Part shown: positions 1-64,000 of the stretch, in pieces
How positions within the stretch are numbered: the stretch's first letter is position 1
Layout of the letters: each line of letters starts with the position of its first letter
NCBI GenBank assembly: GCA_963775425.1
Contig: CAVZJB010000016.1
Span: 544,001-608,000 of the forward strand
Length of the DNA stretch: 64,000 nt
DNA from: an uncultured delta proteobacterium
GTDB lineage: Bacteria > Myxococcota > UBA727 > VGSZ01
Direction: 5' to 3'
Made by a program: the position numbers and the translations under genes
Notes under the pieces: generated by a model
Told to the model about the DNA's origin: nothing
Seen by the model: only the letters and a program-made list of their open reading frames with translations
Database searches by the model: none

Positions 1-172
1 GTGCCCGCGAACAGCGCGGGGTCGTCGTCAAGAGATCCAGGCCGATGTCCGGCTTGAGGTCGCGGTGCACCACGCCCGCGAGGCGGACCCCCGGGAGCAG
101 CGGGGGCTCCTCCCCTGCGGCGCTCGGCGCACCGCCTGCGAGGACGTCCTGGGTTTCGGCGGGGCGCGTCAC
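1..172 (-). pseudogene. Possible degenerate, internally deleted Ser/Thr protein kinase gene; runs off the window start
   Basis: The minus-strand frame from GTG at 172 reads VTRPAETQDVLAGGAPSAAGEEPPLLPGVRLAGVVHRDLKPDIGLDL. It has the Hanks kinase catalytic loop HRDLKP but no N-lobe. Another frame then gives LDDDPALFAGT, which resembles an activation segment. Confidence 0.4.
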
Positions 173-256
173 GGCCCAAGCATCGAGCGTGGTGAGAGCG
201 CCGCAAGCGCGGCCCGTTCGAGGCACACGTGTCCGCGCGTCCGTGCGGCGCGCGCT

Positions 257-1444
257 ATGGTGCACACCATGCCCTCGCGATCCGCGTTCGTACACGCGGC
301 CGACGTCGTCGAACGCGCGCTCGATGGAGCCGCTTGCGGCGCCGCCCGCGTCGACGCCCGCTTCGGCAGCGCCGAGGTCTCGTTCGCCGGGCTGTCGCCG
401 GCGCAAGCGGTCCACGCCGAGGCCCGCTTCGGCGCGCTCCCCCCAGCGGCCGCGCCCGACCCGGCGGTCCGGGTGCGGGTGGTGCGCGCGGCGCGCGAGG
501 GCTTCGTCGAGATAGACACCCGCGGCTGGGACAACACCATGGCGCTCGAGCACGCGCCCGACGTCGTCGTCGTCGTGGGCCGCGACTTCGTCGCCCGCGT
601 GGCGCCCGACGCACACGAGGCCACCGTGGCCACCTGGCTCGACGACGAGCACGTCATCGCCGCCCTCGAAAACCCGCTGCGTGTGCTGTCCGCCTACCTG
701 TGCCTCGCGCGCGGGGGCGCGCTCCTGCACTGCGCCGGCCTGGTCGACGGCGGGGCGGCGCGGGTGTGCTTCGGCCCCTCCGGGATCGGCAAGTCCACGG
801 TGGCGGCGGACTGGCTCGCCCGGGGCCGGAGCCTCCTGAGCGACGAGCTGTGCGCGCTCGAGCCCGAGGGCACGGGCTACGTCGTGGAGCAGCTCCCCTT
901 CGCCGGCGACGTCGCCGCCGCCGTCGTCCCCGGCGCCCGCGTGCCGCTCGCGGGGCTCTCGCGCCTCGACCAGGGCCCGGCCTCGCGCGTGGACCCCATG
1001 GGCAACGCCGCCGCCGTCGGCGCCCTCCTCGCGTGCGCGCCGTTCGTCAACGTCGATCCGTTCCGCCGCGACGCGCTCTTCTCCTCGCTCGAGCGCCTCG
1101 CGCGCGCGCACCCGGTGTCGCGCCTCACCCTGCGCCTCGGCGACGATCCGCGCGTCGTCCTCGCGGGGATCGAGGTCGCTTCGCGCTTCGCGCTCGCCCA
1201 CGGCGTCCGCTACCGCGTCGTCGACGGAGAGGCGCTCATCGTGTTGCAGACGTCGGGCGAGGCCGTGGGGCTGAACGGCACCGGCTCGCGGGCCTTCGAC
1301 CTCGCCGCGCGCGGCGCCTCGTTCGCGGCCATCGTCGACGCGCTCGACGGCGAGCTCGACGTCGAGCGCAGGACGCTCGAGAGCGATCTGCGCAGCTTCT
1401 TCGGCGAGCTCGTCGGCGGCGGCCTGCTCGAGGTGCGCGCGTGA
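257..1444 (+). CDS. HprK-related P-loop kinase fused to a C-terminal PqqD/RiPP recognition element (RRE) domain
   Basis: LLHCAGL, Walker A GPSGIGKST and LLSDEL are typical of HprK-like kinases. The last ~85 aa (YRVVDGEALIVLQTSGEAVGLNGTGSRAFDL...DLRSFFGELVGGGLLE) match the PqqD fold pattern. The start is probably ATG 257 or 269 rather than 65. Confidence 0.8.
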   Translation: MVHTMPSRSAFVHAADVVERALDGAACGAARVDARFGSAEVSFAGLSPAQAVHAEARFGALPPAAAPDPAVRVRVVRAAREGFVEIDTRGWDNTMALEHAPDVVVVVGRDFVARVAPDAHEATVATWLDDEHVIAALENPLRVLSAYLCLARGGALLHCAGLVDGGAARVCFGPSGIGKSTVAADWLARGRSLLSDELCALEPEGTGYVVEQLPFAGDVAAAVVPGARVPLAGLSRLDQGPASRVDPMGNAAAVGALLACAPFVNVDPFRRDALFSSLERLARAHPVSRLTLRLGDDPRVVLAGIEVASRFALAHGVRYRVVDGEALIVLQTSGEAVGLNGTGSRAFDLAARGASFAAIVDALDGELDVERRTLESDLRSFFGELVGGGLLEVRA

Positions 1445-2466
1445 GCTACGCCGACGTCATCGAAAACGCCTGGAACAAGAACGTGCTGCTCGTCGTGCTC
1501 TTCGAGCTCACCTACGACTGCAACTACGACTGCGTCTTTTGCTACAACGATCGGTCCCTCGCGGGGCGCAAGCTCGAGCTCGACGAGTACCTGCGCGTGC
1601 TCGACGAGCTCGCCGCCCTGGGCGTGTTGAACGTGGTGCTGTCGGGCGGCGAGCCCATGGTGCACCCCCACTTCTTCGACATCGGGGCCGCCGCCAAAGA
1701 GCGCGGCTTCGTGGTGCGTGTGAAGACCAACGGGCACCTGCTCCGCGGGGAGGCGCTCGAGCGGATGATGACCGACGTGGAGCCCCTCGCCGTGGAGGTG
1801 AGCCTGCACGGGGCCACCGCCGCCACGCACGAGAGGCAGACCAGGGTGCCCGGCAGCTTCGAGCGGCTCGTCGACAACCTGCGCGAGGCGCGCGACGCCG
1901 GGCTCCGCGTGCGCATCAACAGCACGCTCACCCGCTTCAACGAGGGCGAGCTCGACGCCATGTTCGCGCTCGCCGCCGCCCTCGGCTTCCCGCTCACGGT
2001 GGACCCGGACGTGACGCCGCGCGACGACGGCGATCGCTCACCGCTCGCCCTCGCCGCCAGCGACGACGCCCTGCGCGCGCTCGCCGGCCGGGGGCTCGTG
2101 CCCGGCGTGCACCACGAGGCGTGCGACACGCGCACCGACAAGCACTGCGGCGCCGGGTCATCGGCGCTGTGCATCGACCCGGTGGGCAACGTCTACCCCT
2201 GCGTGCAGTGGCGGCGCGCGGCGGGCAACGTGCGCGATGGCGCGCTGTCCGCCCTGTGGCGAAGCTCGCCCGTCCTCGCCGAGGTGCGCGCGCTCACCGT
2301 CGACGTCAAACGCATGGTGCAGTCCCACGACGCCGGCGCGTTCATGGGCTTTTGCCCCGGAACGGCCGAGAGCCTCGGCGGCGACCCGCTCGCTCCGTAC
2401 CTCAACGCCCGGCGTCGCAGTGACGCCGCGCTCGTGGTGCGCGGCAAGCTCCGCGTGCTCGACTGA
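1441..2466 (+). CDS. Radical SAM protein with SPASM/twitch-type C-terminal domain (PqqE-like peptide maturase family)
   Basis: The GTG start overlaps the upstream stop (GTGA). CxxxCxxC motif ELTYDCNYDCVFC, GGEP motif, TNG, and C-terminal CGAGSSALCIDPVGNVYPC. Confidence 0.9.
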   Translation: MSYADVIENAWNKNVLLVVLFELTYDCNYDCVFCYNDRSLAGRKLELDEYLRVLDELAALGVLNVVLSGGEPMVHPHFFDIGAAAKERGFVVRVKTNGHLLRGEALERMMTDVEPLAVEVSLHGATAATHERQTRVPGSFERLVDNLREARDAGLRVRINSTLTRFNEGELDAMFALAAALGFPLTVDPDVTPRDDGDRSPLALAASDDALRALAGRGLVPGVHHEACDTRTDKHCGAGSSALCIDPVGNVYPCVQWRRAAGNVRDGALSALWRSSPVLAEVRALTVDVKRMVQSHDAGAFMGFCPGTAESLGGDPLAPYLNARRRSDAALVVRGKLRVLD

Positions 2467-2474
2467 CGACGCGC

Positions 2475-2663
2475 TCAGCTCGAGATAGGTCCGCTCGGAC
2501 ACTGGCCGGGGTTGCCCTTGGCGGGAGGCGCCGGCGCGCACACCGCGGCGATGGCCTCGATGCGCTCGCGAAAGACCACGCGCGGCGCCGCGTACGGCTT
2601 CTTCTCGGGGTTGCCGCGGTTGTCCGGCGCTGTGTCCGGCGCGACCTGGGTGGGGGCCTTCAA
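2475..2663 (-). CDS. Candidate RiPP precursor peptide (62 aa)
   Basis: The TTG start at 2663 overlaps the C25 stop (TTGA), with GGAGG 5 nt upstream. Sequence MKAPTQVAPDTAPDNRGNPEKKPYAAPRVVFRERIEAIAAVCAPAPPAKGNPGQCPSGPISS: YxxP leader motif, two Cys, adjacent to RRE and rSAM genes. Confidence 0.7.
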   Translation of the reverse strand: MKAPTQVAPDTAPDNRGNPEKKPYAAPRVVFRERIEAIAAVCAPAPPAKGNPGQCPSGPISS

Positions 2664-5600
2664 CGCCGCCTCCGGCGCAGCAGCAGCGCGAGCCCGAGCG
2701 CGAGCGCCGCGAGGAGCGGTGCGCCGCCGCTCTGCGCGCAAGACGCCGAGTCCCCCGTGGAGGCGAGCGGCACGGTGGGGTCACCGAGCAGCTCTTCGGT
2801 GCCGAGGAGCCTCGCGTCGCCGCCGCCGTCGACGTACCCGCGCCCGGCGTCGACGAGGACGGCGCCCACCGTCCCGCCCTGCGAGAGCCGCGCGAAGAGC
2901 TGCGCCGCGAAATTGCCGGCGAGCGCGTCGCTGGTCTTCGTCGTGGGCGCGAGCGCGACGACGGCGCCGCCGGAGCGGATGAGGTCTTCACCGAGCCCCG
3001 GGAACGGAGCCAGCTCGAAGCGGTTGATGAGGCAGGTGAGCGCGAGCAGCGCCCACGGGCCGCGCGCCGCGAGCGCGTCCTCGTCGCGCGCCATCAGGAT
3101 GCCGTCGTTGCCGATGCGGTCCATGCCGCCGTGGCCGACGAAGGTCAGGAGGGACGAAGGCGCGAGGGCGTCGAGCACCGCGGCGCGCGTCTGATCCAAC
3201 GACGCGCCACCGGCCGACACCAGCGACGACGAGACCGTCACCTGCTGCCGCAAGCTCGCCGCCTCGGCCGCGAACGCGGCGCCGTCGCGCGGGCCGTCGG
3301 CGAGGAACGTGGCCGACGCTGGCCCGGCGAAGGCGCGCGCGCGCGCGAGGTAACCCTCGACGTCGGCCGCGCTGTGCGCCGGGATGCGGCCGACGGCGAC
3401 GTCGGGGACCCCGTCGCCGTCGACGTCGCCGGCCAGGGAGTCGGCGGCGGCCAGCCCGGCGCCGCCGGTCTGCTGGAGCAGCGGCGGGATGAAGTCCTCG
3501 TGCCGCCCTTGCACGTCGCGATAGTCGACGTCGCCGTCGCCGACGAAGACGGCGTAGCGCGGCGCGGGGCTCCAGCGCGCGACCGCAGCGGCGAGGAACC
3601 GGCGCAGCGCGCGGGGATCGGGGTCGCCGGCCGCGTACCGATCAAAGACGTCCTGCACGTCCACCACGCGGCTCACGAGCCCGCGCTCCGCGTGCCACGC
3701 GGCGAGGTCCGCCGCGGCGTCCAGGAACGCGTGGGGCGCGATGACGACGACGTCGGCGCCGCCGGCGGCGAGCGGGAGCGCGGGCCCCGCCGCGGGCACC
3801 ACGAGCGCGGGGCGCGCGCGCCCGTCCGCGAGCGCGAACACGCCGGCCGCCGGCAAGCGCGCGCGCAGCGCACCGTCGACGACGCGCGCGCCGGCGAGCC
3901 GCAGGAGCCGCCCGCCGTCGACGCGGTACAGCCACGACGACGCCGGCGCCCCGGCCAGCGCGACGACGTCCCCCGCCCCGCCCGCGAACACGCGCGGCGC
4001 CGCCGTGAGGGTGCGCTCGTAGTCGACGCGGACTGCGTCCAGGAACAGGGCGTTCATCGACACGCCGGGGTCGAGCACGGCGTCGACGGCGACGTGGACG
4101 TGGCCGCCGGCGACCGCGTCGGCGGGGAGGTCCAGCGAGCGCTCCACGCGGGCCACGCCGGAGAAGAACACGTCGCCGGCCGCGACGCCGTCGACGGTGA
4201 CGCGGACGTGGTGGTCGTCGGGCCTGCCCGCGTCGGTGGCGCCTTGCAGGGCGAGCGTGAGCCGCGGGGCGGCGCCGGCCTCGACGGCGCCGGGCGCGTC
4301 GACGTCGGTCTCGTAGTGGTCGTAGCCCGCGTAGCCCGCCGCGAGCGACGCGGCGAACCAGACGTCGGCGTTCGGGTCGAGGTCGACGCTGGTGCCGGGG
4401 AAGACGTCGTCGGCGCGCACCGCCGTGGCGCGGGCGCTGCGGCGTGTCACCGGCGCGACGCCTGGATCGGCGTCGACGACGCCCGCGCGCGCGCCGGCGG
4501 CCTCGGAGAGGAAGTACGTGCGCGCCGCGGCGAACGGGCTCGTCGAGCCCCGGCCCATGAAGACGAGCGCGCCGTCGCGGACGTCGACGGGGACGGCGAG
4601 CCCGTCGCTTTCGACCGCGATGTGCCCGTGGTCCGCGTCGTCGACGATGCGCTGCAGGGGGCGCTGAAGCAGCAGCGCGATCTGCGCGAGCGGAACGCCG
4701 ACGACGCCGTCGTCCTTCACGAGCACGCGCAGCCGCGCGGGCGGGCGAGCGCGCAACGGCGCCCCCGCGGACGGCAGCGCGGCGGGCGCGGCCATCATCG
4801 CGAGCTGCGGTGCGCCCGAGACACCGCTCCATTGCGGCGCGCCCCCGGCGAGGCTCGGCCCCCGCGGCAAGACCGCGCGCACGTCGACGACGTCGTAGGG
4901 GCCGTGCGCGGTGGCGTTGCCGCGCACGTCGTGCTCGGTGATGACGTAGGCCACCGCGCCGAACGCGGCCGCGTCGTCGTCGTGCACGGCGTAGGCGTGG
5001 CCCTCCGCGTGCATCGGGCTCGGCACCAGATCGCCGACGGGGGCGCGCTCGCCGTCTGCGCCGACGCGCTCGACGGAGAACCCGAGCGTGCCGGCCTCGC
5101 CGGCGGTGCGCCACGACACGTCGACGCCGCCGGGCGAGCGCTCCACGGCGACGTCGACGACGGACGCGTAGGTCTCCAGGCCCGCGGTGACCGCCAGCTC
5201 GCACAGCGGACCGAAGGTGAACGTGGCGCGCCCCTGCGTGCTGTTGCCGGTCTCGTCGACGTATTGCGCGGTCGTGCCCGCGGCCGTGGCGCCCGTGACG
5301 ACGATGCGCTCGCCCGCGGACGCCGGCGTGACGTCGACGTCGTAGGCGATGAGCGCCGTGGCCCCCGCTATGACGACGCCGGGGTTCCAGACCACGTCGC
5401 CCGCGACGCCCACGGCGGGGGACGTGGCCGTGCCCTGCGTGGCCGCGAGCGCACCGGCGAAGGACACGCCCGCCGGCACCGTCGACGTCACGGTGTGCGT
5501 GGCGGAGAACGTGATCGGCAGCGACGTCGGGTTCCGCACGCGCACCGTGACCGTGAGCGTCGACGTGCTCCCGGGCGCGGGCGGGTTCGGCCCGCCCTTG

Positions 5601-6637
5601 GCGCGTACGAATTGCTCGACGATGGGCTTCGCCGGCGCGGCGCCGCTGTCGCTCGGCAGGTAGAGGCGGAACGCGCCGGGCTCCGGTTGGTTGCGCGGGC
5701 TCGGCGGGTTGCCGCTGCCGGCCACCGCAGCGAATTGGCCTGCCACGGAGTAGGTAATGACGTTGGCGGCGGCGCCGCCGGCCTTGCGGACGTCGGCGGC
5801 GGCGGTCCACACGCCGTAGTTCTGCGCGGTGTTGTCGCTGGTGAACGGCGCCGACGCGTTGCTCCGCCAGACACCGTTGCCCGACACGTTCGTGAACGCC
5901 TGCGAGAAGCTCACGTTGCCGGTCAGCGTGTAGCTCGTGCCGGCCGCGCCGTCGGCGTCGAAGTCGTTGGAGGCGGCGGTGCAGCCGGAGGTCACCCAGG
6001 GGTGGAACGTGTTCACCTGCTGCGACGCGGTGGTAGGCCCGAGGCCGAGATAGCTGTCCGCGTACACCGGGATCTCGACGCCGCCTGCGCCGGGATCGCC
6101 GTCGTGGGCGCGGACGCCGTAGCCGGCGGTCTCGTCGCCGTTGTTGTTGGGATCGATGCGGAGCTCCCAGTGGCCCGCCGCGGGGTTTTGGACCGTCCCG
6201 AACAGCGCCGACCACGCGTTATCGACGCAGACCGCGGGCGTGTTGGCGTTGCTGCACACGACGGTGCCCCCCACCTGGGCCCCGCTCGGCGCAAACAGCG
6301 AGTAGGCCACCGACGTGTTGAACCGGCGGCCGGTGAGCAGATCGCGCGTGCCCTCCCCGTTGCCGCCGCGGCCGACGTCCGCGTCGAAGACCTCCACGAC
6401 GAGCTGCGAGAGGCCGGGCGGCACCTCGATGAAGAAGCGGTAGCTGTCGTTCAACGCCGGGGCCTGCGCGGTGCCGACCCAGTCGCCGCTCACGACCTGC
6501 TCGCCCGCGCCGTTCAGCCGCAACAGCGCGGTGGTGCTCGTGGGGTTGCTCGACGCAGCGGACGCCGCCGCGCACCACAGCGCCGCCACGGCGGGCGCGG
6601 CGCGGCACAGGGGGATCGGGAGCACAACGGAGCGCAC
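2660..6637 (-). CDS. Large secreted C25-family (gingipain-like) cysteine peptidase with DUF11/Ig-like region and MYXO-CTERM anchor
   Basis: N-terminal signal peptide and a DUF11-like TVTVRVRNPT...VPAGVSF segment. C25 hallmarks DVDGDGVPDVAVGRIP, FVGHGG (His) and ALTCL (Cys), ending LLGDP. C-terminus SCAQSGGAPLLAALALGLALLLRRRRR. Confidence 0.85.
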   Translation of the reverse strand: MRSVVLPIPLCRAAPAVAALWCAAASAASSNPTSTTALLRLNGAGEQVVSGDWVGTAQAPALNDSYRFFIEVPPGLSQLVVEVFDADVGRGGNGEGTRDLLTGRRFNTSVAYSLFAPSGAQVGGTVVCSNANTPAVCVDNAWSALFGTVQNPAAGHWELRIDPNNNGDETAGYGVRAHDGDPGAGGVEIPVYADSYLGLGPTTASQQVNTFHPWVTSGCTAASNDFDADGAAGTSYTLTGNVSFSQAFTNVSGNGVWRSNASAPFTSDNTAQNYGVWTAAADVRKAGGAAANVITYSVAGQFAAVAGSGNPPSPRNQPEPGAFRLYLPSDSGAAPAKPIVEQFVRAKGGPNPPAPGSTSTLTVTVRVRNPTSLPITFSATHTVTSTVPAGVSFAGALAATQGTATSPAVGVAGDVVWNPGVVIAGATALIAYDVDVTPASAGERIVVTGATAAGTTAQYVDETGNSTQGRATFTFGPLCELAVTAGLETYASVVDVAVERSPGGVDVSWRTAGEAGTLGFSVERVGADGERAPVGDLVPSPMHAEGHAYAVHDDDAAAFGAVAYVITEHDVRGNATAHGPYDVVDVRAVLPRGPSLAGGAPQWSGVSGAPQLAMMAAPAALPSAGAPLRARPPARLRVLVKDDGVVGVPLAQIALLLQRPLQRIVDDADHGHIAVESDGLAVPVDVRDGALVFMGRGSTSPFAAARTYFLSEAAGARAGVVDADPGVAPVTRRSARATAVRADDVFPGTSVDLDPNADVWFAASLAAGYAGYDHYETDVDAPGAVEAGAAPRLTLALQGATDAGRPDDHHVRVTVDGVAAGDVFFSGVARVERSLDLPADAVAGGHVHVAVDAVLDPGVSMNALFLDAVRVDYERTLTAAPRVFAGGAGDVVALAGAPASSWLYRVDGGRLLRLAGARVVDGALRARLPAAGVFALADGRARPALVVPAAGPALPLAAGGADVVVIAPHAFLDAAADLAAWHAERGLVSRVVDVQDVFDRYAAGDPDPRALRRFLAAAVARWSPAPRYAVFVGDGDVDYRDVQGRHEDFIPPLLQQTGGAGLAAADSLAGDVDGDGVPDVAVGRIPAHSAADVEGYLARARAFAGPASATFLADGPRDGAAFAAEAASLRQQVTVSSSLVSAGGASLDQTRAAVLDALAPSSLLTFVGHGGMDRIGNDGILMARDEDALAARGPWALLALTCLINRFELAPFPGLGEDLIRSGGAVVALAPTTKTSDALAGNFAAQLFARLSQGGTVGAVLVDAGRGYVDGGGDARLLGTEELLGDPTVPLASTGDSASCAQSGGAPLLAALALGLALLLRRRRR

Positions 6638-6794
6638 GGTCGGGATGTTAGTGCGGGCGTCCAGCCCCGCCCATGAAGAAGCCCGGGGTGCCTCGCTCGG
6701 CGACGAAGAGGGGCCCGATGCATCCTGCGCCGGGGCGTTTCGGGGGCGGAGGGACGGCCTCGATTCCGCGCGCGCGGTGCTCTAGCGTGACCGC

Positions 6795-7637
6795 GTGAAG
6801 CTCCCCTTCGGCGCCGGCCGCGTGCTCGGGTCGCTCGCCGTCATGTCGCTCCTGCTCGCCGCCCTCGCGCGGCCACCGCTGCCCGGCGTCGCCCGCGTCG
6901 TCGTGGTGCTCGTCGTCGCGGCGCTCGCGGCGCTGTCGGCGCGCTCGAGCCTGCTGCTCATCGCCGCCCGCCGCGGGCTGCTCGTCGTCCAGGAGGGCGC
7001 GCCCCGTCACCGGCTCCTGCTCGTGAGCGTCCCCGCCGCCGCCGCGGGCGCGGTGCTCGGGGCGCCGCTGCTGGTGTTGCCGGCGGTGCACGCGCGCTTC
7101 GAGGTCCTCGTCGCCGGCCTCCTCGGCGCCCTCGCCGGCGCGGGCCTCGCCCTCGCCGACGACAGGCCCAAGGGCCCCCGGCCCACCACGCGCTTTTCGT
7201 GGCTGGTCCTCGACACGGCGCTGCCCGCGGGGATCGTCGCCGCGTCTGTGGGCGTCTGCGTCGCGTTCCTGCGGCTGCGCAACCTCGACGTCGTCACGCC
7301 CGGCGAGCTCGCCCGCCACCTCGGCATGACCACGTTCGCGTACGCGCTCCTCCTCGGCTTGGCGGGCTTCTTCAAGGCCTACGGCGAGCAGTCCGCCGGC
7401 CTCGTCGTCGTCGAAAAGACGGCCGCGTCCCTCCCCGGCCCCGTGCTCGCGGGCGCCGCCCTCGGCGTCACCCTCTTGTTCGCCGTGCCGCACCTCGCGC
7501 CGGCGCTCCCGCTGCGCGACGCGCTGATCCTCAAGGCGGCCGTCGGCCTCGTCGTCGGCGGCGGCCTCTCGTTGCTCGGCGCCCTTCAGGGAGCGCGGGC
7601 AGCGTCGCTCGGTCTCAAGCGGCGCAAGGCTAGCTGA
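6795..7637 (+). CDS. Hypothetical multi-pass membrane protein
   Basis: 280-aa ORF with about 8-9 hydrophobic segments, filling the gap between opposite-strand genes. Confidence 0.65.
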   Translation: MKLPFGAGRVLGSLAVMSLLLAALARPPLPGVARVVVVLVVAALAALSARSSLLLIAARRGLLVVQEGAPRHRLLLVSVPAAAAGAVLGAPLLVLPAVHARFEVLVAGLLGALAGAGLALADDRPKGPRPTTRFSWLVLDTALPAGIVAASVGVCVAFLRLRNLDVVTPGELARHLGMTTFAYALLLGLAGFFKAYGEQSAGLVVVEKTAASLPGPVLAGAALGVTLLFAVPHLAPALPLRDALILKAAVGLVVGGGLSLLGALQGARAASLGLKRRKAS

Positions 7638-8517
7638 CGACGCGGTTTCTGCCGCCCTGCTTGCCTTCGTAGAGCTTCTCGTCGGCGCGCTCGATGAAGC
7701 TGTCGACGCTGTCGCCCTTGGCCATCTGGGTGACGCCCATGGAGATGGTCACCGGGATGATGTTCCCCTCGAACTCGTAGCGGGTCTCCTCGATCATCTG
7801 CCGGATCTTCTCGGCGAGGATGACGCCGCGGTCGGCGGGCGTGTCCGGCAGGAGGATGGCGAACTCCTCGCCGCCGTAGCGGGCGAAGCACTCCTCCTTG
7901 CGGATGTTCTTCGTCGAGATGGAGATGGAGAGCTTCTTCAACACGAAGTCGCCGGCGAGGTGCCCGTACTCGTCGTTCACCTTCTTGAAGTGATCGATGT
8001 CGAACATGATGAGCGCCAGGGGTCTTTGATAGCGAGCACAGCGCGCCATCTCGCGATCGATGAACTCGAGGAAGTAGCGCTTGTTGTAGGTCTGCGTGAG
8101 GCCATCGATGATGGCCATCCGGTAGATCTCTTCGTAGTAGAGCTGCTCGATGTTGTCGCCGTCGATGAACTTGAAGATGACGCCGCCGACCTTGACGAAG
8201 TCACCGTTTTTGAGCTTCCGCCTCGACGTCAGCTCCTCGTCGTTGACGAAGGTGCCGTTGGTGGAGCCCATGTCCTCGATGTAGTTGCCGCCGGCGCCCG
8301 CGTAGATCTTGCAGTGCGTGCGCGACACGTTGTCCATGTCGCAGACGATGCCGTTGTCGGGGCCGCGGCCGATGGTGGTCTGCACCTTGTCGAGCGGGTA
8401 CTTGCGCCCGATGTCCTTGCCGTAGATCTGCACGAAGCAGGGGATGCCACCGGCAAGGCGCTTGTCGGCGATCTTGCTGACCTGGGAGACGCGGGTCTTC
8501 TCTTCGCGGGTGACCAC
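7630..8517 (-). CDS. FHA domain diguanylate cyclase (DgcB-like)
   Basis: FHA motifs TIGRG, VSRTH and DMGSTNGTFVN, followed by a GGDEF domain (DIDHFKKVNDEYGHLAGD, RYGGEEF). Confidence 0.92.
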   Translation of the reverse strand: MVTREEKTRVSQVSKIADKRLAGGIPCFVQIYGKDIGRKYPLDKVQTTIGRGPDNGIVCDMDNVSRTHCKIYAGAGGNYIEDMGSTNGTFVNDEELTSRRKLKNGDFVKVGGVIFKFIDGDNIEQLYYEEIYRMAIIDGLTQTYNKRYFLEFIDREMARCARYQRPLALIMFDIDHFKKVNDEYGHLAGDFVLKKLSISISTKNIRKEECFARYGGEEFAILLPDTPADRGVILAEKIRQMIEETRYEFEGNIIPVTISMGVTQMAKGDSVDSFIERADEKLYEGKQGGRNRVVS

Positions 8518-8529
8518 GGGGGGACCGTA

Positions 8530-10020
<1,491 letters not shown>

Positions 10021-10116
10021 GCGGGGAATGTGCCCCGAGCCGCCGCCCCGCGTCAATCAAGCTCCCGGGGTGCTTCCCGCATTGACGTCGACAAGCCCCC
10101 GCGTGATCCCGCCCGC

Positions 10117-10896
10117 ATGAACAAGCTCCTCAAAACGGCCGACGAGGCCGTCAAGGACGTCGCGGACGGGGCCACCCTGATGGTGGGCGGCTTCGGCCTG
10201 TGCGGGAACCCCGAGTCGCTGATCAGCGCCCTGCACCGCAGGGGCACAAAGGGGCTGCACATCATCTCCAACAACTGCGGCACCACCGACAAGGGCCTGG
10301 GCATCCTCCTCGCCGCAGGCCAGGTGAACAAGATGGTGTCCTCGTACGTCGGCGAGAACAAGGAGTTCGAGCGGCGCTACCTGACGGGCGAGCTCGACGT
10401 GGAGCTCAACCCCCAGGGCACCCTGGCGGAGCGCATCCGGGCGGGCGGCGCCGGGATCCCGGCCTTCTACACGGCCACCGGCGTGGGCACCGCGGTCTCC
10501 GAGGGCGGCCTGCCCATCCGGTACAGCGCCGACGGCAAGGTCCTCGTGGAGTCGCCCAAGAAGGAGGTGCGAGCCCTGGTGGACCCGCGCACCGGCAAGG
10601 AGCGCCGGTACGTCCTCGAGACCGGCCTGTTCGCGGACTTCGCCCTGGTGCGGGCTTTCAAGGCGGATGCCTACGGCAACCTGGTGTTCCGAAAGACCGC
10701 GCGGAATTTCTCGCCGATGATGTGCGCGGCGGCGCGGGTGTGCATCGTCGAGGCCGAGCAGATCGTCGACAAGATCGACGGCGACGAGGTGCACGTCCCC
10801 GGCGTCTACGTGAAGCGCCTGATCAAGGTCGAGCACAAGGCCAACTGGATCGAGCAGCGGACCGTCCGTCCGCGCGCAGAAGGGAGCGCGTCATGA
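10117..10896 (+). CDS. scoA: 3-oxoacid CoA-transferase subunit A
   Basis: [42 protein letters not shown] and TARNF motifs. ATG at 10117. Confidence 0.92.
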
Positions 10897-11573
10897 GCCT
10901 CACCCGCGACCAGATCGTGCAGCGCGCCGCCTTGGAGCTCAAGGACGGGTTCACGGTCAACCTCGGCATCGGCATGCCCACGCTCGTCGCCAACTTCGTG
11001 CCCAAGGGCATCGACGTCGTGCTCCAGAGCGAAAACGGCATGCTCGGCGTGGGCCCGTTCCCGCTCGAGGGCGACGAGGACCCCGACCTCATCAACGCCG
11101 GCAAGCAGACCGTGAGCGAGACGGCGCACACGAGCTTCTTTTCGTCGGCGGACAGCTTCGCGATGATCCGCGGGGGCCACGTCGACCTCACCATCCTCGG
11201 CGCCATGCAGGTGTCCCGGAAGGGAGACATCGCCAACTGGATGATCCCGGGCAAGATGGTGAAGGGCATGGGCGGCGCCATGGACCTCGTCGCGGGCTCG
11301 CCGCGCGTCATCGTCACCATGGAGCACGTCGCGCGCTCGAAGAAAGACCCGCAAAAGGTGGACATGAAGATCGTCGACGAGTGCACGCTGCCGCTCACGG
11401 GGCGCGCGTGTGTCGACATGATCATCACCGACCTCGCCGTGTTCAACGTGAAGCGCGGCGAGGGGCTCACCCTCGTCGAGCACGCGCCCGGCGTCAGCGT
11501 CGACGACATCGTGGCCGCCACCGGCTGCGCCTTCGAGGTCAGCCCGTCGCTGAAGCCCGTCCCCGCCGCGTGA
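10893..11573 (+). CDS. scoB: 3-oxoacid CoA-transferase subunit B
   Basis: [15 protein letters not shown] (catalytic Glu), INAGKQT and [12 protein letters not shown] overlap with subunit A. Confidence 0.93.
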
Positions 11574-11616
11574 CACGCCCCGCCCCCCGCGTGGGCCTCC
11601 CCCGGCGCGTCCGGCG

Positions 11617-12774
11617 ATGAACGCGCTCGACCGCCTCGAAGCGTTCCTCGAGCAGGCGCACCCGGGCTTCGCCGACGATCGCGCGTTGCACGCCGAGGCA
11701 CGCGCGCTGTCGGAGGCGTACACGCGGACGGGCGCCGTCGACGACGGCGCCGCCGGGAGCGTCGCCTACCTCGCCCACTTCGGCCCGCGCGCCGTCGCCG
11801 CCGCCGGCCACGCGCTCTCGTTCGTCCCCGCGGTGCCCGCGCACTGCATCGACGTCGGCGCCGGCTCCGGCGCCTCGGCGCTGGCGCTCTTCGCCGCCGG
11901 CGCGCGTCGCGTGACCCTCGTCGAACGAAGCAAGCCGGCGCTCGCCCTCGCGCGCCGGCTCCTCGAGGGCCTCGACGCCGAGCTCGTCCACACGGACGCG
12001 TGGCGCGGCGGCGCGTCCGCCGCCGGGCCGTCCGCGGGGCCGTTCGCGGGGCCGTTCGCGGGGCCGTTCGCGGGGTCGTTCGCGGGGTCGGGGCGCGGCG
12101 GCGCCGGCCCGGGCCTCGTGTTGTCCGCGTTCGCGTTCGGCGAGCTCGTGGACGGCGCAGGCGGCGCAGGCGGCGACGACGACGCCAAGGAGCGGGCGCG
12201 CGCCGCATTCGCCGCCCTCGAGCGCGCCGCCCCGGGCGCCGCGCACGTCCTCGTCGACGCCGGCGACCGCGCGCATGCCCGCCGCGTCCAGGAGCTGCGC
12301 GACGCGCTCGTCGCCGAGGGCCGGGTGGTGCGCGCGCCGTGTCCGCACACGGACCGCTGCCCCGCCCTCGCGCGCGCCCGCGACTGGTGCCACACCCGCA
12401 TCGACAAGCGCCTCCCCGACAAGCTCGCGCGCTTCGCCCGCGCCGTCGGCCGCGACGACGAGCACATGGCGCTGTCGTTCCTCGTCATGGACCGCGCCGA
12501 TCCCGAGCGCCTCGTCGTCATGGACAGCGCCCATCCGGCGCGCGCCGCCGGCATCCTCGTCATCGGCGACCCGCTCAAGGAGAAGGGCCGCGCGCGCCTG
12601 CCCGTGTGCGGCCCCGGCGGCCTTCGCTTCCTCCAGGCCCTCAAGCGAAACCGCCCCGCCCACGACGCGCTTTTGCACCTCGAGCGCGGCACGCGCCTGC
12701 CCGTGGCGCTCGCCGCCGGCGCGCGCCAGGGGACGGCCGCCGTCGACGACGCCGCCGCCCTCGCGCCGGAGTGA
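11617..12774 (+). CDS. Rsm22/METTL17-like SAM-dependent methyltransferase
   Basis: SAM motif IDVGAGSG and the APCPHTDRCP...DWCH Cys cluster typical of the Rsm22 family. Confidence 0.75.
   Translation: MNALDRLEAFLEQAHPGFADDRALHAEARALSEAYTRTGAVDDGAAGSVAYLAHFGPRAVAAAGHALSFVPAVPAHCIDVGAGSGASALALFAAGARRVTLVERSKPALALARRLLEGLDAELVHTDAWRGGASAAGPSAGPFAGPFAGPFAGSFAGSGRGGAGPGLVLSAFAFGELVDGAGGAGGDDDAKERARAAFAALERAAPGAAHVLVDAGDRAHARRVQELRDALVAEGRVVRAPCPHTDRCPALARARDWCHTRIDKRLPDKLARFARAVGRDDEHMALSFLVMDRADPERLVVMDSAHPARAAGILVIGDPLKEKGRARLPVCGPGGLRFLQALKRNRPAHDALLHLERGTRLPVALAAGARQGTAAVDDAAALAPE
12025..12090 (+). repeat. 12-bp tandem repeat (GGGCCGTTCGCG x ~5.5) encoding GPSA-GPFA-GPFA-GPFA-GSFA
   Basis: Directly visible in-frame tandem repeat. 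Confidence 0.85.
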
Positions 12775-12905
12775 GCCCTCCGTCGCCGGTCGGGCGCGCC
12801 CTCGACGAGGCCCGGCCGACGCATGACACGGGGCGCGCCGCCGCGGCGGGTGGGCGCTCGGCCCCGGGCATGGTCCCGCTGGTGTCGGTCGCGTAGCCTC
12901 GCCCG

Positions 12906-13673
12906 GTGAGCGCGCTCCCCGTCGTCGACGACCGGCCCGCCTTGGCGGAGCACGTCCCCGGTTCGCTCGAGTCGGGGCTCGCCGCCTTGTGGCAGTCGGC
13001 CGGCCGGCGGGTGAACACGCTGCGGTACTGGCGCGAGTCGCTCGCCTTGCGGCGCCGCTTTCATCTGCGCTTCCTCCGCCTCGGGCAGCTCAAGGTCGCG
13101 GTGCCGCGGGGCAAGACCCCGGACTGCGACGCCTGCACCGAGATCTGCTGCACGGGGCCGGACGCCGTGGTCTCGCTCCGCCTGCGCGACATCGCGGCGC
13201 TCGTCGACGCGGGGCTCGAGCGCCACATCGCGCCGTCGTCGGCGGTGCGCCCGGCGCTCGCGCCGTCGACGCGCCGCGAGCGGAAGGCGGTGACGTGGGC
13301 GCGGCAGGAGGCCGACGGCTCGGTCTTCCACCAGGTCTTCCCGGTGCTCGCCCGCGACGACACCGGCACCTGCTCGCTGCTCACCGAGGATCGCTTGTGC
13401 GGCGCGTATCCGCACTGGCCGCTGTCGTGCGCGCGCTATCCGTACGCGCTCGACCTGCGCTTGGGCGTGGTGTTCTACGCCCGGAGCTGCGGCTCGTATC
13501 ACGAGGTCCCCGCCGTCGATGCGCCGGTGCACGTGCGAGCGTTGCTTCGCGCCGTCGTTGACGCGTACAACGAGCGTGTGAAGGACGCCGTGCTCCTCCA
13601 TGTCGCGCGGCCGGAGCTCGAGGCGCTCGGGCTCCTGCGCTTCCTCGACCTCGAAGCGCTCAAGCGGAGGTGA
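12906..13673 (+). CDS. YkgJ-family (CxxCxxCC) zinc/iron cysteine cluster protein
   Basis: DCDACTEICC, then CSLL...LCGAYPHWPLSCARYPY. Confidence 0.8.
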   Translation: MSALPVVDDRPALAEHVPGSLESGLAALWQSAGRRVNTLRYWRESLALRRRFHLRFLRLGQLKVAVPRGKTPDCDACTEICCTGPDAVVSLRLRDIAALVDAGLERHIAPSSAVRPALAPSTRRERKAVTWARQEADGSVFHQVFPVLARDDTGTCSLLTEDRLCGAYPHWPLSCARYPYALDLRLGVVFYARSCGSYHEVPAVDAPVHVRALLRAVVDAYNERVKDAVLLHVARPELEALGLLRFLDLEALKRR

Positions 13674-14323
13674 CCGTGCTCCTCAAGTGGATCGTCTGCC
13701 GGGTCGCCGCCGACAAGGCAGCCGCGTTCTCGCAGGCGCAGCGCGCGTGGGGCGCCTGCGCCGACGCCGTCGGCTTCCTCGGCCAGGCCGGCGGCTTCGC
13801 CGGCGACGACGCGTGCGTCGCCGCGCTCTGGTCCGACGAGCCCGCGCTCGCGGCGTTCATGGCCCACCTCCACGACCCGATCGTCGCGGGGACGGTGCAG
13901 GAGCGGACCTACGAGTCGCTCGAGACCACGCCCTTTCGCCCGCTGTTGCGCATGCGCGCGGCGAGCGGCGCGCGCGCCTCGCTCGCCTCCGTCGTGGACG
14001 CCGTCGTCGACGCCACGGTCATTCGCGTCGCGGACTGCCGCGTGAGGGACGGCCGCGCGGACCACTTCGTCGACGCGCAGCTGCGCGTCTGGCTCCCGGG
14101 CATGGCCGCGGCGCCGGGCATGCGCGGCGGCTTCTTCTCGGTCTCTCAGGAGGACCCGCGGCGCTTCCTCGTCGTCACCGGCTGGGACGCCGCCGCGGCC
14201 CACGACGCCTACGCCAAGGAGCGCGTCCCCGAGCTGCGCGCGGCGGCCTCCGTCGACGACGACCTCGAGAGCCTGCGGGGCCACCGGGTGCTCTGCGAGC
14301 CGAGCTGGCGCGTCCACCCCTGA
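13670..14323 (+). CDS. YdbC/DUF4937-like protein (dimeric alpha/beta barrel, ABM-like)
   Basis: LLKWIVCRV...FSQAQRAW, FLGQAGG, and a second repeat IRVADCRV...HFVDAQLRVWLPGM. GTGA overlap with the upstream gene. Confidence 0.7.
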   Translation: MTVLLKWIVCRVAADKAAAFSQAQRAWGACADAVGFLGQAGGFAGDDACVAALWSDEPALAAFMAHLHDPIVAGTVQERTYESLETTPFRPLLRMRAASGARASLASVVDAVVDATVIRVADCRVRDGRADHFVDAQLRVWLPGMAAAPGMRGGFFSVSQEDPRRFLVVTGWDAAAAHDAYAKERVPELRAAASVDDDLESLRGHRVLCEPSWRVHP

Positions 14324-14386
14324 GCGCGCCGCCGGACGCAGCGCACCGAGGCCGGCACGCCGGTGGTCGGCGCGGCGCGGCGCTCG

Positions 14387-15322
14387 TCACACCGCAGGGT
14401 ACGGCTGGGAGCGCGTCTGCAGGACCACCACGCCGTCGTCGCAGCCGATGTGCAGGAGCTCGCCGACCAACGCGGTCTCGCCCGGGATCTTCCGGTCCTC
14501 GTCGAGCTCCACGGCGTCGACGACGCGCACCGGGGCGCCGCCGGCGTCGGCGTACAGCGTGTTCCAGCGGCCGACGCCGCGGACGAACGTGAACACCCGC
14601 CGCGCGCCGAGCGCGGGATCCACGAGGTGATCGGCGGGCGCGGGCCGCGGCGCGTGCGTGGCCCGCGCAGCGTCCTGCGGGCGGGGACGAAGCGTCCCCG
14701 CGCCGAGCTGGGCGAGCGCCGACACCGTCATGCGCGCCGCGCGCTGCGCCAGGTCGTCCACGAGGTCCTCGCCGGCCGTCCCGAACGGCAAGGCCACCGC
14801 CTCCTGCAACAGGACGTCCCCGTCGTCCTCGCCCGGCGCGACCTGATGGAGGGTCAGCCCCGTCTCCGCCACGCCGTCGCGGAACGTCCAGAACAACGGC
14901 GCCGGCCCGCGGTACGACGGCAGCAGCGACGGGTGCAGGTTGACGACGCCCAGCGGCGCGGCGCGAAGGAAGGCGGGCTTCAAGAGCTGATTGAAGAAGG
15001 AGACCACCACGACGTCGACGGCCTCACGCTTCACGAGGTCGACGGCGGCGGGGCACGAGGCGTCCCCGACCAGGTACGCAGGCACGTCGCTCCGCGCCGC
15101 CACGACGAAGGGGTTTCGCCGCCCGTCGTCGGCGCGCGTCATGCCGAGTGCGCGCTTGACGGCGACGTCGAAGCCGCGGTGGCGCTTGAGCACCGGCTTT
15201 CTGCGGGTGTCGAGGCCCCCCATCGGTCGCATCACGAAGCGCACGTCGTGCCCGGCCTCGAGCAACGCCTCGAGCGGCCTCACGGAGAACACGCTCTCCA
15301 TGCACAGGAAGCCCACCCTCAT
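14387..15322 (-). CDS. Formyltransferase family protein (Fmt-like)
   Basis: NLHPSLLPSYRGPAP and ETGLTLH...EDDGD motifs. ATG at 15322 (MRVGFLCMES). Confidence 0.8.
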   Translation of the reverse strand: MRVGFLCMESVFSVRPLEALLEAGHDVRFVMRPMGGLDTRRKPVLKRHRGFDVAVKRALGMTRADDGRRNPFVVAARSDVPAYLVGDASCPAAVDLVKREAVDVVVVSFFNQLLKPAFLRAAPLGVVNLHPSLLPSYRGPAPLFWTFRDGVAETGLTLHQVAPGEDDGDVLLQEAVALPFGTAGEDLVDDLAQRAARMTVSALAQLGAGTLRPRPQDAARATHAPRPAPADHLVDPALGARRVFTFVRGVGRWNTLYADAGGAPVRVVDAVELDEDRKIPGETALVGELLHIGCDDGVVVLQTRSQPYPAV

Positions 15323-15336
15323 CTGCGCGCCCTCTC

Positions 15337-18300
15337 CTACTCGAGATGGTACACGACGACGCGCCCGGGCCGGTCGGTTTCGAAGTACGGGGCGCCGCCC
15401 GCGATGAGGATATCGACGTCGCGGTCGCGGTCGATGTCGCCGGCGGCGAAGTTGTTGAGCTGCAGGTGCTCGTTGCCGAACGAGGGCAAAGCGCCGCTGC
15501 CGTCTACGTACGTGCCGTCGCCGCGGTTGATGAACACCCGGAGCTGCGCGTGGGTGTCGAACAGGTCGCGCGTGCCCCCGAACAGCAGATCGAGGTCGCC
15601 GTCGTCGTCGAGGTCCACCAGCGCGCTGCCCACGGTGCAGCTCTGCGTGAGCGACGGAAGCGCCGCGGTGTCGCGCACGAGGTCTCCGCCTTCGTTCCTC
15701 AAGAGCACCTCGCCGAAGTCGCCGTCGCACACGGTGGTGACGATGTCGGGGTCGCCGTCGCCGTCGACGTCGCCGGCGTCGAGGTCATAGAGGTCGCCGA
15801 AGATGTTCAAGAGGCCGGCGGGAAACTCCGGGACGAAGCCGAGCCCTTCGTTCACGCGGTTTCGCAGGACGCGGTTCTGCTCCGAGGGGAACGTGGTGTT
15901 GTTGGTGACGATGACGATGTCGCCGTCACCGTCGCCGTCGAGATCGGCGGCGATGACCTTGTGATCGTGCACCCACGCGGTCCGGTGGGGCACGAGGTCG
16001 GAGCGGTCGTCGAACCCGTTGTCCACCTGCTCGAGCAGCACGTCGGGCCCGATGACGCTCGGGTCGCAGCCGCCGCCGCCGAATTCGTTGGGGTCGCAGC
16101 CCGCGGAGAGGTTGTAGATGTCGGGGCGGCCGTCGCCGACGACGTCGAGAAACTCGGCGTCGAACGCGTCGTCGGCGGAGCCGGTGCCGAGGTCGACGCG
16201 CTCGAAGACGAAGCCGCCCCGGTTCTCCATGAGGATGGGGCCGCTGCCGTTGGTGGCGCCGATGAGGACGTCGGGGCGGCCGTCGCCGTCGGCGTCGGCG
16301 ACGGAGGTGTTGTTGGCGACGGTGAAGACGTTGATGTCGCGGCGCGTGAACACGCCGTGACCGTCGTTCTCCCACACGCTCGTGTCCTGCGGGATCTCCT
16401 GGGTGTTGCCGAAGCGGTCCTGGATCACGTTGCCCGTGGCCACCACGGCGTCGAGGTCGCCGTCGCCGTCGAAGTCCGCGAGGTCGACGTCGTTGCAGTT
16501 CTCGCCGTTCATCGGGAAGTCCGACGAGTGCGCGGCGTAGGTGCGGTAGTGGAACGCGGCCGTGCCCGTCTCGCTGGTGCCGTCGGGGTTCACGAAGCGC
16601 ACGTCGACGTCGCCGTGGCCGTTTCCCGCGAGCGCCGACGCCGGCGTCTGACAGACGAATTCGCGCGAGGACACGAAGGTGCAATCGGCCGCGACGCCCC
16701 CGAAGGTGATGACGGCGTCCGCTTGCATGCCGGCGCTGCGCACGCGCACCCGGGTGAAGCCGACGGGCAGGCCGTGGTCGGGCGTGACGGCGACGCCGAG
16801 GTAGCGATAGATGCCCTCGGCCGTGTCCTCCTGCGCGTCGGGGTTCACCACGCGCACGTCGGCCGGGCCCTCCGCGCCCGGCGGCGTGGTGCAGGTGATC
16901 TCCTGCGCGCTCACGACGTCGGCGCCGCTGCAGGGGGCGCCGTCGATGAACACCAGCGCGCCCTCCTGGAAGAAGTCGCCGTTCACCGTGACCTCTTCGC
17001 CGCCGAAGGTGGGCCCCTCGGGCGGGTCCGCGGAGTCCACGCGCGGCGGCGCGATGTAGAGGTACGCGTCCGCCGCCGTCCCCGACGACAGCGGGTGGTT
17101 TTGCACCGTGACGTCGGCGAAGCCCGGATCGCCCGGCGGCGTCGTGCACTGCAGCGACGACGTCGAGGTGACCTCGACGTCGGTGCACGCGCCGTCGGCG
17201 AAGAGCACCGTGAAGTCCTCGCCCTCGATCTGCCGGAAGAAGCGCCCCTCGACCACCACGCGCGTGCCGCCGGCGGTGGGCCCCGAGGGCGGCGCCACCG
17301 CCGTGACCTCGGGCGGCCAGAAGTACACGAGGCCCGCGGGGAGCGTGCCGCTGCGCGTGTCGCCGGGCTCGGTGCGGGTGACGGTGACGTCGACGGCGAG
17401 CAGGCCGCTCGAGGGCGCCGGGTCGAGCCCGGCCGGCACCGGGGGCACGCGCACGAGCAGCTCCGCGGAGCCCGTCTGGGAGATCACCTCGCCGGCGGCG
17501 CCGCCGAAGCTGACGTCGTCGGCGTCGGAGAGGCCCGAGCCGAGCACGCGCACCTCGACGCCGCCCGCGACGGGGACGAGCGACGGCACCACCTCGACGA
17601 CGATGGGCGGCCCGAGGAAGCCGTAGCCCCCCGGCAGGGTGTCCTGCTGGCCGTCGTCGTTTTCCACGGTGACGTCGGCGGCGCCGGGCGTGCCCGCGGG
17701 CGTGGCGCAGGTGAGCGTGGCCGCATCGAGGACCACCACGTCGGTGCACGGCGCGCCGCCGATGGTCACGACGGCGCCGTCGCGGAAGCCGTCGCCGTCG
17801 ACGGTGACGACGGTGCCGCCCTCGCTCGAGCCCTGGCCGGGATCGACGGCGGTGACCAGGGGCGCCTGGATGTACTCGTAGCCGTCGGGCAACACGCCCT
17901 GCCCGGTGGCGCCCACCTCGTCGCGCACGACGACGTCGACGAGGCCGTGGTGGCCCGGCGGCGTGTCGCAGTCGAGCTCGGTGTCGTCGACGAGCCGCTG
18001 GTGACGGCAGGGGACGCCGTCGAAGGAGCCGCGGACGCCGTCGACGAAGTTCCCGCCGCGGATGATGACGGCGGTGCCGCCGGCCTCGGGCCCGGACGCG
18101 GGCTCGACGGAGTCGACGATGGGGGACGGCACGAAGGTGAACGCGCTCTCGAGGAGCGCCACGCGGCCGTCGGGGTTCGTGAGGCGTACGTCGACGACGC
18201 CCGGGTCCTCGGGGCTCGTCACGGCGGCCACGAGGTCCTCCCGCAGCCACTCCACCGATGTCGCCTCGACGGCGCCGAAGAGCACCACGGCGCCGGGCCG

Positions 18301-18777
18301 CAGGTCGTCGCCGTGGATCTCGACGCGGGTCCCGCCGCTCGCGGGGCCGGTGTCGGGGTCGATGCGGGCGATGGCGGGCGCCGACGGCACCGGCCCCACG
18401 CGGAACGCGTAGGGATCCCCGAGGGGGTTTTGCGCGCAACGATCGCCCGTGTCGCAGACGGTGAGCGTCCACTGCACCACGCTGCCGAGCGGCTGCCCGG
18501 GGATGAGGCCCTTCAGCCGCGTGCCCTTCTGGAGCGTCTCGTCGACGACGACGGCCAGCGGCACGGTGCCCGCGCGCGGCACGGTCAGCGGGCCCGCCAC
18601 CGACCACGACAGCGTCGACGCGCCGATGCCGTCGTCGTCGTGGGCGATGACGCGCGCCTCGTACGGCCCGCTCTCGATGGAGGTGTCGCTGACGACGGCG
18701 GCCTCGAGCACGTCCGGCGGCGGGTTTTCGCAGCCGGCGACGACGGCGAAGGCGACGAGCCCGAGGAGCGCCTTCAT
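15337..18777 (-). CDS. Lipoprotein with ~7 IPT/TIG domains and a C-terminal FG-GAP/VCBS beta-propeller
   Basis: Lipobox VVAG-C after ATG 18777. Repeated PxxxxxxPxxGPxxGGTxVxIxG TIG units and seven DxDGDGxxD-type loops. Confidence 0.85.
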   Translation of the reverse strand: MKALLGLVAFAVVAGCENPPPDVLEAAVVSDTSIESGPYEARVIAHDDDGIGASTLSWSVAGPLTVPRAGTVPLAVVVDETLQKGTRLKGLIPGQPLGSVVQWTLTVCDTGDRCAQNPLGDPYAFRVGPVPSAPAIARIDPDTGPASGGTRVEIHGDDLRPGAVVLFGAVEATSVEWLREDLVAAVTSPEDPGVVDVRLTNPDGRVALLESAFTFVPSPIVDSVEPASGPEAGGTAVIIRGGNFVDGVRGSFDGVPCRHQRLVDDTELDCDTPPGHHGLVDVVVRDEVGATGQGVLPDGYEYIQAPLVTAVDPGQGSSEGGTVVTVDGDGFRDGAVVTIGGAPCTDVVVLDAATLTCATPAGTPGAADVTVENDDGQQDTLPGGYGFLGPPIVVEVVPSLVPVAGGVEVRVLGSGLSDADDVSFGGAAGEVISQTGSAELLVRVPPVPAGLDPAPSSGLLAVDVTVTRTEPGDTRSGTLPAGLVYFWPPEVTAVAPPSGPTAGGTRVVVEGRFFRQIEGEDFTVLFADGACTDVEVTSTSSLQCTTPPGDPGFADVTVQNHPLSSGTAADAYLYIAPPRVDSADPPEGPTFGGEEVTVNGDFFQEGALVFIDGAPCSGADVVSAQEITCTTPPGAEGPADVRVVNPDAQEDTAEGIYRYLGVAVTPDHGLPVGFTRVRVRSAGMQADAVITFGGVAADCTFVSSREFVCQTPASALAGNGHGDVDVRFVNPDGTSETGTAAFHYRTYAAHSSDFPMNGENCNDVDLADFDGDGDLDAVVATGNVIQDRFGNTQEIPQDTSVWENDGHGVFTRRDINVFTVANNTSVADADGDGRPDVLIGATNGSGPILMENRGGFVFERVDLGTGSADDAFDAEFLDVVGDGRPDIYNLSAGCDPNEFGGGGCDPSVIGPDVLLEQVDNGFDDRSDLVPHRTAWVHDHKVIAADLDGDGDGDIVIVTNNTTFPSEQNRVLRNRVNEGLGFVPEFPAGLLNIFGDLYDLDAGDVDGDGDPDIVTTVCDGDFGEVLLRNEGGDLVRDTAALPSLTQSCTVGSALVDLDDDGDLDLLFGGTRDLFDTHAQLRVFINRGDGTYVDGSGALPSFGNEHLQLNNFAAGDIDRDRDVDILIAGGAPYFETDRPGRVVVYHLE

Positions 18778-19163
18778 CGCGGCTTCCGCGTGCTGCCGGT
18801 GGGCGGCGTGTCCGTGGCGAAGACGGGCTTGGGCGCGGTGGGGGCGCGCGCGAGCTTCTTGCGCAGGAGCGCCTCGCGGGGATCCGGGGGCACGCGCGGC
18901 ACCGCTTTCCCGGGCGCCTCGGCGGCGGGCGCGGCGGCGTCGGGGGCCTCCATCGCCCCGGTGGCCATGGCGGCGGCGTCGGGGGCGCCGGTGGGGCGCT
19001 TGCCCGGCCGCGCCGGGGCCTCGTCCTCGTCGGCGAGCACGGCGCGCGCGGGCGCGTCCTTGAGCACGTCGCCGAAGCCCTTCTCGGGAGCCTTGTGCCA
19101 GGCGCGCTTGTGCCGCGCGGCCTCCTCCTCGAGCTCCTGGATCTTCTCCGGGTCCGTCGACAT
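18774..19163 (-). CDS. Hypothetical protein
   Basis: MSTDPEKIQELEEEAARHKRAWHKAPEKGFGDVLK. Its stop overlaps the next ATG (ATGA). Confidence 0.6.
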   Translation of the reverse strand: MSTDPEKIQELEEEAARHKRAWHKAPEKGFGDVLKDAPARAVLADEDEAPARPGKRPTGAPDAAAMATGAMEAPDAAAPAAEAPGKAVPRVPPDPREALLRKKLARAPTAPKPVFATDTPPTGSTRKPR

Positions 19164-19229
19164 CCCGGTCCCGACGATCCCCCGCGGCTCGACCCGGCGA
19201 TGCTCGGCCATGCGGCGAGCGTAGCGCGG

Positions 19230-19640
19230 TCAACCGCCCAGGGGCACGTCGGGGGTGACGGATTTCACCCCGAGCTTGCCGACGAGCGCGCGCAGAGACT
19301 CCACCTTGCCGGGCTCGATCTCGACGGTGATGGCGTTCGACATCCACCACACCTCGACCACCTGGCCGCCGAGCGCGACCACCTGCCCCTCGACGTCGGA
19401 GTGCGCCTGCTTGAGCTTGGCGCGCGCCTTCTCCGCGAAGGCGTCGGCCTTGTCGTCGTCGCCGTCTTTGAGCAGCTCCCGGTACGCGCCCAGGTCGCCG
19501 TCGCCTCCGTCGAACGCCACGATCCAGCGCTCGCGGCCCTCGCTGCCGAGCACGTGCTTGCCCGGCGGCGCCGCCTTCTTTCCCGGGCAGCCGGCCGCCG
19601 ACAACGCCACGGCCGCAAGGAGAGCGAGGATGACCCTCAT
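19230..19640 (-). CDS. Lipoprotein resembling a stand-alone subtilisin propeptide (inhibitor I9-like)
   Basis: Lipobox AAG-C. RWIVAF...VEVWWMSNAITVEI...VKSVTPD pattern like S8 prodomains. Confidence 0.65.
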   Translation of the reverse strand: MRVILALLAAVALSAAGCPGKKAAPPGKHVLGSEGRERWIVAFDGGDGDLGAYRELLKDGDDDKADAFAEKARAKLKQAHSDVEGQVVALGGQVVEVWWMSNAITVEIEPGKVESLRALVGKLGVKSVTPDVPLGG

Positions 19641-21196
19641 CGGGCGGAGTTGAGCACGTTCCGCCGCGCGTTGTCATCCCGCGGGCGCGTCATGATGGCC
19701 TTGCGGATCGACGCGAGCGGCGCCCGGTCGTCGAGGTGGACCGCGTCCTCGCCGGCGCGCACGATGCCGAGCGCCGCGAGCAGGTCGTCCACCGGCGGGA
19801 AGGGAGCGCGCAGCCCACGGGCCACGATGCCGCGCACATCCACCTCGGGCGCCGCCTCGGCCCACCACCCGACGATCTCGTCGGCGGCACGGTAGGTCAC
19901 GTCGGCGGGCTCGCGCACGCGGACGCCCGCCACGAGCTCGTCGAGGGAGCGGCCCTTTTGCCGGAGCGCGACGTCGAGGCGCAGCAGGATCGCGGCGCCG
20001 CCCCAGTAGACGGGGACGTACTCGTAGCGATCGCCCATGTGGTGGCTCGCGTCGGCGAGGGTGGGCTCCACGCTCTGCGCCTTGCCCCGGTCGAAGCCGT
20101 CCACCAGCGCGGCCCAGGCGACGTCGTCGTCGAGGAGCCCCGCGCGCCCCCGCGCGATCTGTTGGTAGTACGAAGCGAGCCCCTCGGAGAGCCACGCGTC
20201 CCGGCGCTTCACCGGCGGGATCAACAGGTGCGAGAGCTCGTGCACGCCGACCCACTCCCCGAGGAGGTCGGCGTCGCGGGCCCGCGCGGACACGAGCACC
20301 ACCGCCGCGGGGCCGCCGCCGCGGATGGCCATCCCGAACGGCACGGCGCGGCCGCCGTTGACGGGCAGCAGCAGGATCTGCGCGCGCGGCACGGGGAAGC
20401 GGCCGTCGACGAGGCTGACCGCGCTCGCGGCGGCGCTCAGCCAGCGCACGAGGCCGGCGTCGCTCGCGCGGATGGCGCCGGGGACCCGCGCGACGCGGAA
20501 CGTGGCGCCGCCGACGGCGAGCGTCTGGTGCTCGAGCGGGCCGAAGGCCGCCTTGCACATCATCGTCCACGTGGTCTCGCCGACGACGTAACGGCCGTCG
20601 TCGTGCTGCGCCCAGGGCACGCTCGCGGTCATCCCCTTGGGCAGGTGCAGCCGCAGGGTGCCGGTGACGCCGGCGGGCCATGGCACCGGCCGCCACAGCC
20701 AGATGTCCGGCGACGTGATGAGCACCCCTGCCCGCTCCTGGATGTTGTCCCGGTCGTCGAGCTCGGCGGCGGCGCGGCCGAGATCGAGGTCGAGATCGGC
20801 GCAGTCGGCGCCGAGCCCGGCGAGCTCGATGCCCTTGTCGCCGACGGCGAGCTTTCGCCCGGCGCCGTCGAAGGCCGCGTCGACGTACGGGAGCCCCGCG
20901 GACACCTGCGGCATCAGCCGCGTCCTCGGGGCGCTCCAGCAGACGCGCTCGTGCATCTCGAACGCGGGGGACAGCGTGACGTCCCAGGTGACCTCGAGCG
21001 GCTTCGCCGCGGGGGTCGCCGCGGCAGGCGCCGCGGTCGCCGTCATCGTCATCGTCGTCGTCGCCGTCGGGCGCGCCGCCGGGGGATCCGCGGCGCACGC
21101 TGCCAGCGAGAGGATCGTGAACGAGAGCGTCGCGAACGAGCGGGTCGCGAACGGGAGGCAAAGCGCGGCCGCCCCCCCGGGCCGGCGATCAGTCAA
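19637..21196 (-). CDS. Gluzincin metallopeptidase lipoprotein (M61-like)
   Basis: LAA-C lipobox, VHELSH...WLSEGLASYY zinc motif and YWGGA. Confidence 0.8.
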   Translation of the reverse strand: MTDRRPGGAAALCLPFATRSFATLSFTILSLAACAADPPAARPTATTTMTMTATAAPAAATPAAKPLEVTWDVTLSPAFEMHERVCWSAPRTRLMPQVSAGLPYVDAAFDGAGRKLAVGDKGIELAGLGADCADLDLDLGRAAAELDDRDNIQERAGVLITSPDIWLWRPVPWPAGVTGTLRLHLPKGMTASVPWAQHDDGRYVVGETTWTMMCKAAFGPLEHQTLAVGGATFRVARVPGAIRASDAGLVRWLSAAASAVSLVDGRFPVPRAQILLLPVNGGRAVPFGMAIRGGGPAAVVLVSARARDADLLGEWVGVHELSHLLIPPVKRRDAWLSEGLASYYQQIARGRAGLLDDDVAWAALVDGFDRGKAQSVEPTLADASHHMGDRYEYVPVYWGGAAILLRLDVALRQKGRSLDELVAGVRVREPADVTYRAADEIVGWWAEAAPEVDVRGIVARGLRAPFPPVDDLLAALGIVRAGEDAVHLDDRAPLASIRKAIMTRPRDDNARRNVLNSAR

Positions 21197-21851
21197 CGGC
21201 CTGGCCGCTGATGTTCACGCCGTCCATGTACTCGCCGCGGATGTACGCGTTGCCGTCGTCGTCGAACAGCGCGAAGGTGCCGTCGCGGGCGCCGTCCTTG
21301 TAGCTGCCGACGCGGCGCAGGGTGCCGTCTTTGCGGTACCACCGCTCCTGTCCGTCGCGCTCGCCGTCCTTGCGGCCAATCTCCCACTCCTTGTTGCCGT
21401 TTGCGAAGTACCAGGTCTCGGTGCCGACGAGCTTGTCATCGGCGTAGACGCCCTCGAAGCGCGGGGTGCCGTCGGCGTACAGCTCGCGCCAGAGGCCGAC
21501 GCGGTTGCCGTTTTTGATGTCGTAGTCGCCCTCGATCCACAGGTGGCCCGACGGGTGCCACTCGCGCCGCGATTGGAGGCTGCCGTCGACGGTGGTGATC
21601 TCCGAACGGCGCTGGACGGTGAAGGGATAAAAGCGCACCTCGTGGCAGACGACGGCGTCGTCGCGCGTCTCGCAGCGCCGCACGCCGTGCTCCGAGAGGT
21701 AGAGGCTCACGCCCGCGAGGACCACGGTGACGCCGACGGCGATGCGCGCGGCGCGCCCCGCGCGCTGTCTCATCGATTGCCGGACCAGGGCGCGCCACCA
21801 CACGGGGGCGAGATCGGCATCGGCGGCGGGGGTGGACGGCAGCTCGTTCAT
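21189..21851 (-). CDS. MORN-variant repeat (YwqK-antitoxin-like) membrane-anchored protein
   Basis: One TM helix, then repeats of GxWxxxYxxG (GLWRELYADG, GTETWYFANG, GQERWYRKDG). ATG at 21851. Confidence 0.8.
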   Translation of the reverse strand: MNELPSTPAADADLAPVWWRALVRQSMRQRAGRAARIAVGVTVVLAGVSLYLSEHGVRRCETRDDAVVCHEVRFYPFTVQRRSEITTVDGSLQSRREWHPSGHLWIEGDYDIKNGNRVGLWRELYADGTPRFEGVYADDKLVGTETWYFANGNKEWEIGRKDGERDGQERWYRKDGTLRRVGSYKDGARDGTFALFDDDGNAYIRGEYMDGVNISGQAVD

Positions 21852-21973
21852 GGCGCTCCTCACGACGGCAAGGCGCAGGCGTCGCATCTTCCGTGCGGCC
21901 GGGGGGAGCGGCCGCGCTGTTTCGAGTGTAGCGACCGCTCGGCGCCGGGCGCCATCCGCCCAGGCCGCCTGCG

Positions 21974-22831
21974 TCACATGCGACCGATGCGGCGCCCGAG
22001 GACAAGCGGGCTGCCCGGCGCGCCGGCGTCGAGCGTGAGCCACCCCGGGGTGGCGACGACAACGATGGTGGACCCGAGCTCGAATCGCCCCCACTCCGCG
22101 CCCTTCTCGACGCGCTTCGGGGGGTCGTACGTGCGCGCCGTGGACGCGCCGCCGCCGTCGTTGGTCGTGAGGTCGTCGAAGACCACGTGCACCTTGCCCA
22201 CCATGGTGGCGCCCACCGCGACCATCGCCAGGAGCGCATCGGGCCGGCCGTCTGGCCGGACCAGGGCGATGATCCGCTCGTTCTTGGCGAAGAGCCCGTC
22301 GACGTGCGTGATGCCCGCGCTGTTCACCGGCCACAGCGCGCCGGGGACGTGGCGGGCGGCCACGACGTCGCCGCTCAGGGGCGCGTGGAAGCGGTGGTAG
22401 TCGCGCGGGGAGAGGTAGAGCGTGGCGAAAGGCCCGCCGTCGAAGCGGGCGGCCAGCGCGGGATCGTCGAGCAAGGCCGCGACCGAGTAGGGCCGGCCCT
22501 TCACCTGGAGCGCCGCCCCGGCGTCGACGACGCCGGCCGCGCCCCACGCGCCGTCGCAGGGGGACACGAAGGCGTCCGGCGCGTCGTCGAGGGGCCGCGC
22601 GCCTTCCTTGAGGGCGCGGGTGAAGAAGCTCTGCACCGACGGGAAGGTGTCGAGCGGGTCCCTCACCTCGCCGAAGTCGACGCCGAAGTATCCGCCGAAC
22701 GCCCGCAGGGCCGGGCGACGCACCGGGCGCGGCAGCGGCGTCGACGCGAGGACGCCCATGAAGTGCGACATGGTTCGCTGCGGCAGCACCTTGAGCGACG
22801 CGATGACCGCGCGATCCTTCAGCCTTCCCAT
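21974..22831 (-). CDS. psd: Phosphatidylserine decarboxylase proenzyme
   Basis: FFTR, SPCDG, YLSPRDYHRFH, NER, VGATMVG and the FELGST autocleavage motif. Confidence 0.92.
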   Translation of the reverse strand: MGRLKDRAVIASLKVLPQRTMSHFMGVLASTPLPRPVRRPALRAFGGYFGVDFGEVRDPLDTFPSVQSFFTRALKEGARPLDDAPDAFVSPCDGAWGAAGVVDAGAALQVKGRPYSVAALLDDPALAARFDGGPFATLYLSPRDYHRFHAPLSGDVVAARHVPGALWPVNSAGITHVDGLFAKNERIIALVRPDGRPDALLAMVAVGATMVGKVHVVFDDLTTNDGGGASTARTYDPPKRVEKGAEWGRFELGSTIVVVATPGWLTLDAGAPGSPLVLGRRIGRM

Positions 22832-22873
22832 GGGGCGCCGACCATACACCCGCTCCCCGGCGCGAACAGAGCG

Positions 22874-23305
22874 TCAGCCGCGTGCGCGCTCCGGCGGGAT
22901 CGAGGCCAACAGCGCGACCGCCGCAGCGAGGAGGACGACGTCGCGCCCGATCGTCCACGGCGTGACGGGGCCGGTGCCGACGCCGAAGCAGCCGCAGTCG
23001 ACGTCGATCCCGCGCGCGACCACCTGGGCGACGGCGACGGTGAACACCGCGAGCAGCGCGGCGGACGCGACGGCCGCGGCCCTCCGCCACGCCGCGGGGC
23101 CGACGACGATCGCGACGCCGACGACGAGCTCCACCGCCGGCAGCGTGATCGCGAGGAGGGGCGCCAAAGACGGAAGCAGCCGGTAGTTCGCGATCTCGTC
23201 GGCGAACCCGGCGGGATCGCGCAGCTTGGCGAGGCCGGCGGCGACGAACACGGCCCCGAGGCCGAGCCGCAAAAACCACGACACGACCACCCGCGCGCGG
23301 CTCAC
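22874..23305 (-). CDS. MauE/DoxX-family redox-associated membrane protein
   Basis: RLGLGAVFVAAGLAK and RGIDVDCGCFG motifs. Confidence 0.88.
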   Translation of the reverse strand: MSRARVVVSWFLRLGLGAVFVAAGLAKLRDPAGFADEIANYRLLPSLAPLLAITLPAVELVVGVAIVVGPAAWRRAAAVASAALLAVFTVAVAQVVARGIDVDCGCFGVGTGPVTPWTIGRDVVLLAAAVALLASIPPERARG

Positions 23306-23829
23306 GGTCCACCGCTGACGTCGTCACAGGGCCCCGAGGCGCACGCGAGCCCCGCGCGGGACCAGGCCTCGAAGCCGCCGTCGAGGAGAGCGACGCGCGC
23401 GCCGGTGTTTCGCTGCAGCAGGCCTTCGGCGACGGGCCGCGCGGCGTCGGTGGTGGCGCCATAGACCACGACGGCGGGCGCGCCGTCGAAGCGCGCGAGC
23501 ACCTCGGCGGCGGCGTGGCCCGCGGCGTCGCACGGCAGGTGCACGGCGCCGGCCGCGTGCCCCTCGGCGAAGGCGCGCGCCGGCCGCGCGTCGACGAGCA
23601 GCGCGCCTTCACGCGCACAGAGCTCCGCGCACGCCGCGGCGTCGAGGACCTCGGGGCCGCGCGCGTCGGCGTCGACGGTGCACGCGGACGGCGGCGCGTA
23701 GCTCGCGACGCGGACGCCGTCGCGCCGAACGGCGTTCTGCACGACGCCGAGCCCGGCGCCGGCGACGACGAGGAGCGCCGCGCGGACGAGGATGCCCGGG
23801 GCGAGGCGAGGTGGAAAAGCGGCGCGCAC
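23302..23829 (-). CDS. Rhodanese-like domain protein with N-terminal anchor
   Basis: LLVDARPARAFAEGHAAGAVHLP and LDGGFEAWSRAG. The start is uncertain (GTG 23829). Confidence 0.8.
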   Translation of the reverse strand: MRAAFPPRLAPGILVRAALLVVAGAGLGVVQNAVRRDGVRVASYAPPSACTVDADARGPEVLDAAACAELCAREGALLVDARPARAFAEGHAAGAVHLPCDAAGHAAAEVLARFDGAPAVVVYGATTDAARPVAEGLLQRNTGARVALLDGGFEAWSRAGLACASGPCDDVSGGP

Positions 23830-23885
23830 GCCGCCTGAACAACGCCGGCGGCGCGCGTGTTCCCGTCGAGATCCTTGCGTGGTCG

Positions 23886-24212
23886 CTAGCGGCGGCGGCG
23901 GCGCGGCGGCTCTTCGGGAGCGTCGAGCGGCGTGCGGTCGGGGCCCGAGCCCGGCGGCAGCGCCGGCTTGAGGCGCTCGACGCGACGGCGATAGGCCTCG
24001 GGCTGACAGAAGGGACACTCGACGAACGTGAACGACCTGCCCTGCTCGATGATGAGGTTCGGCTTGTAGAGGGTCCCCGCACACGAGCCGCAGTCGGGCT
24101 CCTGCGGGCAGTAGCCGTAGACGATGGGCCGCTCGCCGTTCACCTGCAGCTCGCGGTTCTTTCGGTGGGTCGGGTAATTCACCCACGGGCACGTGCGCGG
24201 GCGCACCCTCAT
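23886..24212 (-). CDS. Small Cys-rich (zinc-ribbon-like) hypothetical protein
   Basis: ATG at 24212 overlaps the helicase stop (ATGA). CGSC and CPFC pairs. Confidence 0.65.
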   Translation of the reverse strand: MRVRPRTCPWVNYPTHRKNRELQVNGERPIVYGYCPQEPDCGSCAGTLYKPNLIIEQGRSFTFVECPFCQPEAYRRRVERLKPALPPGSGPDRTPLDAPEEPPRRRRR

Positions 24213-26338
24213 TCGTCGCCGCCCTCGACGAGCGCCCGGGGCGCGGCGCCGGCCTCGAGGGGCGGCGCCGCTTCCGGCGGCAGCACCTCGATCTCCCACG
24301 CCTCGTACAAGCCGAACGGCTCCCCGTGCTCGTCGACGCCGGGCTTGTCCATCTCGTCGACGAAGCGCGAGGGGCGGTGCAGCACCATCGACGTGTCGCG
24401 CGCCCGCGTCACCAGCGGGTGCACCAGGTACAGCTCGTCCCTGGCCCGCGTGACGCCGACGTAGAACAAGCGCCGCTCCTCGTCCTCGCCGCCCGGATCC
24501 TTCAGCGCGAGGTCCGAGGGGAAGGCGCCGTCGGCGAGCCACACCACGAACACGCGGCTCCACTCGAGACCCTTGGCCTGGTGCACCGACGACAGCGTCA
24601 GCTTCTCGTCGGGATCCTCGGCCGCGACCACCTCCTCGGCGGAGAAGCTCTGCACGAGGGCGAGCTCCGAGAGGAACGCCTCGAGGTCGGCGAAGCCGGC
24701 GGCGTAGTCGGCGAGCTCCTCGATCTCCTCGATGCGTTCGCGGGCGTTGGCCTGGGTCTTTCCGAGGACCTCGGCGTAGAAGCCGTCGAGCAGCACCCGG
24801 ATCATCTCGCCGGGCTTCCCGTCGACGTCGGCCTTGGTGATGGAGCCGAGCGTGCGCGCGAAGCGCTCGACGCCGGGCTTGGCGCGGCGGCCCAGCGTCC
24901 CCCCGACGACCTCGTCGTCGTCGAGGAGCGCGCGCGCAGCCTTGCCCGCGGCTTGTCCCCCCACGCGGCCCGCGATGTTCGCCTTGAAGCGTCGCCACAG
25001 GACGTCGGTGGTGGCGTTGCCGATGCCGTCGTGGAGCTTGACGATGCGCCGGAAGCTCAGCTCGTCGTCGGGGTTGTAGACGACGCGGAGGTGGGCGACG
25101 ACGTCCTTGATGTGCGCCTGCTCGAAGAAGCGCAGGCCCGAGCGCACCACGTAGGGGATGCCCCGCCGGGTGAGCTCCACCTGCAGCTCGAGGACGTGGC
25201 GGTGCGCCCGATACAGGACGGCCACCTCCGACAAAGCGACGCCCTCGTCGCGCAACTGCAGCACCCGCTCCGCGACGAACTCCGCCTGCTGGTGCGCGTC
25301 CCGCGTGGGCACCAGCGCGGGCGTGAGGCCGAAGGGGCGCACGCCGCGCAGCGCGTGCCGGAAGCCCTGGCGCGCCTTCTTCAACACGGCGTTGGCGACG
25401 TCGAGGATCTGCGGCGTGGACCGATAGTTCACCTGGAGCGGCAACAGCGTGGCGTCGGGCCAGCGCGCCTGGAACTCCAGCATGTTCTTCACCTCGGCGC
25501 CGCGGAAGCCGTAGATGCACTGTGCGTCGTCGCCGACGGCGGTCACGTTCCGGTGCCCGGCCGACATGAGATCGACGATCTGCCCCTGCAAGGCGTTGGT
25601 GTCCTGGTACTCGTCGACGAGCACGACGGAGTACGCCTTGGTGATCTGCTGGGCGAGCGGCCCGCCCTCCTCGAGGAGCACCTTCCAGTTCATCAGGAGG
25701 TCGTCGAAGTCCATCAGGTTGCGCTCGACCTTGCGCTTCACGAAGGCCTGGCACACCGCCATGATCTCGTCGGCGAGATGCATGAACCGCGGCGCGCGCT
25801 GCTGCACGATCTCGCGCGCGGGCCTCTGCGTGTTGAACGTGGTGGACGCGAGGTCGAGCAGGACGTCGGCGCGCGGGAAGCGCTCCTGCGTGACCTTGAT
25901 CCTGGCGTCGACGACGGCGGCGTCCATGACGTCGCGCGCGTCTTCGCGGTCGATGATGGTGAAATTCTCGCCGTAGCCGATGGCCTCGGCGTGCCGGCGC
26001 AGGATGGCGTTGGCGACGTGGTGGAACGTCCCGCCCATCACCCGTTGGCTGGCGGGCCCGACGAGGCCGGCGACGCGCTCGAGCATCGCGCGGGCGGCGC
26101 GGTTGGTGAACGTGAGGAGCAGGATCTGCTCGGGCGGGATGCCCTCGTCGATGAAGCGCGCCACCCGGTAGGTGAGGGCCCGGGTCTTCCCCGAGCCCGC
26201 GCCGGCGAGCACGAGCACGGGCCCCCGCGGCGCGAGGGCGACGGCGCGCTGCTCGTCGTTGAGCGCGACGCCGTAGTCGATGCCCAACCGGCTGGGGGCG
26301 GCGACCGCGGAGCTCTTGAGCTGAAAGACGCGCGCCAT
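24209..26338 (-). CDS. UvrD/Rep/PcrA family ATP-dependent DNA helicase
   Basis: AGAGSGKT, TFTNRAA, VDEYQDTN, VGDDAQCIYGFRGA, NYRS, HQAKGLEW and EERRLFYVGVTRA. Confidence 0.95.
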   Translation of the reverse strand: MARVFQLKSSAVAAPSRLGIDYGVALNDEQRAVALAPRGPVLVLAGAGSGKTRALTYRVARFIDEGIPPEQILLLTFTNRAARAMLERVAGLVGPASQRVMGGTFHHVANAILRRHAEAIGYGENFTIIDREDARDVMDAAVVDARIKVTQERFPRADVLLDLASTTFNTQRPAREIVQQRAPRFMHLADEIMAVCQAFVKRKVERNLMDFDDLLMNWKVLLEEGGPLAQQITKAYSVVLVDEYQDTNALQGQIVDLMSAGHRNVTAVGDDAQCIYGFRGAEVKNMLEFQARWPDATLLPLQVNYRSTPQILDVANAVLKKARQGFRHALRGVRPFGLTPALVPTRDAHQQAEFVAERVLQLRDEGVALSEVAVLYRAHRHVLELQVELTRRGIPYVVRSGLRFFEQAHIKDVVAHLRVVYNPDDELSFRRIVKLHDGIGNATTDVLWRRFKANIAGRVGGQAAGKAARALLDDDEVVGGTLGRRAKPGVERFARTLGSITKADVDGKPGEMIRVLLDGFYAEVLGKTQANARERIEEIEELADYAAGFADLEAFLSELALVQSFSAEEVVAAEDPDEKLTLSSVHQAKGLEWSRVFVVWLADGAFPSDLALKDPGGEDEERRLFYVGVTRARDELYLVHPLVTRARDTSMVLHRPSRFVDEMDKPGVDEHGEPFGLYEAWEIEVLPPEAAPPLEAGAAPRALVEGGDE

Positions 26339-26404
26339 GGTGCGCCGGTTGTACCGCGCCGGCGGTGGTCCTGAACAGCCGTTTAGCTCAAGGCGCCGAG
26401 GACG

Positions 26405-27064
26405 CTAGGCCGGGATGCGATCGCGGGCCGCGCGCTCGAACTCGGCGATGGAGGCGCCGTACATCGCCATCCCGTAGGGGATGGAGACGATGAGGCCGAC
26501 GCCGCAGGCGATGATGCCGAGCTCGCTGATGATGCCGGCGACCAGGATGGCGACCCAGAACAGCAGGTACTCGGTGCCGCCGGCCATCATGAGGCGCCAG
26601 AGCTTGCCGATCTGCATCGACGACCACGGCTCGCCCTTCACGATGTGGAGGAACAGCATGCCGGGCATCATCACCATGTTCCACAAGGACAGCGGCAGGA
26701 GCAGCACCACGCCGACGACGCTGCCGATCATGGCGAGCGCCGGGACGTGCGCCGAGGCGCCGATCATGGTGAGCACGACGGTGACGATCTCGACCGCGAT
26801 CATCACACCGATGAGCGGGAGGTAGCTGAGGAACAGGCGCCAGCCGGGCCCCATGTAGCCGAGGCCGGCGGGGGGCAGGTCCGTCTCGCCGCGCAGGCGG
26901 GAGTCCGCGTAGGTGCGCAGCCAGCCGGCCGCGTTCAGTCCCGCGATGATGCCGCCCGCGATGGGGACGATGCAGAGCACGATGGTCAGAAGGCCCATGA
27001 GCGCGCACTTCTTGAGCCATTCCTTGTCCTGCATGGGTGCCTGGATGATTGCGCCGAGATCCAC
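26405..27064 (-). CDS. DUF4013-like membrane protein
   Basis: GTG 27064 with an AGGAGG RBS. DKEWLKKCALMGLL...VPIAG and several TM helices. Confidence 0.7.
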   Translation of the reverse strand: MDLGAIIQAPMQDKEWLKKCALMGLLTIVLCIVPIAGGIIAGLNAAGWLRTYADSRLRGETDLPPAGLGYMGPGWRLFLSYLPLIGVMIAVEIVTVVLTMIGASAHVPALAMIGSVVGVVLLLPLSLWNMVMMPGMLFLHIVKGEPWSSMQIGKLWRLMMAGGTEYLLFWVAILVAGIISELGIIACGVGLIVSIPYGMAMYGASIAEFERAARDRIPA

Positions 27065-27118
27065 GGGAGCCTCCTGGGGTGCCGTTCCATAGCACGTTGC
27101 GGTGCGATACGAAGCGCC

Positions 27119-27540
27119 ATGCGCGCCGTCGTCGCCGTCCTCGCCCTGGCCCTTGTGTCCTGCGCCACCACCACCAAGATCGTGAGCGATCCGCCCGGCG
27201 CCACGGTCACCAACCTCGACGACAAGAAACCCCTGGGAAAGACGCCCCTCACCTGGGAGTCCAAGATGTGGATCTGGCAGAGCGAGCACTTCGAGGTGAA
27301 GGCGCCGCACCACCAGACCCGGGTGATCGAGCTCAAGCGCACCGAGCCCGACGCGCTCCCCATCGTCGCCGCCGCCTGCCTCACCCTCACGTGCTGCGGC
27401 GCCGTCGGCGGCGTCCCGCTCTTCCTCGCCGGCGGCCTCAAGCTCCCGGCCACCGTCAAGGTCACGCTGCCCGCCGACAAGCGCCACGCCGTCGTCGGCG
27501 AGGCCGGCGGCGGCGACGACGACGTCGTCTGCATGCGCTA

Positions 27541-27544
<4 letters not shown>
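27119..27544 (+). CDS. PEGA-domain lipoprotein
   Basis: Lipobox LVS-C and the IVSDPPGATV...LGKTP PEGA motif. Confidence 0.75.
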
Positions 27545-29443
<1,899 letters not shown>

Positions 29444-29540
29444 CCCGTCGGAGCGTCGACGCGCAAGGGCGTGTGCGCCGGGTCACCCGGCCGCGACCTC
29501 GGTCACCGCCACATCGGGATCCGGGGGGTACAAGGCGCCC

Positions 29541-31028
29541 ATGACCCGCACCCTGCCCCGCCCCGCCGCCGCCCGCCTGCTCCTGTCGTGCTGCGCCGCC
29601 CTCGCCGCCTCGACCGGCTGCGGCCTGCCGAACCTCCAGGACCTCCTCGGGGGCGGGCCGGCCGCCGAGTGTGAGCACAGCCGCGACTGCGCCGACGACG
29701 AGATCTGCGACGGCGGCTCCTGCCGACCCCTGCGCGGCGCCGGCGAGGGCGAGGGCGGGGGCGACCCCGGCGAGGGCGAGGGCGAGGGCGAGGGCGAGGG
29801 CGACGTCCCGTCCGACCCGCAGGGCCCGCAGTTCCTCCAGTTCGCCACCAACGTGACCACGGTGCACCGCTTCGACACCATCACCTTCACCGCGGTGCTC
29901 ACCGACCCGGACGGCGTCGACGACGTCATCGGCGGCAGCCTCGTCGATCCCGGCACGCAGGCGGCCTACGGGGCGTTTTCAACGTCGGCGTCCGAGGGCA
30001 GCTACTCGCTGTCGCTCACCTGGGATCAGGTCAACGTCGTCGCCCCCATCGACTTCGCCAACACGGGCTCGCGCACCTTCCAGGCCCGCTTCTTCGACGT
30101 CGCCGGCCACGTCGCCGAGCGCTCCGCGACCTTGAGCCTCACCTGTGACGGCTCCCCCGCCTGCGCCGGCGACTGCGGCGCCGCCCGCTGCGGCGACGGC
30201 TCCTGCACGTCGGCGAACGACCGCCCCGACGCGAACGGCAACGGCCTGTGCGGAAACGCCTGCTTCGATCTCACGACGTCGTCGCGCTGCGGCTCGTGCG
30301 AGACGTCGTGCTCGACGTCGTGCGGGGACTTCGGCGAAGAGCTCTTCCAGTGCGTCTGCAACGGCGGCGCCGACTGCACCGGCACCGACGTCTGCGTGGA
30401 CTCCACCTGCCTGTCGGACGGCTCCATCAGCATCGAAACGAGCAACCCTGCGTTCACCTTCGTGAGCGTCTCCGCCGGCGGCTTCTCGGAGAACCTCTGC
30501 GACATCACCGCCACGACGGCCACGCTCGTCTGCCAGAGCCAGGGCTTCGCCACCGGCTCGGTCTTTAACACCGGCGGGTTCACGACCAGCGGCGTCGTCG
30601 CCCACTGCACCGGCGCTTCCAGCATCATCGACTGCAACTTCACGACGTCGGGGAGCTGCAGCGCCGACCCGATCTCCTGCGGCGACGGCGGCGGCGGGGG
30701 CGGCGGCGGCAGCATCACACACCACACGGGCGTCAACGGCGAGACGTTCACCAACGACGCGGCGTCGGACGTCAATTCGCTCCAGGGCGCCATCGACGCG
30801 TGCAACGCCCACTTCGGCGTCACCACCTGCGGCGACGCCTGCCCGACCTCCGGTGGCGGCTGCACCGGCGTCATCGTCGACGGCGCCAACCCCTCCACGT
30901 GCACCTGCACCACCACCGAGCCGCTGGTGTGGAACCACGGCGGCACCTCGTGCTTCACCGGCGGCGGCGTCAGCGCCGGCTCGGTCACACAGGCGTGCTC
31001 GACGACCGTCCTCGGCTCATGGGACTGA
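29541..31028 (+). CDS. Cys-rich secreted lipoprotein with GE repeats, Ig-like and SRCR-like segments
   Basis: Signal peptide with STG-C lipobox, a GEGEGE linker, more than 30 Cys, and an LCD...TLVCQSQGF...HCTG...IIDC segment. Confidence 0.8.
29742..29804 (+). repeat. GGCGAG hexamer repeat (Gly-Glu linker)
   Basis: Directly visible in the sequence. Confidence 0.8.
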
Positions 31029-31036
31029 GCTGACTG

Positions 31037-31321
31037 TCAGCGTTTGACGGTGCCGACGAAGCTCTCGAAGAGCTCTTCCTCGGCCTTCTTGTCGTCGACG
31101 CGGGCGGCGGCGGGCGTCTCGTCGTACTTCCGCTCGATCGCGTCCTGCTCGACGCCGGCGACGGCCTCGCGGAACAGCTCTTCGTCGCTCTTCTTCTTCG
31201 CGGGCGCCCGCGCGCGTGGCGCGGCCGCGTGTCCGCCGCCCCTGCTCCGGGCCTGCGGCGCCGGCGCGGCGGGGTGGGCGCGCTTCCAGTCCCTGAGCTG
31301 GTCTTTGAGGTCCTTGGCCAT
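31037..31321 (-). CDS. Small hypothetical protein
   Basis: MAKDLKDQLRDWKR...SDEELFREAVAGV with Lys/Glu codon usage typical of real genes in this genome. Confidence 0.65.
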   Translation of the reverse strand: MAKDLKDQLRDWKRAHPAAPAPQARSRGGGHAAAPRARAPAKKKSDEELFREAVAGVEQDAIERKYDETPAAARVDDKKAEEELFESFVGTVKR

Positions 31322-31392
31322 AGCGAAGGTGGCGCGCGGGCGACGGGTATCCGGCGATCGCGAGGATCGCGAGGTGCGAGGGGGAGACCGGC

Positions 31393-31602
31393 CTACACCG
31401 GGACGACGTTGTCGTCGTCGCCGGGGGAGATGTCGAGGACGACGACGCGCGCGGTAGGCGCACCCCGTCCCCGCTCCTCCACGGGCGCGGCCCCCTCGGA
31501 GGGAGCCAGAGGGAGCTCGATGCGGTTCCGCTGGGCGTCTTCCTGCTCCCGGCGGCGCTGCTCCTCTTCGAGCTCGTCGATGATCCAGGGTTCCGGCTTC
31601 AC
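31393..31602 (-). CDS. Small hypothetical protein
   Basis: GTG start with AGAGGAAGGA upstream. PWIIDELEEEQRRRE...RIELP...RVVVLDI. Confidence 0.65.
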   Translation of the reverse strand: MKPEPWIIDELEEEQRRREQEDAQRNRIELPLAPSEGAAPVEERGRGAPTARVVVLDISPGDDDNVVPV

Positions 31603-31733
31603 GCAGTGTCCTTCCTCTGCCGATCATGCCGTGTGGGAAGGAGGCGCAGCAAGCCGCCGTCCGGATCCGCCACCGATGTGCATCACATGTGGGCGCTAAG
31701 GCGCCGGAGTCATGTGGGTTTCGGTCCCATCGG

Positions 31734-32744
31734 TCAACTCCCGTAATTGGGCTTCCTGTCGAAGTGGTGCTCGGCCTCGATGAAGCGGATGGTGCCCGAC
31801 TTGCTTCGCATGACGATCGAGTGCGTGTGCGCGCCGCCCTTGAAGAAGCGAACGCCCTTGAGCATGTCGCCGGACGTGACGCCGGTGGCGGCGAACATGA
31901 CGTCGCCGCGCGCGAGGTCCATGAGCCCCCACTTGCGATCGAGGTCCTTGATGCCCATGGCCGCGCCGCGATCGCGCTCCTTGTCCGAGCGGAACATCAA
32001 GCGCCCCTGGAAGTCGCCGCCGGTGCAGCGCAGGGCCGCCGCCGCGAGCACGCCCTCGGGGGCGCCGCCGGAGCCGAAGAGCACGTCGATGCCCGTGCCC
32101 TCGACGCAGGTGGAGATGGCGGCGGAGACGTCGCCGTCGCTGATGAGCTTGATGCGCGCGCCGGCCTTCCTGACCTCGGCGATGAGCTTCTGGTGGCGCT
32201 CGCGGTCGAGGATGATGGTGGTGAGGTCCTCGACGTAGCAGCCCTTGGCGTCGGCGATGGCCTTGAGGTTGTCCGTGGGCGACTTGTCGAGGTCGATGAC
32301 GCCCTTGGCCGCGGGGCCGACCGCGATCTTGTCCATGTACGTGTCGGGCGCGTGCAGGAAGTTGCCCTTCTCGGCGATGGCGACGACGGCGAGGGCGTTG
32401 GGCAGGCCGAAGGCGCACAGGTTGGTGCCCTCGAGCGGATCGACGGCGATGTCGACCTCGGGATCGTGCTCGGAGCCGCCGCCGACCTTCTCGCCGATGT
32501 AGAGCATCGGCGCCTCGTCTCGCTCGCCTTCGCCGATGACGACGGTGCCGCGGATTTGCAAGCCGTCGAACGCGCGGCGCATGGCCATGACGGCGGCCTC
32601 GTCGGCTTCGTTCTTGGCGCCGCGGCCCATGAGGCGCGCGGAGGAGAGGGCGGCAGCCTCGGTGACACGAACGACCTCGAGGGCGAGGTTTCTGTCGAGG
32701 GTGGCGCGGCCGAGGTTTGCGGGAGAGGGGATGGAGCTGGTCAT
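31734..32744 (-). CDS. glpX: Class II fructose-1,6-bisphosphatase
   Basis: LEVVRVTEAAA, VIGEGERDEAPMLYIGE, DPLEGT, GGAPEGV and FAATGVT. ATG 32744 overlaps the upstream stop. Confidence 0.96.
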   Translation of the reverse strand: MTSSIPSPANLGRATLDRNLALEVVRVTEAAALSSARLMGRGAKNEADEAAVMAMRRAFDGLQIRGTVVIGEGERDEAPMLYIGEKVGGGSEHDPEVDIAVDPLEGTNLCAFGLPNALAVVAIAEKGNFLHAPDTYMDKIAVGPAAKGVIDLDKSPTDNLKAIADAKGCYVEDLTTIILDRERHQKLIAEVRKAGARIKLISDGDVSAAISTCVEGTGIDVLFGSGGAPEGVLAAAALRCTGGDFQGRLMFRSDKERDRGAAMGIKDLDRKWGLMDLARGDVMFAATGVTSGDMLKGVRFFKGGAHTHSIVMRSKSGTIRFIEAEHHFDRKPNYGS

Positions 32745-33151
32745 GGTGAACCCCGTTTCGCGTCGAGGCCGGCGGCTTGCAACAGGTGTCGGGGCATTCG
32801 CGTCGGCCGCCCCTCCCGGGTCATGCACGCGTGGACGGTCGCTCCCTCGCACAGGAGGGTCTGGTCGCGCAGGATCCGGTAGCCGAAGGTGAAGGTGGCG
32901 CGGGTGGCCAGGGTGATGTCGGCGTCGATGCTCAACAGGTCGTCGAAGCGCGCCGGCGCCCGATAGCGCACGCGGGCCTCGACGACGGGGATGACCACGC
33001 CGTCCTCGCGCTCCATGCGGCCGTAGTCCACGGCGTGCTCGCGCAGCCACTCGCAGCGCCCGCGCTCGAACAGGCGCAGGTAGTTGGCGTAGTAGACGAC
33101 ACCCATCTGGTCGGTGTCGCCGTAGATGACGCGGTACTGGCTGACGGTCAC
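32741..33151 (-). CDS. YbgC/FadM-family acyl-CoA thioesterase
   Basis: RVIYGDTDQMGVVYYANYLRLFERGR hotdog-fold motif. Confidence 0.92.
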   Translation of the reverse strand: MTVSQYRVIYGDTDQMGVVYYANYLRLFERGRCEWLREHAVDYGRMEREDGVVIPVVEARVRYRAPARFDDLLSIDADITLATRATFTFGYRILRDQTLLCEGATVHACMTREGRPTRMPRHLLQAAGLDAKRGSP

Positions 33152-33158
33152 GCGCGCT

Positions 33159-33956
33159 TCAGAACACGTACTTGATCACGGGCGCGAACGAGAACGCCAG
33201 GATGCCCGGCGGGTCCGCGTTGGGATCGGTGCTGAAGCCCATGGGGATGAGCGAGGGGCTGCCGCTCGTGGGGACGAGCACGTAGACGGTGTTCCAGTCG
33301 ATGCCGACGAACGTGTTGGGCAGGAGCGTGGCGTAGCGGACGCCGATGCCGATGCCGACGTTGCCACCGAGCGTGGGCTCGTTCACGTCGGGCTCGGGCG
33401 TGAGGAACGTGACGCCACCGAACGGCTTGACGGCGATGGCGAGGCGGTCGACGGGCGGCGGCAGGTAGAACGAGAAGGTGGCGCCGAGGTCGATCTGCGT
33501 GATGCCGTAGTCGCGCGGGACGTTGGGCGACTTGTTGCCGTAGGGCGCCGCGTTGGCGACGAAGCCCGTGCCGAACGACGCCTGCAGCCCGAGCCACGCG
33601 AAGAGGTCGTAGCCGGCGGACAGGCCGATGTACGGCTGGAGCTGGCTGGTGCTGACGGGGACGCAGGGGACGCCGCCGCAGCTGTCGTCGATGGTGAAGC
33701 CGCCGAGGCGGAAGAAGCCGCCGAGGTCGCTCTGCGTCCAGAAGCCCTGCTTGAACTCGAAGCCTGTGGCGCCGCCGATGGACTGCCCGAGCACCGCGCC
33801 GCCGACCTTGACCTCCTTGTCGGGGAGCGAGGTGGACTCGTCGGCCCGGGTCTTCTCCTCGTCCCCGCCGGCGGGGACGTCCTCGTCGTCTTGGGCAAGG
33901 GCCGCGGGGGCGACGAGGGCGGCAAGGGCGAACGCAGCGAGGGTAGAGGCGCGCAT
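33159..33956 (-). CDS. gltH: Outer-membrane beta-barrel, GltH/CglE-like
   Basis: Signal peptide, amphipathic beta-strands, C-terminal IKYVF. Last gene of a Glt-type cluster, with a STSQLQPYIGL segment. Confidence 0.65.
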   Translation of the reverse strand: MRASTLAAFALAALVAPAALAQDDEDVPAGGDEEKTRADESTSLPDKEVKVGGAVLGQSIGGATGFEFKQGFWTQSDLGGFFRLGGFTIDDSCGGVPCVPVSTSQLQPYIGLSAGYDLFAWLGLQASFGTGFVANAAPYGNKSPNVPRDYGITQIDLGATFSFYLPPPVDRLAIAVKPFGGVTFLTPEPDVNEPTLGGNVGIGIGVRYATLLPNTFVGIDWNTVYVLVPTSGSPSLIPMGFSTDPNADPPGILAFSFAPVIKYVF

Positions 33957-33976
33957 GATGCGCGTGCGTTAGCAGA

Positions 33977-35303
<1,327 letters not shown>

Positions 35304-35429
35304 AGCGGACCCGACATCGCCGCGCCGCACGCGGTTCCCGCCGGCCCTCGTCGTCGTCTGTCGTCGTCCCTGAACGCGAAGCGCCGGCATGGAGCCGGCG
35401 CCTCGCAGCAAGCTCAGGGACTCCGCGCG

Positions 35430-37544
35430 TCAGCCCGAGGAGCTGAACACGAACGGATAGGTGACGAACACCTGGCCGCCGCCCTTGGGCTGCGGGAACT
35501 TCAAGCGCTGGATGATGCGCGTCACGCACGCGGCGACGGGCTTGGCCGAGGAGCCGCTGAACGTGTTCTGCGCCATCTGGGGGCTGGTGACGTCGCCGGA
35601 GCCGGTGATGACCCAGCTCGCGACGAGCTTGCCCTCGAGGTTCGGGTCCTTGTTCAGCTCTTTCTCGTAGCAGTACTTGATCTGCGACATGACGCGGTTG
35701 ATCACGCGCTGGATCTGCTCACGCGTCAGACCCCCCTCGTAGATGATCTTGCCGGGGACGATGCGGGTCATGCCCTTGCCGCGGCCGCCGAGGTCGATGT
35801 TGCCGTTGCCGCCGCTGCCCCGGCCGGTGCCGGAGCCGAGGCCGCCGATGCCGAGGCCGTTGCCGCCGCCGCCGGCGCCCGTGCCGCGGGAGCCGAGGCC
35901 GCCGGCGCCGCCGGCGTCACCCATCGACGCGCCCTTCAGGCCGCCGAGGGCGTTGTTGATGCCGCTGCCGAGGCCGCCGGGGCCGAAGACGTTGGACACG
36001 GCGCCCTGCGGGCCCTTGAGGCCGAGCTGCGCGAGGGCGTCCATGGCGATCTTGCGGTCCTCTTCGCGCTTGTCCTTGTCGACGGTGGGCGCGCCCTTCT
36101 TGGAGGCGAGCTTGTCCTCCTTGGGCTTGTCCTTCTTGCCGAACACGCCGGCCTCGTCCTTGTGCTTCGCGGCCTTCTTGCCGGAGAGCTGCTTCTCTTT
36201 CTTCTTCTGCTCCACCGTGAGGATGAGCTTGGTGAAGTCCTGCTGGTTCTTGAAGAGGTCGTCGTCGTCGAGCGACGGCAATTGGGCGGTGACGAAGAAG
36301 GCGAGCACGAGGCCGAGCTGCGCGATGAGCGCGAGCGCCAGCACCTTCATCCAGTTGTAGTCGAGGTCGCTGACGATCTGCAGCGGCGTGTACCGCTTGG
36401 AGTACTGGATGACGAGCTCGATGGGCCCGACGCGGACGTTGGCCTTCTGGCCGACGTCGAGGGTGACCGAGCCCGACGCCTGCCGGCCGTCGACGCTCGC
36501 CTCCATGCCCTGCGCGACGTTCACGGTGGCGCCCTGCGGCGACAGCGTGACGATGGCGAACGACGGCGCCGGGATGGACTGGTGCGCGATCTGGAAGCTG
36601 TTGCCTGGGGCCTGGCCGATGGTCACCGTGCCCACGCCGGCGAGGCGGCTGACGCCGATGACGGTGCCGCCCCACATCGCCGTGACGTCGACGTGGCCCT
36701 TGTTGCTCGGGCGCTCGTCGGCGCCGAGCTCCGGCGACAGGCGCCCGGCGAGACCGCTGGTCTCGCTGATCTTGCGGTGCGCGCTCGGCGCGCCGCGGCC
36801 GAGGCGGAAGCCCGACCTGGAGACCTCGCGGTGCACGGTGCGCGGCGCCATCGACGTCGCCGTCCGCGGCGGCGCGCCGTTGCCGCTGCCCTTCTCGGAC
36901 GCGCGGCCCGACGGCGGCGCGGCCTTGGCCGGCGCGGTCTTCTCGGCCTCCTTCGACGACGGCACGCCGTTCTTGGCGCTCTTGTCGTTCTTGGCGCTCT
37001 TGTCCTTCTCCGACGCCTTGTCCTTCGGGTCGGCCTTGCCGCGGTCGCGCACGACCTCGGTCTTCTGCTCCTGCTTGCGCGGGGGCGCGGAGACCGCCTT
37101 GGGCGCGGCCTGCAGGTCCGCGGTGTCGCGCTCCATGAGCGGCGGCACGTCGGCGAGCGGCGCGGTGACCTCGGGGTTGATGACCTCGTGGCCCGTGGCG
37201 CGCCGGATGGGCACGGTGGGCGCGAGGACGTCGCCGCCGAAGTGCACGGAGATCTTGGCCTTGCCGACGGTGATGACGTCGCCGTCGTTCACGTCGGTCT
37301 CGCCTTTGAGCTCCTTGCCGTTGAGCTCCGTGCCCTCGTCGCTCCCGAGGTCGAGCACCGCGACCTTGCCGTCTTGCGGCTTGATCATGCAGTGCAGGGA
37401 GCTGACGTCGTCTCCCTCGATGCGCACGTGTGCCGATGCACCGGAGCCGACCATGATGGGATCCATCGAGTTGAACTCGAGGACCTTGGTGGCGCCGTCG
37501 GCGAGGTTGATGGTGAGGCTGATCGAGGGCTTGTTCTCGGCCAT
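35430..37544 (-). CDS. gltG: Gliding transducer GltG/PglI (FHA, TM, TonB-C-like domain)
   Basis: N-terminal FHA-like domain, TM helix, Gly-rich GGLGSRGTGAGGGG stretch, and C-terminal IQRVI...IKYCYEKEL...FPQPKGGG..V.YPFVF. Confidence 0.85.
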   Translation of the reverse strand: MAENKPSISLTINLADGATKVLEFNSMDPIMVGSGASAHVRIEGDDVSSLHCMIKPQDGKVAVLDLGSDEGTELNGKELKGETDVNDGDVITVGKAKISVHFGGDVLAPTVPIRRATGHEVINPEVTAPLADVPPLMERDTADLQAAPKAVSAPPRKQEQKTEVVRDRGKADPKDKASEKDKSAKNDKSAKNGVPSSKEAEKTAPAKAAPPSGRASEKGSGNGAPPRTATSMAPRTVHREVSRSGFRLGRGAPSAHRKISETSGLAGRLSPELGADERPSNKGHVDVTAMWGGTVIGVSRLAGVGTVTIGQAPGNSFQIAHQSIPAPSFAIVTLSPQGATVNVAQGMEASVDGRQASGSVTLDVGQKANVRVGPIELVIQYSKRYTPLQIVSDLDYNWMKVLALALIAQLGLVLAFFVTAQLPSLDDDDLFKNQQDFTKLILTVEQKKKEKQLSGKKAAKHKDEAGVFGKKDKPKEDKLASKKGAPTVDKDKREEDRKIAMDALAQLGLKGPQGAVSNVFGPGGLGSGINNALGGLKGASMGDAGGAGGLGSRGTGAGGGGNGLGIGGLGSGTGRGSGGNGNIDLGGRGKGMTRIVPGKIIYEGGLTREQIQRVINRVMSQIKYCYEKELNKDPNLEGKLVASWVITGSGDVTSPQMAQNTFSGSSAKPVAACVTRIIQRLKFPQPKGGGQVFVTYPFVFSSSG

Positions 37545-37766
37545 ATCTGTTTCCTGTCATTCGAGAACACGCGGGTTTCGTCAACACGCGTCGGCGAGAA
37601 AGCGATTTTCGGGGCGCACACTTGCGCACATGACCGACGGATGGACACCGGCGCGGCCCGCGGAGTTCCCCCGCACCTCCGGATCGCGCGCAGCGTCACC
37701 GGATCCGACGACGTCGCCAGGCGGACCGGCCCCGGGGAGCGGCCGCGCTTGGGTCAGCGACCGGAG

Positions 37767-38024
37767 TCAAAGGCTGTCCGCGCTCCGGGACAGCTCGGGG
37801 CGAAAGCTCGGCCGCAGCGCGATGAGGTTGCGAAAGTGGGCCCCGGGTCGTGCGCGGACGACGCCGATGCTCGGCAGCGCGCGCCGGCCCTTGAGGGTGG
37901 CGTCGGTGAACTCGAGTCGCGTGACGCGCCTTGCCACGGGGGCGTCGACAGCAGCGTCGAGCGCAGGCGAATCGACGGGCGCGGCGTTGACCTGTGCGGA
38001 AAAGAACAGCGCGAGCAACAGCAC
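37767..38024 (-). CDS. Divergent GltF/CglF paralogue
   Basis: TRLEFTDATLKG...HFRNLIALRPSFRPELSRSADSL aligns with the neighbouring GltF. Confidence 0.7.
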   Translation of the reverse strand: MLLLALFFSAQVNAAPVDSPALDAAVDAPVARRVTRLEFTDATLKGRRALPSIGVVRARPGAHFRNLIALRPSFRPELSRSADSL

Positions 38025-38208
38025 GGGACCTCCCTCGGTCCCCGTCGGACACCATCGGCCGCGCCCCGGTTCGCCGACGTCGAGCCCCGGTCAAGCGCGC
38101 ATGCCTTGGGCCCGAGCCGTCAGGCGCGCGCCGCAGACACGACGCGCTCGCCGCGCACGGCGTTGCTCAGGCCTGTCACCGCGCGTGTCGGCGCGCGGAG
38201 GTCGGAGG

Positions 38209-38484
38209 TCAGAGCGCGGAGACGGAGCGCTTGAGCTCGGGACGGAAGTTGCCGCGGAGCTCGATCAGGTTGCGGAAGCGGGTCTTCTTCCGGTTCTTGA
38301 TGTAGCTGCCCTCGGGCTTGGTCAGCTCGCCTTCGATGCTGACGTCGGAGAAGTCGATGACCGTCTTCTTGTTGTAGACGGTCTTGTCGTCTTCCTGGAT
38401 GGTCTTGTCCTGCGCGAGCGCGGCGGGGGCTGCGAGGGCGGCGACGAGGGCGGCGACGAGGGCGGCGAGCGCGAGCTTCTTCAT
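38209..38484 (-). CDS. gltF: Gliding motility protein GltF/CglF
   Basis: Signal peptide, then VYNKKTVIDFSDVSIEGELTKPEGSY...FRNLIELRGNFRPEL. Confidence 0.88.
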   Translation of the reverse strand: MKKLALAALVAALVAALAAPAALAQDKTIQEDDKTVYNKKTVIDFSDVSIEGELTKPEGSYIKNRKKTRFRNLIELRGNFRPELKRSVSAL

Positions 38485-38550
38485 GGCGACCTCACTGTAG
38501 CATCTGCGAAAGCGGAACAAGCCGGTCAGGCGGCGGACGGTGGGACGGGC

Positions 38551-39837
38551 CTACTTCCCGCCAGGCGCGGGCTTGTCCGCGGGCTTGTCCGCGGGCTTCT
38601 CGGCGGCCTTGGCGGCGGCGTCGGCGGCCGCCTGCTTCTTCAGCATCTCCTGCTGCTTCTTCAGGATCTCCTGGTTCTTCAGCGTCTGCTCGATGTTCTT
38701 GCAGTCACTGCCGACGGGATCCTTGTCGTCGAGCTTGCCGCCCTTGGCGTCCTTGTACTTGTTGCACCAGTCGAGGGCGTCCTTGGGCTTGTTGAGCTGG
38801 AGGTTCGTGACCTCGGCGATCTCTCCGTACGCCTCGGCGGCGCTCGGGTCGATCTCGAGCGCGCGCTGGAGCTGCTTGATGGCCTCGTCCGCCTTCTGCT
38901 GGCCGGCGAGCGCGAAGCCGTAGCCGAGGTTGGCCTCCGGCTGCCGCGGCTCCAGCTTCATGGCCTCGCCGTAGTGCAGCGCGGCGGTGTCGTAGTCCCG
39001 GTAGCGCAGCGCGATGGACCCGAGGTTCAGGTGCGCCGAGATGAGGCTCGGGTCGATCTCCACGGCCTTCTTGAAGAAGCTCACCGCCTCCGGATACTTG
39101 CCGCGCTTCACGCGGATCATGCCGCGGTTGTTGTACAGAGCGGCGTCCTTGTCGTTGAGCTTGAGCGAGTTGATGGCGATGGTCTCGGCGAGCGCGTACT
39201 TCTCCTGATCGAAGTAGATGAGCGAGAGGTTCTTCAGCGCGTCGACGTTGTCGGGCTGCCGCGACAACAGCTTGCGGCACGCCTTCTCGGCCTGGTCGTA
39301 ATCCTTGTTGAGGCGGTAGAGCACGATGAGGTTGTTGAGCATGTCCGGATCGGCCTCGCCGCCGGCCTTCTCCTGCTTGGCGAGCGCGCCCTCGTACAGG
39401 TCGATGCCCGCGCGGTAGTCGCCCTTCTCCTTGGCGAGGACGCCGAGGAGGATGATGACCTCGCGGCTGTCGGGCTTGTCCTTCTGCAGGCCGCCGAGCT
39501 CCGACTTGGCCTGGTCGTAGAGCCCGAGCTTGATGTCGCAGCTCGCCATGCCGAGCTTGGCGTCGAAGTTGCCGCCGTCCTTCTTCAGCGCCTGCGCGTA
39601 CTTGGCCTTGGCCTCCTGGGCCTTGCCGTCCTTGAGGAGCTTGCCGGCGTCGGCGATGAGGCCCTGCAGGGAGTCCTCGGCGTGCTTCTTGGGCGTCACG
39701 GACGTGGTCTTCGGGCCCGTGGGCTTGGTGGCCGCCTTGGTCGTGCCGCACGCCGCGAGCTGGAAGCTCGCAGCGGCGACGACGACGACGACGACGAGTC
39801 GGGAGAGGAGGTTCATCGGGGGCTTCATCGGGTTCAC
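38551..39837 (-). CDS. gltE: TPR lipoprotein GltE/AglT-like
   Basis: Lipobox LAA-C and multiple TPRs, located between gltD and gltF. Start is GTG 39837 (overlapping the gltD stop) or ATG 39828/39816. Confidence 0.8.
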   Translation of the reverse strand: MNPMKPPMNLLSRLVVVVVVAAASFQLAACGTTKAATKPTGPKTTSVTPKKHAEDSLQGLIADAGKLLKDGKAQEAKAKYAQALKKDGGNFDAKLGMASCDIKLGLYDQAKSELGGLQKDKPDSREVIILLGVLAKEKGDYRAGIDLYEGALAKQEKAGGEADPDMLNNLIVLYRLNKDYDQAEKACRKLLSRQPDNVDALKNLSLIYFDQEKYALAETIAINSLKLNDKDAALYNNRGMIRVKRGKYPEAVSFFKKAVEIDPSLISAHLNLGSIALRYRDYDTAALHYGEAMKLEPRQPEANLGYGFALAGQQKADEAIKQLQRALEIDPSAAEAYGEIAEVTNLQLNKPKDALDWCNKYKDAKGGKLDDKDPVGSDCKNIEQTLKNQEILKKQQEMLKKQAAADAAAKAAEKPADKPADKPAPGGK

Positions 39838-42800
39838 CGTTGGGCCGTGCGCGTGGGTGCGGCGACCGCTGCGCTCGGGAAGAAGGGGAGCTCGTAGATG
39901 CGACCGAACTTCGCGGGCTTGAACTTCTTCAGCCGGTCCTCGATCTCGATGGTGTACGGCGAGTAGATGCCGAGCTTGAACGCGGTGTCGAGCGCCGCTT
40001 CCAGGGCCTTGATGCCCTGGTCCTCGACGGGGAACGCCACGTTCTCGAGCTCGGAGTGGTAGATGTCGAGCGCCTCGGGGTTGTTGGCGATGGCCGGCGG
40101 ATCGGGCGCGTTGCGCAGCGTGTCGACGTAGTCGAGCAGCGCGTCGGCGACGCGGAGCAGGCCGGCGACGGCCCACTCGCCGCTGCCGTAGTCTTTCAGT
40201 GCATAGTATTTCTTGGCGATCTCATCGCGCTTGTTCTTCTTCAGATCGAGTGCTTCCTTGACCATCTTCATGCCCTTGCGGCCGGAGACGCCCTTCTTCT
40301 GCTCGATCTTGATGCCCTTGTAGTCGAGCCAGTCGGGCTCGAGCAGGTGGAAGGCGCAGTAGCCGCCGGTGGTGGCCCCGATGTCGGACTTCTTCACCTT
40401 TGCGTCGACCTTCTTCCAGCCGCCCATGATGTCCTTGCAGGTCTCGAGCATCTCCTTGTCGCGCCCTGCCTTCTCGAGCATCAGCGCGGTCTTGTAGCGC
40501 GACGTCAGCACCTGCTCCGGCGTGCCGTCCCTGCCGTGGAGCTTGTCGAAGTCGCCGTAGAGGGCGGCGGCGCGCTTCCAGTCGCCCTTGTCCTCGTAGA
40601 CCGCGGCCATGCGCAGATAGACATCAGGGATGTCCTTCTGCTTGGGGAATTCCTTGATGTAACGCGCAAAGAGCTTCACGGCGTTTTCGGTGTCACCGAG
40701 ACCGAGATAGAAGATGCCAGCGTTGTAGACGGAGTCCGGCGACTTGGGGCTCCTCTTGTATTTGTCGGCGTACTTGATGTACCAGTCCGCCGCCTCTTTG
40801 TACTTGGCGACCTTCTCGTAATACGCGGGCATGTTCGCGTACGTGTCCTGCTCGAGCTTGTCGTTCAGATCCTTCTCGACGCTGCCGTCGTTCTTCAGGA
40901 TCTTGTAGTCGGTGATTTCCTTCTTGTAGTCCTTGAGGAGGCGCTGCGCGGCCTCGAGCGCGTCGTCCTCGTGGTTGATGTTCGCGTAGAGGAGCTGCAT
41001 GTCGTAGACGGCGAGCGGCGCATACGTGGACTTGGGGAACTCCTTCACGAAGCCGTCGAGCTTGTCGGCGGCGGCGAGCGTCTTGTCGGCGTCCTTGGTG
41101 TTCTCCGCCTCTTCGCGCAGCTTGTCCGTGTTCTTGAAGCTCGCGCCCTCCATGAACTGCGCGACCTCCTTGGCGAACTTCGCGTCCTTCATCAGCTCTT
41201 TTTTGCCGTCGAAGGTGCGCGACCACTTCTCGAGCGCCGGGTAGTTCTCGCGGAACGCGTAGCTGTCGAGGATCTGGTCCGCGCCGCTGCGCGCGTACTC
41301 GGAGTCCGGCCAGCGCTCGATGAGCTCGCCGAACCGCTTGGCCGCTTCGTCGAAGTGGAAGTGGCTCTGGTAGATGTACGCGGCTTTGTACTTCACGACC
41401 TCCAGCTCCTCCTTGAGCTTGGGGTCCTTGGTGATGTCCTTCTGCGGCACGACGGAGACGTAGGCGTCGCAGGCCGCGGCGAGCGAGACCTCGTCCGCGG
41501 GGATCTCCTGCTCGGCGAAACGCGTGTCACCCTTCTTCTCGTTCTTGAGGTGCTTGATGGTGACGTGCTTCTTCTCGATGGTGCCCTTCGACTTCTTCGG
41601 CTTGCACTTGCCGGCCTTCTCTTGATCGGGGGTGCAATCGTTGATGTTGACGATGCCGTTCTTGCTGACGTCCGGAGGCGCGACCTTGTCGACGATCTTC
41701 TCCCACGCGAGCACCGCGTTGTACGCGCACTGCCGCGTGTACTGTCCCTTGGCGTCGCGCTTGACGACGGCGTCGTACTGCTGGGCCGCGTCACGCCACT
41801 TGCCGAGGTCCCACAGGAGCTCGGCGTAGAAGAAGTTCAGGCGATACGCGTTGTCGGAGTCGGGGAACGCCTTCAGGTACTGCGCGTAGATGTCGGCGGC
41901 GACCTCGTAGTCGTCGTAGTGTTTGAACTTCTGCGCGTAGCGGTGGTAGTCGGTGACGAGCTCGCGCATGCGGCTCTCGGCGACGGCGCGGGCGCGCTCC
42001 ACGGTGACCTTGTTCGCCTCGTTCTTGCGCCACCACGGCGAGCCCGGGCGGTACAGCTCGACGAGGCGGCCGACCTCCTTCTTGACGTTGGCGCGGTCGC
42101 CGAGGCCGGCGTAGGCCTCCACGATGCTCGACTGGTAGTCCGGCGCCTGCGCGTTGTCGGGGTCGAGGTTGATGAGGAGCCGCAGCGTGTCGATCTGCAG
42201 CGGGCGCTTGCCCTGCTCCTTGTAGACGGCGGCGAGCTTGCCAGTCAGGCGGTAGGCCTCCTTCGCCCCCGCCTCCTTCTTGATGTACTCGTACGCGTCA
42301 CGCGTCTGGTCGAGCTGCGAGTACGTGAGCACCATGTCGTTGAGCGCCTCACGCTTGAGCTGGATGCCGTCCTTGCCGCGCGAGCGCCGGATGACGTCCT
42401 TGAACTTCTTGAGCGCCTCGTCGTAGGTCTGCGCGTTGTAGTCGCACCACGCGAGCTTGTAGTAGGCGTACGTGGCCGTGCCCTCGCAGCGCGCCCTGCG
42501 GTCCTTGTCCGCGTTCTTGCACTTGGTGGCGACCTCGTAGGCCCGCTTGTACGCCTTGGTGCTCTTCGTCAGGTCGTTGTGCTTGAAGTAGTACTCGCCG
42601 AGCTGCACGTAGCTGTCCGAGACGTACTCGCTCTCCTGGTACTGCCGGATGAGCTGCGAGTAGTTCTGGATCGCTTCCTTCTCGCGCCCGGCCTCCTGCT
42701 GGTTGAAGGCCATGATGTAGAGGACTTCGTCGAGGCGCGGGTAGTCGGGGAAGCGGTCGAGGACGATCTGGTAGTTCTCGAGCGCCTGCTTTTTGTAGAC

Positions 42801-43328
42801 GTCGCTCTTCTTCGTGTACTGCTGGAGCCCCGGCTCCTTGCCGTGCCGCCCGCCGTCCACCCAGCGGTCGTAGGCGTCCTGGAATTCCTTGAACTCGCCC
42901 TGGTACGCGAACTTGGATTTGGCCCAGTAGATCTCGGCGAGGCGGAAGACGAGCTCGCCCTCCTGTGACTTGCCGTGCACCTTGGGCAGGAGGCCCTTGA
43001 TTTCGGCGATCTCCTCGTCGCGCTTGGCGTCGGCCTTCTTGGAGTTGTCGAACTCCTTGGACGACAGCGCGTCCTGCCGCTGGATGGTGGCGGGGCCGGT
43101 GGTGCGCAGGGCCTCGTCGGCGTCGTCCTTCTTGTCGTCGCCCTTCTTGGCGTCGGCCTTCTTGTCGCTCTTCTTGTCGGCCTTTTTGTCGTCGCGGCGG
43201 TGGTGCTTCTTCTTCTTCTTCTTCGCCATCGCCGCCGGGAACGACAGCCCCTGGGGCGTGACGTCGATGGTCCCGGCGAGGAACAGCACGAAAGAGAGGG
43301 CGAACACGCGGAAGGCGGACTGCGCCAT
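39834..43328 (-). CDS. gltD: Large periplasmic TPR protein GltD/AgmU-like
   Basis: About 1160 aa with a signal peptide and TPRs. FRLAEIYW, YPRLDEVLY and YYKLAWCDYN segments. ATG at 43328. Confidence 0.85.
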   Translation of the reverse strand: MAQSAFRVFALSFVLFLAGTIDVTPQGLSFPAAMAKKKKKKHHRRDDKKADKKSDKKADAKKGDDKKDDADEALRTTGPATIQRQDALSSKEFDNSKKADAKRDEEIAEIKGLLPKVHGKSQEGELVFRLAEIYWAKSKFAYQGEFKEFQDAYDRWVDGGRHGKEPGLQQYTKKSDVYKKQALENYQIVLDRFPDYPRLDEVLYIMAFNQQEAGREKEAIQNYSQLIRQYQESEYVSDSYVQLGEYYFKHNDLTKSTKAYKRAYEVATKCKNADKDRRARCEGTATYAYYKLAWCDYNAQTYDEALKKFKDVIRRSRGKDGIQLKREALNDMVLTYSQLDQTRDAYEYIKKEAGAKEAYRLTGKLAAVYKEQGKRPLQIDTLRLLINLDPDNAQAPDYQSSIVEAYAGLGDRANVKKEVGRLVELYRPGSPWWRKNEANKVTVERARAVAESRMRELVTDYHRYAQKFKHYDDYEVAADIYAQYLKAFPDSDNAYRLNFFYAELLWDLGKWRDAAQQYDAVVKRDAKGQYTRQCAYNAVLAWEKIVDKVAPPDVSKNGIVNINDCTPDQEKAGKCKPKKSKGTIEKKHVTIKHLKNEKKGDTRFAEQEIPADEVSLAAACDAYVSVVPQKDITKDPKLKEELEVVKYKAAYIYQSHFHFDEAAKRFGELIERWPDSEYARSGADQILDSYAFRENYPALEKWSRTFDGKKELMKDAKFAKEVAQFMEGASFKNTDKLREEAENTKDADKTLAAADKLDGFVKEFPKSTYAPLAVYDMQLLYANINHEDDALEAAQRLLKDYKKEITDYKILKNDGSVEKDLNDKLEQDTYANMPAYYEKVAKYKEAADWYIKYADKYKRSPKSPDSVYNAGIFYLGLGDTENAVKLFARYIKEFPKQKDIPDVYLRMAAVYEDKGDWKRAAALYGDFDKLHGRDGTPEQVLTSRYKTALMLEKAGRDKEMLETCKDIMGGWKKVDAKVKKSDIGATTGGYCAFHLLEPDWLDYKGIKIEQKKGVSGRKGMKMVKEALDLKKNKRDEIAKKYYALKDYGSGEWAVAGLLRVADALLDYVDTLRNAPDPPAIANNPEALDIYHSELENVAFPVEDQGIKALEAALDTAFKLGIYSPYTIEIEDRLKKFKPAKFGRIYELPFFPSAAVAAPTRTAQR

Positions 43329-43936
43329 GGATGCGATCCTCGACGTGGGGTGAGCCAGCTCACGCCTAGAGAATTGAGCGGGCAAACACAACCGCCGTCG
43401 CCGTCGAGAACCGCAGGTATTACACGGACCTACACAGCCCCGCGCGGGCGAAAGCCGGCGCGCATCTGGTCGCGGAGCGCTCGGGCACAGGCTCGCCTGC
43501 GCCGTCCGCCGCGGGCCGCGCCACCGCTGGCAGGTGGAGCGCGTACCGAAGGCGGCAGCGAGGAGCGGGAGCTGACCTGCGAAGTTGCAGCCTGCCGGTG
43601 CGTCGACGTCGGCGAGGCTGTGGTGCCGGTGGTGGAGCTGCGGCGTCGGCCGAAGCGGAAGCGCACGTTGGCGTGCAGCGGGATGGCCCACAGGGAGATG
43701 AAGGCGGCGCAGGCGCCGAAGGTCTGCTTCGAGAGCCGAGCGCGAACAGCGGCGCAAACTGGGCCGTGCGCGTGAGGATGACGTCGACGGGGTGGACGCG
43801 AGCGGTGCCGCGTGGCCGGGCTCGTCGTCGCCGGCACAAGCGCAAAGCCGGCGACGACGACGACAGCCCCGGCATCCCGGCGCCGACATGCGCGGGCCCG
43901 TGGAGCGATGCCGGGCGCGAACAACGGGCCGAACGA

Positions 43937-43961
43937 GGCGGGGGACGAGCCCCCGCCCTAC
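43937..43961 (-). repeat. GTAG-type REP palindrome, copy 1 (GTAGGGCGGGGGCTCGTCCCCCGCC)
   Basis: GTAG foot followed by an 8-bp GC stem with a 5-nt loop. Recurs at 44150 and 44884. Confidence 0.75.
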
Positions 43962-43977
43962 GCGGCGGCGAGAATCC

Positions 43978-44569
43978 GACGACGACAAGCCGCCGCGTGG
44001 CGCCACGCACGCGAAGCCGGCGACGACGACAAGTCGCCGCATGGCGGCACGCACGCGAAGCCGGCGACGACGACGACAGCCCCGGCATCCCGGCGCCGAC
44101 ATGCGCGGGCCCGTGGAGCGATGCCGGGCGCGAACAACGGGCCGAACGAGGCGGGGGGCGAGCCCCCGCCCTACGCGGCGGCGAGAATCCGACGACGACA
44201 AGCCGCCGCATGGCGCCACGCACGCGAAGCCGGCGACGACGACAAGTCGCCGCATGGCGCCACGCACGCGAAGCCGGCGACGACGACAAGCCGCCGCATG
44301 GCGCATGCACGCGAAGCCGGCGACGACGACAAGTCGCCGCATGGCGGCACGCACGCGAAGCTGGCGACGACGACGAGTCGCCGCATGGCGGCACGCACGC
44401 GAAGCGGCGACGACGACAAGCCGCCGCATGGCGGCACGCACGCGAGGCCGGCGAGGACGACAAGTCGCCGCATGGCGGCACGCACGCGAAGCCGGCGACG
44501 ACGACAAGCCGCCGCATGGCGGCACGCACGCGGGCGACGACGACAAGTCGCCACGCACGCGAAGCCGGG
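43978..44569. repeat. 44-bp hairpin-containing minisatellite, ~10 copies plus a truncated one
   Basis: Unit GACGACGACAAG(C/T)CGCCGCATGGCGGCACGCACGCGAAGCCGGC with an internal GCCGC-ATG-GCGGC inverted repeat. Confidence 0.9.
44150..44174 (-). repeat. GTAG-type REP palindrome, copy 2
   Basis: Same as copy 1 with one loop substitution. Confidence 0.75.
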
Positions 44570-44883
44570 GACGACGAGCCCGGCACCCGGGACCAACCAG
44601 GAAGGCGGCGACGACGAGCGCGGCACGGGAAGCGAGGCGGGGCGCGAACGAGGGGCCGGACGAGCCCCCTGCTCTCCTCGCGCCGCGCGTACAAAAGGCA
44701 CTCCGCGGAACAGATGAGATCGCCCGCGTGCTGCGCGAGACGCACGACGCCACGCGCGCCGCACGCCGCGTCGAGGCCGCGCGCGACGACGAGCCCGGCC
44801 CCCGGCACCAACCAGGAGCCCGGCGACGACAGGAGGCCGGCGACGAGCCCGGCGAGGCGGGGCGCGAACGACGGGTGGGACGA

Positions 44884-44907
44884 GGCGGGGGACGAGCCCC
44901 GCCCTAC
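44884..44907 (-). repeat. GTAG-type REP palindrome, copy 3
   Basis: GTAGGGCGGGGCTCGTCCCCCGCC on the minus strand, with a 1-nt deletion. Confidence 0.7.
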
Positions 44908-45152
44908 GCGCGCCTGGCGCTTCAGACCTACGCCGAGCTCCTCGAGGCGGGGGCCGTGCACCTGCCGGCGCTGCGCAGGCTCGTGCCGGACGACGACGAC
45001 AAGCCCCCAAGTGGAGACGCGGCGAAGGCGGCCGCCGCAGTCTGCTGCGAGGCCGCCTTCGCCGCGTCTCGGGGACCGCGTCATTCGGAGGAGCGATCGG
45101 TTCTCGCGAAAGCGCGAGCTCCGCGAGCGGGCGCACCGCGGCTGACGAACAA

Positions 45153-45196
45153 GCGGGGGGGCCCCACGCGGAGCGTGGGGGGGCCCGAAGGGCCCG
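45153..45196 (-). terminator. Double GC hairpin just downstream of gltC (possible terminator or stability element)
   Basis: GGGCCC-TTC-GGGCCC and CCCCACGC-TCC-GCGTGGGG stems about 25 nt after the stop. The U-tract is weak. Confidence 0.35.
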
Positions 45197-45220
45197 GCTG
45201 TCCGCGCGCGTCAGCGCGCA

Positions 45221-46813
45221 CTAATCGAAGCACTCGGTCTTGATGGTGAACTCGTAGTAGCCGAGCTCGTCGATCCAGTACTCGTTGCGGAACCACCAGA
45301 ACTGGAAGGTGTCGTCGGGGATGAAGGGGCGCGGCTGGCGCTTGCGCTGGGCGTTCACGATGGCCTTGCCCTGCTCGAGCCAGTCCGCCTCCGCCGTCTT
45401 GGTCTCGAGGGCCACGAGCGCGGCGCGGGTGGTGATGTCGCTCAGCTCGCCCGCCATGTCGCTGACCTTGGTCTTCAGGTACTTGCCGACGACGGCGAGG
45501 TAGGCGTCGCGGGTGTCGTTGGCGAAGTCCGTCATCTCACGGCCCATGTCGCTCTTGGCGAAGGTCTCGTTCTTGCCGAACACCTTCGCCTCGCGATCGA
45601 TCTCGTTGAGGAAGTCCTCCATCTTGGAGAACCGGGGATCCTTCGAGATGGCGAGGGCCACCTGGCGCGGCAGGAGGTCCTTGTTGGCGTCGGGGCTCTT
45701 GATGGACTTCTGCAGCAGCGGGTACCACTCGTCGAGCGAGAAGTTCTTGCCCACCATGTCCTGCAGGTGCTTGGTCATCGGCTCGTACGTGGCCTTGGTC
45801 TCGTCGATGATCGTGTTCACCCGGTCCCACTGGCAGTTGTAGTAGTAGATGATGGCCTGGAGGATCTGCGCCTCCGGGTAGAACTCGTCCTTGAAGTACG
45901 GCGCGTGCAGCGAGTGCAGCGCACCGAGCGCGCGGCCGTAGTCGTTGCCCTTGCCGCTCACGGCGTACGCCCACGCGCGCTCGAAGAGCGCCTCGGCCCA
46001 GTTGTCGGAGAAGCGCGGGATCTTGGTGAACTCGATCTGCGCGTTGCGCAGGCCGTCGGCGCGCTTGGGGTCGCCGTCGTCGAGCTGGTAGGCCTCTTCG
46101 TAGTAGGTGCGGCCGATGGCCAGGCCGGCGAGGTCCTTGAGCTCGAGGAGGCGCTTGTCGGTGGTGCCGTCGGGGACCGCGTGCCGCGCGCGCTCGAAGG
46201 CGTCGATGGCGTCGTCGTACTTGGGCGCGTAGTTGTCGCTGCGGCCGACGCCGAGGCGCACGAGGCCGATCATGTACTGCGCCTCGGGGTAGCTCGGGTT
46301 GCCCGGCTTCACGGTGCCGAGGAACTCCTTGGCGTCCTTGTAGTTGGCGCGGTTGAACGCGTAGCGGCCGAGGACGTAGTGGACCCGCTGGAGGATCTCG
46401 GGGTTCATGCGCTGCAGCGCCGGCGCGTTTTCGTTGGTGTAGATGGAGTCGAGGATCTGCGGGGTCTTCAGGTCGTCGTGGAGCTGCTCACCGACGTCGA
46501 CCAGGCCCTCCACGGCCTTGTCGAAGTGGGGGTGATCGTTGCCGACCTTGACGATGTCCTCGTAGTACTTGAGCGCCGCCAGCGGCAGCCCCAGCTTCTC
46601 GAACGACTTGGCGAGGCCGTACTGGGCCTCGGCGATGTCGCCCTGGTCGCCCTCCTCGCTGAAGCGCAGGACGGCGTAGAACTGCGCCGCCGCGACCTCG
46701 TAGTCCTGCTTTTTGAAGGCGCTGATGGCCTTGTCGATGTTCTGCGCCTGCGCCCCCTGCGAGGCGAGGAGCGCCCCGATGGCGACGATGACGGTTGCGC
46801 ACAGATTCTTCAT
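45221..46813 (-). CDS. gltC: Periplasmic TPR protein GltC-like
   Basis: Signal peptide, TPRs, ALFERAWAY, ALGALHSLHAPYF, and C-terminal WWFRNEYWIDELGYYEFTIKTEC. Confidence 0.85.
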   Translation of the reverse strand: MKNLCATVIVAIGALLASQGAQAQNIDKAISAFKKQDYEVAAAQFYAVLRFSEEGDQGDIAEAQYGLAKSFEKLGLPLAALKYYEDIVKVGNDHPHFDKAVEGLVDVGEQLHDDLKTPQILDSIYTNENAPALQRMNPEILQRVHYVLGRYAFNRANYKDAKEFLGTVKPGNPSYPEAQYMIGLVRLGVGRSDNYAPKYDDAIDAFERARHAVPDGTTDKRLLELKDLAGLAIGRTYYEEAYQLDDGDPKRADGLRNAQIEFTKIPRFSDNWAEALFERAWAYAVSGKGNDYGRALGALHSLHAPYFKDEFYPEAQILQAIIYYYNCQWDRVNTIIDETKATYEPMTKHLQDMVGKNFSLDEWYPLLQKSIKSPDANKDLLPRQVALAISKDPRFSKMEDFLNEIDREAKVFGKNETFAKSDMGREMTDFANDTRDAYLAVVGKYLKTKVSDMAGELSDITTRAALVALETKTAEADWLEQGKAIVNAQRKRQPRPFIPDDTFQFWWFRNEYWIDELGYYEFTIKTECFD

Positions 46814-46823
46814 GGTCGCTGCC

Positions 46824-47759
46824 TCAGAAGACGAACGAAACGCCGGCCTGGCCCAGCACGAGGTTGGTGACGTCGAAGCTCGGCCCGTCCGCGTCTTCGA
46901 CGTCCTGCTCCCGCACGGACAGCGGGATGACGTAGTCGCGCACCTCGAAGCGGACGCCGAGCCAGTCGGTGAAGTAGAAGCGGAGCCCGCCGCCGAACGT
47001 CGTCGACAGCGCCATGGTGGGGAGCGCGCCGAAGGTGGGCGGCAGGTTCACGTAGGCCTTCTGCACGCCGTTTTGCGTGAGGCTCTCGAGCTGCAGGCCG
47101 AACACGCCGGCGCCGACGGAGAGGTAGAGGTTGAACTGGCCCAGGACGAGGTCGTGGATGTCGACCTTGCCGTACAGCGGGCTCCACTGCGCGTCGCCGG
47201 CGACGACCCAGGGGAACTGGTAGAGCTTCACGCGCTCCGGGGCGAGCGCCTCCTTCTCACGCAGCTCGACGGTGAGCTCGCTGTCGCGGCCGCCGAAGCG
47301 CGGCCCGCCGACGTCCCACCAGCCGAACGCGCCGGCGGCGACCTCGAACGCGACGTTCTCCTGCAGGTGGTAGAGGCCCGACACGAGGATGCCCGTGTGC
47401 GACGTGAACGAGTCGTTCACGCTCTGCGCGAGCTGGGGCGCGACCTCGAACTTGCCCTTGGCGAGGAACGGCTTTCCCTGCACGACGTAGATGGTCTCTT
47501 CGACGGGCGCCTGCTGCGGCGGGGCGTCCCCCGCGCCGGACGCGGCCTTGTCGCCGCCGCCGGCGTCCGCGGGCTTGTCGGCGTCGCCCGCGTCGCCGGC
47601 GTCGCCGGAGTCGGAGGCGTCGCCGGCGTCGCCGGAGTCGGAGGCGTCGCCGGAGTCGCCGGAGTCGGGCGCCTTGTCGAGGACGTCATCCTGCGCGAAG
47701 GCGGCGCCGGCGGAGAGCACGGTGGTGGTGGCGAGGGCGAGGATCAGGTGCTTGGTCAT
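46824..47759 (-). CDS. Outer-membrane beta-barrel of the GltA/GltB (NfsA/B) family
   Basis: Signal peptide, IYVVQGKPF, VNDSF and QWSPLYGK motifs, C-terminal SFVF, and an acidic DSGDA repeat linker. Confidence 0.85.
   Translation of the reverse strand: MTKHLILALATTTVLSAGAAFAQDDVLDKAPDSGDSGDASDSGDAGDASDSGDAGDAGDADKPADAGGGDKAASGAGDAPPQQAPVEETIYVVQGKPFLAKGKFEVAPQLAQSVNDSFTSHTGILVSGLYHLQENVAFEVAAGAFGWWDVGGPRFGGRDSELTVELREKEALAPERVKLYQFPWVVAGDAQWSPLYGKVDIHDLVLGQFNLYLSVGAGVFGLQLESLTQNGVQKAYVNLPPTFGALPTMALSTTFGGGLRFYFTDWLGVRFEVRDYVIPLSVREQDVEDADGPSFDVTNLVLGQAGVSFVF
47581..47667. repeat. 9/27-bp imperfect repeat encoding a DSGDSGDASDSGDAG linker
   Basis: Visible in both DNA and protein. Confidence 0.7.
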
Positions 47760-47769
47760 CGGTTCGCCC

Positions 47770-48621
47770 TCAGAGAAGGAGGCTCAGCCCCACCTGGAGC
47801 ATGGTGTTGTTGGAGATGTCCGGGTAGCACTGCCTGTCCGTGCCGACGACGAGCGTGTAGCCGTTTTGACAGTCCTGCTCGTCGCGGGTCTCGTGCTCTT
47901 GCACGTTGGGGTTGAGGCCGTTGTAGTTGCGCAGCTCCGCGCGGAGCGCGACGTACTTCCACGGGATGAGGCGGACGCCGATGCCGTAGTTGGCCGAGAA
48001 ACGGATGCCGCCGTCCTCGAAGGCGCCGGGCGTGTTGAGCGCGCGCTGGATGCCCTCGGCGCCGCCGCCGAGCAGCGCGTAGAGCTGGAAGTTCAGGTCG
48101 TACTCGGAGACCGCCGAGATCTTCCCGTAGATCGGCGCCCACTGCACGTCTGCGCCCGCAAACCACGTCGTCATCCACATGTCGGGGAGCTGCGGCTCGC
48201 AAGTGGGGACGCCGGGGAAGCAGGGTAGGTTGTCGCGCAAGCGCTTGGCGCTGCTGCCGTCGTTGCGCACGTTGCCGACGATGCCGGTCTCCTGGCCGAG
48301 GAGGTAGCCGCCGAACCCCTCGAGGGCGAGCCAGTCGAAGAGGTGGAAGGCGATGGCGCCGTGGCCTCCGGTGTGCTGCACGTACTTGTCGTTGAACGAG
48401 TAGTCGAAGACACCCGTCAGCTCGAGACGGTACTGCATGGGGTACAGCTTGTTGGCGATGAGCGGGGTGCCCGGCCGCGGCGCGCGCTCCTCGACGCGCT
48501 GGAAGGTCTCCGGCGTGTTCTTGCCCCCCTTGTCGGGGGCGGCGTCGGCCGGCTTTTCATCCTGCGCGAGAGCAGGGGCCGCACATGCGGCGACGAGGGC
48601 GAGCAGGACTGCGCGGATCAT
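47770..48621 (-). CDS. Outer-membrane beta-barrel of the GltA/GltB (NfsA/B) family
   Basis: ATG 48621 and a signal peptide. FNDKY and QWAPIYGK motifs are shared with the downstream paralogue. Confidence 0.85.
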   Translation of the reverse strand: MIRAVLLALVAACAAPALAQDEKPADAAPDKGGKNTPETFQRVEERAPRPGTPLIANKLYPMQYRLELTGVFDYSFNDKYVQHTGGHGAIAFHLFDWLALEGFGGYLLGQETGIVGNVRNDGSSAKRLRDNLPCFPGVPTCEPQLPDMWMTTWFAGADVQWAPIYGKISAVSEYDLNFQLYALLGGGAEGIQRALNTPGAFEDGGIRFSANYGIGVRLIPWKYVALRAELRNYNGLNPNVQEHETRDEQDCQNGYTLVVGTDRQCYPDISNNTMLQVGLSLLL

Positions 48622-48656
48622 GAGGCTCCTCGAGATGCGGCTGCGCTTGTACCACT

Positions 48657-50521
<1,865 letters not shown>

Positions 50522-50536
50522 CTAGCACGGGCCGGG

Positions 50537-51004
50537 ATGTGGTGGAAGAAGTACGAGCCCTTGCTCGAGCAAAAACCGATCTCGGGGGCCGAGGCGGTGA
50601 AGGACCTCGTCGCCAGGGAGCTCGTGGAGATGCTCGAGGCATTCCCCCCGGACGAGGCCGACGTGGCGTGGGAGGACCCCGCGCTCGAAAAGCGGCTGCG
50701 CGGACGGCTGGCCGGGTTGCCGCGGCTCGACGCGCCCTTCGTGGAGCTGCTCGCGCGCATCGTCACCCTCGATCTGCAGCACGAGATCGAGGCCATCGAC
50801 CACACGATGCGAAACGACCTCCACCGCGAGGCGGCGCCCACCCCGGCCCACGTCGACGCGCTGCACATGCTGTGGCGCGCGGTGGTCGAGCAGCTCTACC
50901 AGAGGAAGGACGAGGCGCGCGGTGTCCTCAAGGGCAAGGACCTCGTCGACATCGTAGAGAAGATGCGCGCCCGCTTCGCCGCCCGCGCCGCCGTCAGAAC
51001 ATGA
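50537..51004 (+). CDS. Hypothetical protein
   Basis: ATG 50537 (MWWKKYEPLLEQKP...). Helical, with codon usage typical of the genome; divergent from eno. Confidence 0.7.
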   Translation: MWWKKYEPLLEQKPISGAEAVKDLVARELVEMLEAFPPDEADVAWEDPALEKRLRGRLAGLPRLDAPFVELLARIVTLDLQHEIEAIDHTMRNDLHREAAPTPAHVDALHMLWRAVVEQLYQRKDEARGVLKGKDLVDIVEKMRARFAARAAVRT

Positions 51005-52700
51005 AGCCCGCGCCGAGCGAGAACCCGGCGGTGAGGTTCAAGACGCTGCCGCCGTTGAGCTGCTCGAGCTGGCGTCCGACGAGCGCGAGCCGCGAGCCGC
51101 GCTCGCTGTAGGTGACGTTCACGCCCGTGGTCTGCCCGCGCACCTCGACGAAGAAGCCCGACGCGACGTCGAAGCGCCCCGCGATCGAGGCGTTCCAGCC
51201 GAGGGCCAGGGTCTTGGCGCCCGGGTTGTCCGGCGCCTCCTCGTAGAAGGTGAGCGGCAGTCCCTCGCCCCGCGCCTCCAGCTCCAGCCGGTGCGCGCCG
51301 AGCAGCACGGGGACGAACACCTCGAGCCCCACGCAGCCCGCGTGCAGCGTGTACCCCGGCACCACCGTCAGGTTCTGCTGCTGCCCGCCGACGTCGACGG
51401 TCTGGCTCTCGACGCTCGCGCCGAAGTAGCGGTAGCCCGCGCGCACGCCGAGGCCGATGCCGTTTTTCAGCGTGTAGCGCAGCTTCACGGCGCCGCCGGC
51501 GCGGGTCTGGATGGAGGTGAACTCCGCCGGCGTCACCGCGATGTCGCCGCCGCTGATCTTGAAGGGGACGGTGGCCACCGCGATCTCTCCATCCACGCCG
51601 AGCCACGGCAACGGCCACGCGTCCGCGAAGAAGCTCCCGCCCGGGTAGAACTTGGCGGCGACGCTGGTGTCGCCGACGCCGCCGCCATCGAAGCCGTAGT
51701 ACCAGGTGGCGCCGTCGAACGCGCCCGAGAGCGCGAAGCTGTGCGAGAGCTTGGGCGTGCCTTCGGCCGGCGCGTCCGCCGTGTCCTCGAGGTCGTCGAG
51801 CACCGCGTGCTTGTGGCCGTCCGCGTCGATCTCCACGCGCGCGATCTTCCGCGGTCCATCGTCGTCGAGGCGGGCGTGGTGCTTGTGCGACGAGGTGTGC
51901 GACGGGGTGTCGGCGGGGTCCGCGGAGCGGTTGAAGTCGAGGGGGCTCGCGTGGTGGTCGTCGCCCGCGTCGTGGACGACCTTGTGCGTGGGCGGGGGAT
52001 CGTCGTCGAGCACGCTGTGGACGACGGCGCGGCCGCGCGAGGAGCCGCCGTCGTCGTCCCCCTTGTGGCCCTTGGAGCTCGATGCGTGATCCTGGTCCTC
52101 GTCGACGAGCACCTCGTCGAGGATGCTGCCGCCGCCGCTCTTGGGCTTCTGCCGCTCGATGGGCCGCTGCGACGACCAGTGCTCGAGCGCGGGGCGCAGC
52201 GCGGAGGCGATGGAGCCCGCGGCCACATCGGGGGCGCTGCCGAGCGAGAGCTCGTCGAAGAAGCGCGCCCTGCCGTCCTTGCCGTACGCGGTGACGAGCA
52301 GCGCGTCCGGCGACTTGTCCCCGGGGCCGCGCTCGCCGCGCACGACGACGTCGACGTTGCGCGCGGCCATGGCGGCGCCGAGCGGACCCGGCTCGAAGGC
52401 CCGGCGGCCGCGCCGGTGCAGATCGCGCTCGAGCGGCCCCGCGTCGACGACCTCGATGCTCGCGACGAGCTCGAGCTCCAGCGCCAGCGCCTCCTGCGTG
52501 TCGGTGCCGCCGGCCCCCTTGCCGGTGAACGGCAGCACGGCGACGGCGAGCAGGCGGCTCGGCGCGCGGTGGTGCCTGCGGCGCGCCTCCGCCGGCCGCG
52601 CCGTCGTCAGGATGCTCACGCAGAGGAGAACGCCCGCGGCCCGGACGACCGTCGCCACTCGCACCGCCCGAGTGTAGCCGGCCGGCAGCTCCGAAATCAT
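50994..52700 (-). CDS. Secreted protein: N-terminal alpha/beta domain, His/Asp-rich linker, C-terminal beta-barrel
   Basis: Signal peptide, VAVLPFTG (TolB-N/CsgG-like), and amphipathic strands ending GAGFMF. Start is ATG 52700 or GTG 52664. Confidence 0.7.
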   Translation of the reverse strand: MISELPAGYTRAVRVATVVRAAGVLLCVSILTTARPAEARRRHHRAPSRLLAVAVLPFTGKGAGGTDTQEALALELELVASIEVVDAGPLERDLHRRGRRAFEPGPLGAAMAARNVDVVVRGERGPGDKSPDALLVTAYGKDGRARFFDELSLGSAPDVAAGSIASALRPALEHWSSQRPIERQKPKSGGGSILDEVLVDEDQDHASSSKGHKGDDDGGSSRGRAVVHSVLDDDPPPTHKVVHDAGDDHHASPLDFNRSADPADTPSHTSSHKHHARLDDDGPRKIARVEIDADGHKHAVLDDLEDTADAPAEGTPKLSHSFALSGAFDGATWYYGFDGGGVGDTSVAAKFYPGGSFFADAWPLPWLGVDGEIAVATVPFKISGGDIAVTPAEFTSIQTRAGGAVKLRYTLKNGIGLGVRAGYRYFGASVESQTVDVGGQQQNLTVVPGYTLHAGCVGLEVFVPVLLGAHRLELEARGEGLPLTFYEEAPDNPGAKTLALGWNASIAGRFDVASGFFVEVRGQTTGVNVTYSERGSRLALVGRQLEQLNGGSVLNLTAGFSLGAGFMF

Positions 52701-52738
52701 CGGTTGACCACCGGGCGAGCCGCGGCTACCGCGCCCCG

Positions 52739-53881
52739 ATGGCCGGCAAGACGTCGAAGCGGGCAAGCCCGCGCCGCGGGGGGCCGCCCCGCCGGCGTTC
52801 GCGCGCCGCGCAACCGAGCGCACAGCCGACCGCGGCGCCGGACCCCCGGGTCGTCGCGGTCACCGGCGCGTTCGGCAGCATCGGGCGTCGCGTGGTCCGG
52901 CTCCTCGAGCAGGATCCGGACGTCGAGCGGATCGTCGCCGTCGACGTCCGAAACGCCATGGAGCTCGCGGCGCGCGACGGCGAGCCCACCAATCCCAAGA
53001 GCTACCTGCAGGCGCACACGCGGTTGTCGGCGCACAGCGTCGACCTCACCGAGGCGGGCGCCGATCGCGAGCTCGCGGCGGTGCTGACGGCGGAGCGCGC
53101 GGGCTCGGTCATCCACCTGGCGTTCCTCTCCACGCCCACCCACGCGCACGAGATGGCCCACGAGCTCGAGACCATCGGCACGCTGTACGTGCTGCGGGCG
53201 GCGGCGGAGGCGCGGGCGGCGTCGTTGGTCTCCCTGTCGTCGTCGATGTGCTACGGCGCCCGCCCCGACAACCCCGCGTGGATCACGGAGGAGCAGCCGC
53301 TGCGCCCGCCCGACCACCGCGGCCTGCGCGACAAGGCCGAGGCCGACGGCGCCGTGCTCCGCTTCGGCGAGGAGCACGAGGACGTCGCCGTCGCCGTCGC
53401 CCGCGTCGGCGCCGTCCTCGGCACCGCGCCCGATCACTTCTGGACGCGCACCTTCGCGCGCCCCGTCGTTCCTGCGGTGCTCGGCTACGATCCGCTCCTG
53501 CAATTCCTGCTGCCGGATGACGCCGCCGAGGGCATCGTCGCCCTGTGGAAGGCGAGGGCGCGCGGAGCGTTCAACGTCGTCGGCCGCGGCGTGCTCCCGC
53601 TGTCGCACGTGCTCACGCGGCTCGGCCGCGCGCCGCTGTACCTGCCCGCGGGACTCGGCAAGAGCCTGGTGGGCGCGCTGTGGAGCGCGCAGCTCGTCGA
53701 GATGCCCAAGCACTTCCTCGACTTCCTGCGCTGGTCGTGGGTCTGCGACGGCGAGCGGCTGCGCAAGGAGACCGGCTTCTCCGCCGCCCACGACATCGCC
53801 ACCACCCTCGCCATCTTCCGCAGCACCCGCGGCAGCCCCTCGCTGCGCGCGCCGCCGGTGACGTTCGAGGAGGTCGCATGA
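52739..53881 (+). CDS. NAD-dependent epimerase/dehydratase family protein
   Basis: VAVTGAFGSIG, IHLAF and SSSMCYGARPDNP. Confidence 0.88.
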   Translation: MAGKTSKRASPRRGGPPRRRSRAAQPSAQPTAAPDPRVVAVTGAFGSIGRRVVRLLEQDPDVERIVAVDVRNAMELAARDGEPTNPKSYLQAHTRLSAHSVDLTEAGADRELAAVLTAERAGSVIHLAFLSTPTHAHEMAHELETIGTLYVLRAAAEARAASLVSLSSSMCYGARPDNPAWITEEQPLRPPDHRGLRDKAEADGAVLRFGEEHEDVAVAVARVGAVLGTAPDHFWTRTFARPVVPAVLGYDPLLQFLLPDDAAEGIVALWKARARGAFNVVGRGVLPLSHVLTRLGRAPLYLPAGLGKSLVGALWSAQLVEMPKHFLDFLRWSWVCDGERLRKETGFSAAHDIATTLAIFRSTRGSPSLRAPPVTFEEVA

Positions 53882-54711
53882 CGACGGCGCACGACGCGCA
53901 CAAGCGCGGCGCGGACAAGACGAGCTCCGACTGGCTCGACGAGGCGGGCTTCGATCCGTTCGGGCGCGACCCCGACATCGAGGCGCGCCTGCGCCCGTTC
54001 CTCGACGCCCTCGTCGACAAGGTCTTCAAGGTGCAGATCGAGGGCGCCGAGAACCTGCCCGCGGCGGGCCGCGTGCTGCTCGTCGCCAACCACGGCGGCG
54101 CGCTGCCGTGGGACGCGCTGGTGCTCTGCGTGGCGCTCTCGCGCTTCGGCCGCACCGTGCGCCCGCTCGTCGAGGACCCGGTGATGACGGCGCCGTTCCT
54201 CGGCACGCTGATGACCCGCCTCGGCTGTGTGCGCGCGAGCCAGGACAACGCCGTCCGCCTGCTCGAGCGCGAAGAGGCCGTGGCCGTGTTCCCCGAGGGC
54301 ATGCTCGGCCTCGGCAAGCTCTACCGGCGCCGCCACAAGCTCCAGCGCTTCGGCCGCGGCGGCTTCGTGCGGCTCGCGCACAAGACGGGCGCGCCGCTGT
54401 TGCCCATCGCCATCGTCGGCGCCGAGGACACGGCGCCGCTCCTCGGCAAGGTCGAGGTGTTCTTCCGCGGCAGCGGGCTGGTGCCGTACCTGCCGGTGAC
54501 GCCGACGTTCCCCCTGCTCGGGCCGCTCGGCCTGCTCCCCTTGCCGGCGCGCTGGCGCATCCGCATCGGCGCGCCCATCGATCCGAAGACCGCCCTCGCA
54601 AACGGCGCCGACGACATCTCCGTCGGCGAGCTGGCGTCGCAGGTGCGCACGCGGATCCAACACGACGTCGACGAGCTCGTAGAATCGCGGGGGAAGCAGG
54701 TATGGCTCTAA
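53878..54711 (+). CDS. Lysophospholipid/glycerol acyltransferase
   Basis: VANHGGALPWD (HxxxxxxD-type motif), VFPEG and RGGFVRLA. ATGA overlap with the upstream gene. Confidence 0.9.
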   Translation: MTTAHDAHKRGADKTSSDWLDEAGFDPFGRDPDIEARLRPFLDALVDKVFKVQIEGAENLPAAGRVLLVANHGGALPWDALVLCVALSRFGRTVRPLVEDPVMTAPFLGTLMTRLGCVRASQDNAVRLLEREEAVAVFPEGMLGLGKLYRRRHKLQRFGRGGFVRLAHKTGAPLLPIAIVGAEDTAPLLGKVEVFFRGSGLVPYLPVTPTFPLLGPLGLLPLPARWRIRIGAPIDPKTALANGADDISVGELASQVRTRIQHDVDELVESRGKQVWL

Positions 54712-55061
54712 TCCACGTCGCTTGCCCCGCGTGCAAGAAGGTCCACGACTTCGACGGCATGGTGCCGTTCCGCGCCGAGTGCGACGCGTGCAGCGCCGAC
54801 CTCCACGTGTGCCTCACGTGCCGCTTCTACGACCGCTACGCCGAAAACGAGTGCCGCGAGGACCAGGCGGACCCCGTGCAAAACAAGGACCGCAGGAACC
54901 TCTGCGAGTACTGGAAGCCGCGCGACGACGACGACGCCGGCGACGACGCCGCCCGCGCCAAGGCGAAGCTCGCGGCGCTCTTCTCCGGCGCGGCCGCGCC
55001 CGCTGACGAGCCGGCGGACGAGGCCCGGCGCAAGCTCGAGGCCCTCTTCAAGAAGAAGTAG
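54702..55061 (+). CDS. Small 8-Cys zinc-binding hypothetical protein
   Basis: CPAC, CDAC, LHVCLTCRFYD...CRE...NLCEYW, ending LEALFKKK. Confidence 0.8.
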   Translation: MALIHVACPACKKVHDFDGMVPFRAECDACSADLHVCLTCRFYDRYAENECREDQADPVQNKDRRNLCEYWKPRDDDDAGDDAARAKAKLAALFSGAAAPADEPADEARRKLEALFKKK

Positions 55062-55112
55062 GCGCGGCGTCTCACGCGCCCGTCGCCGGCGCCGACGGGC
55101 TAGGCTCGCGGC

Positions 55113-56129
55113 ATGCTTGCTTCCGCCGCCGCCGTCTTCGTCGCCGCCGTGCTCCTCGCCGTCGAGGACAGCGCGCGCGCGTCGCCGTTCCTGCCGCTGC
55201 TCGCCGTCTTGTTGGCGCTGCCCGTCATCGGCCGGTCGCGGCGCTTCGTCGGGGTGTCTCTCACGGTCGCTGCCGCCGCGTGGGCGGTGGGCTGGGCTGC
55301 GTTCAGCGTCGACCTGCCGGACGCCGCGTTCTTCCTCCCGTTCGGGCTCGCGCTCTGCGTCGCGGCGCTCGAGGAGCGGCGCGCCTCGGGTCGAGCGGCG
55401 GGGGTCGGCGCGCTCGCCGCCGCCGCGCTCGGGGTGGCCGCCGTCGTCGTGTCCGCCCTCCGGCCGTTCCATGGTGACGTCGTCATCTTCGCCAAACTGC
55501 TGCTCGTCGTCGGCTGCGCGCGGCTCCTCGCGGGCGCCACCCGCCGCAGCGGCGGTCCGCTCCCCGTCGGCGGCGCCGCGGCCATCTTCGTCGCCGCGGG
55601 CATCCAGGCCGCGGTGCTGGCGGCGCTGCCGTCGTTCCACACGGCGCACCCGCTCTTGTCGACGTGGGCGGATATCGCCGCCGCTTCCGTCGCGAGCGTC
55701 GCCACCCTCCTCGCCGTCCGCCGCGCCGGCCTCTCGCGCGCTGGCCTCGTCATGGCCGCGGCGCTGTGCGTGCCGGCGTTCTTCCTGGCGGCGACGCTCG
55801 CGATGCCCGTGTTTGCGGACTTCGGCGGCGCGCTGCCCGCCGCTGTGCAGGCGTCGCTCGACGCGGGCCTCGCGGCCTCCGCGAACGGGGGCGTGGGCTG
55901 GATCGCCGCGACGACGTCGCTGCCGTTGGCGCTCCTGGCCGTCGCCGGCGCGGACCGGCGCCGCGCCGGCGTCGTCGTCGCGCTCCATGGGGCGCGCGTC
56001 GCCCTGTGCTGCGCGACGCCGCACGCGCTGGCGCCGTCGTTGGTCCTGCTCGCCGCCGCGCTCGTCCTGGCCACGCGCGGTGCCGTCTCGGGTCAGCCGC
56101 CGGTCTCGGCCGCGACCCAGCTCGCGTAG
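55113..56129 (+). CDS. Hypothetical multi-pass membrane protein
   Basis: Highly hydrophobic 338-aa ORF. Confidence 0.55.
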   Translation: MLASAAAVFVAAVLLAVEDSARASPFLPLLAVLLALPVIGRSRRFVGVSLTVAAAAWAVGWAAFSVDLPDAAFFLPFGLALCVAALEERRASGRAAGVGALAAAALGVAAVVVSALRPFHGDVVIFAKLLLVVGCARLLAGATRRSGGPLPVGGAAAIFVAAGIQAAVLAALPSFHTAHPLLSTWADIAAASVASVATLLAVRRAGLSRAGLVMAAALCVPAFFLAATLAMPVFADFGGALPAAVQASLDAGLAASANGGVGWIAATTSLPLALLAVAGADRRRAGVVVALHGARVALCCATPHALAPSLVLLAAALVLATRGAVSGQPPVSAATQLA

Positions 56130-56434
56130 GCCGGCAGCGCCGCGTCGACGGGGAGCGCGATCAGCTCCGGCACGTCGTACGGGTGAAGCTCCCTCACGCG
56201 CGCGGTGACGGCGGGGACGCGGGTGGCCACCGTCTTCATCACGAGGAGCACCTCGCCGGCCTCCTCCACCGCCCCCTGCCAGCGATAGATGCTCGTCACG
56301 CCGGCGACGAGGTTGACGCACGCGACCAGGCGCTCCTCGACGAGCGCTCTCGCGATGCGCCGGGCGGTGTCGGCGTCCGGCGCCGTGCAGAGCGCGACGC
56401 GCAGCGCGCCCGGGGCGGGATCGCGCGCGGTCAT
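56093..56434 (-). CDS. cutA: Divalent-cation tolerance protein CutA
   Basis: LVEERLVACVN, SIYRWQG and HPYDVPELI. Confidence 0.93.
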   Translation of the reverse strand: MTARDPAPGALRVALCTAPDADTARRIARALVEERLVACVNLVAGVTSIYRWQGAVEEAGEVLLVMKTVATRVPAVTARVRELHPYDVPELIALPVDAALPAYASWVAAETGG

Positions 56435-57027
56435 CGCGGCCCCCGCGGCGCGACGAGGAGCTCGGCGACGCGGCCGTCGAGCGGCGCGGCGCCGTCGTCG
56501 TTGCGCACGCGCGCGCCGGTGAGGATGAGCCCGCGCGCGAGGAGGCACGACTCGACCGCCGCGCGCAGCAGGATGAGCGCGTCGGCCACCTGCGCGCCCG
56601 TGAGCACCCCGACGGCGCCGAAGCGCACCTCGAGACCCGTGCGCTCCGGCGTGGGCCGCAACTGCGCCGCCGGGAGCCCGGCCGCCTCGCTCAGATCGGC
56701 GACGACGCGCACGAGCTCCGCGAGCACCGAGGCGAAGCGCACGTCGTCGACGTGGTGACCGAGCACGGGACGCGGATCCGCCGCGTCGGCCGCGAAGGAG
56801 AACACCGCCGCCAGCGTGCCGCGCAGCAGCGGCGCGGCCTCGGGATCCGGCGGCGCCTCCGTCGAGCCGAGGGCGAGCGGCGCGGGGAGCCAGCGCGACA
56901 CGAGCGGCGCGCCGCGCCGGCGCACGACCTCGTCGCCGGCGCCCTGGACGCGATCCGCCCACACCGGCGCCCACAGGACGCCGAGCGAGCCGTCGGCGCG
57001 CGGGACGATCCATTGCACGAGCTCCAT
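56431..57027 (-). CDS. Hypothetical protein
   Basis: ATG with a GAGGAGG RBS. Its stop overlaps the cutA start. Confidence 0.6.
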   Translation of the reverse strand: MELVQWIVPRADGSLGVLWAPVWADRVQGAGDEVVRRRGAPLVSRWLPAPLALGSTEAPPDPEAAPLLRGTLAAVFSFAADAADPRPVLGHHVDDVRFASVLAELVRVVADLSEAAGLPAAQLRPTPERTGLEVRFGAVGVLTGAQVADALILLRAAVESCLLARGLILTGARVRNDDGAAPLDGRVAELLVAPRGPR

Positions 57028-57101
57028 CGCGTCGCCTCCTCATGAGCCGCCCTCGCGCGCGGCATCGCCAGCCATCCCCGAAACGGTTAGCATCGTCGTG
57101 G

Positions 57102-57899
57102 ATGACCCGCGTCCTCGTCCTCCGCACCGGTCAAGCGGTCAATCGGGTGCACGCCCACTGCGGGCCGTTCTTCCAGCTCTTCGAGCGCGGGCTCAACGCG
57201 GACGGGCACGCAGAGCACGTGGCCGTCGACGAGCTCGACGTCACCTGTCGCCGGTCGGGCGATGCGATGCCGCCCCTCGATCGCTATCACGGAGCCGTGA
57301 TGACGGGCTCGCCCGCGTTCGTCGGCGATCAGGAGCCGTGGATGCGCTACGGCGAAGACCTCCTCGGGTTCCTGTTGAAACGCGAGATCCCGCTGTTGTG
57401 CGTGTGCTTCGGGCACCAGCTCCTCGGGCTCGCCCTCGGCGCCGAGGTCGGGCCCAACCCGCGCGGCCGCGAGATGGGCACCATCGACATCGAGCTCGCC
57501 CCCGACGACGGCGATCCGCTGCTCGGCCACCTGCCCCGCCGCTTCGAGGCGCAGTGCACGCACCGCGACGTCGTGCAGAAGGCGGGCGCGCGCCTGCGCG
57601 TCGTCGGCACGTCGTCGCACGATCCGCACCACGTCGTGCGCGCCGGGCCGCGCGCGTGGGGGCTGCAGTTCCACCCCGAGTTCGACGACGTCACCATGCG
57701 CCTGTACCTCGAGGTGCGCCGCGACGTCCTCGACGGCGAGCTCGGCTCGGGGGCGTGCGATCGCCGCATCGCGCGCGTGCGCGCCACGCCGCACGCGTCC
57801 TCCGTGCTCACGCGCTTCGCGCAGATCTGCCGCGACGAGCGCGTCGCCCGCGGCGACCCCGTCGAGACCCAGGGCGAAGGAGCCGTGCATGGCGCCTGA
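57102..57899 (+). CDS. Class I glutamine amidotransferase (YfeJ-like)
   Basis: MTGSP, CVCFGHQLL and WGLQFHPEF. Confidence 0.9.
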   Translation: MTRVLVLRTGQAVNRVHAHCGPFFQLFERGLNADGHAEHVAVDELDVTCRRSGDAMPPLDRYHGAVMTGSPAFVGDQEPWMRYGEDLLGFLLKREIPLLCVCFGHQLLGLALGAEVGPNPRGREMGTIDIELAPDDGDPLLGHLPRRFEAQCTHRDVVQKAGARLRVVGTSSHDPHHVVRAGPRAWGLQFHPEFDDVTMRLYLEVRRDVLDGELGSGACDRRIARVRATPHASSVLTRFAQICRDERVARGDPVETQGEGAVHGA

Positions 57900-58857
57900 C
57901 GGCTCGCAACGTCACGCAAGGCCGCGCGCGGCCGCGCGCACGCAGCCGCGGGAGGAGCGCATCCAGGCGCCCGACGGCACGTCGCTGTTCGTGCGCGCGT
58001 GGGACGCGCCCGGCGGCGCGCCGCTCATCCTGTGCGACGGGCTCGGCTGCGACGGCTTCGTGTGGCGCTACATCGTCGAGCGCTTCGCGGGCGAGCGACC
58101 GCTGGTGCACGTGCACTACCGCGGCCATGGGCGCTCCGAGGTCCCGCGCGACCTCGACAGCGCGTGCATCGAGGTGGTCGTCGACGACATGGCCTGGGTG
58201 CTCGACGCCGTCGGCGTGGACAAGGGCGTGTGGCTCGGCCACTCGATGGGCGTGCAGGTCTGCCTCGAGGCCGTGCGCCGCCTGCCCGCGCGCGTGACGG
58301 GCCTGGGCCTGCTGTGCGGCTCCTTCGAGAGGCCGATCGACACGTGGCACCACGCGTTCTTCGAGGGCGACGACGCCCCGCTCGGCAACCGCTTGATGCG
58401 CCGCGTGTTCCCCGACCTCACGCGCACCTTCATCGAGCACTGGGGCAAGCTGCAGCCGGTGTGGCGCGCGATCGTGTCGTCGGAGCTCGTGTTCGGCGCC
58501 ACCGTGAACAGCGAGCTCAACCCGGACCTCGTGCGCCACGAGGACTTCCGGCCCTACATGCATCACCTCGCGAACATGGACATGCGCGTGTTCGCGCGGC
58601 TCGCGCGCTCGTTGAGTGAGCACTCCACCCGCGACCTGCTGCCGCACATCGACGTCCCCACCCTCATCGTCGGCGGCGGGCGCGATCGCTTCGCGCCGCT
58701 GTGGGTGTCCGAGGAGATGCACCGGCTCATCCCCGACAGCGAGATCCTCCGCCTGGTGCAGGGCTCGCACACGGCGCCCATCGAAGAGCCGCGCCTGGTG
58801 GAGCGCGCCCTGCTCCGCCTGCTCGCCCGCCTCCCTCCGGTCGACGATGCTGGCTAG
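57889..58857 (+). CDS. Alpha/beta hydrolase
   Basis: YRGHGRS, GHSMG nucleophile elbow, GGRD and GSH. Confidence 0.92.
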   Translation: MAPDGSQRHARPRAAARTQPREERIQAPDGTSLFVRAWDAPGGAPLILCDGLGCDGFVWRYIVERFAGERPLVHVHYRGHGRSEVPRDLDSACIEVVVDDMAWVLDAVGVDKGVWLGHSMGVQVCLEAVRRLPARVTGLGLLCGSFERPIDTWHHAFFEGDDAPLGNRLMRRVFPDLTRTFIEHWGKLQPVWRAIVSSELVFGATVNSELNPDLVRHEDFRPYMHHLANMDMRVFARLARSLSEHSTRDLLPHIDVPTLIVGGGRDRFAPLWVSEEMHRLIPDSEILRLVQGSHTAPIEEPRLVERALLRLLARLPPVDDAG

Positions 58858-61789
58858 CGCGGGGCTGGCGGCGGCCGCGCTCGTGGCGAGCGTGGCCGCG
58901 CCCGGCCTCGAGTGGCACACGCTGCACACCGCCTGCTGCGACGTCCACTACCCGAGACAGCTCGAGCACGTCGCGCGGCGGGTGGCGGTCATCGCCGACG
59001 AGAGCGTCAAGAACGCGAGCGACTTCCTGAAGAGCGCGCCGGCGGAGCGCGTACAGATCGTGCTCCACGACGTGCTCGACACGCCCAACGGCTTCACCAA
59101 CGTCGTCCCCTACGACAGCGTCGACCTGCGCACCATCACGCCGGAGAGCGACAGCGAGCTGTCGAACACCGACGAGTACCTGCGGCTGCTCGTGCAGCAC
59201 GAGATCATGCACATCGTCCACCTCGACGACATCCACGGCTTCCCCTCGGTGGTGAACCTGGTGGTGGGCAAGGTGTGGCCGCCGAACCTGGTGCAGCCGC
59301 GCTTCGTCGTGGAGGGGTTGGCGGTGCTCGCGGAGACGCGCTTCACCGGCGGCGGCCGGCTGCGCTCCACGCTCTTTTCGAGCGACCTCCTCATCGCCGC
59401 GCTGAACGGCGACCTGTGGTCCCTCGACGACGTCTCGAGCTACTCGCGCAGAAACCCCGGCGGCGGCGGCGCGTACGCCTACGGCGCGGAGCTCATCGAC
59501 TGGCTGTCGCGCAAGTACGGCGCGGGCATCTGGGCGGCGGTGGCGCGCGACTACGGCGGCACCATCATCCCCTTCGCCGTGCAGAGGAGCATCGAGAAGG
59601 TCACGGGGCACAGCCTCGACGACGACTACCGGCTCTTCCTCGACGACGTGCGCGCGGACGCGGAGCGGCTACGGGCGGCGGCGGCGGCGCGCGGAGGCCC
59701 GACGAGGGCCCGCCGACTCACGCGCTTCGGCGGCGTCATCCACACGCCGCGGTTCGACGACGGCGGCGCGCTGTTGTTCGGGCTGAACGCGCCCGACCAG
59801 GCGGCGGGCGTCTACGCGATCGCCGGGCTGCCGGGCGCCGTGCCCGTGGCCGCGCCGGTGCTGCGCGTGAACGAGGCCGCGGACCTCGCACTCCTCGGCG
59901 ACACGCTGGTGCTCGCGCAGACGGAGACCACGCGCGGGTACTACTCCTTCCACGATCTGTGGCGCGCGGACCTCGCCGGCGGGCCGCGTGCCCCCGCCCG
60001 AGGCCCGCCGGCCTCGTGGCGCGGCGGCACGTCCGCCGCGGGACCGGCGCTGCGGCGCGTCACCCGCGAGGCCAGGCTGCGGGCGCCGAGCGCGGTGCCG
60101 GGGACGCGGCTCGTCGTGGCCGAGCAGCGCTCGGCGGGCAGCGCAGCGCTGGTGGTGGTCGACGTCGACACTGGCGCCACCCGCGACCTCGTTCGCTCCG
60201 ACACGGGCACCCTGTGGTACTCGCCCGACGTGTCGCCCGACGGCGCGCGCGTCGCCGCGTCGCGATGGACGCCGGGCGGCGCGCGGCAGGTCGTCGAGAT
60301 AGACATGGCGGCGGACGCCCAGGGCGTACACCGCGAGCGCGTGCTCACCGACGACGGCGCCCAGAACCTCGACCCCGCCTGGTGCCACGGCGACGACGAC
60401 GGCTGGGTGCTGTTCTCCAGTGACCGCGAGGGGCTGTTCTCCATCTACGCCGTGAACCGCGTGACGCGCGAGGTGCGCCGCATCGTCGACTCGCTCGGCC
60501 TGGCCAAGGCGCCGCGCCCGACGCCCGACGAGCGCGGCGTCGTCTACGTCGACACGCACCTCGACGGAAACGACCTCTACGCCGCCCCCCTCGACATCGC
60601 CCACGCCCCGGTGGTGGGCCCCGCGCGGCCGGCCCCCGCGCCGCACGCGCTCACGCGTGAGAGCACCGCGCCCGCGGAGCGCTACAACGCCTTCCCCACG
60701 CTCGTCCCGCACTACTACATCCCGCTCCTCGCCACCGACGCCGCCGGCGGCACGGCGCTCGGGCTCTCCGTCGTCGGGCAGGACGCCGTCGGCGAGCTCT
60801 CGTTCGCCGCCCAGGCGTCGTGGGGCTTCGCCGTCGAGCGCCCCCACCTCGCCGCCTCGATGCGCTTCCTCGACTCCCCGCTGCCGATCACGGTCTCGTC
60901 GGAGCTGCGCACGGATCGCAGCAGCCGGTTCCGACGCACCGACGGCCAACCCGACGTCCAGCAGGAGACCGTGCTCTCCGCCGGCGCCAATTTCTCTTTG
61001 CCTTTCATGCGCAGCCGCCGCTACGCGCACTCGCTCGCCATCGGCTACAACCGCGAGTTCCACGTCGTCGAAAACCCGCTGACGTCTCCGCCCGACGCCG
61101 CCCACGCCCCGCAGTACCCGCCGAACCGCAACATCGGCGCGCTCACGCTCGACTGGGGCTACTCGGGCATCGAGTCCTACAGAGACTCCATCAGCAACGA
61201 GCGCGGCTTCACCAGCTTCCTCCACCTCCGCCACGCGGACCGCTTCACCTTCTCCGAGGTCGACCTCACCGAGGTCAGCGTCGACGCGCGCGACTTCGTG
61301 CCTGTCCCCGGCCTCGGCGGCCACGTCATCGGTCTGTACCTCCAGGGCGGCGTCGCGTTCGGCGACAAGCGCGTGCGCTCGAGCTTTTTCCTCGGCGGCT
61401 TTTCGGACCGGGACATCACGAGCGATCTCCTCACCGGGGCCCGCAGCGGCGCCGGCGTGCTGCGCGGCTACCCGCGCGGCGTCGTCGTCGGCGACGCGTT
61501 CACCCTCGGCACCCTCGAGTACCGCCTGCCGCTCCTCGAGGTCGAGCACGGCGCCTCCACGCTCCCCCTGTTCCTCGATCGCATCCACGCGGCCGCCTTC
61601 ACCGACCTCGGCATGGCGTTCGACGGCGCCCCCGTGCCCACGCGGGTGCTCGCCAGCGTCGGCGTCGAGCTGCGCATGCAGGTGGTGCTCGCCTACTACG
61701 GACTGTTCTTCGTCCGCATCGGCTACGCGCGCGGCGTCTCGGCGGGCGGCGTGGACCAACCGTATGCGGTCCTCGGGTTTCCATATTGA
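58847..61789 (+). CDS. Omp85/BamA-like barrel with N-terminal zinc-peptidase-like (HExxH) and PD40/TolB-like propeller domains
   Basis: HEIMH...EGLA, SPDVSPDG/DPAW/FSSDR propeller repeats, and C-terminal LRGY and LEYRLP barrel strands. ATG at 58847. Confidence 0.82.
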   Translation: MLASAGLAAAALVASVAAPGLEWHTLHTACCDVHYPRQLEHVARRVAVIADESVKNASDFLKSAPAERVQIVLHDVLDTPNGFTNVVPYDSVDLRTITPESDSELSNTDEYLRLLVQHEIMHIVHLDDIHGFPSVVNLVVGKVWPPNLVQPRFVVEGLAVLAETRFTGGGRLRSTLFSSDLLIAALNGDLWSLDDVSSYSRRNPGGGGAYAYGAELIDWLSRKYGAGIWAAVARDYGGTIIPFAVQRSIEKVTGHSLDDDYRLFLDDVRADAERLRAAAAARGGPTRARRLTRFGGVIHTPRFDDGGALLFGLNAPDQAAGVYAIAGLPGAVPVAAPVLRVNEAADLALLGDTLVLAQTETTRGYYSFHDLWRADLAGGPRAPARGPPASWRGGTSAAGPALRRVTREARLRAPSAVPGTRLVVAEQRSAGSAALVVVDVDTGATRDLVRSDTGTLWYSPDVSPDGARVAASRWTPGGARQVVEIDMAADAQGVHRERVLTDDGAQNLDPAWCHGDDDGWVLFSSDREGLFSIYAVNRVTREVRRIVDSLGLAKAPRPTPDERGVVYVDTHLDGNDLYAAPLDIAHAPVVGPARPAPAPHALTRESTAPAERYNAFPTLVPHYYIPLLATDAAGGTALGLSVVGQDAVGELSFAAQASWGFAVERPHLAASMRFLDSPLPITVSSELRTDRSSRFRRTDGQPDVQQETVLSAGANFSLPFMRSRRYAHSLAIGYNREFHVVENPLTSPPDAAHAPQYPPNRNIGALTLDWGYSGIESYRDSISNERGFTSFLHLRHADRFTFSEVDLTEVSVDARDFVPVPGLGGHVIGLYLQGGVAFGDKRVRSSFFLGGFSDRDITSDLLTGARSGAGVLRGYPRGVVVGDAFTLGTLEYRLPLLEVEHGASTLPLFLDRIHAAAFTDLGMAFDGAPVPTRVLASVGVELRMQVVLAYYGLFFVRIGYARGVSAGGVDQPYAVLGFPY

Positions 61790-61844
61790 GCGCGTCCGCC
61801 CGCGCGTTCACTGTCGGATCGCCGGTTGGGCTACAACGTTGCCG

Positions 61845-62617
61845 TGGTGCTCATCGCCCGTTCCGCAGGCGTCTCCGACGTCGGTCGCGTCCGCAAGCAC
61901 AACGAGGACTCGTACCTCATCGATGACGGCCTCGGGCTGTACGTCGTCGCCGACGGGATGGGGGGGCACGCCGGCGGCGAGGTGGCGTCGGCGGAGGCCA
62001 TCGATCAGATCTTCTCGATGGTGAAGCAGCGCAGCGACGTCATCGAGGCCCTGCGCCGCGCGAACAGCGACGAGGCCCGCGCCGCCGTGCGCCGCGCGGT
62101 GGAGGCGGCCATCCAGGCCGCGACCTACATGGTGTTCGGCATCGCCGAGCAGGATCCGGCGCGCAAAGGCATGGGCACCACCATCTCCACGCTCCTGTTC
62201 GTCGGGCCCACCGCGGTGGCCGGGCAGGTCGGCGACTCGCGCGTCTACCTCGTGCGCAGCGGCGTGCCCGTGCAGATCACGGAGGACCACACGCTGGTGA
62301 ACCTGCAGATCAAGGCGGGGGCGTTGACGCGCGAACAGGCGCGAACGGTCTCGTACCAGAACCTCATCACGCGCGCGGTGGGCGTGAAGGACTACGTCGA
62401 GGTCGACACCTTCGACCTCGAGTGCAAACCCGGCGACCGCTTCATCCTGTGCAGCGACGGCGTCCACGGCTACCTCGAGGACGAGACCGAGATCCTGCCG
62501 CTGTGCCAGATGACGATGACCAACGAGCAGAGCGCGCGGGCGCTGGTGGAGCACGCGCTCAAGCGCGGCGGCCGCGACAACGCCACCGCCATCGTCGTGG
62601 ACATCTTCACGGCGTGA
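61845..62617 (+). CDS. PP2C-family Ser/Thr phosphatase
   Basis: DVGRVRKHNED, VADGMGGH, VGDSR, CSDG and GGRDNAT. The start is approximate. Confidence 0.92.
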
Positions 62618-62641
62618 CGCTTCACGGCGTGACGCTTCACG
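62605..62641. repeat. 15-bp tandem repeat (CTTCACGGCGTGACG x ~2.5) spanning the phosphatase stop codon
   Basis: Directly visible in the sequence. Confidence 0.7.
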
Positions 62642-62644
62642 TCG

Positions 62645-63463
62645 TCAGCGGAAGGCTTCGTCGTCCAGGGCCGGCGGCGCCGTCCGCGCGATGGCCGACA
62701 TCTGGCGGCCGGTGGCCGCGCCCTTCCTCCTGGTGACGTCGCGGCGGTGCGAGAAGTACGCGTCCTCCTCCGTGAATGTGCAGCCGCCGACGCGCTCGAC
62801 GCGCTCGACGCCCGCTCTCCGCAGGAGCGCGACGCACAGCCCGCCCAGGTCGAGGAGCGCGCGGTCTCCCCCCGCCGGCGATGGCCGCACGAGGCCGTCG
62901 ACGTCGCCGGCGGCCGCACGCGCGGCGTCGACGACCTCGGGGCCGACCTCGAACGCGTCCGCGCCGATGCAGGGGCCCACGGCCGCGACCACGCGCGCCC
63001 GCGACGACGCCGACGGCGCGCAGAGCGCGGCGACGGTCTCTTCGAGCACGCCGCCGACGGCGCCGCGCCAGCCGGCGTGGGCCGCGGCCACGGCGCTGCC
63101 GTCGTCGAGGGCGAGCAGGACCGGCGCGCAGTCCGCGGTCCGCACGGCCACGGCGACGTCGGGCGCCGGCGTCACCAGCGCGTCGGCTTTGCGGGCGGCC
63201 ACTTCGAGCGGGTCCTCGCCGCCCGCGATCACCACCACGTCTCTGCCGTGCACCTGCGTGCACGCGTAGAGCGCGTCGCGCGGCACGCCGATCTGGAAGC
63301 GCACGCGCGCGAGGTTCTCCTCGACGCGGGCCGGGGCGTCCCCCACGGCGACGCTCGTGTTCAACGCCCGCCACGGGCTCGGCGAGGTGCCGCCGATGCG
63401 CTGAAAGAAGCGGTGCGACACCCCCGGCAGCGACGACAACAGCGGCGACGTCAGGCCGAGCAT
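62645..63463 (-). CDS. pgeF: Peptidoglycan editing factor PgeF/YfiH (purine nucleoside phosphorylase/laccase-like)
   Basis: QVHG, ADALVT, RTADCAPVL, AHAGWRG, GPCI and FSHRR. Confidence 0.9.
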   Translation of the reverse strand: MLGLTSPLLSSLPGVSHRFFQRIGGTSPSPWRALNTSVAVGDAPARVEENLARVRFQIGVPRDALYACTQVHGRDVVVIAGGEDPLEVAARKADALVTPAPDVAVAVRTADCAPVLLALDDGSAVAAAHAGWRGAVGGVLEETVAALCAPSASSRARVVAAVGPCIGADAFEVGPEVVDAARAAAGDVDGLVRPSPAGGDRALLDLGGLCVALLRRAGVERVERVGGCTFTEEDAYFSHRRDVTRRKGAATGRQMSAIARTAPPALDDEAFR

Positions 63464-63467
63464 CCCC

Positions 63468-64000
63468 TCACCTGCCCTTCAAGACGCCGACGCCGAGCCA
63501 GACGAGGCCGGCGAGCGCGATGGCGAACGCGACGATGGAGATGGGCGAGAAGCCGTGCCAGAGGTGCGGCCCGCGCTCCATGGTCAACGCGCCGGTCACC
63601 GACGCCGCCGCCGACACCAGCGCCACGCTCGCGCGGTTCATCGCGCGGACCACGCGCGTGACCTCGGCGCCGACGCCGTCGTGGCGCATGCGCAGGACGA
63701 GGTCGCCCTGCTCGAGCTTGCCGATGATGCGCTCGATCGAGTGCGGGAGCTCGCGCGCGAAGTCCACCAGGCGAATGCCCTCGATGACCGCCAGCTTCTT
63801 GATGCGCTCGCTCGAGTAGCGATCGCGGATGAGGGCCTCGATGTAGGGGCGCGCGGCCTCGATGGGGTTGATGCCCGCGGCGATGGTGCGGGCCAGGCCC
63901 TCCGTGGTGGCCATGGCCTTGAACATCATGGTGAAGTCGGAGGGCAAGCGCACCCCGTGCTTGACGGCGGCGTTGGCGAGGTCGCGGAAGAAGAGCGCGA
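63468..64000 (-). CDS. AarF/ABC1/UbiB kinase family protein, C-terminal part (5' end outside the window)
   Basis: HGVRLPSDFTMMFKAMATTEG...PYI, followed by a coiled region and two C-terminal TM helices. Confidence 0.8.
   Translation of the reverse strand, partial: ALFFRDLANAAVKHGVRLPSDFTMMFKAMATTEGLARTIAAGINPIEAARPYIEALIRDRYSSERIKKLAVIEGIRLVDFARELPHSIERIIGKLEQGDLVLRMRHDGVGAEVTRVVRAMNRASVALVSAAASVTGALTMERGPHLWHGFSPISIVAFAIALAGLVWLGVGVLKGR

Follow-up and report, generated by a model that had tools for sequence, protein, structure and literature searches.

We describe a four-gene locus from an uncultured delta proteobacterium that we regard, with high confidence, as a genuine peptide-modification cassette. 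We propose, with slightly less than even confidence, that it encodes an RRE-dependent RiPP pathway related to that of linear polyphosphorylated peptides (LPPs), in which a short precursor would acquire a thioether crosslink, probably joining Cys16 to Lys10 of its core, and a phosphate on Ser23. From sequence comparison, the LPP pathway (LppA/K/B/S/D/N of Paenibacillus alginolyticus; Popov et al. 2026, PMC13381572) is the closest characterised system. The original prediction had noted similar parts in the SynChlorMet and HprK-related cassettes and placed the locus in no recognised class; the closest known class is that of LPPs, which have an identical leader register, and not SynChlorMet.

Two coupled gene pairs form the locus

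The window analysed is a 64,000-nt stretch of contig CAVZJB010000016.1 (assembly GCA_963775425.1), of which the locus occupies 257..6637. On the forward strand, a kinase::PqqD gene (257-1444, 395 aa; PF05402 at aa 331-391, weak HprK-type matches) overlaps by GTGA at 1441-1444 a radical SAM (rSAM) gene (1441-2466, 341 aa; PF04055 and PF13186). On the reverse strand, a C25 gene (2660-6637, 1325 aa; PF01364 at aa 964-1291) overlaps by TTGA at 2660-2663 the precursor gene (2475-2663), whose 62-aa product, read from a TTG start, comprises a basic stretch, a YxxP leader motif and a predicted 23-residue core. A GGAGG ribosome-binding site (2669-2673, reverse strand) lies within the last C25 codons, 5 nt before the TTG, and the rSAM and precursor stop codons are 8 nt apart. 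Every element of this layout had been described beforehand and is present in the sequence. All four reading frames are intact, with a GC3 of 0.89-0.96 as in host genes (0.89 for the precursor gene). The claim that lasso cyclase, pqqBC and transporter genes are missing also holds: a family scan found none among the four genes, and none is evident in the flanking gene calls.

A promoter scan of the locus found no promoter, and terminator-like sites fall within the C25 gene. The gene at 6795-7637 was rejected as a cassette member, having no relative in the 80 loci described below, and a lipoprotein reading of an xxC motif was rejected by inspection, there being no hydrophobic h-region.

Conservation points to a true precursor

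Database searching yields 14 homologues of the peptide, whose C-terminal halves are nearly invariant, and no NCBIfam match. We infer from its conservation, which is beyond chance, that it is a true precursor. In the LPP register (PMC13381572), the predicted core would occupy 2478..2546 (reverse strand), with Cys3, Lys10, Cys16 and a C-terminal Ser23 and an unmodified monoisotopic mass of 2105.00; Tyr24 of the leader motif, Tyr24-x-x-Pro27, lies at nt 2594 on the same strand. Core position 3 is Cys here and in 76/77 parsed homologues, a C-terminal Ser is found in 76/77 (the one exception is truncated at the edge of its contig), and all 77 cores parsed from the peptide query have Lys at -6. Among 53 unique precursors, 43 have their first Cys at core position 3 and 52 have at least two Cys. 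K-x5-C occurs in 22/53 (shuffle mean 2.9, max 10 of 2000) and a terminal Ser in 40/53 (shuffle mean 6.7), comparisons that are overstated because the counted sequences are related, and one precursor search pattern itself contained the Lys.

The signal is sharper in precursors paired with the rSAM clade that has lost AuxII: Lys stands 5-8 residues before the (second) Cys in 29/30 cores, and all 30 end in Ser or Thr. The spacing from Lys to Cys is not constant (5 to 8), and such a Lys is present in only 8/22 precursors outside the clade. At two positions the leader here differs from the consensus of the clade, with which the core agrees. This core has no aromatic residue, which would rule out cyclophane, Lys-Trp and Tyr-dependent chemistries.

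The cassette is widespread in Acidobacteriota

We fetched 80 peptide-relative loci, almost all from Acidobacteriota. Among the 59 with at least 6 kb downstream, rSAM was found in 55, PqqD in 55, the kinase in 56 and an S26 peptidase in 54. Conversely, a leader-only rule found the peptide in 25/30 Acidobacteriota loci picked by rSAM alone and in 0/300 random 4-kb controls, answering the concern that homologous rSAM loci might lack it. This locus comparison supports the prediction of a conserved system in which RRE, rSAM and kinase modify a peptide alongside a C25 partner. The rSAM was matched at E<=1e-35 in 85/301 sampled Acidobacteriota genomes, and no relative was found on viral contigs. The four-gene set is horizontally spread; since our rSAM tree is a quick, unrooted one, we claim no transfer donor. 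The literature searched, to which most subscription journals do not belong, holds no description of the cassette.

An HprK-like kinase is fused to an RRE

The HprK-like kinase part (about aa 1-305 of the 257..1444 product, forward strand; His158, P-loop at aa 173-181, Asp196) continues in frame into a C-terminal PqqD/RRE domain identified by profile match (about aa 308-395, nt 1178-1441). We rejected an assembly artefact, as proteins P0020 and P0021 carry the same fusion at 58-59% identity. The fusion described in the original prediction is thus present and intact, but does not define the cassette: 0/88 kinases from peptide loci have it, and it is, like the MYXO-CTERM tail discussed below, a rare local addition of the host lineage. 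A metagenome scan with the fused kinase returned only 2 short loci, neither fused. A search of sequencing runs listed no RNA data set containing the locus; in one soil run (share 0.05), contigs were short pieces only, none of them over the fusion junction.

Structure modelling of the RRE with the precursor, a check proposed at the outset, gave weak support for binding (0.55, against 0.02 for the best control), with at least 93% of contacts agreeing between runs and a partner pLDDT of at least 53. The mark used was reached by 116/157 solved complexes and 2/215 mismatches, complexes of like kind having already been solved, and values up to 0.60 comprised only 18 of the 157 but both mismatches.

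The radical SAM enzyme has a truncated SPASM domain

The rSAM carries a CxxxCxxC motif by alignment (C27, C31 and C34 of the 1441-2466 product, forward strand) and, as predicted, a SPASM-type domain. That domain is truncated, however: of the seven-Cys motif that holds two auxiliary clusters only C236, C254 and C305 are conserved, and the AuxII motif is absent from all 42 clade rows of the alignment. With three conserved Cys, the single auxiliary cluster probably has an open iron site. The AuxI site of the thioether enzyme CteB is open (excerpt of PMC6231123), and in PapB and Tte1186 the auxiliary Fe is bound by substrate Cys or Sec (excerpt of PMC10177961). The same core is paired in Blastocatellia with a full-SPASM rSAM from another clade, so the three-Cys auxiliary site is not required. 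CteB is the top Foldseek match; in a fold search ChlB, CteB, SkfB, SuiB and anSME score to within roughly one Z unit of each other (Z 24.4-23.2; rmsd 3.1-3.6 over 273-315 residues), and these matches leave the reaction types unseparated.

Proposed pathway

In the pathway we propose, the fused RRE would bind the YxxP leader, and the auxiliary cluster of the rSAM would bind a core Cys for formation of a carbon-sulfur crosslink, most likely joining Cys16 to one of the Lys10 carbons (K-x5-C); Cys3 would be crosslinked as well or stay free. To our knowledge a Cys-Lys thioether RiPP is without precedent, and our literature search found none. The kinase would (poly)phosphorylate the C-terminal Ser23. 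PadeK and PsmK phosphorylate a C-terminal Ser, with PsmN-dependent hexosylation (excerpt of PMC6993621); LppK phosphorylates Ser3 (PMC13381572), and the presence of Cys at that position here counts against the proposed mechanism.

An S26 peptidase would cut after leader Ala(-1), freeing the 23-mer, and gene co-occurrence points to an S26 enzyme as the usual leader peptidase of the peptide family. None is encoded in cis at this locus. The enzyme would act in trans from a paralogous cassette on contig C8, whose S26 gene (C8:390423-390843) has the Ser/His/Asp motifs; S26 was present in 5/5 genomes tested and sits apart from the rSAM in G016, G011 and G687 too. The C8 peptide gives no BLASTP alignment with the local one, which counts against cross-use of the C8 S26 enzyme. 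Where clusters are fuller, the phosphate would be decorated through a PF14907 nucleotidyltransferase and glycan-ligase-like genes; the sole PF14907 gene of this host lies on C5, with none in cis. A B2 profile built from acidobacterial loci found nothing in the host genome. The product would act at the cell envelope with the co-translated, surface-anchored C25 protein.

A PorU-like surface protein and alternative readings

The C25 protein (2660..6637, reverse strand) comprises a likely signal peptide (by inspection), an N-terminal region with a weak DUF11 match, an Ig-like middle domain, a PorU-like region and the C25 domain, whose catalytic pair His1169/Cys1202 is invariant in 53/53 family members. 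At its end (2666..2740, reverse strand) stands a Cys, a hydrophobic helix and an Arg run, matching the definition of MYXO-CTERM in an excerpt of PMC11980579; this tail scored 15.6 bits in one scan (cut-off 15.85) and 20.5, above cut-off, in another, and the host genome has about 60 such tails above cut-off. Acidobacterial orthologues have a short acidic tail at that place, 39/51 ending in Glu. The predicted MYXO-CTERM anchor is real but, as a rare host-lineage addition, not a defining part of the cassette.

The description as a gingipain-like surface protease fits an exported protein with a C25 domain, but the closer likeness is to PorU (6za2), which ranks first among solved relatives of the C25 region in the profile search (E 1.4e-54 versus 1.8e-32 for RgpB) and also in the fold search. 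A single-sequence PDB search with this region gave nothing, residues 30-600 gave no usable match in the ESM Atlas, and a homologue search with the C-terminal region returned only itself among 8000 scored candidates, a sensitivity limit given that 51 relatives were already known. With PorU, a T9SS sortase, the protein shares the gingipain-fold catalytic domain, the His/Cys pair and preceding beta domains; it differs in its long N-terminal region, MYXO-CTERM tail and non-Bacteroidota host.

PorU is an amine-preferring C25 transpeptidase (excerpt of PMC4560394), and the cassette could accordingly be an anchoring system in which the peptide, carrying an rSAM-made ring and a phospho-glycosylated C-terminus, serves as amine acceptor: the C25 protein would cleave a cargo domain, either its own or that of a neighbour, and ligate it to Lys10 or to the new peptide N-terminus. 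The tie between C25 and rSAM favours this (76/85 rSAM-positive versus 44/216 rSAM-negative Acidobacteriota genomes have C25), as do the single conserved Lys (between the cysteines in 42/52 cores, 44 Lys in all), the O-antigen-ligase-like and priming glycosyltransferase genes flanking acidobacterial loci, and the terminal Glu that MYXO-CTERM replaces here. We nevertheless consider it unlikely. PorU Arg722 (Arg at Cys+32; excerpt of PMC4560394) is Leu in 36/53 family members and, only here, Lys; the PorU model NF033707 scores 80.4 bits against a cut-off of 420; C25 is absent from the fetched flanks in 23/51 loci, and its place in C8-type cassettes is taken by a giant Ig/FG-GAP protein; and no exporter is linked. 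A fuller version, with a Cys-Lys thioether ring, a C-terminal Ser tied by the kinase and nucleotidyltransferase to envelope glycan, a giant surface protein ligated by the PorU-like C25 and the protease rerouted to MYXO-CTERM in this host, seems distinctly unlikely.

LPP-like chemistry at Cys3 would be another reading, with anSME-like oxidation to formylglycine by the rSAM or S-phosphorylation by the kinase, and Lys10 and Cys16 left structural or binding roles. The register matches LPP Ser3 exactly, kinase and RRE form one protein here, and anSME and CteB tie in the fold search. We rate this as quite unlikely, since Ser or Thr ends 45/53 precursors as an ordinary kinase target, the two anSME auxiliary clusters are both fully ligated (excerpt of PMC6231123), and at position 3 LppK rejects both Thr and Tyr (PMC13381572).

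The original prediction saw the C25 protein as maturing or displaying the peptide. Removal of the leader or trimming of the peptide by C25 at the cell surface would explain a possible loss of S26 here, and suits the translational coupling of the two genes, the position of C25 directly upstream of the peptide gene in 31/80 loci and the invariant His/Cys pair. The near-universal S26, with its motif-bearing copy at C8, makes this improbable, a view strengthened by the cytoplasmic RRE that LppS cleavage needs in the LPP system (PMC13381572) and by the C25 protein being exported while the precursor and RRE presumably are not.

We also doubt strongly that the locus is a reduced, partly decaying import with intact enzymes and no mature product, its S26, nucleotidyltransferase and glycan genes having been lost. 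The missing cis genes, the off-consensus leader positions and the absence of this rSAM clade from all 10 same-family genomes searched (E<=1e-40) favour this reading, but the frames, host-like GC3, catalytic residues and core are kept, and the host-type anchor and a fusion persisting in two further proteins imply adaptation.

Finally, spacing like the C-x-K-x5-C of 8 acidobacterial cores occurs in Bowman-Birk-type inhibitor loops and gingipain K cleaves after Lys, yet an inhibitory or latency role for the peptide, in which a disulfide loop between the two Cys would present Lys10 at the active site of C25 and the rSAM would act otherwise (e.g., by epimerisation), is very improbable, given a Cys3-to-Lys distance of 7 here but 2 to 20 across K-x5-C cores of all groups and a strict rSAM linkage left unexplained.

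Comparison with known systems

With LPPs, the crosslinked phosphopeptide that we favour shares the YxxP leader with 16 residues leading up to the cut site, the RRE, the HprK-like kinase and the lack of a macrolactam cyclase; the wider peptide family also shares the archaeal-type S26 peptidase, the PF14907 nucleotidyltransferase and the link to polysaccharide loci. It differs in its added rSAM, in Cys for Ser at core position 3, a second Cys, a conserved Lys and a terminal Ser, in its C25 partner, in fusing a kinase and RRE that are discrete in LPP, in having no S26, NTP transferase or MsbA-like exporter in the cluster, and in belonging to Acidobacteriota and Myxococcota rather than Bacillota. 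The main text of PMC13381572 mentions neither radical SAM, C25 nor Acidobacteria, and acidobacterial S26 proteins appear in its supplements under a different network cluster.

Phosphorylated lasso peptides (paeninodin, PadeK; pseudomycoidin, PsmK/PsmN; excerpt of PMC6993621) have the same YxxP leader, B1-type RRE, HprK-like kinase, conserved C-terminal Ser and, compared with our fuller clusters, a PF14907-type partner. The four genes here, unlike theirs, include no lasso cyclase or B2 peptidase, and the core has two Cys with an rSAM and no ring-forming Asp/Glu. Sacti- and ranthipeptide maturases (CteB, SkfB, PapB, Tte1186) likewise combine an RRE-dependent rSAM, an auxiliary cluster domain and a Cys-bearing core; here there is one auxiliary site with three conserved Cys and no AuxII, the RRE is stand-alone or kinase-fused, the partners are a kinase and S26, and the candidate acceptor of the predicted thioether is Lys, not Asp/Glu/Thr or backbone. 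SynChlorMet and HprK-related A/B cassettes share the HprK-like kinase, PqqD and rSAM/SPASM as part types, but our locus has one rSAM and a different precursor, and all their models fall far below cut-off (ScmC, ScmE and ScmF 15.6/125, 76.5/400 and 88.1/400 bits; kinase models TIGR04352 24.6 and TIGR04355 17 bits, cut-off 200 each).

Significance

With its rSAM in 85 of the 301 genomes, this may rank among the most common RiPP pathways still unstudied in soil bacteria. From the Lys-x5-Cys signal we predict a specific rSAM crosslink that is possibly new, and the copy described here is a good test case because only three cytoplasmic parts (precursor, kinase-RRE fusion and rSAM; about 2.4 kb) are needed. 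The roles of LPPs and paeninodins are stated as unknown (PMC13381572), and the tight link to a C25 surface protein offers a testable lead on them. Were the anchoring reading true, it would give these phosphopeptides a function and link protein sorting with RiPP chemistry in roughly a quarter of the Acidobacteriota genomes sampled.

The cassette and its family

The RiPP family represented in the window is widespread and uncharacterised; the myxobacterial copy found here is intact and reduced. Gene calls bore out the four-gene content and layout of the original prediction: a kinase::PqqD fusion (257-1444, + strand; Pfam PqqD) leads into a radical SAM enzyme (rSAM; 1441-2466, +; Pfam Radical_SAM and SPASM), and convergent with them a C25 protein (2660-6637, -; Pfam Peptidase_C25) leads into a 62-aa peptide (2475-2663, -). 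Both 4-nt overlaps, the GGAGG motif and the 8 nt separating the stops are present in the sequence. GC3 of the cassette genes (0.89-0.96) is similar to that of host genes. No NCBIfam equivalog model scored at or above cut-off for the cassette proteins, and our literature search found no paper on this cassette. Elsewhere in the window, a gene run at 35430-49211 (-) resembles, from inspection alone, the Glt/Agl-type gliding-motility cluster of myxobacteria.

Judged by sequence, the 62-aa peptide is a genuine precursor. Its 14 database homologues vary at the N-terminus and are nearly invariant over the C-terminal half. Scanning species genomes yielded 97 relatives, from which 80 loci were kept, all but two from Acidobacteriota (by title) and chiefly from Thermoanaerobaculia. 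The usual layout is convergent, as in the window, with C25 and peptide genes facing rSAM, PqqD, kinase, S26 leader peptidase, TPR, O-antigen-ligase-like and PF14907 genes on the opposite strand. Peptide, kinase/RRE and rSAM co-occurred across genomes: among the 59 peptide loci whose downstream sequence extended for 6 kb or more, 55 had an rSAM, 55 PqqD, 56 a kinase and 54 S26, the kinase and PqqD tallies taking in those of a second neighbouring cassette. Of the 51 loci with both flanks available, 28 had C25 and 40 had a nucleotidyltransferase. To avoid circularity, we also picked loci by rSAM alone and accepted a peptide by leader and first Cys only, within 1.5 kb. Such a peptide was present in 25/30 Acidobacteriota loci and in 31/49 loci of the host phylum (including repeats of one place and distant rSAMs), versus 0/300 random control windows.

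The precursor core and the radical SAM enzyme

The peptide shares its register with the linear polyphosphorylated peptides (LPP) of Paenibacillus alginolyticus. In LPP precursors 12 residues follow the YxxP motif before the cleavage site, the RRE assists an S26 peptidase in removing the leader, and Ser3 is the residue phosphorylated by LppK; the main text of that paper does not cover rSAM-bearing clusters (PMC13381572). In this register, with a predicted cut after Ala39, the predicted core is AVCAPAPPAKGNPGQCPSGPISS (unmodified monoisotopic mass 2105.00 Da), but it has Cys where LPP has Ser3.

Two Cys are present in 52/53 precursors, with one at core position 3 in 43/53. A terminal Ser occurs in 40/53 (shuffle mean 6.7) and K-x5-C in 22/53 (shuffle mean 2.9; maximum 10 over 2000), although the relatedness of the cores makes these shuffle comparisons overstate. 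Lys is single in the cores, lying between the cysteines in 42/52 (total Lys count 44). In K-x5-C cores the distance from Cys3 to Lys is 2, 4, 5, 7, 9, 12, 15 or 20, which ties the Lys to the second Cys and not to the leader. In the group assigned to the clade of the window rSAM, after removal of one chance hit, Lys precedes a Cys by 5-8 residues in 29/30 (the remaining one has Arg) and the terminus is Ser/Thr in 30/30; outside the clade these counts are 8/22 and 15/22. Membership was set by search group and checked by tree for 18/30 acidobacterial and 3/4 host-phylum rSAMs.

The rSAM has an intact CxxxCxxC, and only C236, C254 and C305 are conserved among its SPASM cysteines; the AuxII motif is absent in 42/42 rows of a well supported clade (quick tree, SH-aLRT 98; 2/65 loci left out as incomplete). 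Its structure model is confident (pLDDT 88.7), with CteB as the top Foldseek match; since ChlB, CteB, SkfB, SuiB and anSME tie by Z, the fold leaves the reaction type undecided. CteB is described as having an open auxiliary iron site (PMC6231123), and in thioether enzymes the substrate sulfur is reported to bind the auxiliary iron (PMC10177961). By analogy, with three conserved Cys ligands the window enzyme may likewise leave one iron of its auxiliary cluster open; two clusters, the auxiliary one with a site-differentiated iron, are predicted. Because the core lacks an aromatic residue, a thioether is the likeliest predicted reaction, with Lys10 as the likeliest acceptor for Cys16. Against this reading, Blastocatellia combine the same core with a full-SPASM enzyme.

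The host rSAM sits in a mostly acidobacterial clade, separate from other host-phylum copies, and this clade was found in 0/10 same-family genomes at E<=1e-40. Such a patchy distribution is consistent with transfer. Five loci (L019, L027, L038, L058 and L082) pair the same core peptide with a full-SPASM rSAM of another clade, which resembles enzyme replacement.

The kinase-RRE fusion

Among 12 aligned kinases, there is no variation at His158, the P-loop or Asp196. The fusion recurs in two database proteins (P0020 and P0021, 58-59% identity), and the nearest fused homologue is named Myxococcota. It was found in 0/88 kinases of peptide loci and in 1/150 of the best 50%-identity representatives. 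The fusion is genuine and rare, and arose by the joining of neighbouring genes. Modelled as a complex, RRE and precursor scored 0.55 versus 0.02 for the best control, with contacts agreeing at >=93% and partner pLDDT >=53. This mark was reached by 116/157 solved pairs and 2/215 mismatched pairs, and at scores <=0.60 by 18 of the 157 and both mismatches; as similar complexes are already solved, the result may reflect memorisation by the model. The model hints that the fused RRE may bind the precursor leader.

PadeK/PsmK-type kinases are reported to phosphorylate a conserved terminal Ser (PMC6993621), and the conserved terminal Ser of the core would fit this type of phosphorylation. A rival reading places kinase action at Cys3, the counterpart of LPP Ser3.

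On host contig C11 (L108:7235-8593, +), a PknB-type Ser/Thr kinase carries a C-terminal PqqD-like domain (aa 385-444); this fusion is distinct from that of the window and has no obvious precursor nearby.

Missing genes and paralogous cassettes

Neither an S26 nor a PF14907 gene lies in cis at the window cassette. The sole clear S26 of this type in the host belongs to a paralogous cassette on contig C8 (L002:7421-16518, -; S26 at C8:390423-390843), which comprises PqqD, a giant 1636-aa Ig/FG-GAP protein, a 58-aa precursor (same register, K-x5-C), a kinase, a full-SPASM rSAM, a methyltransferase and S26. The sole host PF14907 gene is on contig C5, adjoining genes for an O-antigen-ligase-like protein and a priming glycosyltransferase. 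Three other genomes (G016, G011 and G687) likewise have an unlinked S26, and its supply in trans to the window cassette is plausible. At window 1-130 (-), a short out-of-gene stretch resembles a Ser/Thr protein kinase catalytic loop and may be what is left of a gene; it immediately precedes the cassette, at the place expected for S26.

In an S26 alignment (A5), Cys replaces the catalytic Ser in 8/12 rows covering the motif (L007, L008, L016, L021, L049, L057, L176 and L030). A second cassette adjoins the first in L008 (7846-7959, -), L012 (7821-7970, -) and about 15 further loci of Thermoanaerobaculia, with an exported protein of 480 aa, a tiny peptide bearing YxxP, PqqD, a lasso-B2-like peptidase, a kinase and PF14907; no cyclase was seen in these cassettes. 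The tiny peptide has a predicted core of 3-4 residues with one Ser, at position 3 in LPP register.

The C25 protein as partner

The original prediction included a MYXO-CTERM-anchored C25 protease; the partner held up, the anchor as a defining part did not. C25 genes occur in 76/85 rSAM-positive versus 44/216 rSAM-negative Acidobacteriota genomes (kin not independent), and where C25 is absent from the peptide locus, 5/5 genomes tested carry one elsewhere. The window C25 is the only one in the host genome. Among C25-family genes of peptide loci, 39/51 end in Glu and 0/51 have a hydrophobic tail like that of the window. A second host-phylum locus (L191) also has a MYXO-CTERM tail, the host genome holds about 60 such tails over cut-off, and the motif is described as typical of Myxococcota (PMC11980579). 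Together with the name of the nearest fused homologue, these tails make the host a probable member of that phylum. Co-occurrence and tail distribution indicate that C25 is a true partner of the cassette and the anchor a host adaptation.

His1169 and Cys1202 of the C25 domain are invariant in 53/53. Among solved structures, both profile and fold searches place PorU closest. PorU is reported to be a transpeptidase (PMC4560394), but its marker Arg is not conserved in this family. Transpeptidase, processing protease and target are candidate roles. In another acidobacterial subgroup (L174, L175, L177, L178 and L179), a gene resembling an ECF sigma factor (by inspection) follows the C25 gene, and the precursor is often present in two copies.

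Since C8-type cassettes carry a giant protein other than C25, the constant partner of the family may be a large exported protein. The family belongs to none of the tested families and would operate like LPP with a radical SAM step.

Follow-up and report, generated by a model that had tools for sequence, protein, structure and literature searches.

The window, i.e., the whole stretch of 64,000 nucleotides (nt) analysed here, opens with four closely packed genes. On the forward strand, positions 257–1444 encode an HprK/PEPCK-like P-loop kinase that carries a PqqD-type RRE at its C-terminus (395 aa; ATG 269 is also a possible start). Positions 1441–2466 encode a 341-aa radical-SAM enzyme in which the SPASM/twitch-like domain is truncated, and the likely start of this gene, GTG 1441, overlaps the TGA stop of the kinase gene. 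On the reverse strand lie a short gene for a precursor-type peptide (2475–2663; 62 codons plus the stop TGA at 2477–2475) and, immediately upstream of it, a gene for a PorU-like Peptidase_C25 protein (2660–6637; 1325 aa). Two convergent genes flank the peptide ORF, which occupies nearly all of the 193 nt between them and whose stop is 8 nt away from that of the radical-SAM gene (2464–2466) on the opposite strand. The peptide gene runs convergent to the radical-SAM and kinase-RRE genes and does not belong to their operon.

The start codon of the peptide is TTG 2663–2661, preceded by a Shine-Dalgarno-like GGAGG (2669–2673, reverse strand) with a 5-nt spacer, as had been proposed in preference to an ORF of 88 aa. 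Besides TTG 2663, there is no in-frame ATG, GTG or TTG before the codon of Y24, and this start leaves 23 residues ahead of the leader Tyr, compared to a family median of 22. The start of the 88-aa ORF, TTG 2741, was rejected, its frame having to cross the Arg-rich tail of the upstream protein; the residues quoted in the original prediction are indeed those obtained by translating 2475–2741 on the reverse strand, up to the final Ser-Ser-stop. TTG 2663 overlaps the TGA stop (2662–2660) of the 1325-aa upstream gene, as TTGA, which suggests that translation of the peptide may be coupled to that of the upstream gene. Within the peptide, a [YW]xxP motif is found at Y24-A-A-P27 (codons at 2583–2594, reverse strand), while the putative core, A40 to S62 (2478–2546), includes C42 (2540–2538), K49 (2519–2517), C55 (2501–2499) and the terminal S62 (2480–2478).

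With a G+C content of 71.6% over the window, and 85 ORFs of at least 40 aa in its first 14 kb, an open frame alone is no evidence for a gene, because ORFs are abundant at such a composition. The G+C values by codon position over the 62 codons (0.68/0.61/0.90) and a sliding frame plot are consistent with coding on the reverse strand, but it is conservation, including in genomes of much lower G+C, that is decisive. When 38 genomes from this order, the window's own among them, were searched in all six frames, significant matches were recovered in three others, i.e., G031 (2.0e-14, 64% identity), G025 (4.3e-7) and G026 (4.6e-6), all remaining matches having an E-value of 0.07 or worse. G025 and G026 have G+C contents of 49% and 46%, and in both the homologue is a clean ORF that starts with ATG (57 and 51 aa, respectively) and runs convergent to a radical-SAM homologue, while the peptide of G031 likewise follows a C25 gene. 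Codon positions 1 and 2 are 58% identical between the window peptide and the homologues of G025 and G026, against only 17–22% for position 3; relative to G031, 46 codons could be compared, of which 18 are identical, 11 differ synonymously and 17 non-synonymously. The frame at 2475–2663 is thus a real and widely conserved peptide gene.

The profile built from these four sequences matched 49 called proteins among 5.8 billion, none of which carries a functional name, and 244 representative clusters (50% identity) at E-values up to 0.001 among 1.84 billion sequences, 26 of them at 1e-10 or better. Conservation was assessed on the 49 called proteins and on the 150 representatives that were listed out of the 244, i.e., 197 distinct sequences. 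[YW]xxP is present in 196 of them and a C-terminal Ser in 195 (the other two ending in Thr), and 192 have exactly two Cys within their last 32 residues. The originally predicted conservation of YxxP, of the two Cys and of the terminal Ser in homologues close to related radical-SAM genes was thus found, and the homologues, the motifs and the synteny together bear out the prediction of a precursor-type peptide gene. The description of a "two-Cys core" was accurate for the Cys, but it overlooked an equally conserved Lys (K49), whose spacing to the second Cys is nearly fixed: the pattern C-x(n)-K-x(n)-C-x(n)-S-end fits 193 of the 197 sequences, with a K-to-C gap of 5 in 169 of these 193 and a C-to-end gap of 6 in 158. 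The penultimate residue is variable (Ser in 109 members, Asn in 33, Gln in 18, others in 37), and the terminal Ser (Thr in the two exceptions) is the only invariant hydroxyl residue of the peptide. Acidobacterial cores are near-identical to one another and the core is nearly invariant across phyla. Conservation of this degree goes far beyond what antibiotic RiPPs usually show and is more like that of a cofactor precursor or a structural precursor, which argues against a simple bacteriocin role. As for the peptide itself, neither Pfam nor NCBIfam gave any match at E-values up to 0.01, and three members of the family had no Pfam match at E-values up to 1.

A scan of one genome per species yielded 75 loci, mostly from Thermoanaerobaculia, Holophagales and other Acidobacteriota, with a few from Myxococcota (L099, L101) and Gammaproteobacteria (L097, L100, L103, L104); the family members fetched from genomes are mostly from soil and sediment Acidobacteriota. 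Among the 73 loci with a peptide match by tblastn, a radical-SAM homologue is convergent with the peptide within 600 nt downstream in 54, within 2 kb in 4 and beyond 2 kb in 4; it is co-directional with the peptide in 5 and was not found in 6 (once for lack of contig). An HprK-like kinase is matched in 64 of the 73. A C25 gene lies upstream and co-directional within 700 nt in 30 loci and further away in 10 (40 co-directional upstream in all), elsewhere in one, and was not found in 32 (for lack of contig in 5). To identify other recurrent genes, ORFs within 9 kb of the peptide were clustered, high-GC loci being pre-filtered by codon-position G+C, a step that may lose genes. Recurrent genes included a second PqqD (28 loci), a 146-aa protein with a GSxM-type motif and a weak match to an archaeal signal peptidase I (TIGR02228, 1.8e-4; 22 loci; hereafter SpI-like), a lasso B2-like peptidase (NF033537, 1e-16; 22 of the 73), an NTP_transf_5 nucleotidyltransferase (PF14907, 9e-34; 21 of the 73) and, among polysaccharide genes, a sugar transferase (26 loci) and a Wzy_C protein (25 loci).

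In comparison, the window locus is a minimal form of the system: the C25 gene, the peptide, the radical-SAM gene and the kinase-RRE gene. Its more distant neighbours, a PlsB-like acyltransferase, a dUTPase, a Ser/Thr kinase, a GGDEF-FHA protein and a PP2C, look unrelated, and a HExxH lipoprotein upstream of the kinase (L009, 13147–13944) was discarded as a part of the system, having no homologue in the 75 loci at 1e-5 and no Pfam match. Among the 19 neighbouring ORFs scanned, there is neither a nucleotidyltransferase nor an exporter, and the SpI-like peptidase is likewise absent from the scanned neighbours. No B2 peptidase over the cut-off exists in the genome (best NF033537 match: E 0.131). 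The only SpI-like match of the genome, on contig C8, belongs to a second, divergent cassette, composed, in order, of a large Big_13/FG-GAP surface protein, a 58-aa peptide with the same type of leader, two Cys and a terminal Ser, a P-loop kinase-like protein, a radical-SAM/SPASM enzyme, a PRMT-like methyltransferase and an S26-like peptidase. The pathway encoded at the window locus is thus either minimal or incomplete.

On this basis, we consider it probable that the peptide of 2475–2663 (reverse strand) is a RiPP precursor belonging to an undescribed family, and that it would be docked on the RRE, phosphorylated by the kinase and cross-linked by the radical-SAM enzyme. Briefly, in the leader (about residues 1–39), the [YW]xxP-x-hydrophobic stretch would dock as an extra strand on the PqqD-type RRE, which would present the 23-residue core (putatively A40–S62) to the two cytoplasmic enzymes. 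From the alignment of the leader to the motif of linear polyphosphorylated peptides (LPP), which are cut after T(-1) according to the available text of PMC13381572, we infer that the leader is removed after A39, i.e., a small conserved residue three positions before the first Cys. In relatives, the leader peptidase would be the SpI-like or the lasso B2-like protein, while the window locus has neither of them. Finally, the PorU-like C25 peptidase would act on, or together with, the exported product. Phosphorylation of the terminal Ser and cross-linking through the Cys, as we infer them from the sequences, are both well motivated.

Regarding docking, the kinase-RRE protein matches PqqD at 4.3e-08, along with HprK_rel_A (1.5e-05) and HprK_rel_B (0.0033), both far below their cut-offs. 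Its AlphaFold model (mean pLDDT 89.3) retrieved first ATP-dependent PEP carboxykinases (2.4e-08) when compared to the PDB with Foldseek, as well as the lasso RRE TbiB1 (TM 0.87 on target; 9e-07 by sequence) and the HPr kinases/phosphatases 1knx (1.5e-4) and 3tqf (3.9e-4). In most related loci, the kinase (about 300–320 aa) and the PqqD protein are encoded by separate genes, the fusion being common to the window and to two Myxococcota proteins (P0203 and P0204). The precomputed tag PF27840.1 is attached to 4 of the 6 kinase homologues listed. When the complex between kinase-RRE (28-row alignment) and peptide (50-row alignment) was predicted along with three controls, it scored 0.69, against 0.45 for the best control; in comparison, 58 of 80 solved complexes and 2 of 110 mismatched pairs attain such a mark, though these rates are rough, own alignments having been used here. 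The runs share at least 74% of their contacts, with a partner pLDDT of at least 52, and the confident interface joins peptide residues 18 and 20–35 to RRE residues 329–385, whereas the core is not placed. Such a score may stem from likeness to, or memory of, solved RRE-leader complexes (TbiB1, LppB). Nevertheless, the conservation of [YW]xxP in 196 of the 197 sequences and the modelled contacts of residues 20–35 with the RRE both agree with the docking role that had been predicted for this motif.

Regarding phosphorylation, lasso-tailoring kinases are described as having a His-Lys-Asp-Asp motif and as phosphorylating a C-terminal Ser (available text of PMC9266682). Across 28 aligned sequences, H158, K179 (Walker A) and D196 of the window kinase are invariant, while position 197 is mostly Asp, and Glu in the window; the motif is thus kept as His-Lys-Asp-Asp/Glu, and this feature of the lasso kinases is found here together with the conserved terminal Ser. 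Because this Ser is the sole invariant one and the lasso-kinase motif is retained, it is a plausible target of the kinase, which would most likely phosphorylate it, and perhaps polyphosphorylate it, in the manner of paeninodin-type lasso kinases. The kinase could also act elsewhere, the terminal Ser being kept, e.g., for recognition by the C25 or the radical-SAM protein. This would be in line with the LPP kinase LppK, which targets Ser3 of the core in the available text of PMC13381572, and with our complex model, in which only the leader was placed with confidence. Yet, no other hydroxyl residue of the peptide is invariant, the penultimate position being variable, and the lasso kinases with the same H-K-D-D motif do act on a conserved C-terminal Ser (PMC9266682), so that we regard an action elsewhere as rather unlikely.

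Coming back to the proposed precursor, the second modification would be due to the radical-SAM enzyme. This protein matches Radical_SAM at 4e-23 and SPASM at 2.5e-06, the latter over profile positions 1–52 of 67. A complete SPASM motif comprises seven Cys and binds two auxiliary clusters. Here, six Cys are invariant in 64 homologues (C22/C26/C29, C231, C249 and C300, numbered from position 1456), and only three of them come after the radical-SAM core; these we take to be one half of the SPASM motif, its first, together with a single distal Cys. The SPASM domain is thus reduced to three conserved Cys, a truncation left out of the original prediction, and the enzyme would have a single auxiliary cluster, perhaps with an open site. 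With such a three-Cys site, it would most likely make one or two intramolecular cross-links via C42 and C55, the Cys being plausible thioether donors, and these cross-links might also involve K49 or neighbouring residues.

At face value, the closest named relatives of the enzyme might point to another product. Its best NCBIfam match is MftC, the mycofactocin maturase (1.8e-35), and its best solved relative is PqqE (8.9e-18), so that, the core being near-invariant across phyla as in cofactor precursors, the modified peptide could be a cofactor or a fixed building block akin to PQQ or mycofactocin, obtained by PqqE/MftC-like chemistry. The scores, however, are far below the cut-offs of all named NCBIfam families (122.7 bits vs. 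265 for MftC; 87 bits vs. 381 for PqqE), the core has no Tyr, no Glu and no Val-Tyr end, and neither a dehydrogenase nor any other user enzyme appears among the conserved neighbours, while the association with polysaccharide genes and with a large extracytoplasmic peptidase rather speaks for a surface or exported product. Overall, we hold a cofactor to be improbable.

The linkage of the peptide to the C25 gene was absent from the original prediction. The encoded protein matches Peptidase_C25 at 1e-43 and ends with a hydrophobic stretch followed by RRRRR, a tail reminiscent of a MYXO-CTERM sorting signal; it is predicted to be held by a membrane anchor and exposed outside the cell. Both His1169 and Cys1202 are invariant across 34 sequences. 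Direct phmmer searches of the C25 domain against the PDB gave no match, but a profile retrieved PorU 6za2 first (1.3e-29), then gingipain R, with their His and Cys aligned to those of the window protein. The PorU model NF033707 reaches only 80.4 bits against a cut-off of 420, the likeness to PorU being confined to the C25 catalytic domain.

Considering that the peptide start overlaps the C25 stop, that C25 lies directly upstream in 30 of the 73 loci and that in two proteins (P0098, 1426 aa; P0128, 714 aa) the peptide follows, without a change of frame, a C25 domain, a membrane helix and then a basic stretch, the peptide might be the cytoplasmic tail of the C25 protein, acting as a tethered substrate or a regulatory module that is usually synthesised within this protein or delivered to it, rather than an independent precursor. 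In the window, the two genes nonetheless lie in different frames, and a GGAGG and a start of its own precede the peptide; moreover, 32 of the 73 loci have no C25 nearby and, in L012 and L013, the peptide adjoins a radical-SAM gene without any C25 match. The two fusions, which could be assembly or gene-calling errors, are also the only ones with C25 among the 150 listed representatives; a PqqD-peptide fusion (P0096) is present among called proteins too. Overall, we hold a mere tail to be very improbable. Finally, that the peptide ORF would be a chance frame filling a GC-rich gap between convergent genes has next to no probability, and homologue searches rule it out: however abundant open frames are at this composition, chance explains neither the clean ORFs with the same motifs in genomes of 46–49% G+C, nor the 244 clusters, the synteny and the protein-level substitution pattern.

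If the locus encodes a RiPP precursor, as we propose, its product might be a conserved, cross-linked envelope building block instead of an antibiotic, in which the terminal phospho-Ser would serve as a handle for a sugar or a polymer (via the nucleotidyltransferases of the relatives), and which C25 would couple to, or trim from, a surface polysaccharide by transpeptidation. We see this as a speculative extension, unlikely as it stands, but, if true, surface glycoconjugates of at least three phyla would be primed or anchored by a ribosomal peptide. More generally, our results define the substrate of a widespread peptide-modification pathway (244 clusters at 50% identity), which would unite radical-SAM cross-linking and HprK-type Ser phosphorylation, two features not reported together in the open-access literature searched, and in which a PorU-like surface peptidase is additionally involved by linkage. 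Since the core is near-invariant, a conserved role in the cell seems more likely than that of an arms-race antibiotic, and such a role would extend the question raised by LPP, i.e., what phosphorylated linear peptides do in the vicinity of polysaccharide loci. Knowledge of the precursor opens the way to producing the product by co-expression and to solving its structure.

Among known systems, paeninodin-type lasso peptides (PadeK, ThcoK, PsmK/PsmN; available text of PMC9266682) share with the window family a leader with [YW]xxP to which an RRE binds, a conserved C-terminal Ser and a kinase that has the linear precursor as its substrate, but the window system has neither a macrolactam cyclase nor an acidic acceptor and has a radical-SAM enzyme in addition. 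A lasso peptide can indeed be rejected, in agreement with the original prediction: the core lacks any acidic residue after C42, and with it an Asp/Glu acceptor at positions 7–9, no Asn_synthase match occurs in the 19 neighbouring ORFs scanned, and the B2 peptidase, of which a similar gene occurs in 22 of the 73 related loci, is missing over the cut-off in the window genome. The synthases of sactipeptides and ranthipeptides, PqqE and MftC resemble the window enzyme by their CxxxCxxC core, C-terminal Fe-S domain, PqqD-type RRE partner and Cys-containing core peptide, while the window enzyme differs in being coupled to a kinase, in having three Cys after its core and in scoring far below the cut-offs. 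Compared to the mycofactocin and PQQ precursors, the window peptide ends in Ser-Ser instead of Val-Tyr and has no Glu..Tyr pair. As for PorU (6za2), it is the closest relative of the C25 domain in the structural database, with an aligned His/Cys catalytic dyad, but, instead of a T9SS context, the window protein shows a terminal membrane anchor with a basic tail, and is linked to a small-peptide modification cassette. In the open-access literature, we found no paper pairing an HprK-like kinase with a radical-SAM/SPASM RiPP pathway and none linking Peptidase_C25 to a RiPP or radical-SAM precursor cassette, while the core motifs CPSGPISS and SGPISS have no occurrence in its text.

Of the systems described so far, the nearest is LPP (Popov et al., Nat Commun 2026). 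According to that paper (PMC13381572), the pathway (LppA/K/B/S/D/N) is restricted to Bacillota, its clusters are located in capsule loci, and neither a final product nor a role is assigned; the precursor has the leader motif YxxPxVLxHQxIxFETxxS and "highly variable" cores, in which LppK polyphosphorylates Ser3 rather than the last residue. Based on the same text, the leader half YxxPx[IV][LV]..[EQ].[LI] is common to both families, whereas the FET..S part is absent from the window family, and the LPP cut site aligns after A39 of the window peptide. Both systems also have a PqqD-type RRE and an HprK-like kinase: chain 9x8z_B matches the window RRE at 0.008, and the top match of the peptide profile over all PDB chains is the 27-residue LppA leader (9x8z_A), although at a non-significant E-value of 0.27. 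Further likenesses are found in related loci, with the SpI-like peptidase (22 loci), NTP_transf_5 (21 loci) and the nearby polysaccharide genes, whereas the scanned neighbours at the window locus include no SpI-like peptidase, NTP transferase or MsbA-like exporter, and the RRE, mostly separate in related loci, is fused to the kinase in the window. Conversely, LPP clusters are described without a radical-SAM enzyme or a C25 peptidase, and the terms radical, SPASM, C25, Acidobacteri and Myxococc have 0 occurrences in the main text of PMC13381572. The cores differ too, since Ser3 of LPP aligns with C42 of the window peptide, whose core is near-invariant and ends in an invariant Ser; so does the taxonomic distribution described there, Bacillota only, compared to Acidobacteriota, Myxococcota and Gammaproteobacteria for the window family. 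The latter therefore combines a machinery similar to those of LPP and of lasso tailoring with a radical-SAM enzyme and a PorU-like peptidase, around a different and near-fixed core.

Among the called proteins recovered by homologue searches, the peptide (the 62-residue precursor at window 2475–2663, minus strand) is found in one frame with other parts of the system in three cases. In P0098 and P0128, a C25 peptidase is followed by a membrane helix, a basic stretch and then the peptide, while in P0096 a PqqD domain precedes the peptide. These three proteins may be natural fusions, or else the products of assembly or gene-calling errors.

The source genome of the window also carries a divergent second cassette on another contig, C8 (about 390,400–399,200, i.e., 4420–13212 of the locus extract L111, minus strand). 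First in gene order comes a 1667-aa surface protein (Big_13/FG-GAP/PKD), then a 58-aa peptide (L111 8029–8205) that has a leader of the PYxxP type, contains two Cys and ends in Ser. These are followed by a P-loop kinase-like ORF, a radical-SAM/SPASM enzyme, a PRMT-like methyltransferase and, last, an S26-like peptidase of 140 aa. Regarding the kinase of the window, its stand-alone homologues (P0205–P0208) bear the precomputed Pfam tag PF27840.1.

The gene that immediately precedes the kinase-RRE gene falls just outside the window, to its left, and encodes a putative lipoprotein of 265 aa with an HExxH motif (positions 13147–13944, plus strand, of the locus extract L009), for which a Pfam search returned no match and no homologue was found across the 75 related loci of the one-genome-per-species scan. 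Past the C25 gene, the region at window 7630–10361 (minus strand) holds genes for an FHA-GGDEF diguanylate cyclase and for a PP2C phosphatase that includes a cNMP-binding domain, as well as an ORF of 102 aa; according to the codon-position G+C filter, the first-position G+C of these genes is lower than that of their neighbours.

Finally, the C-terminus of the 1325-aa PorU-like C25 protein (window 2660–2760, minus strand) contains a Cys and a stretch rich in Gly, together with a hydrophobic helix and RRRRR, a tail that may resemble a MYXO-CTERM sorting signal.
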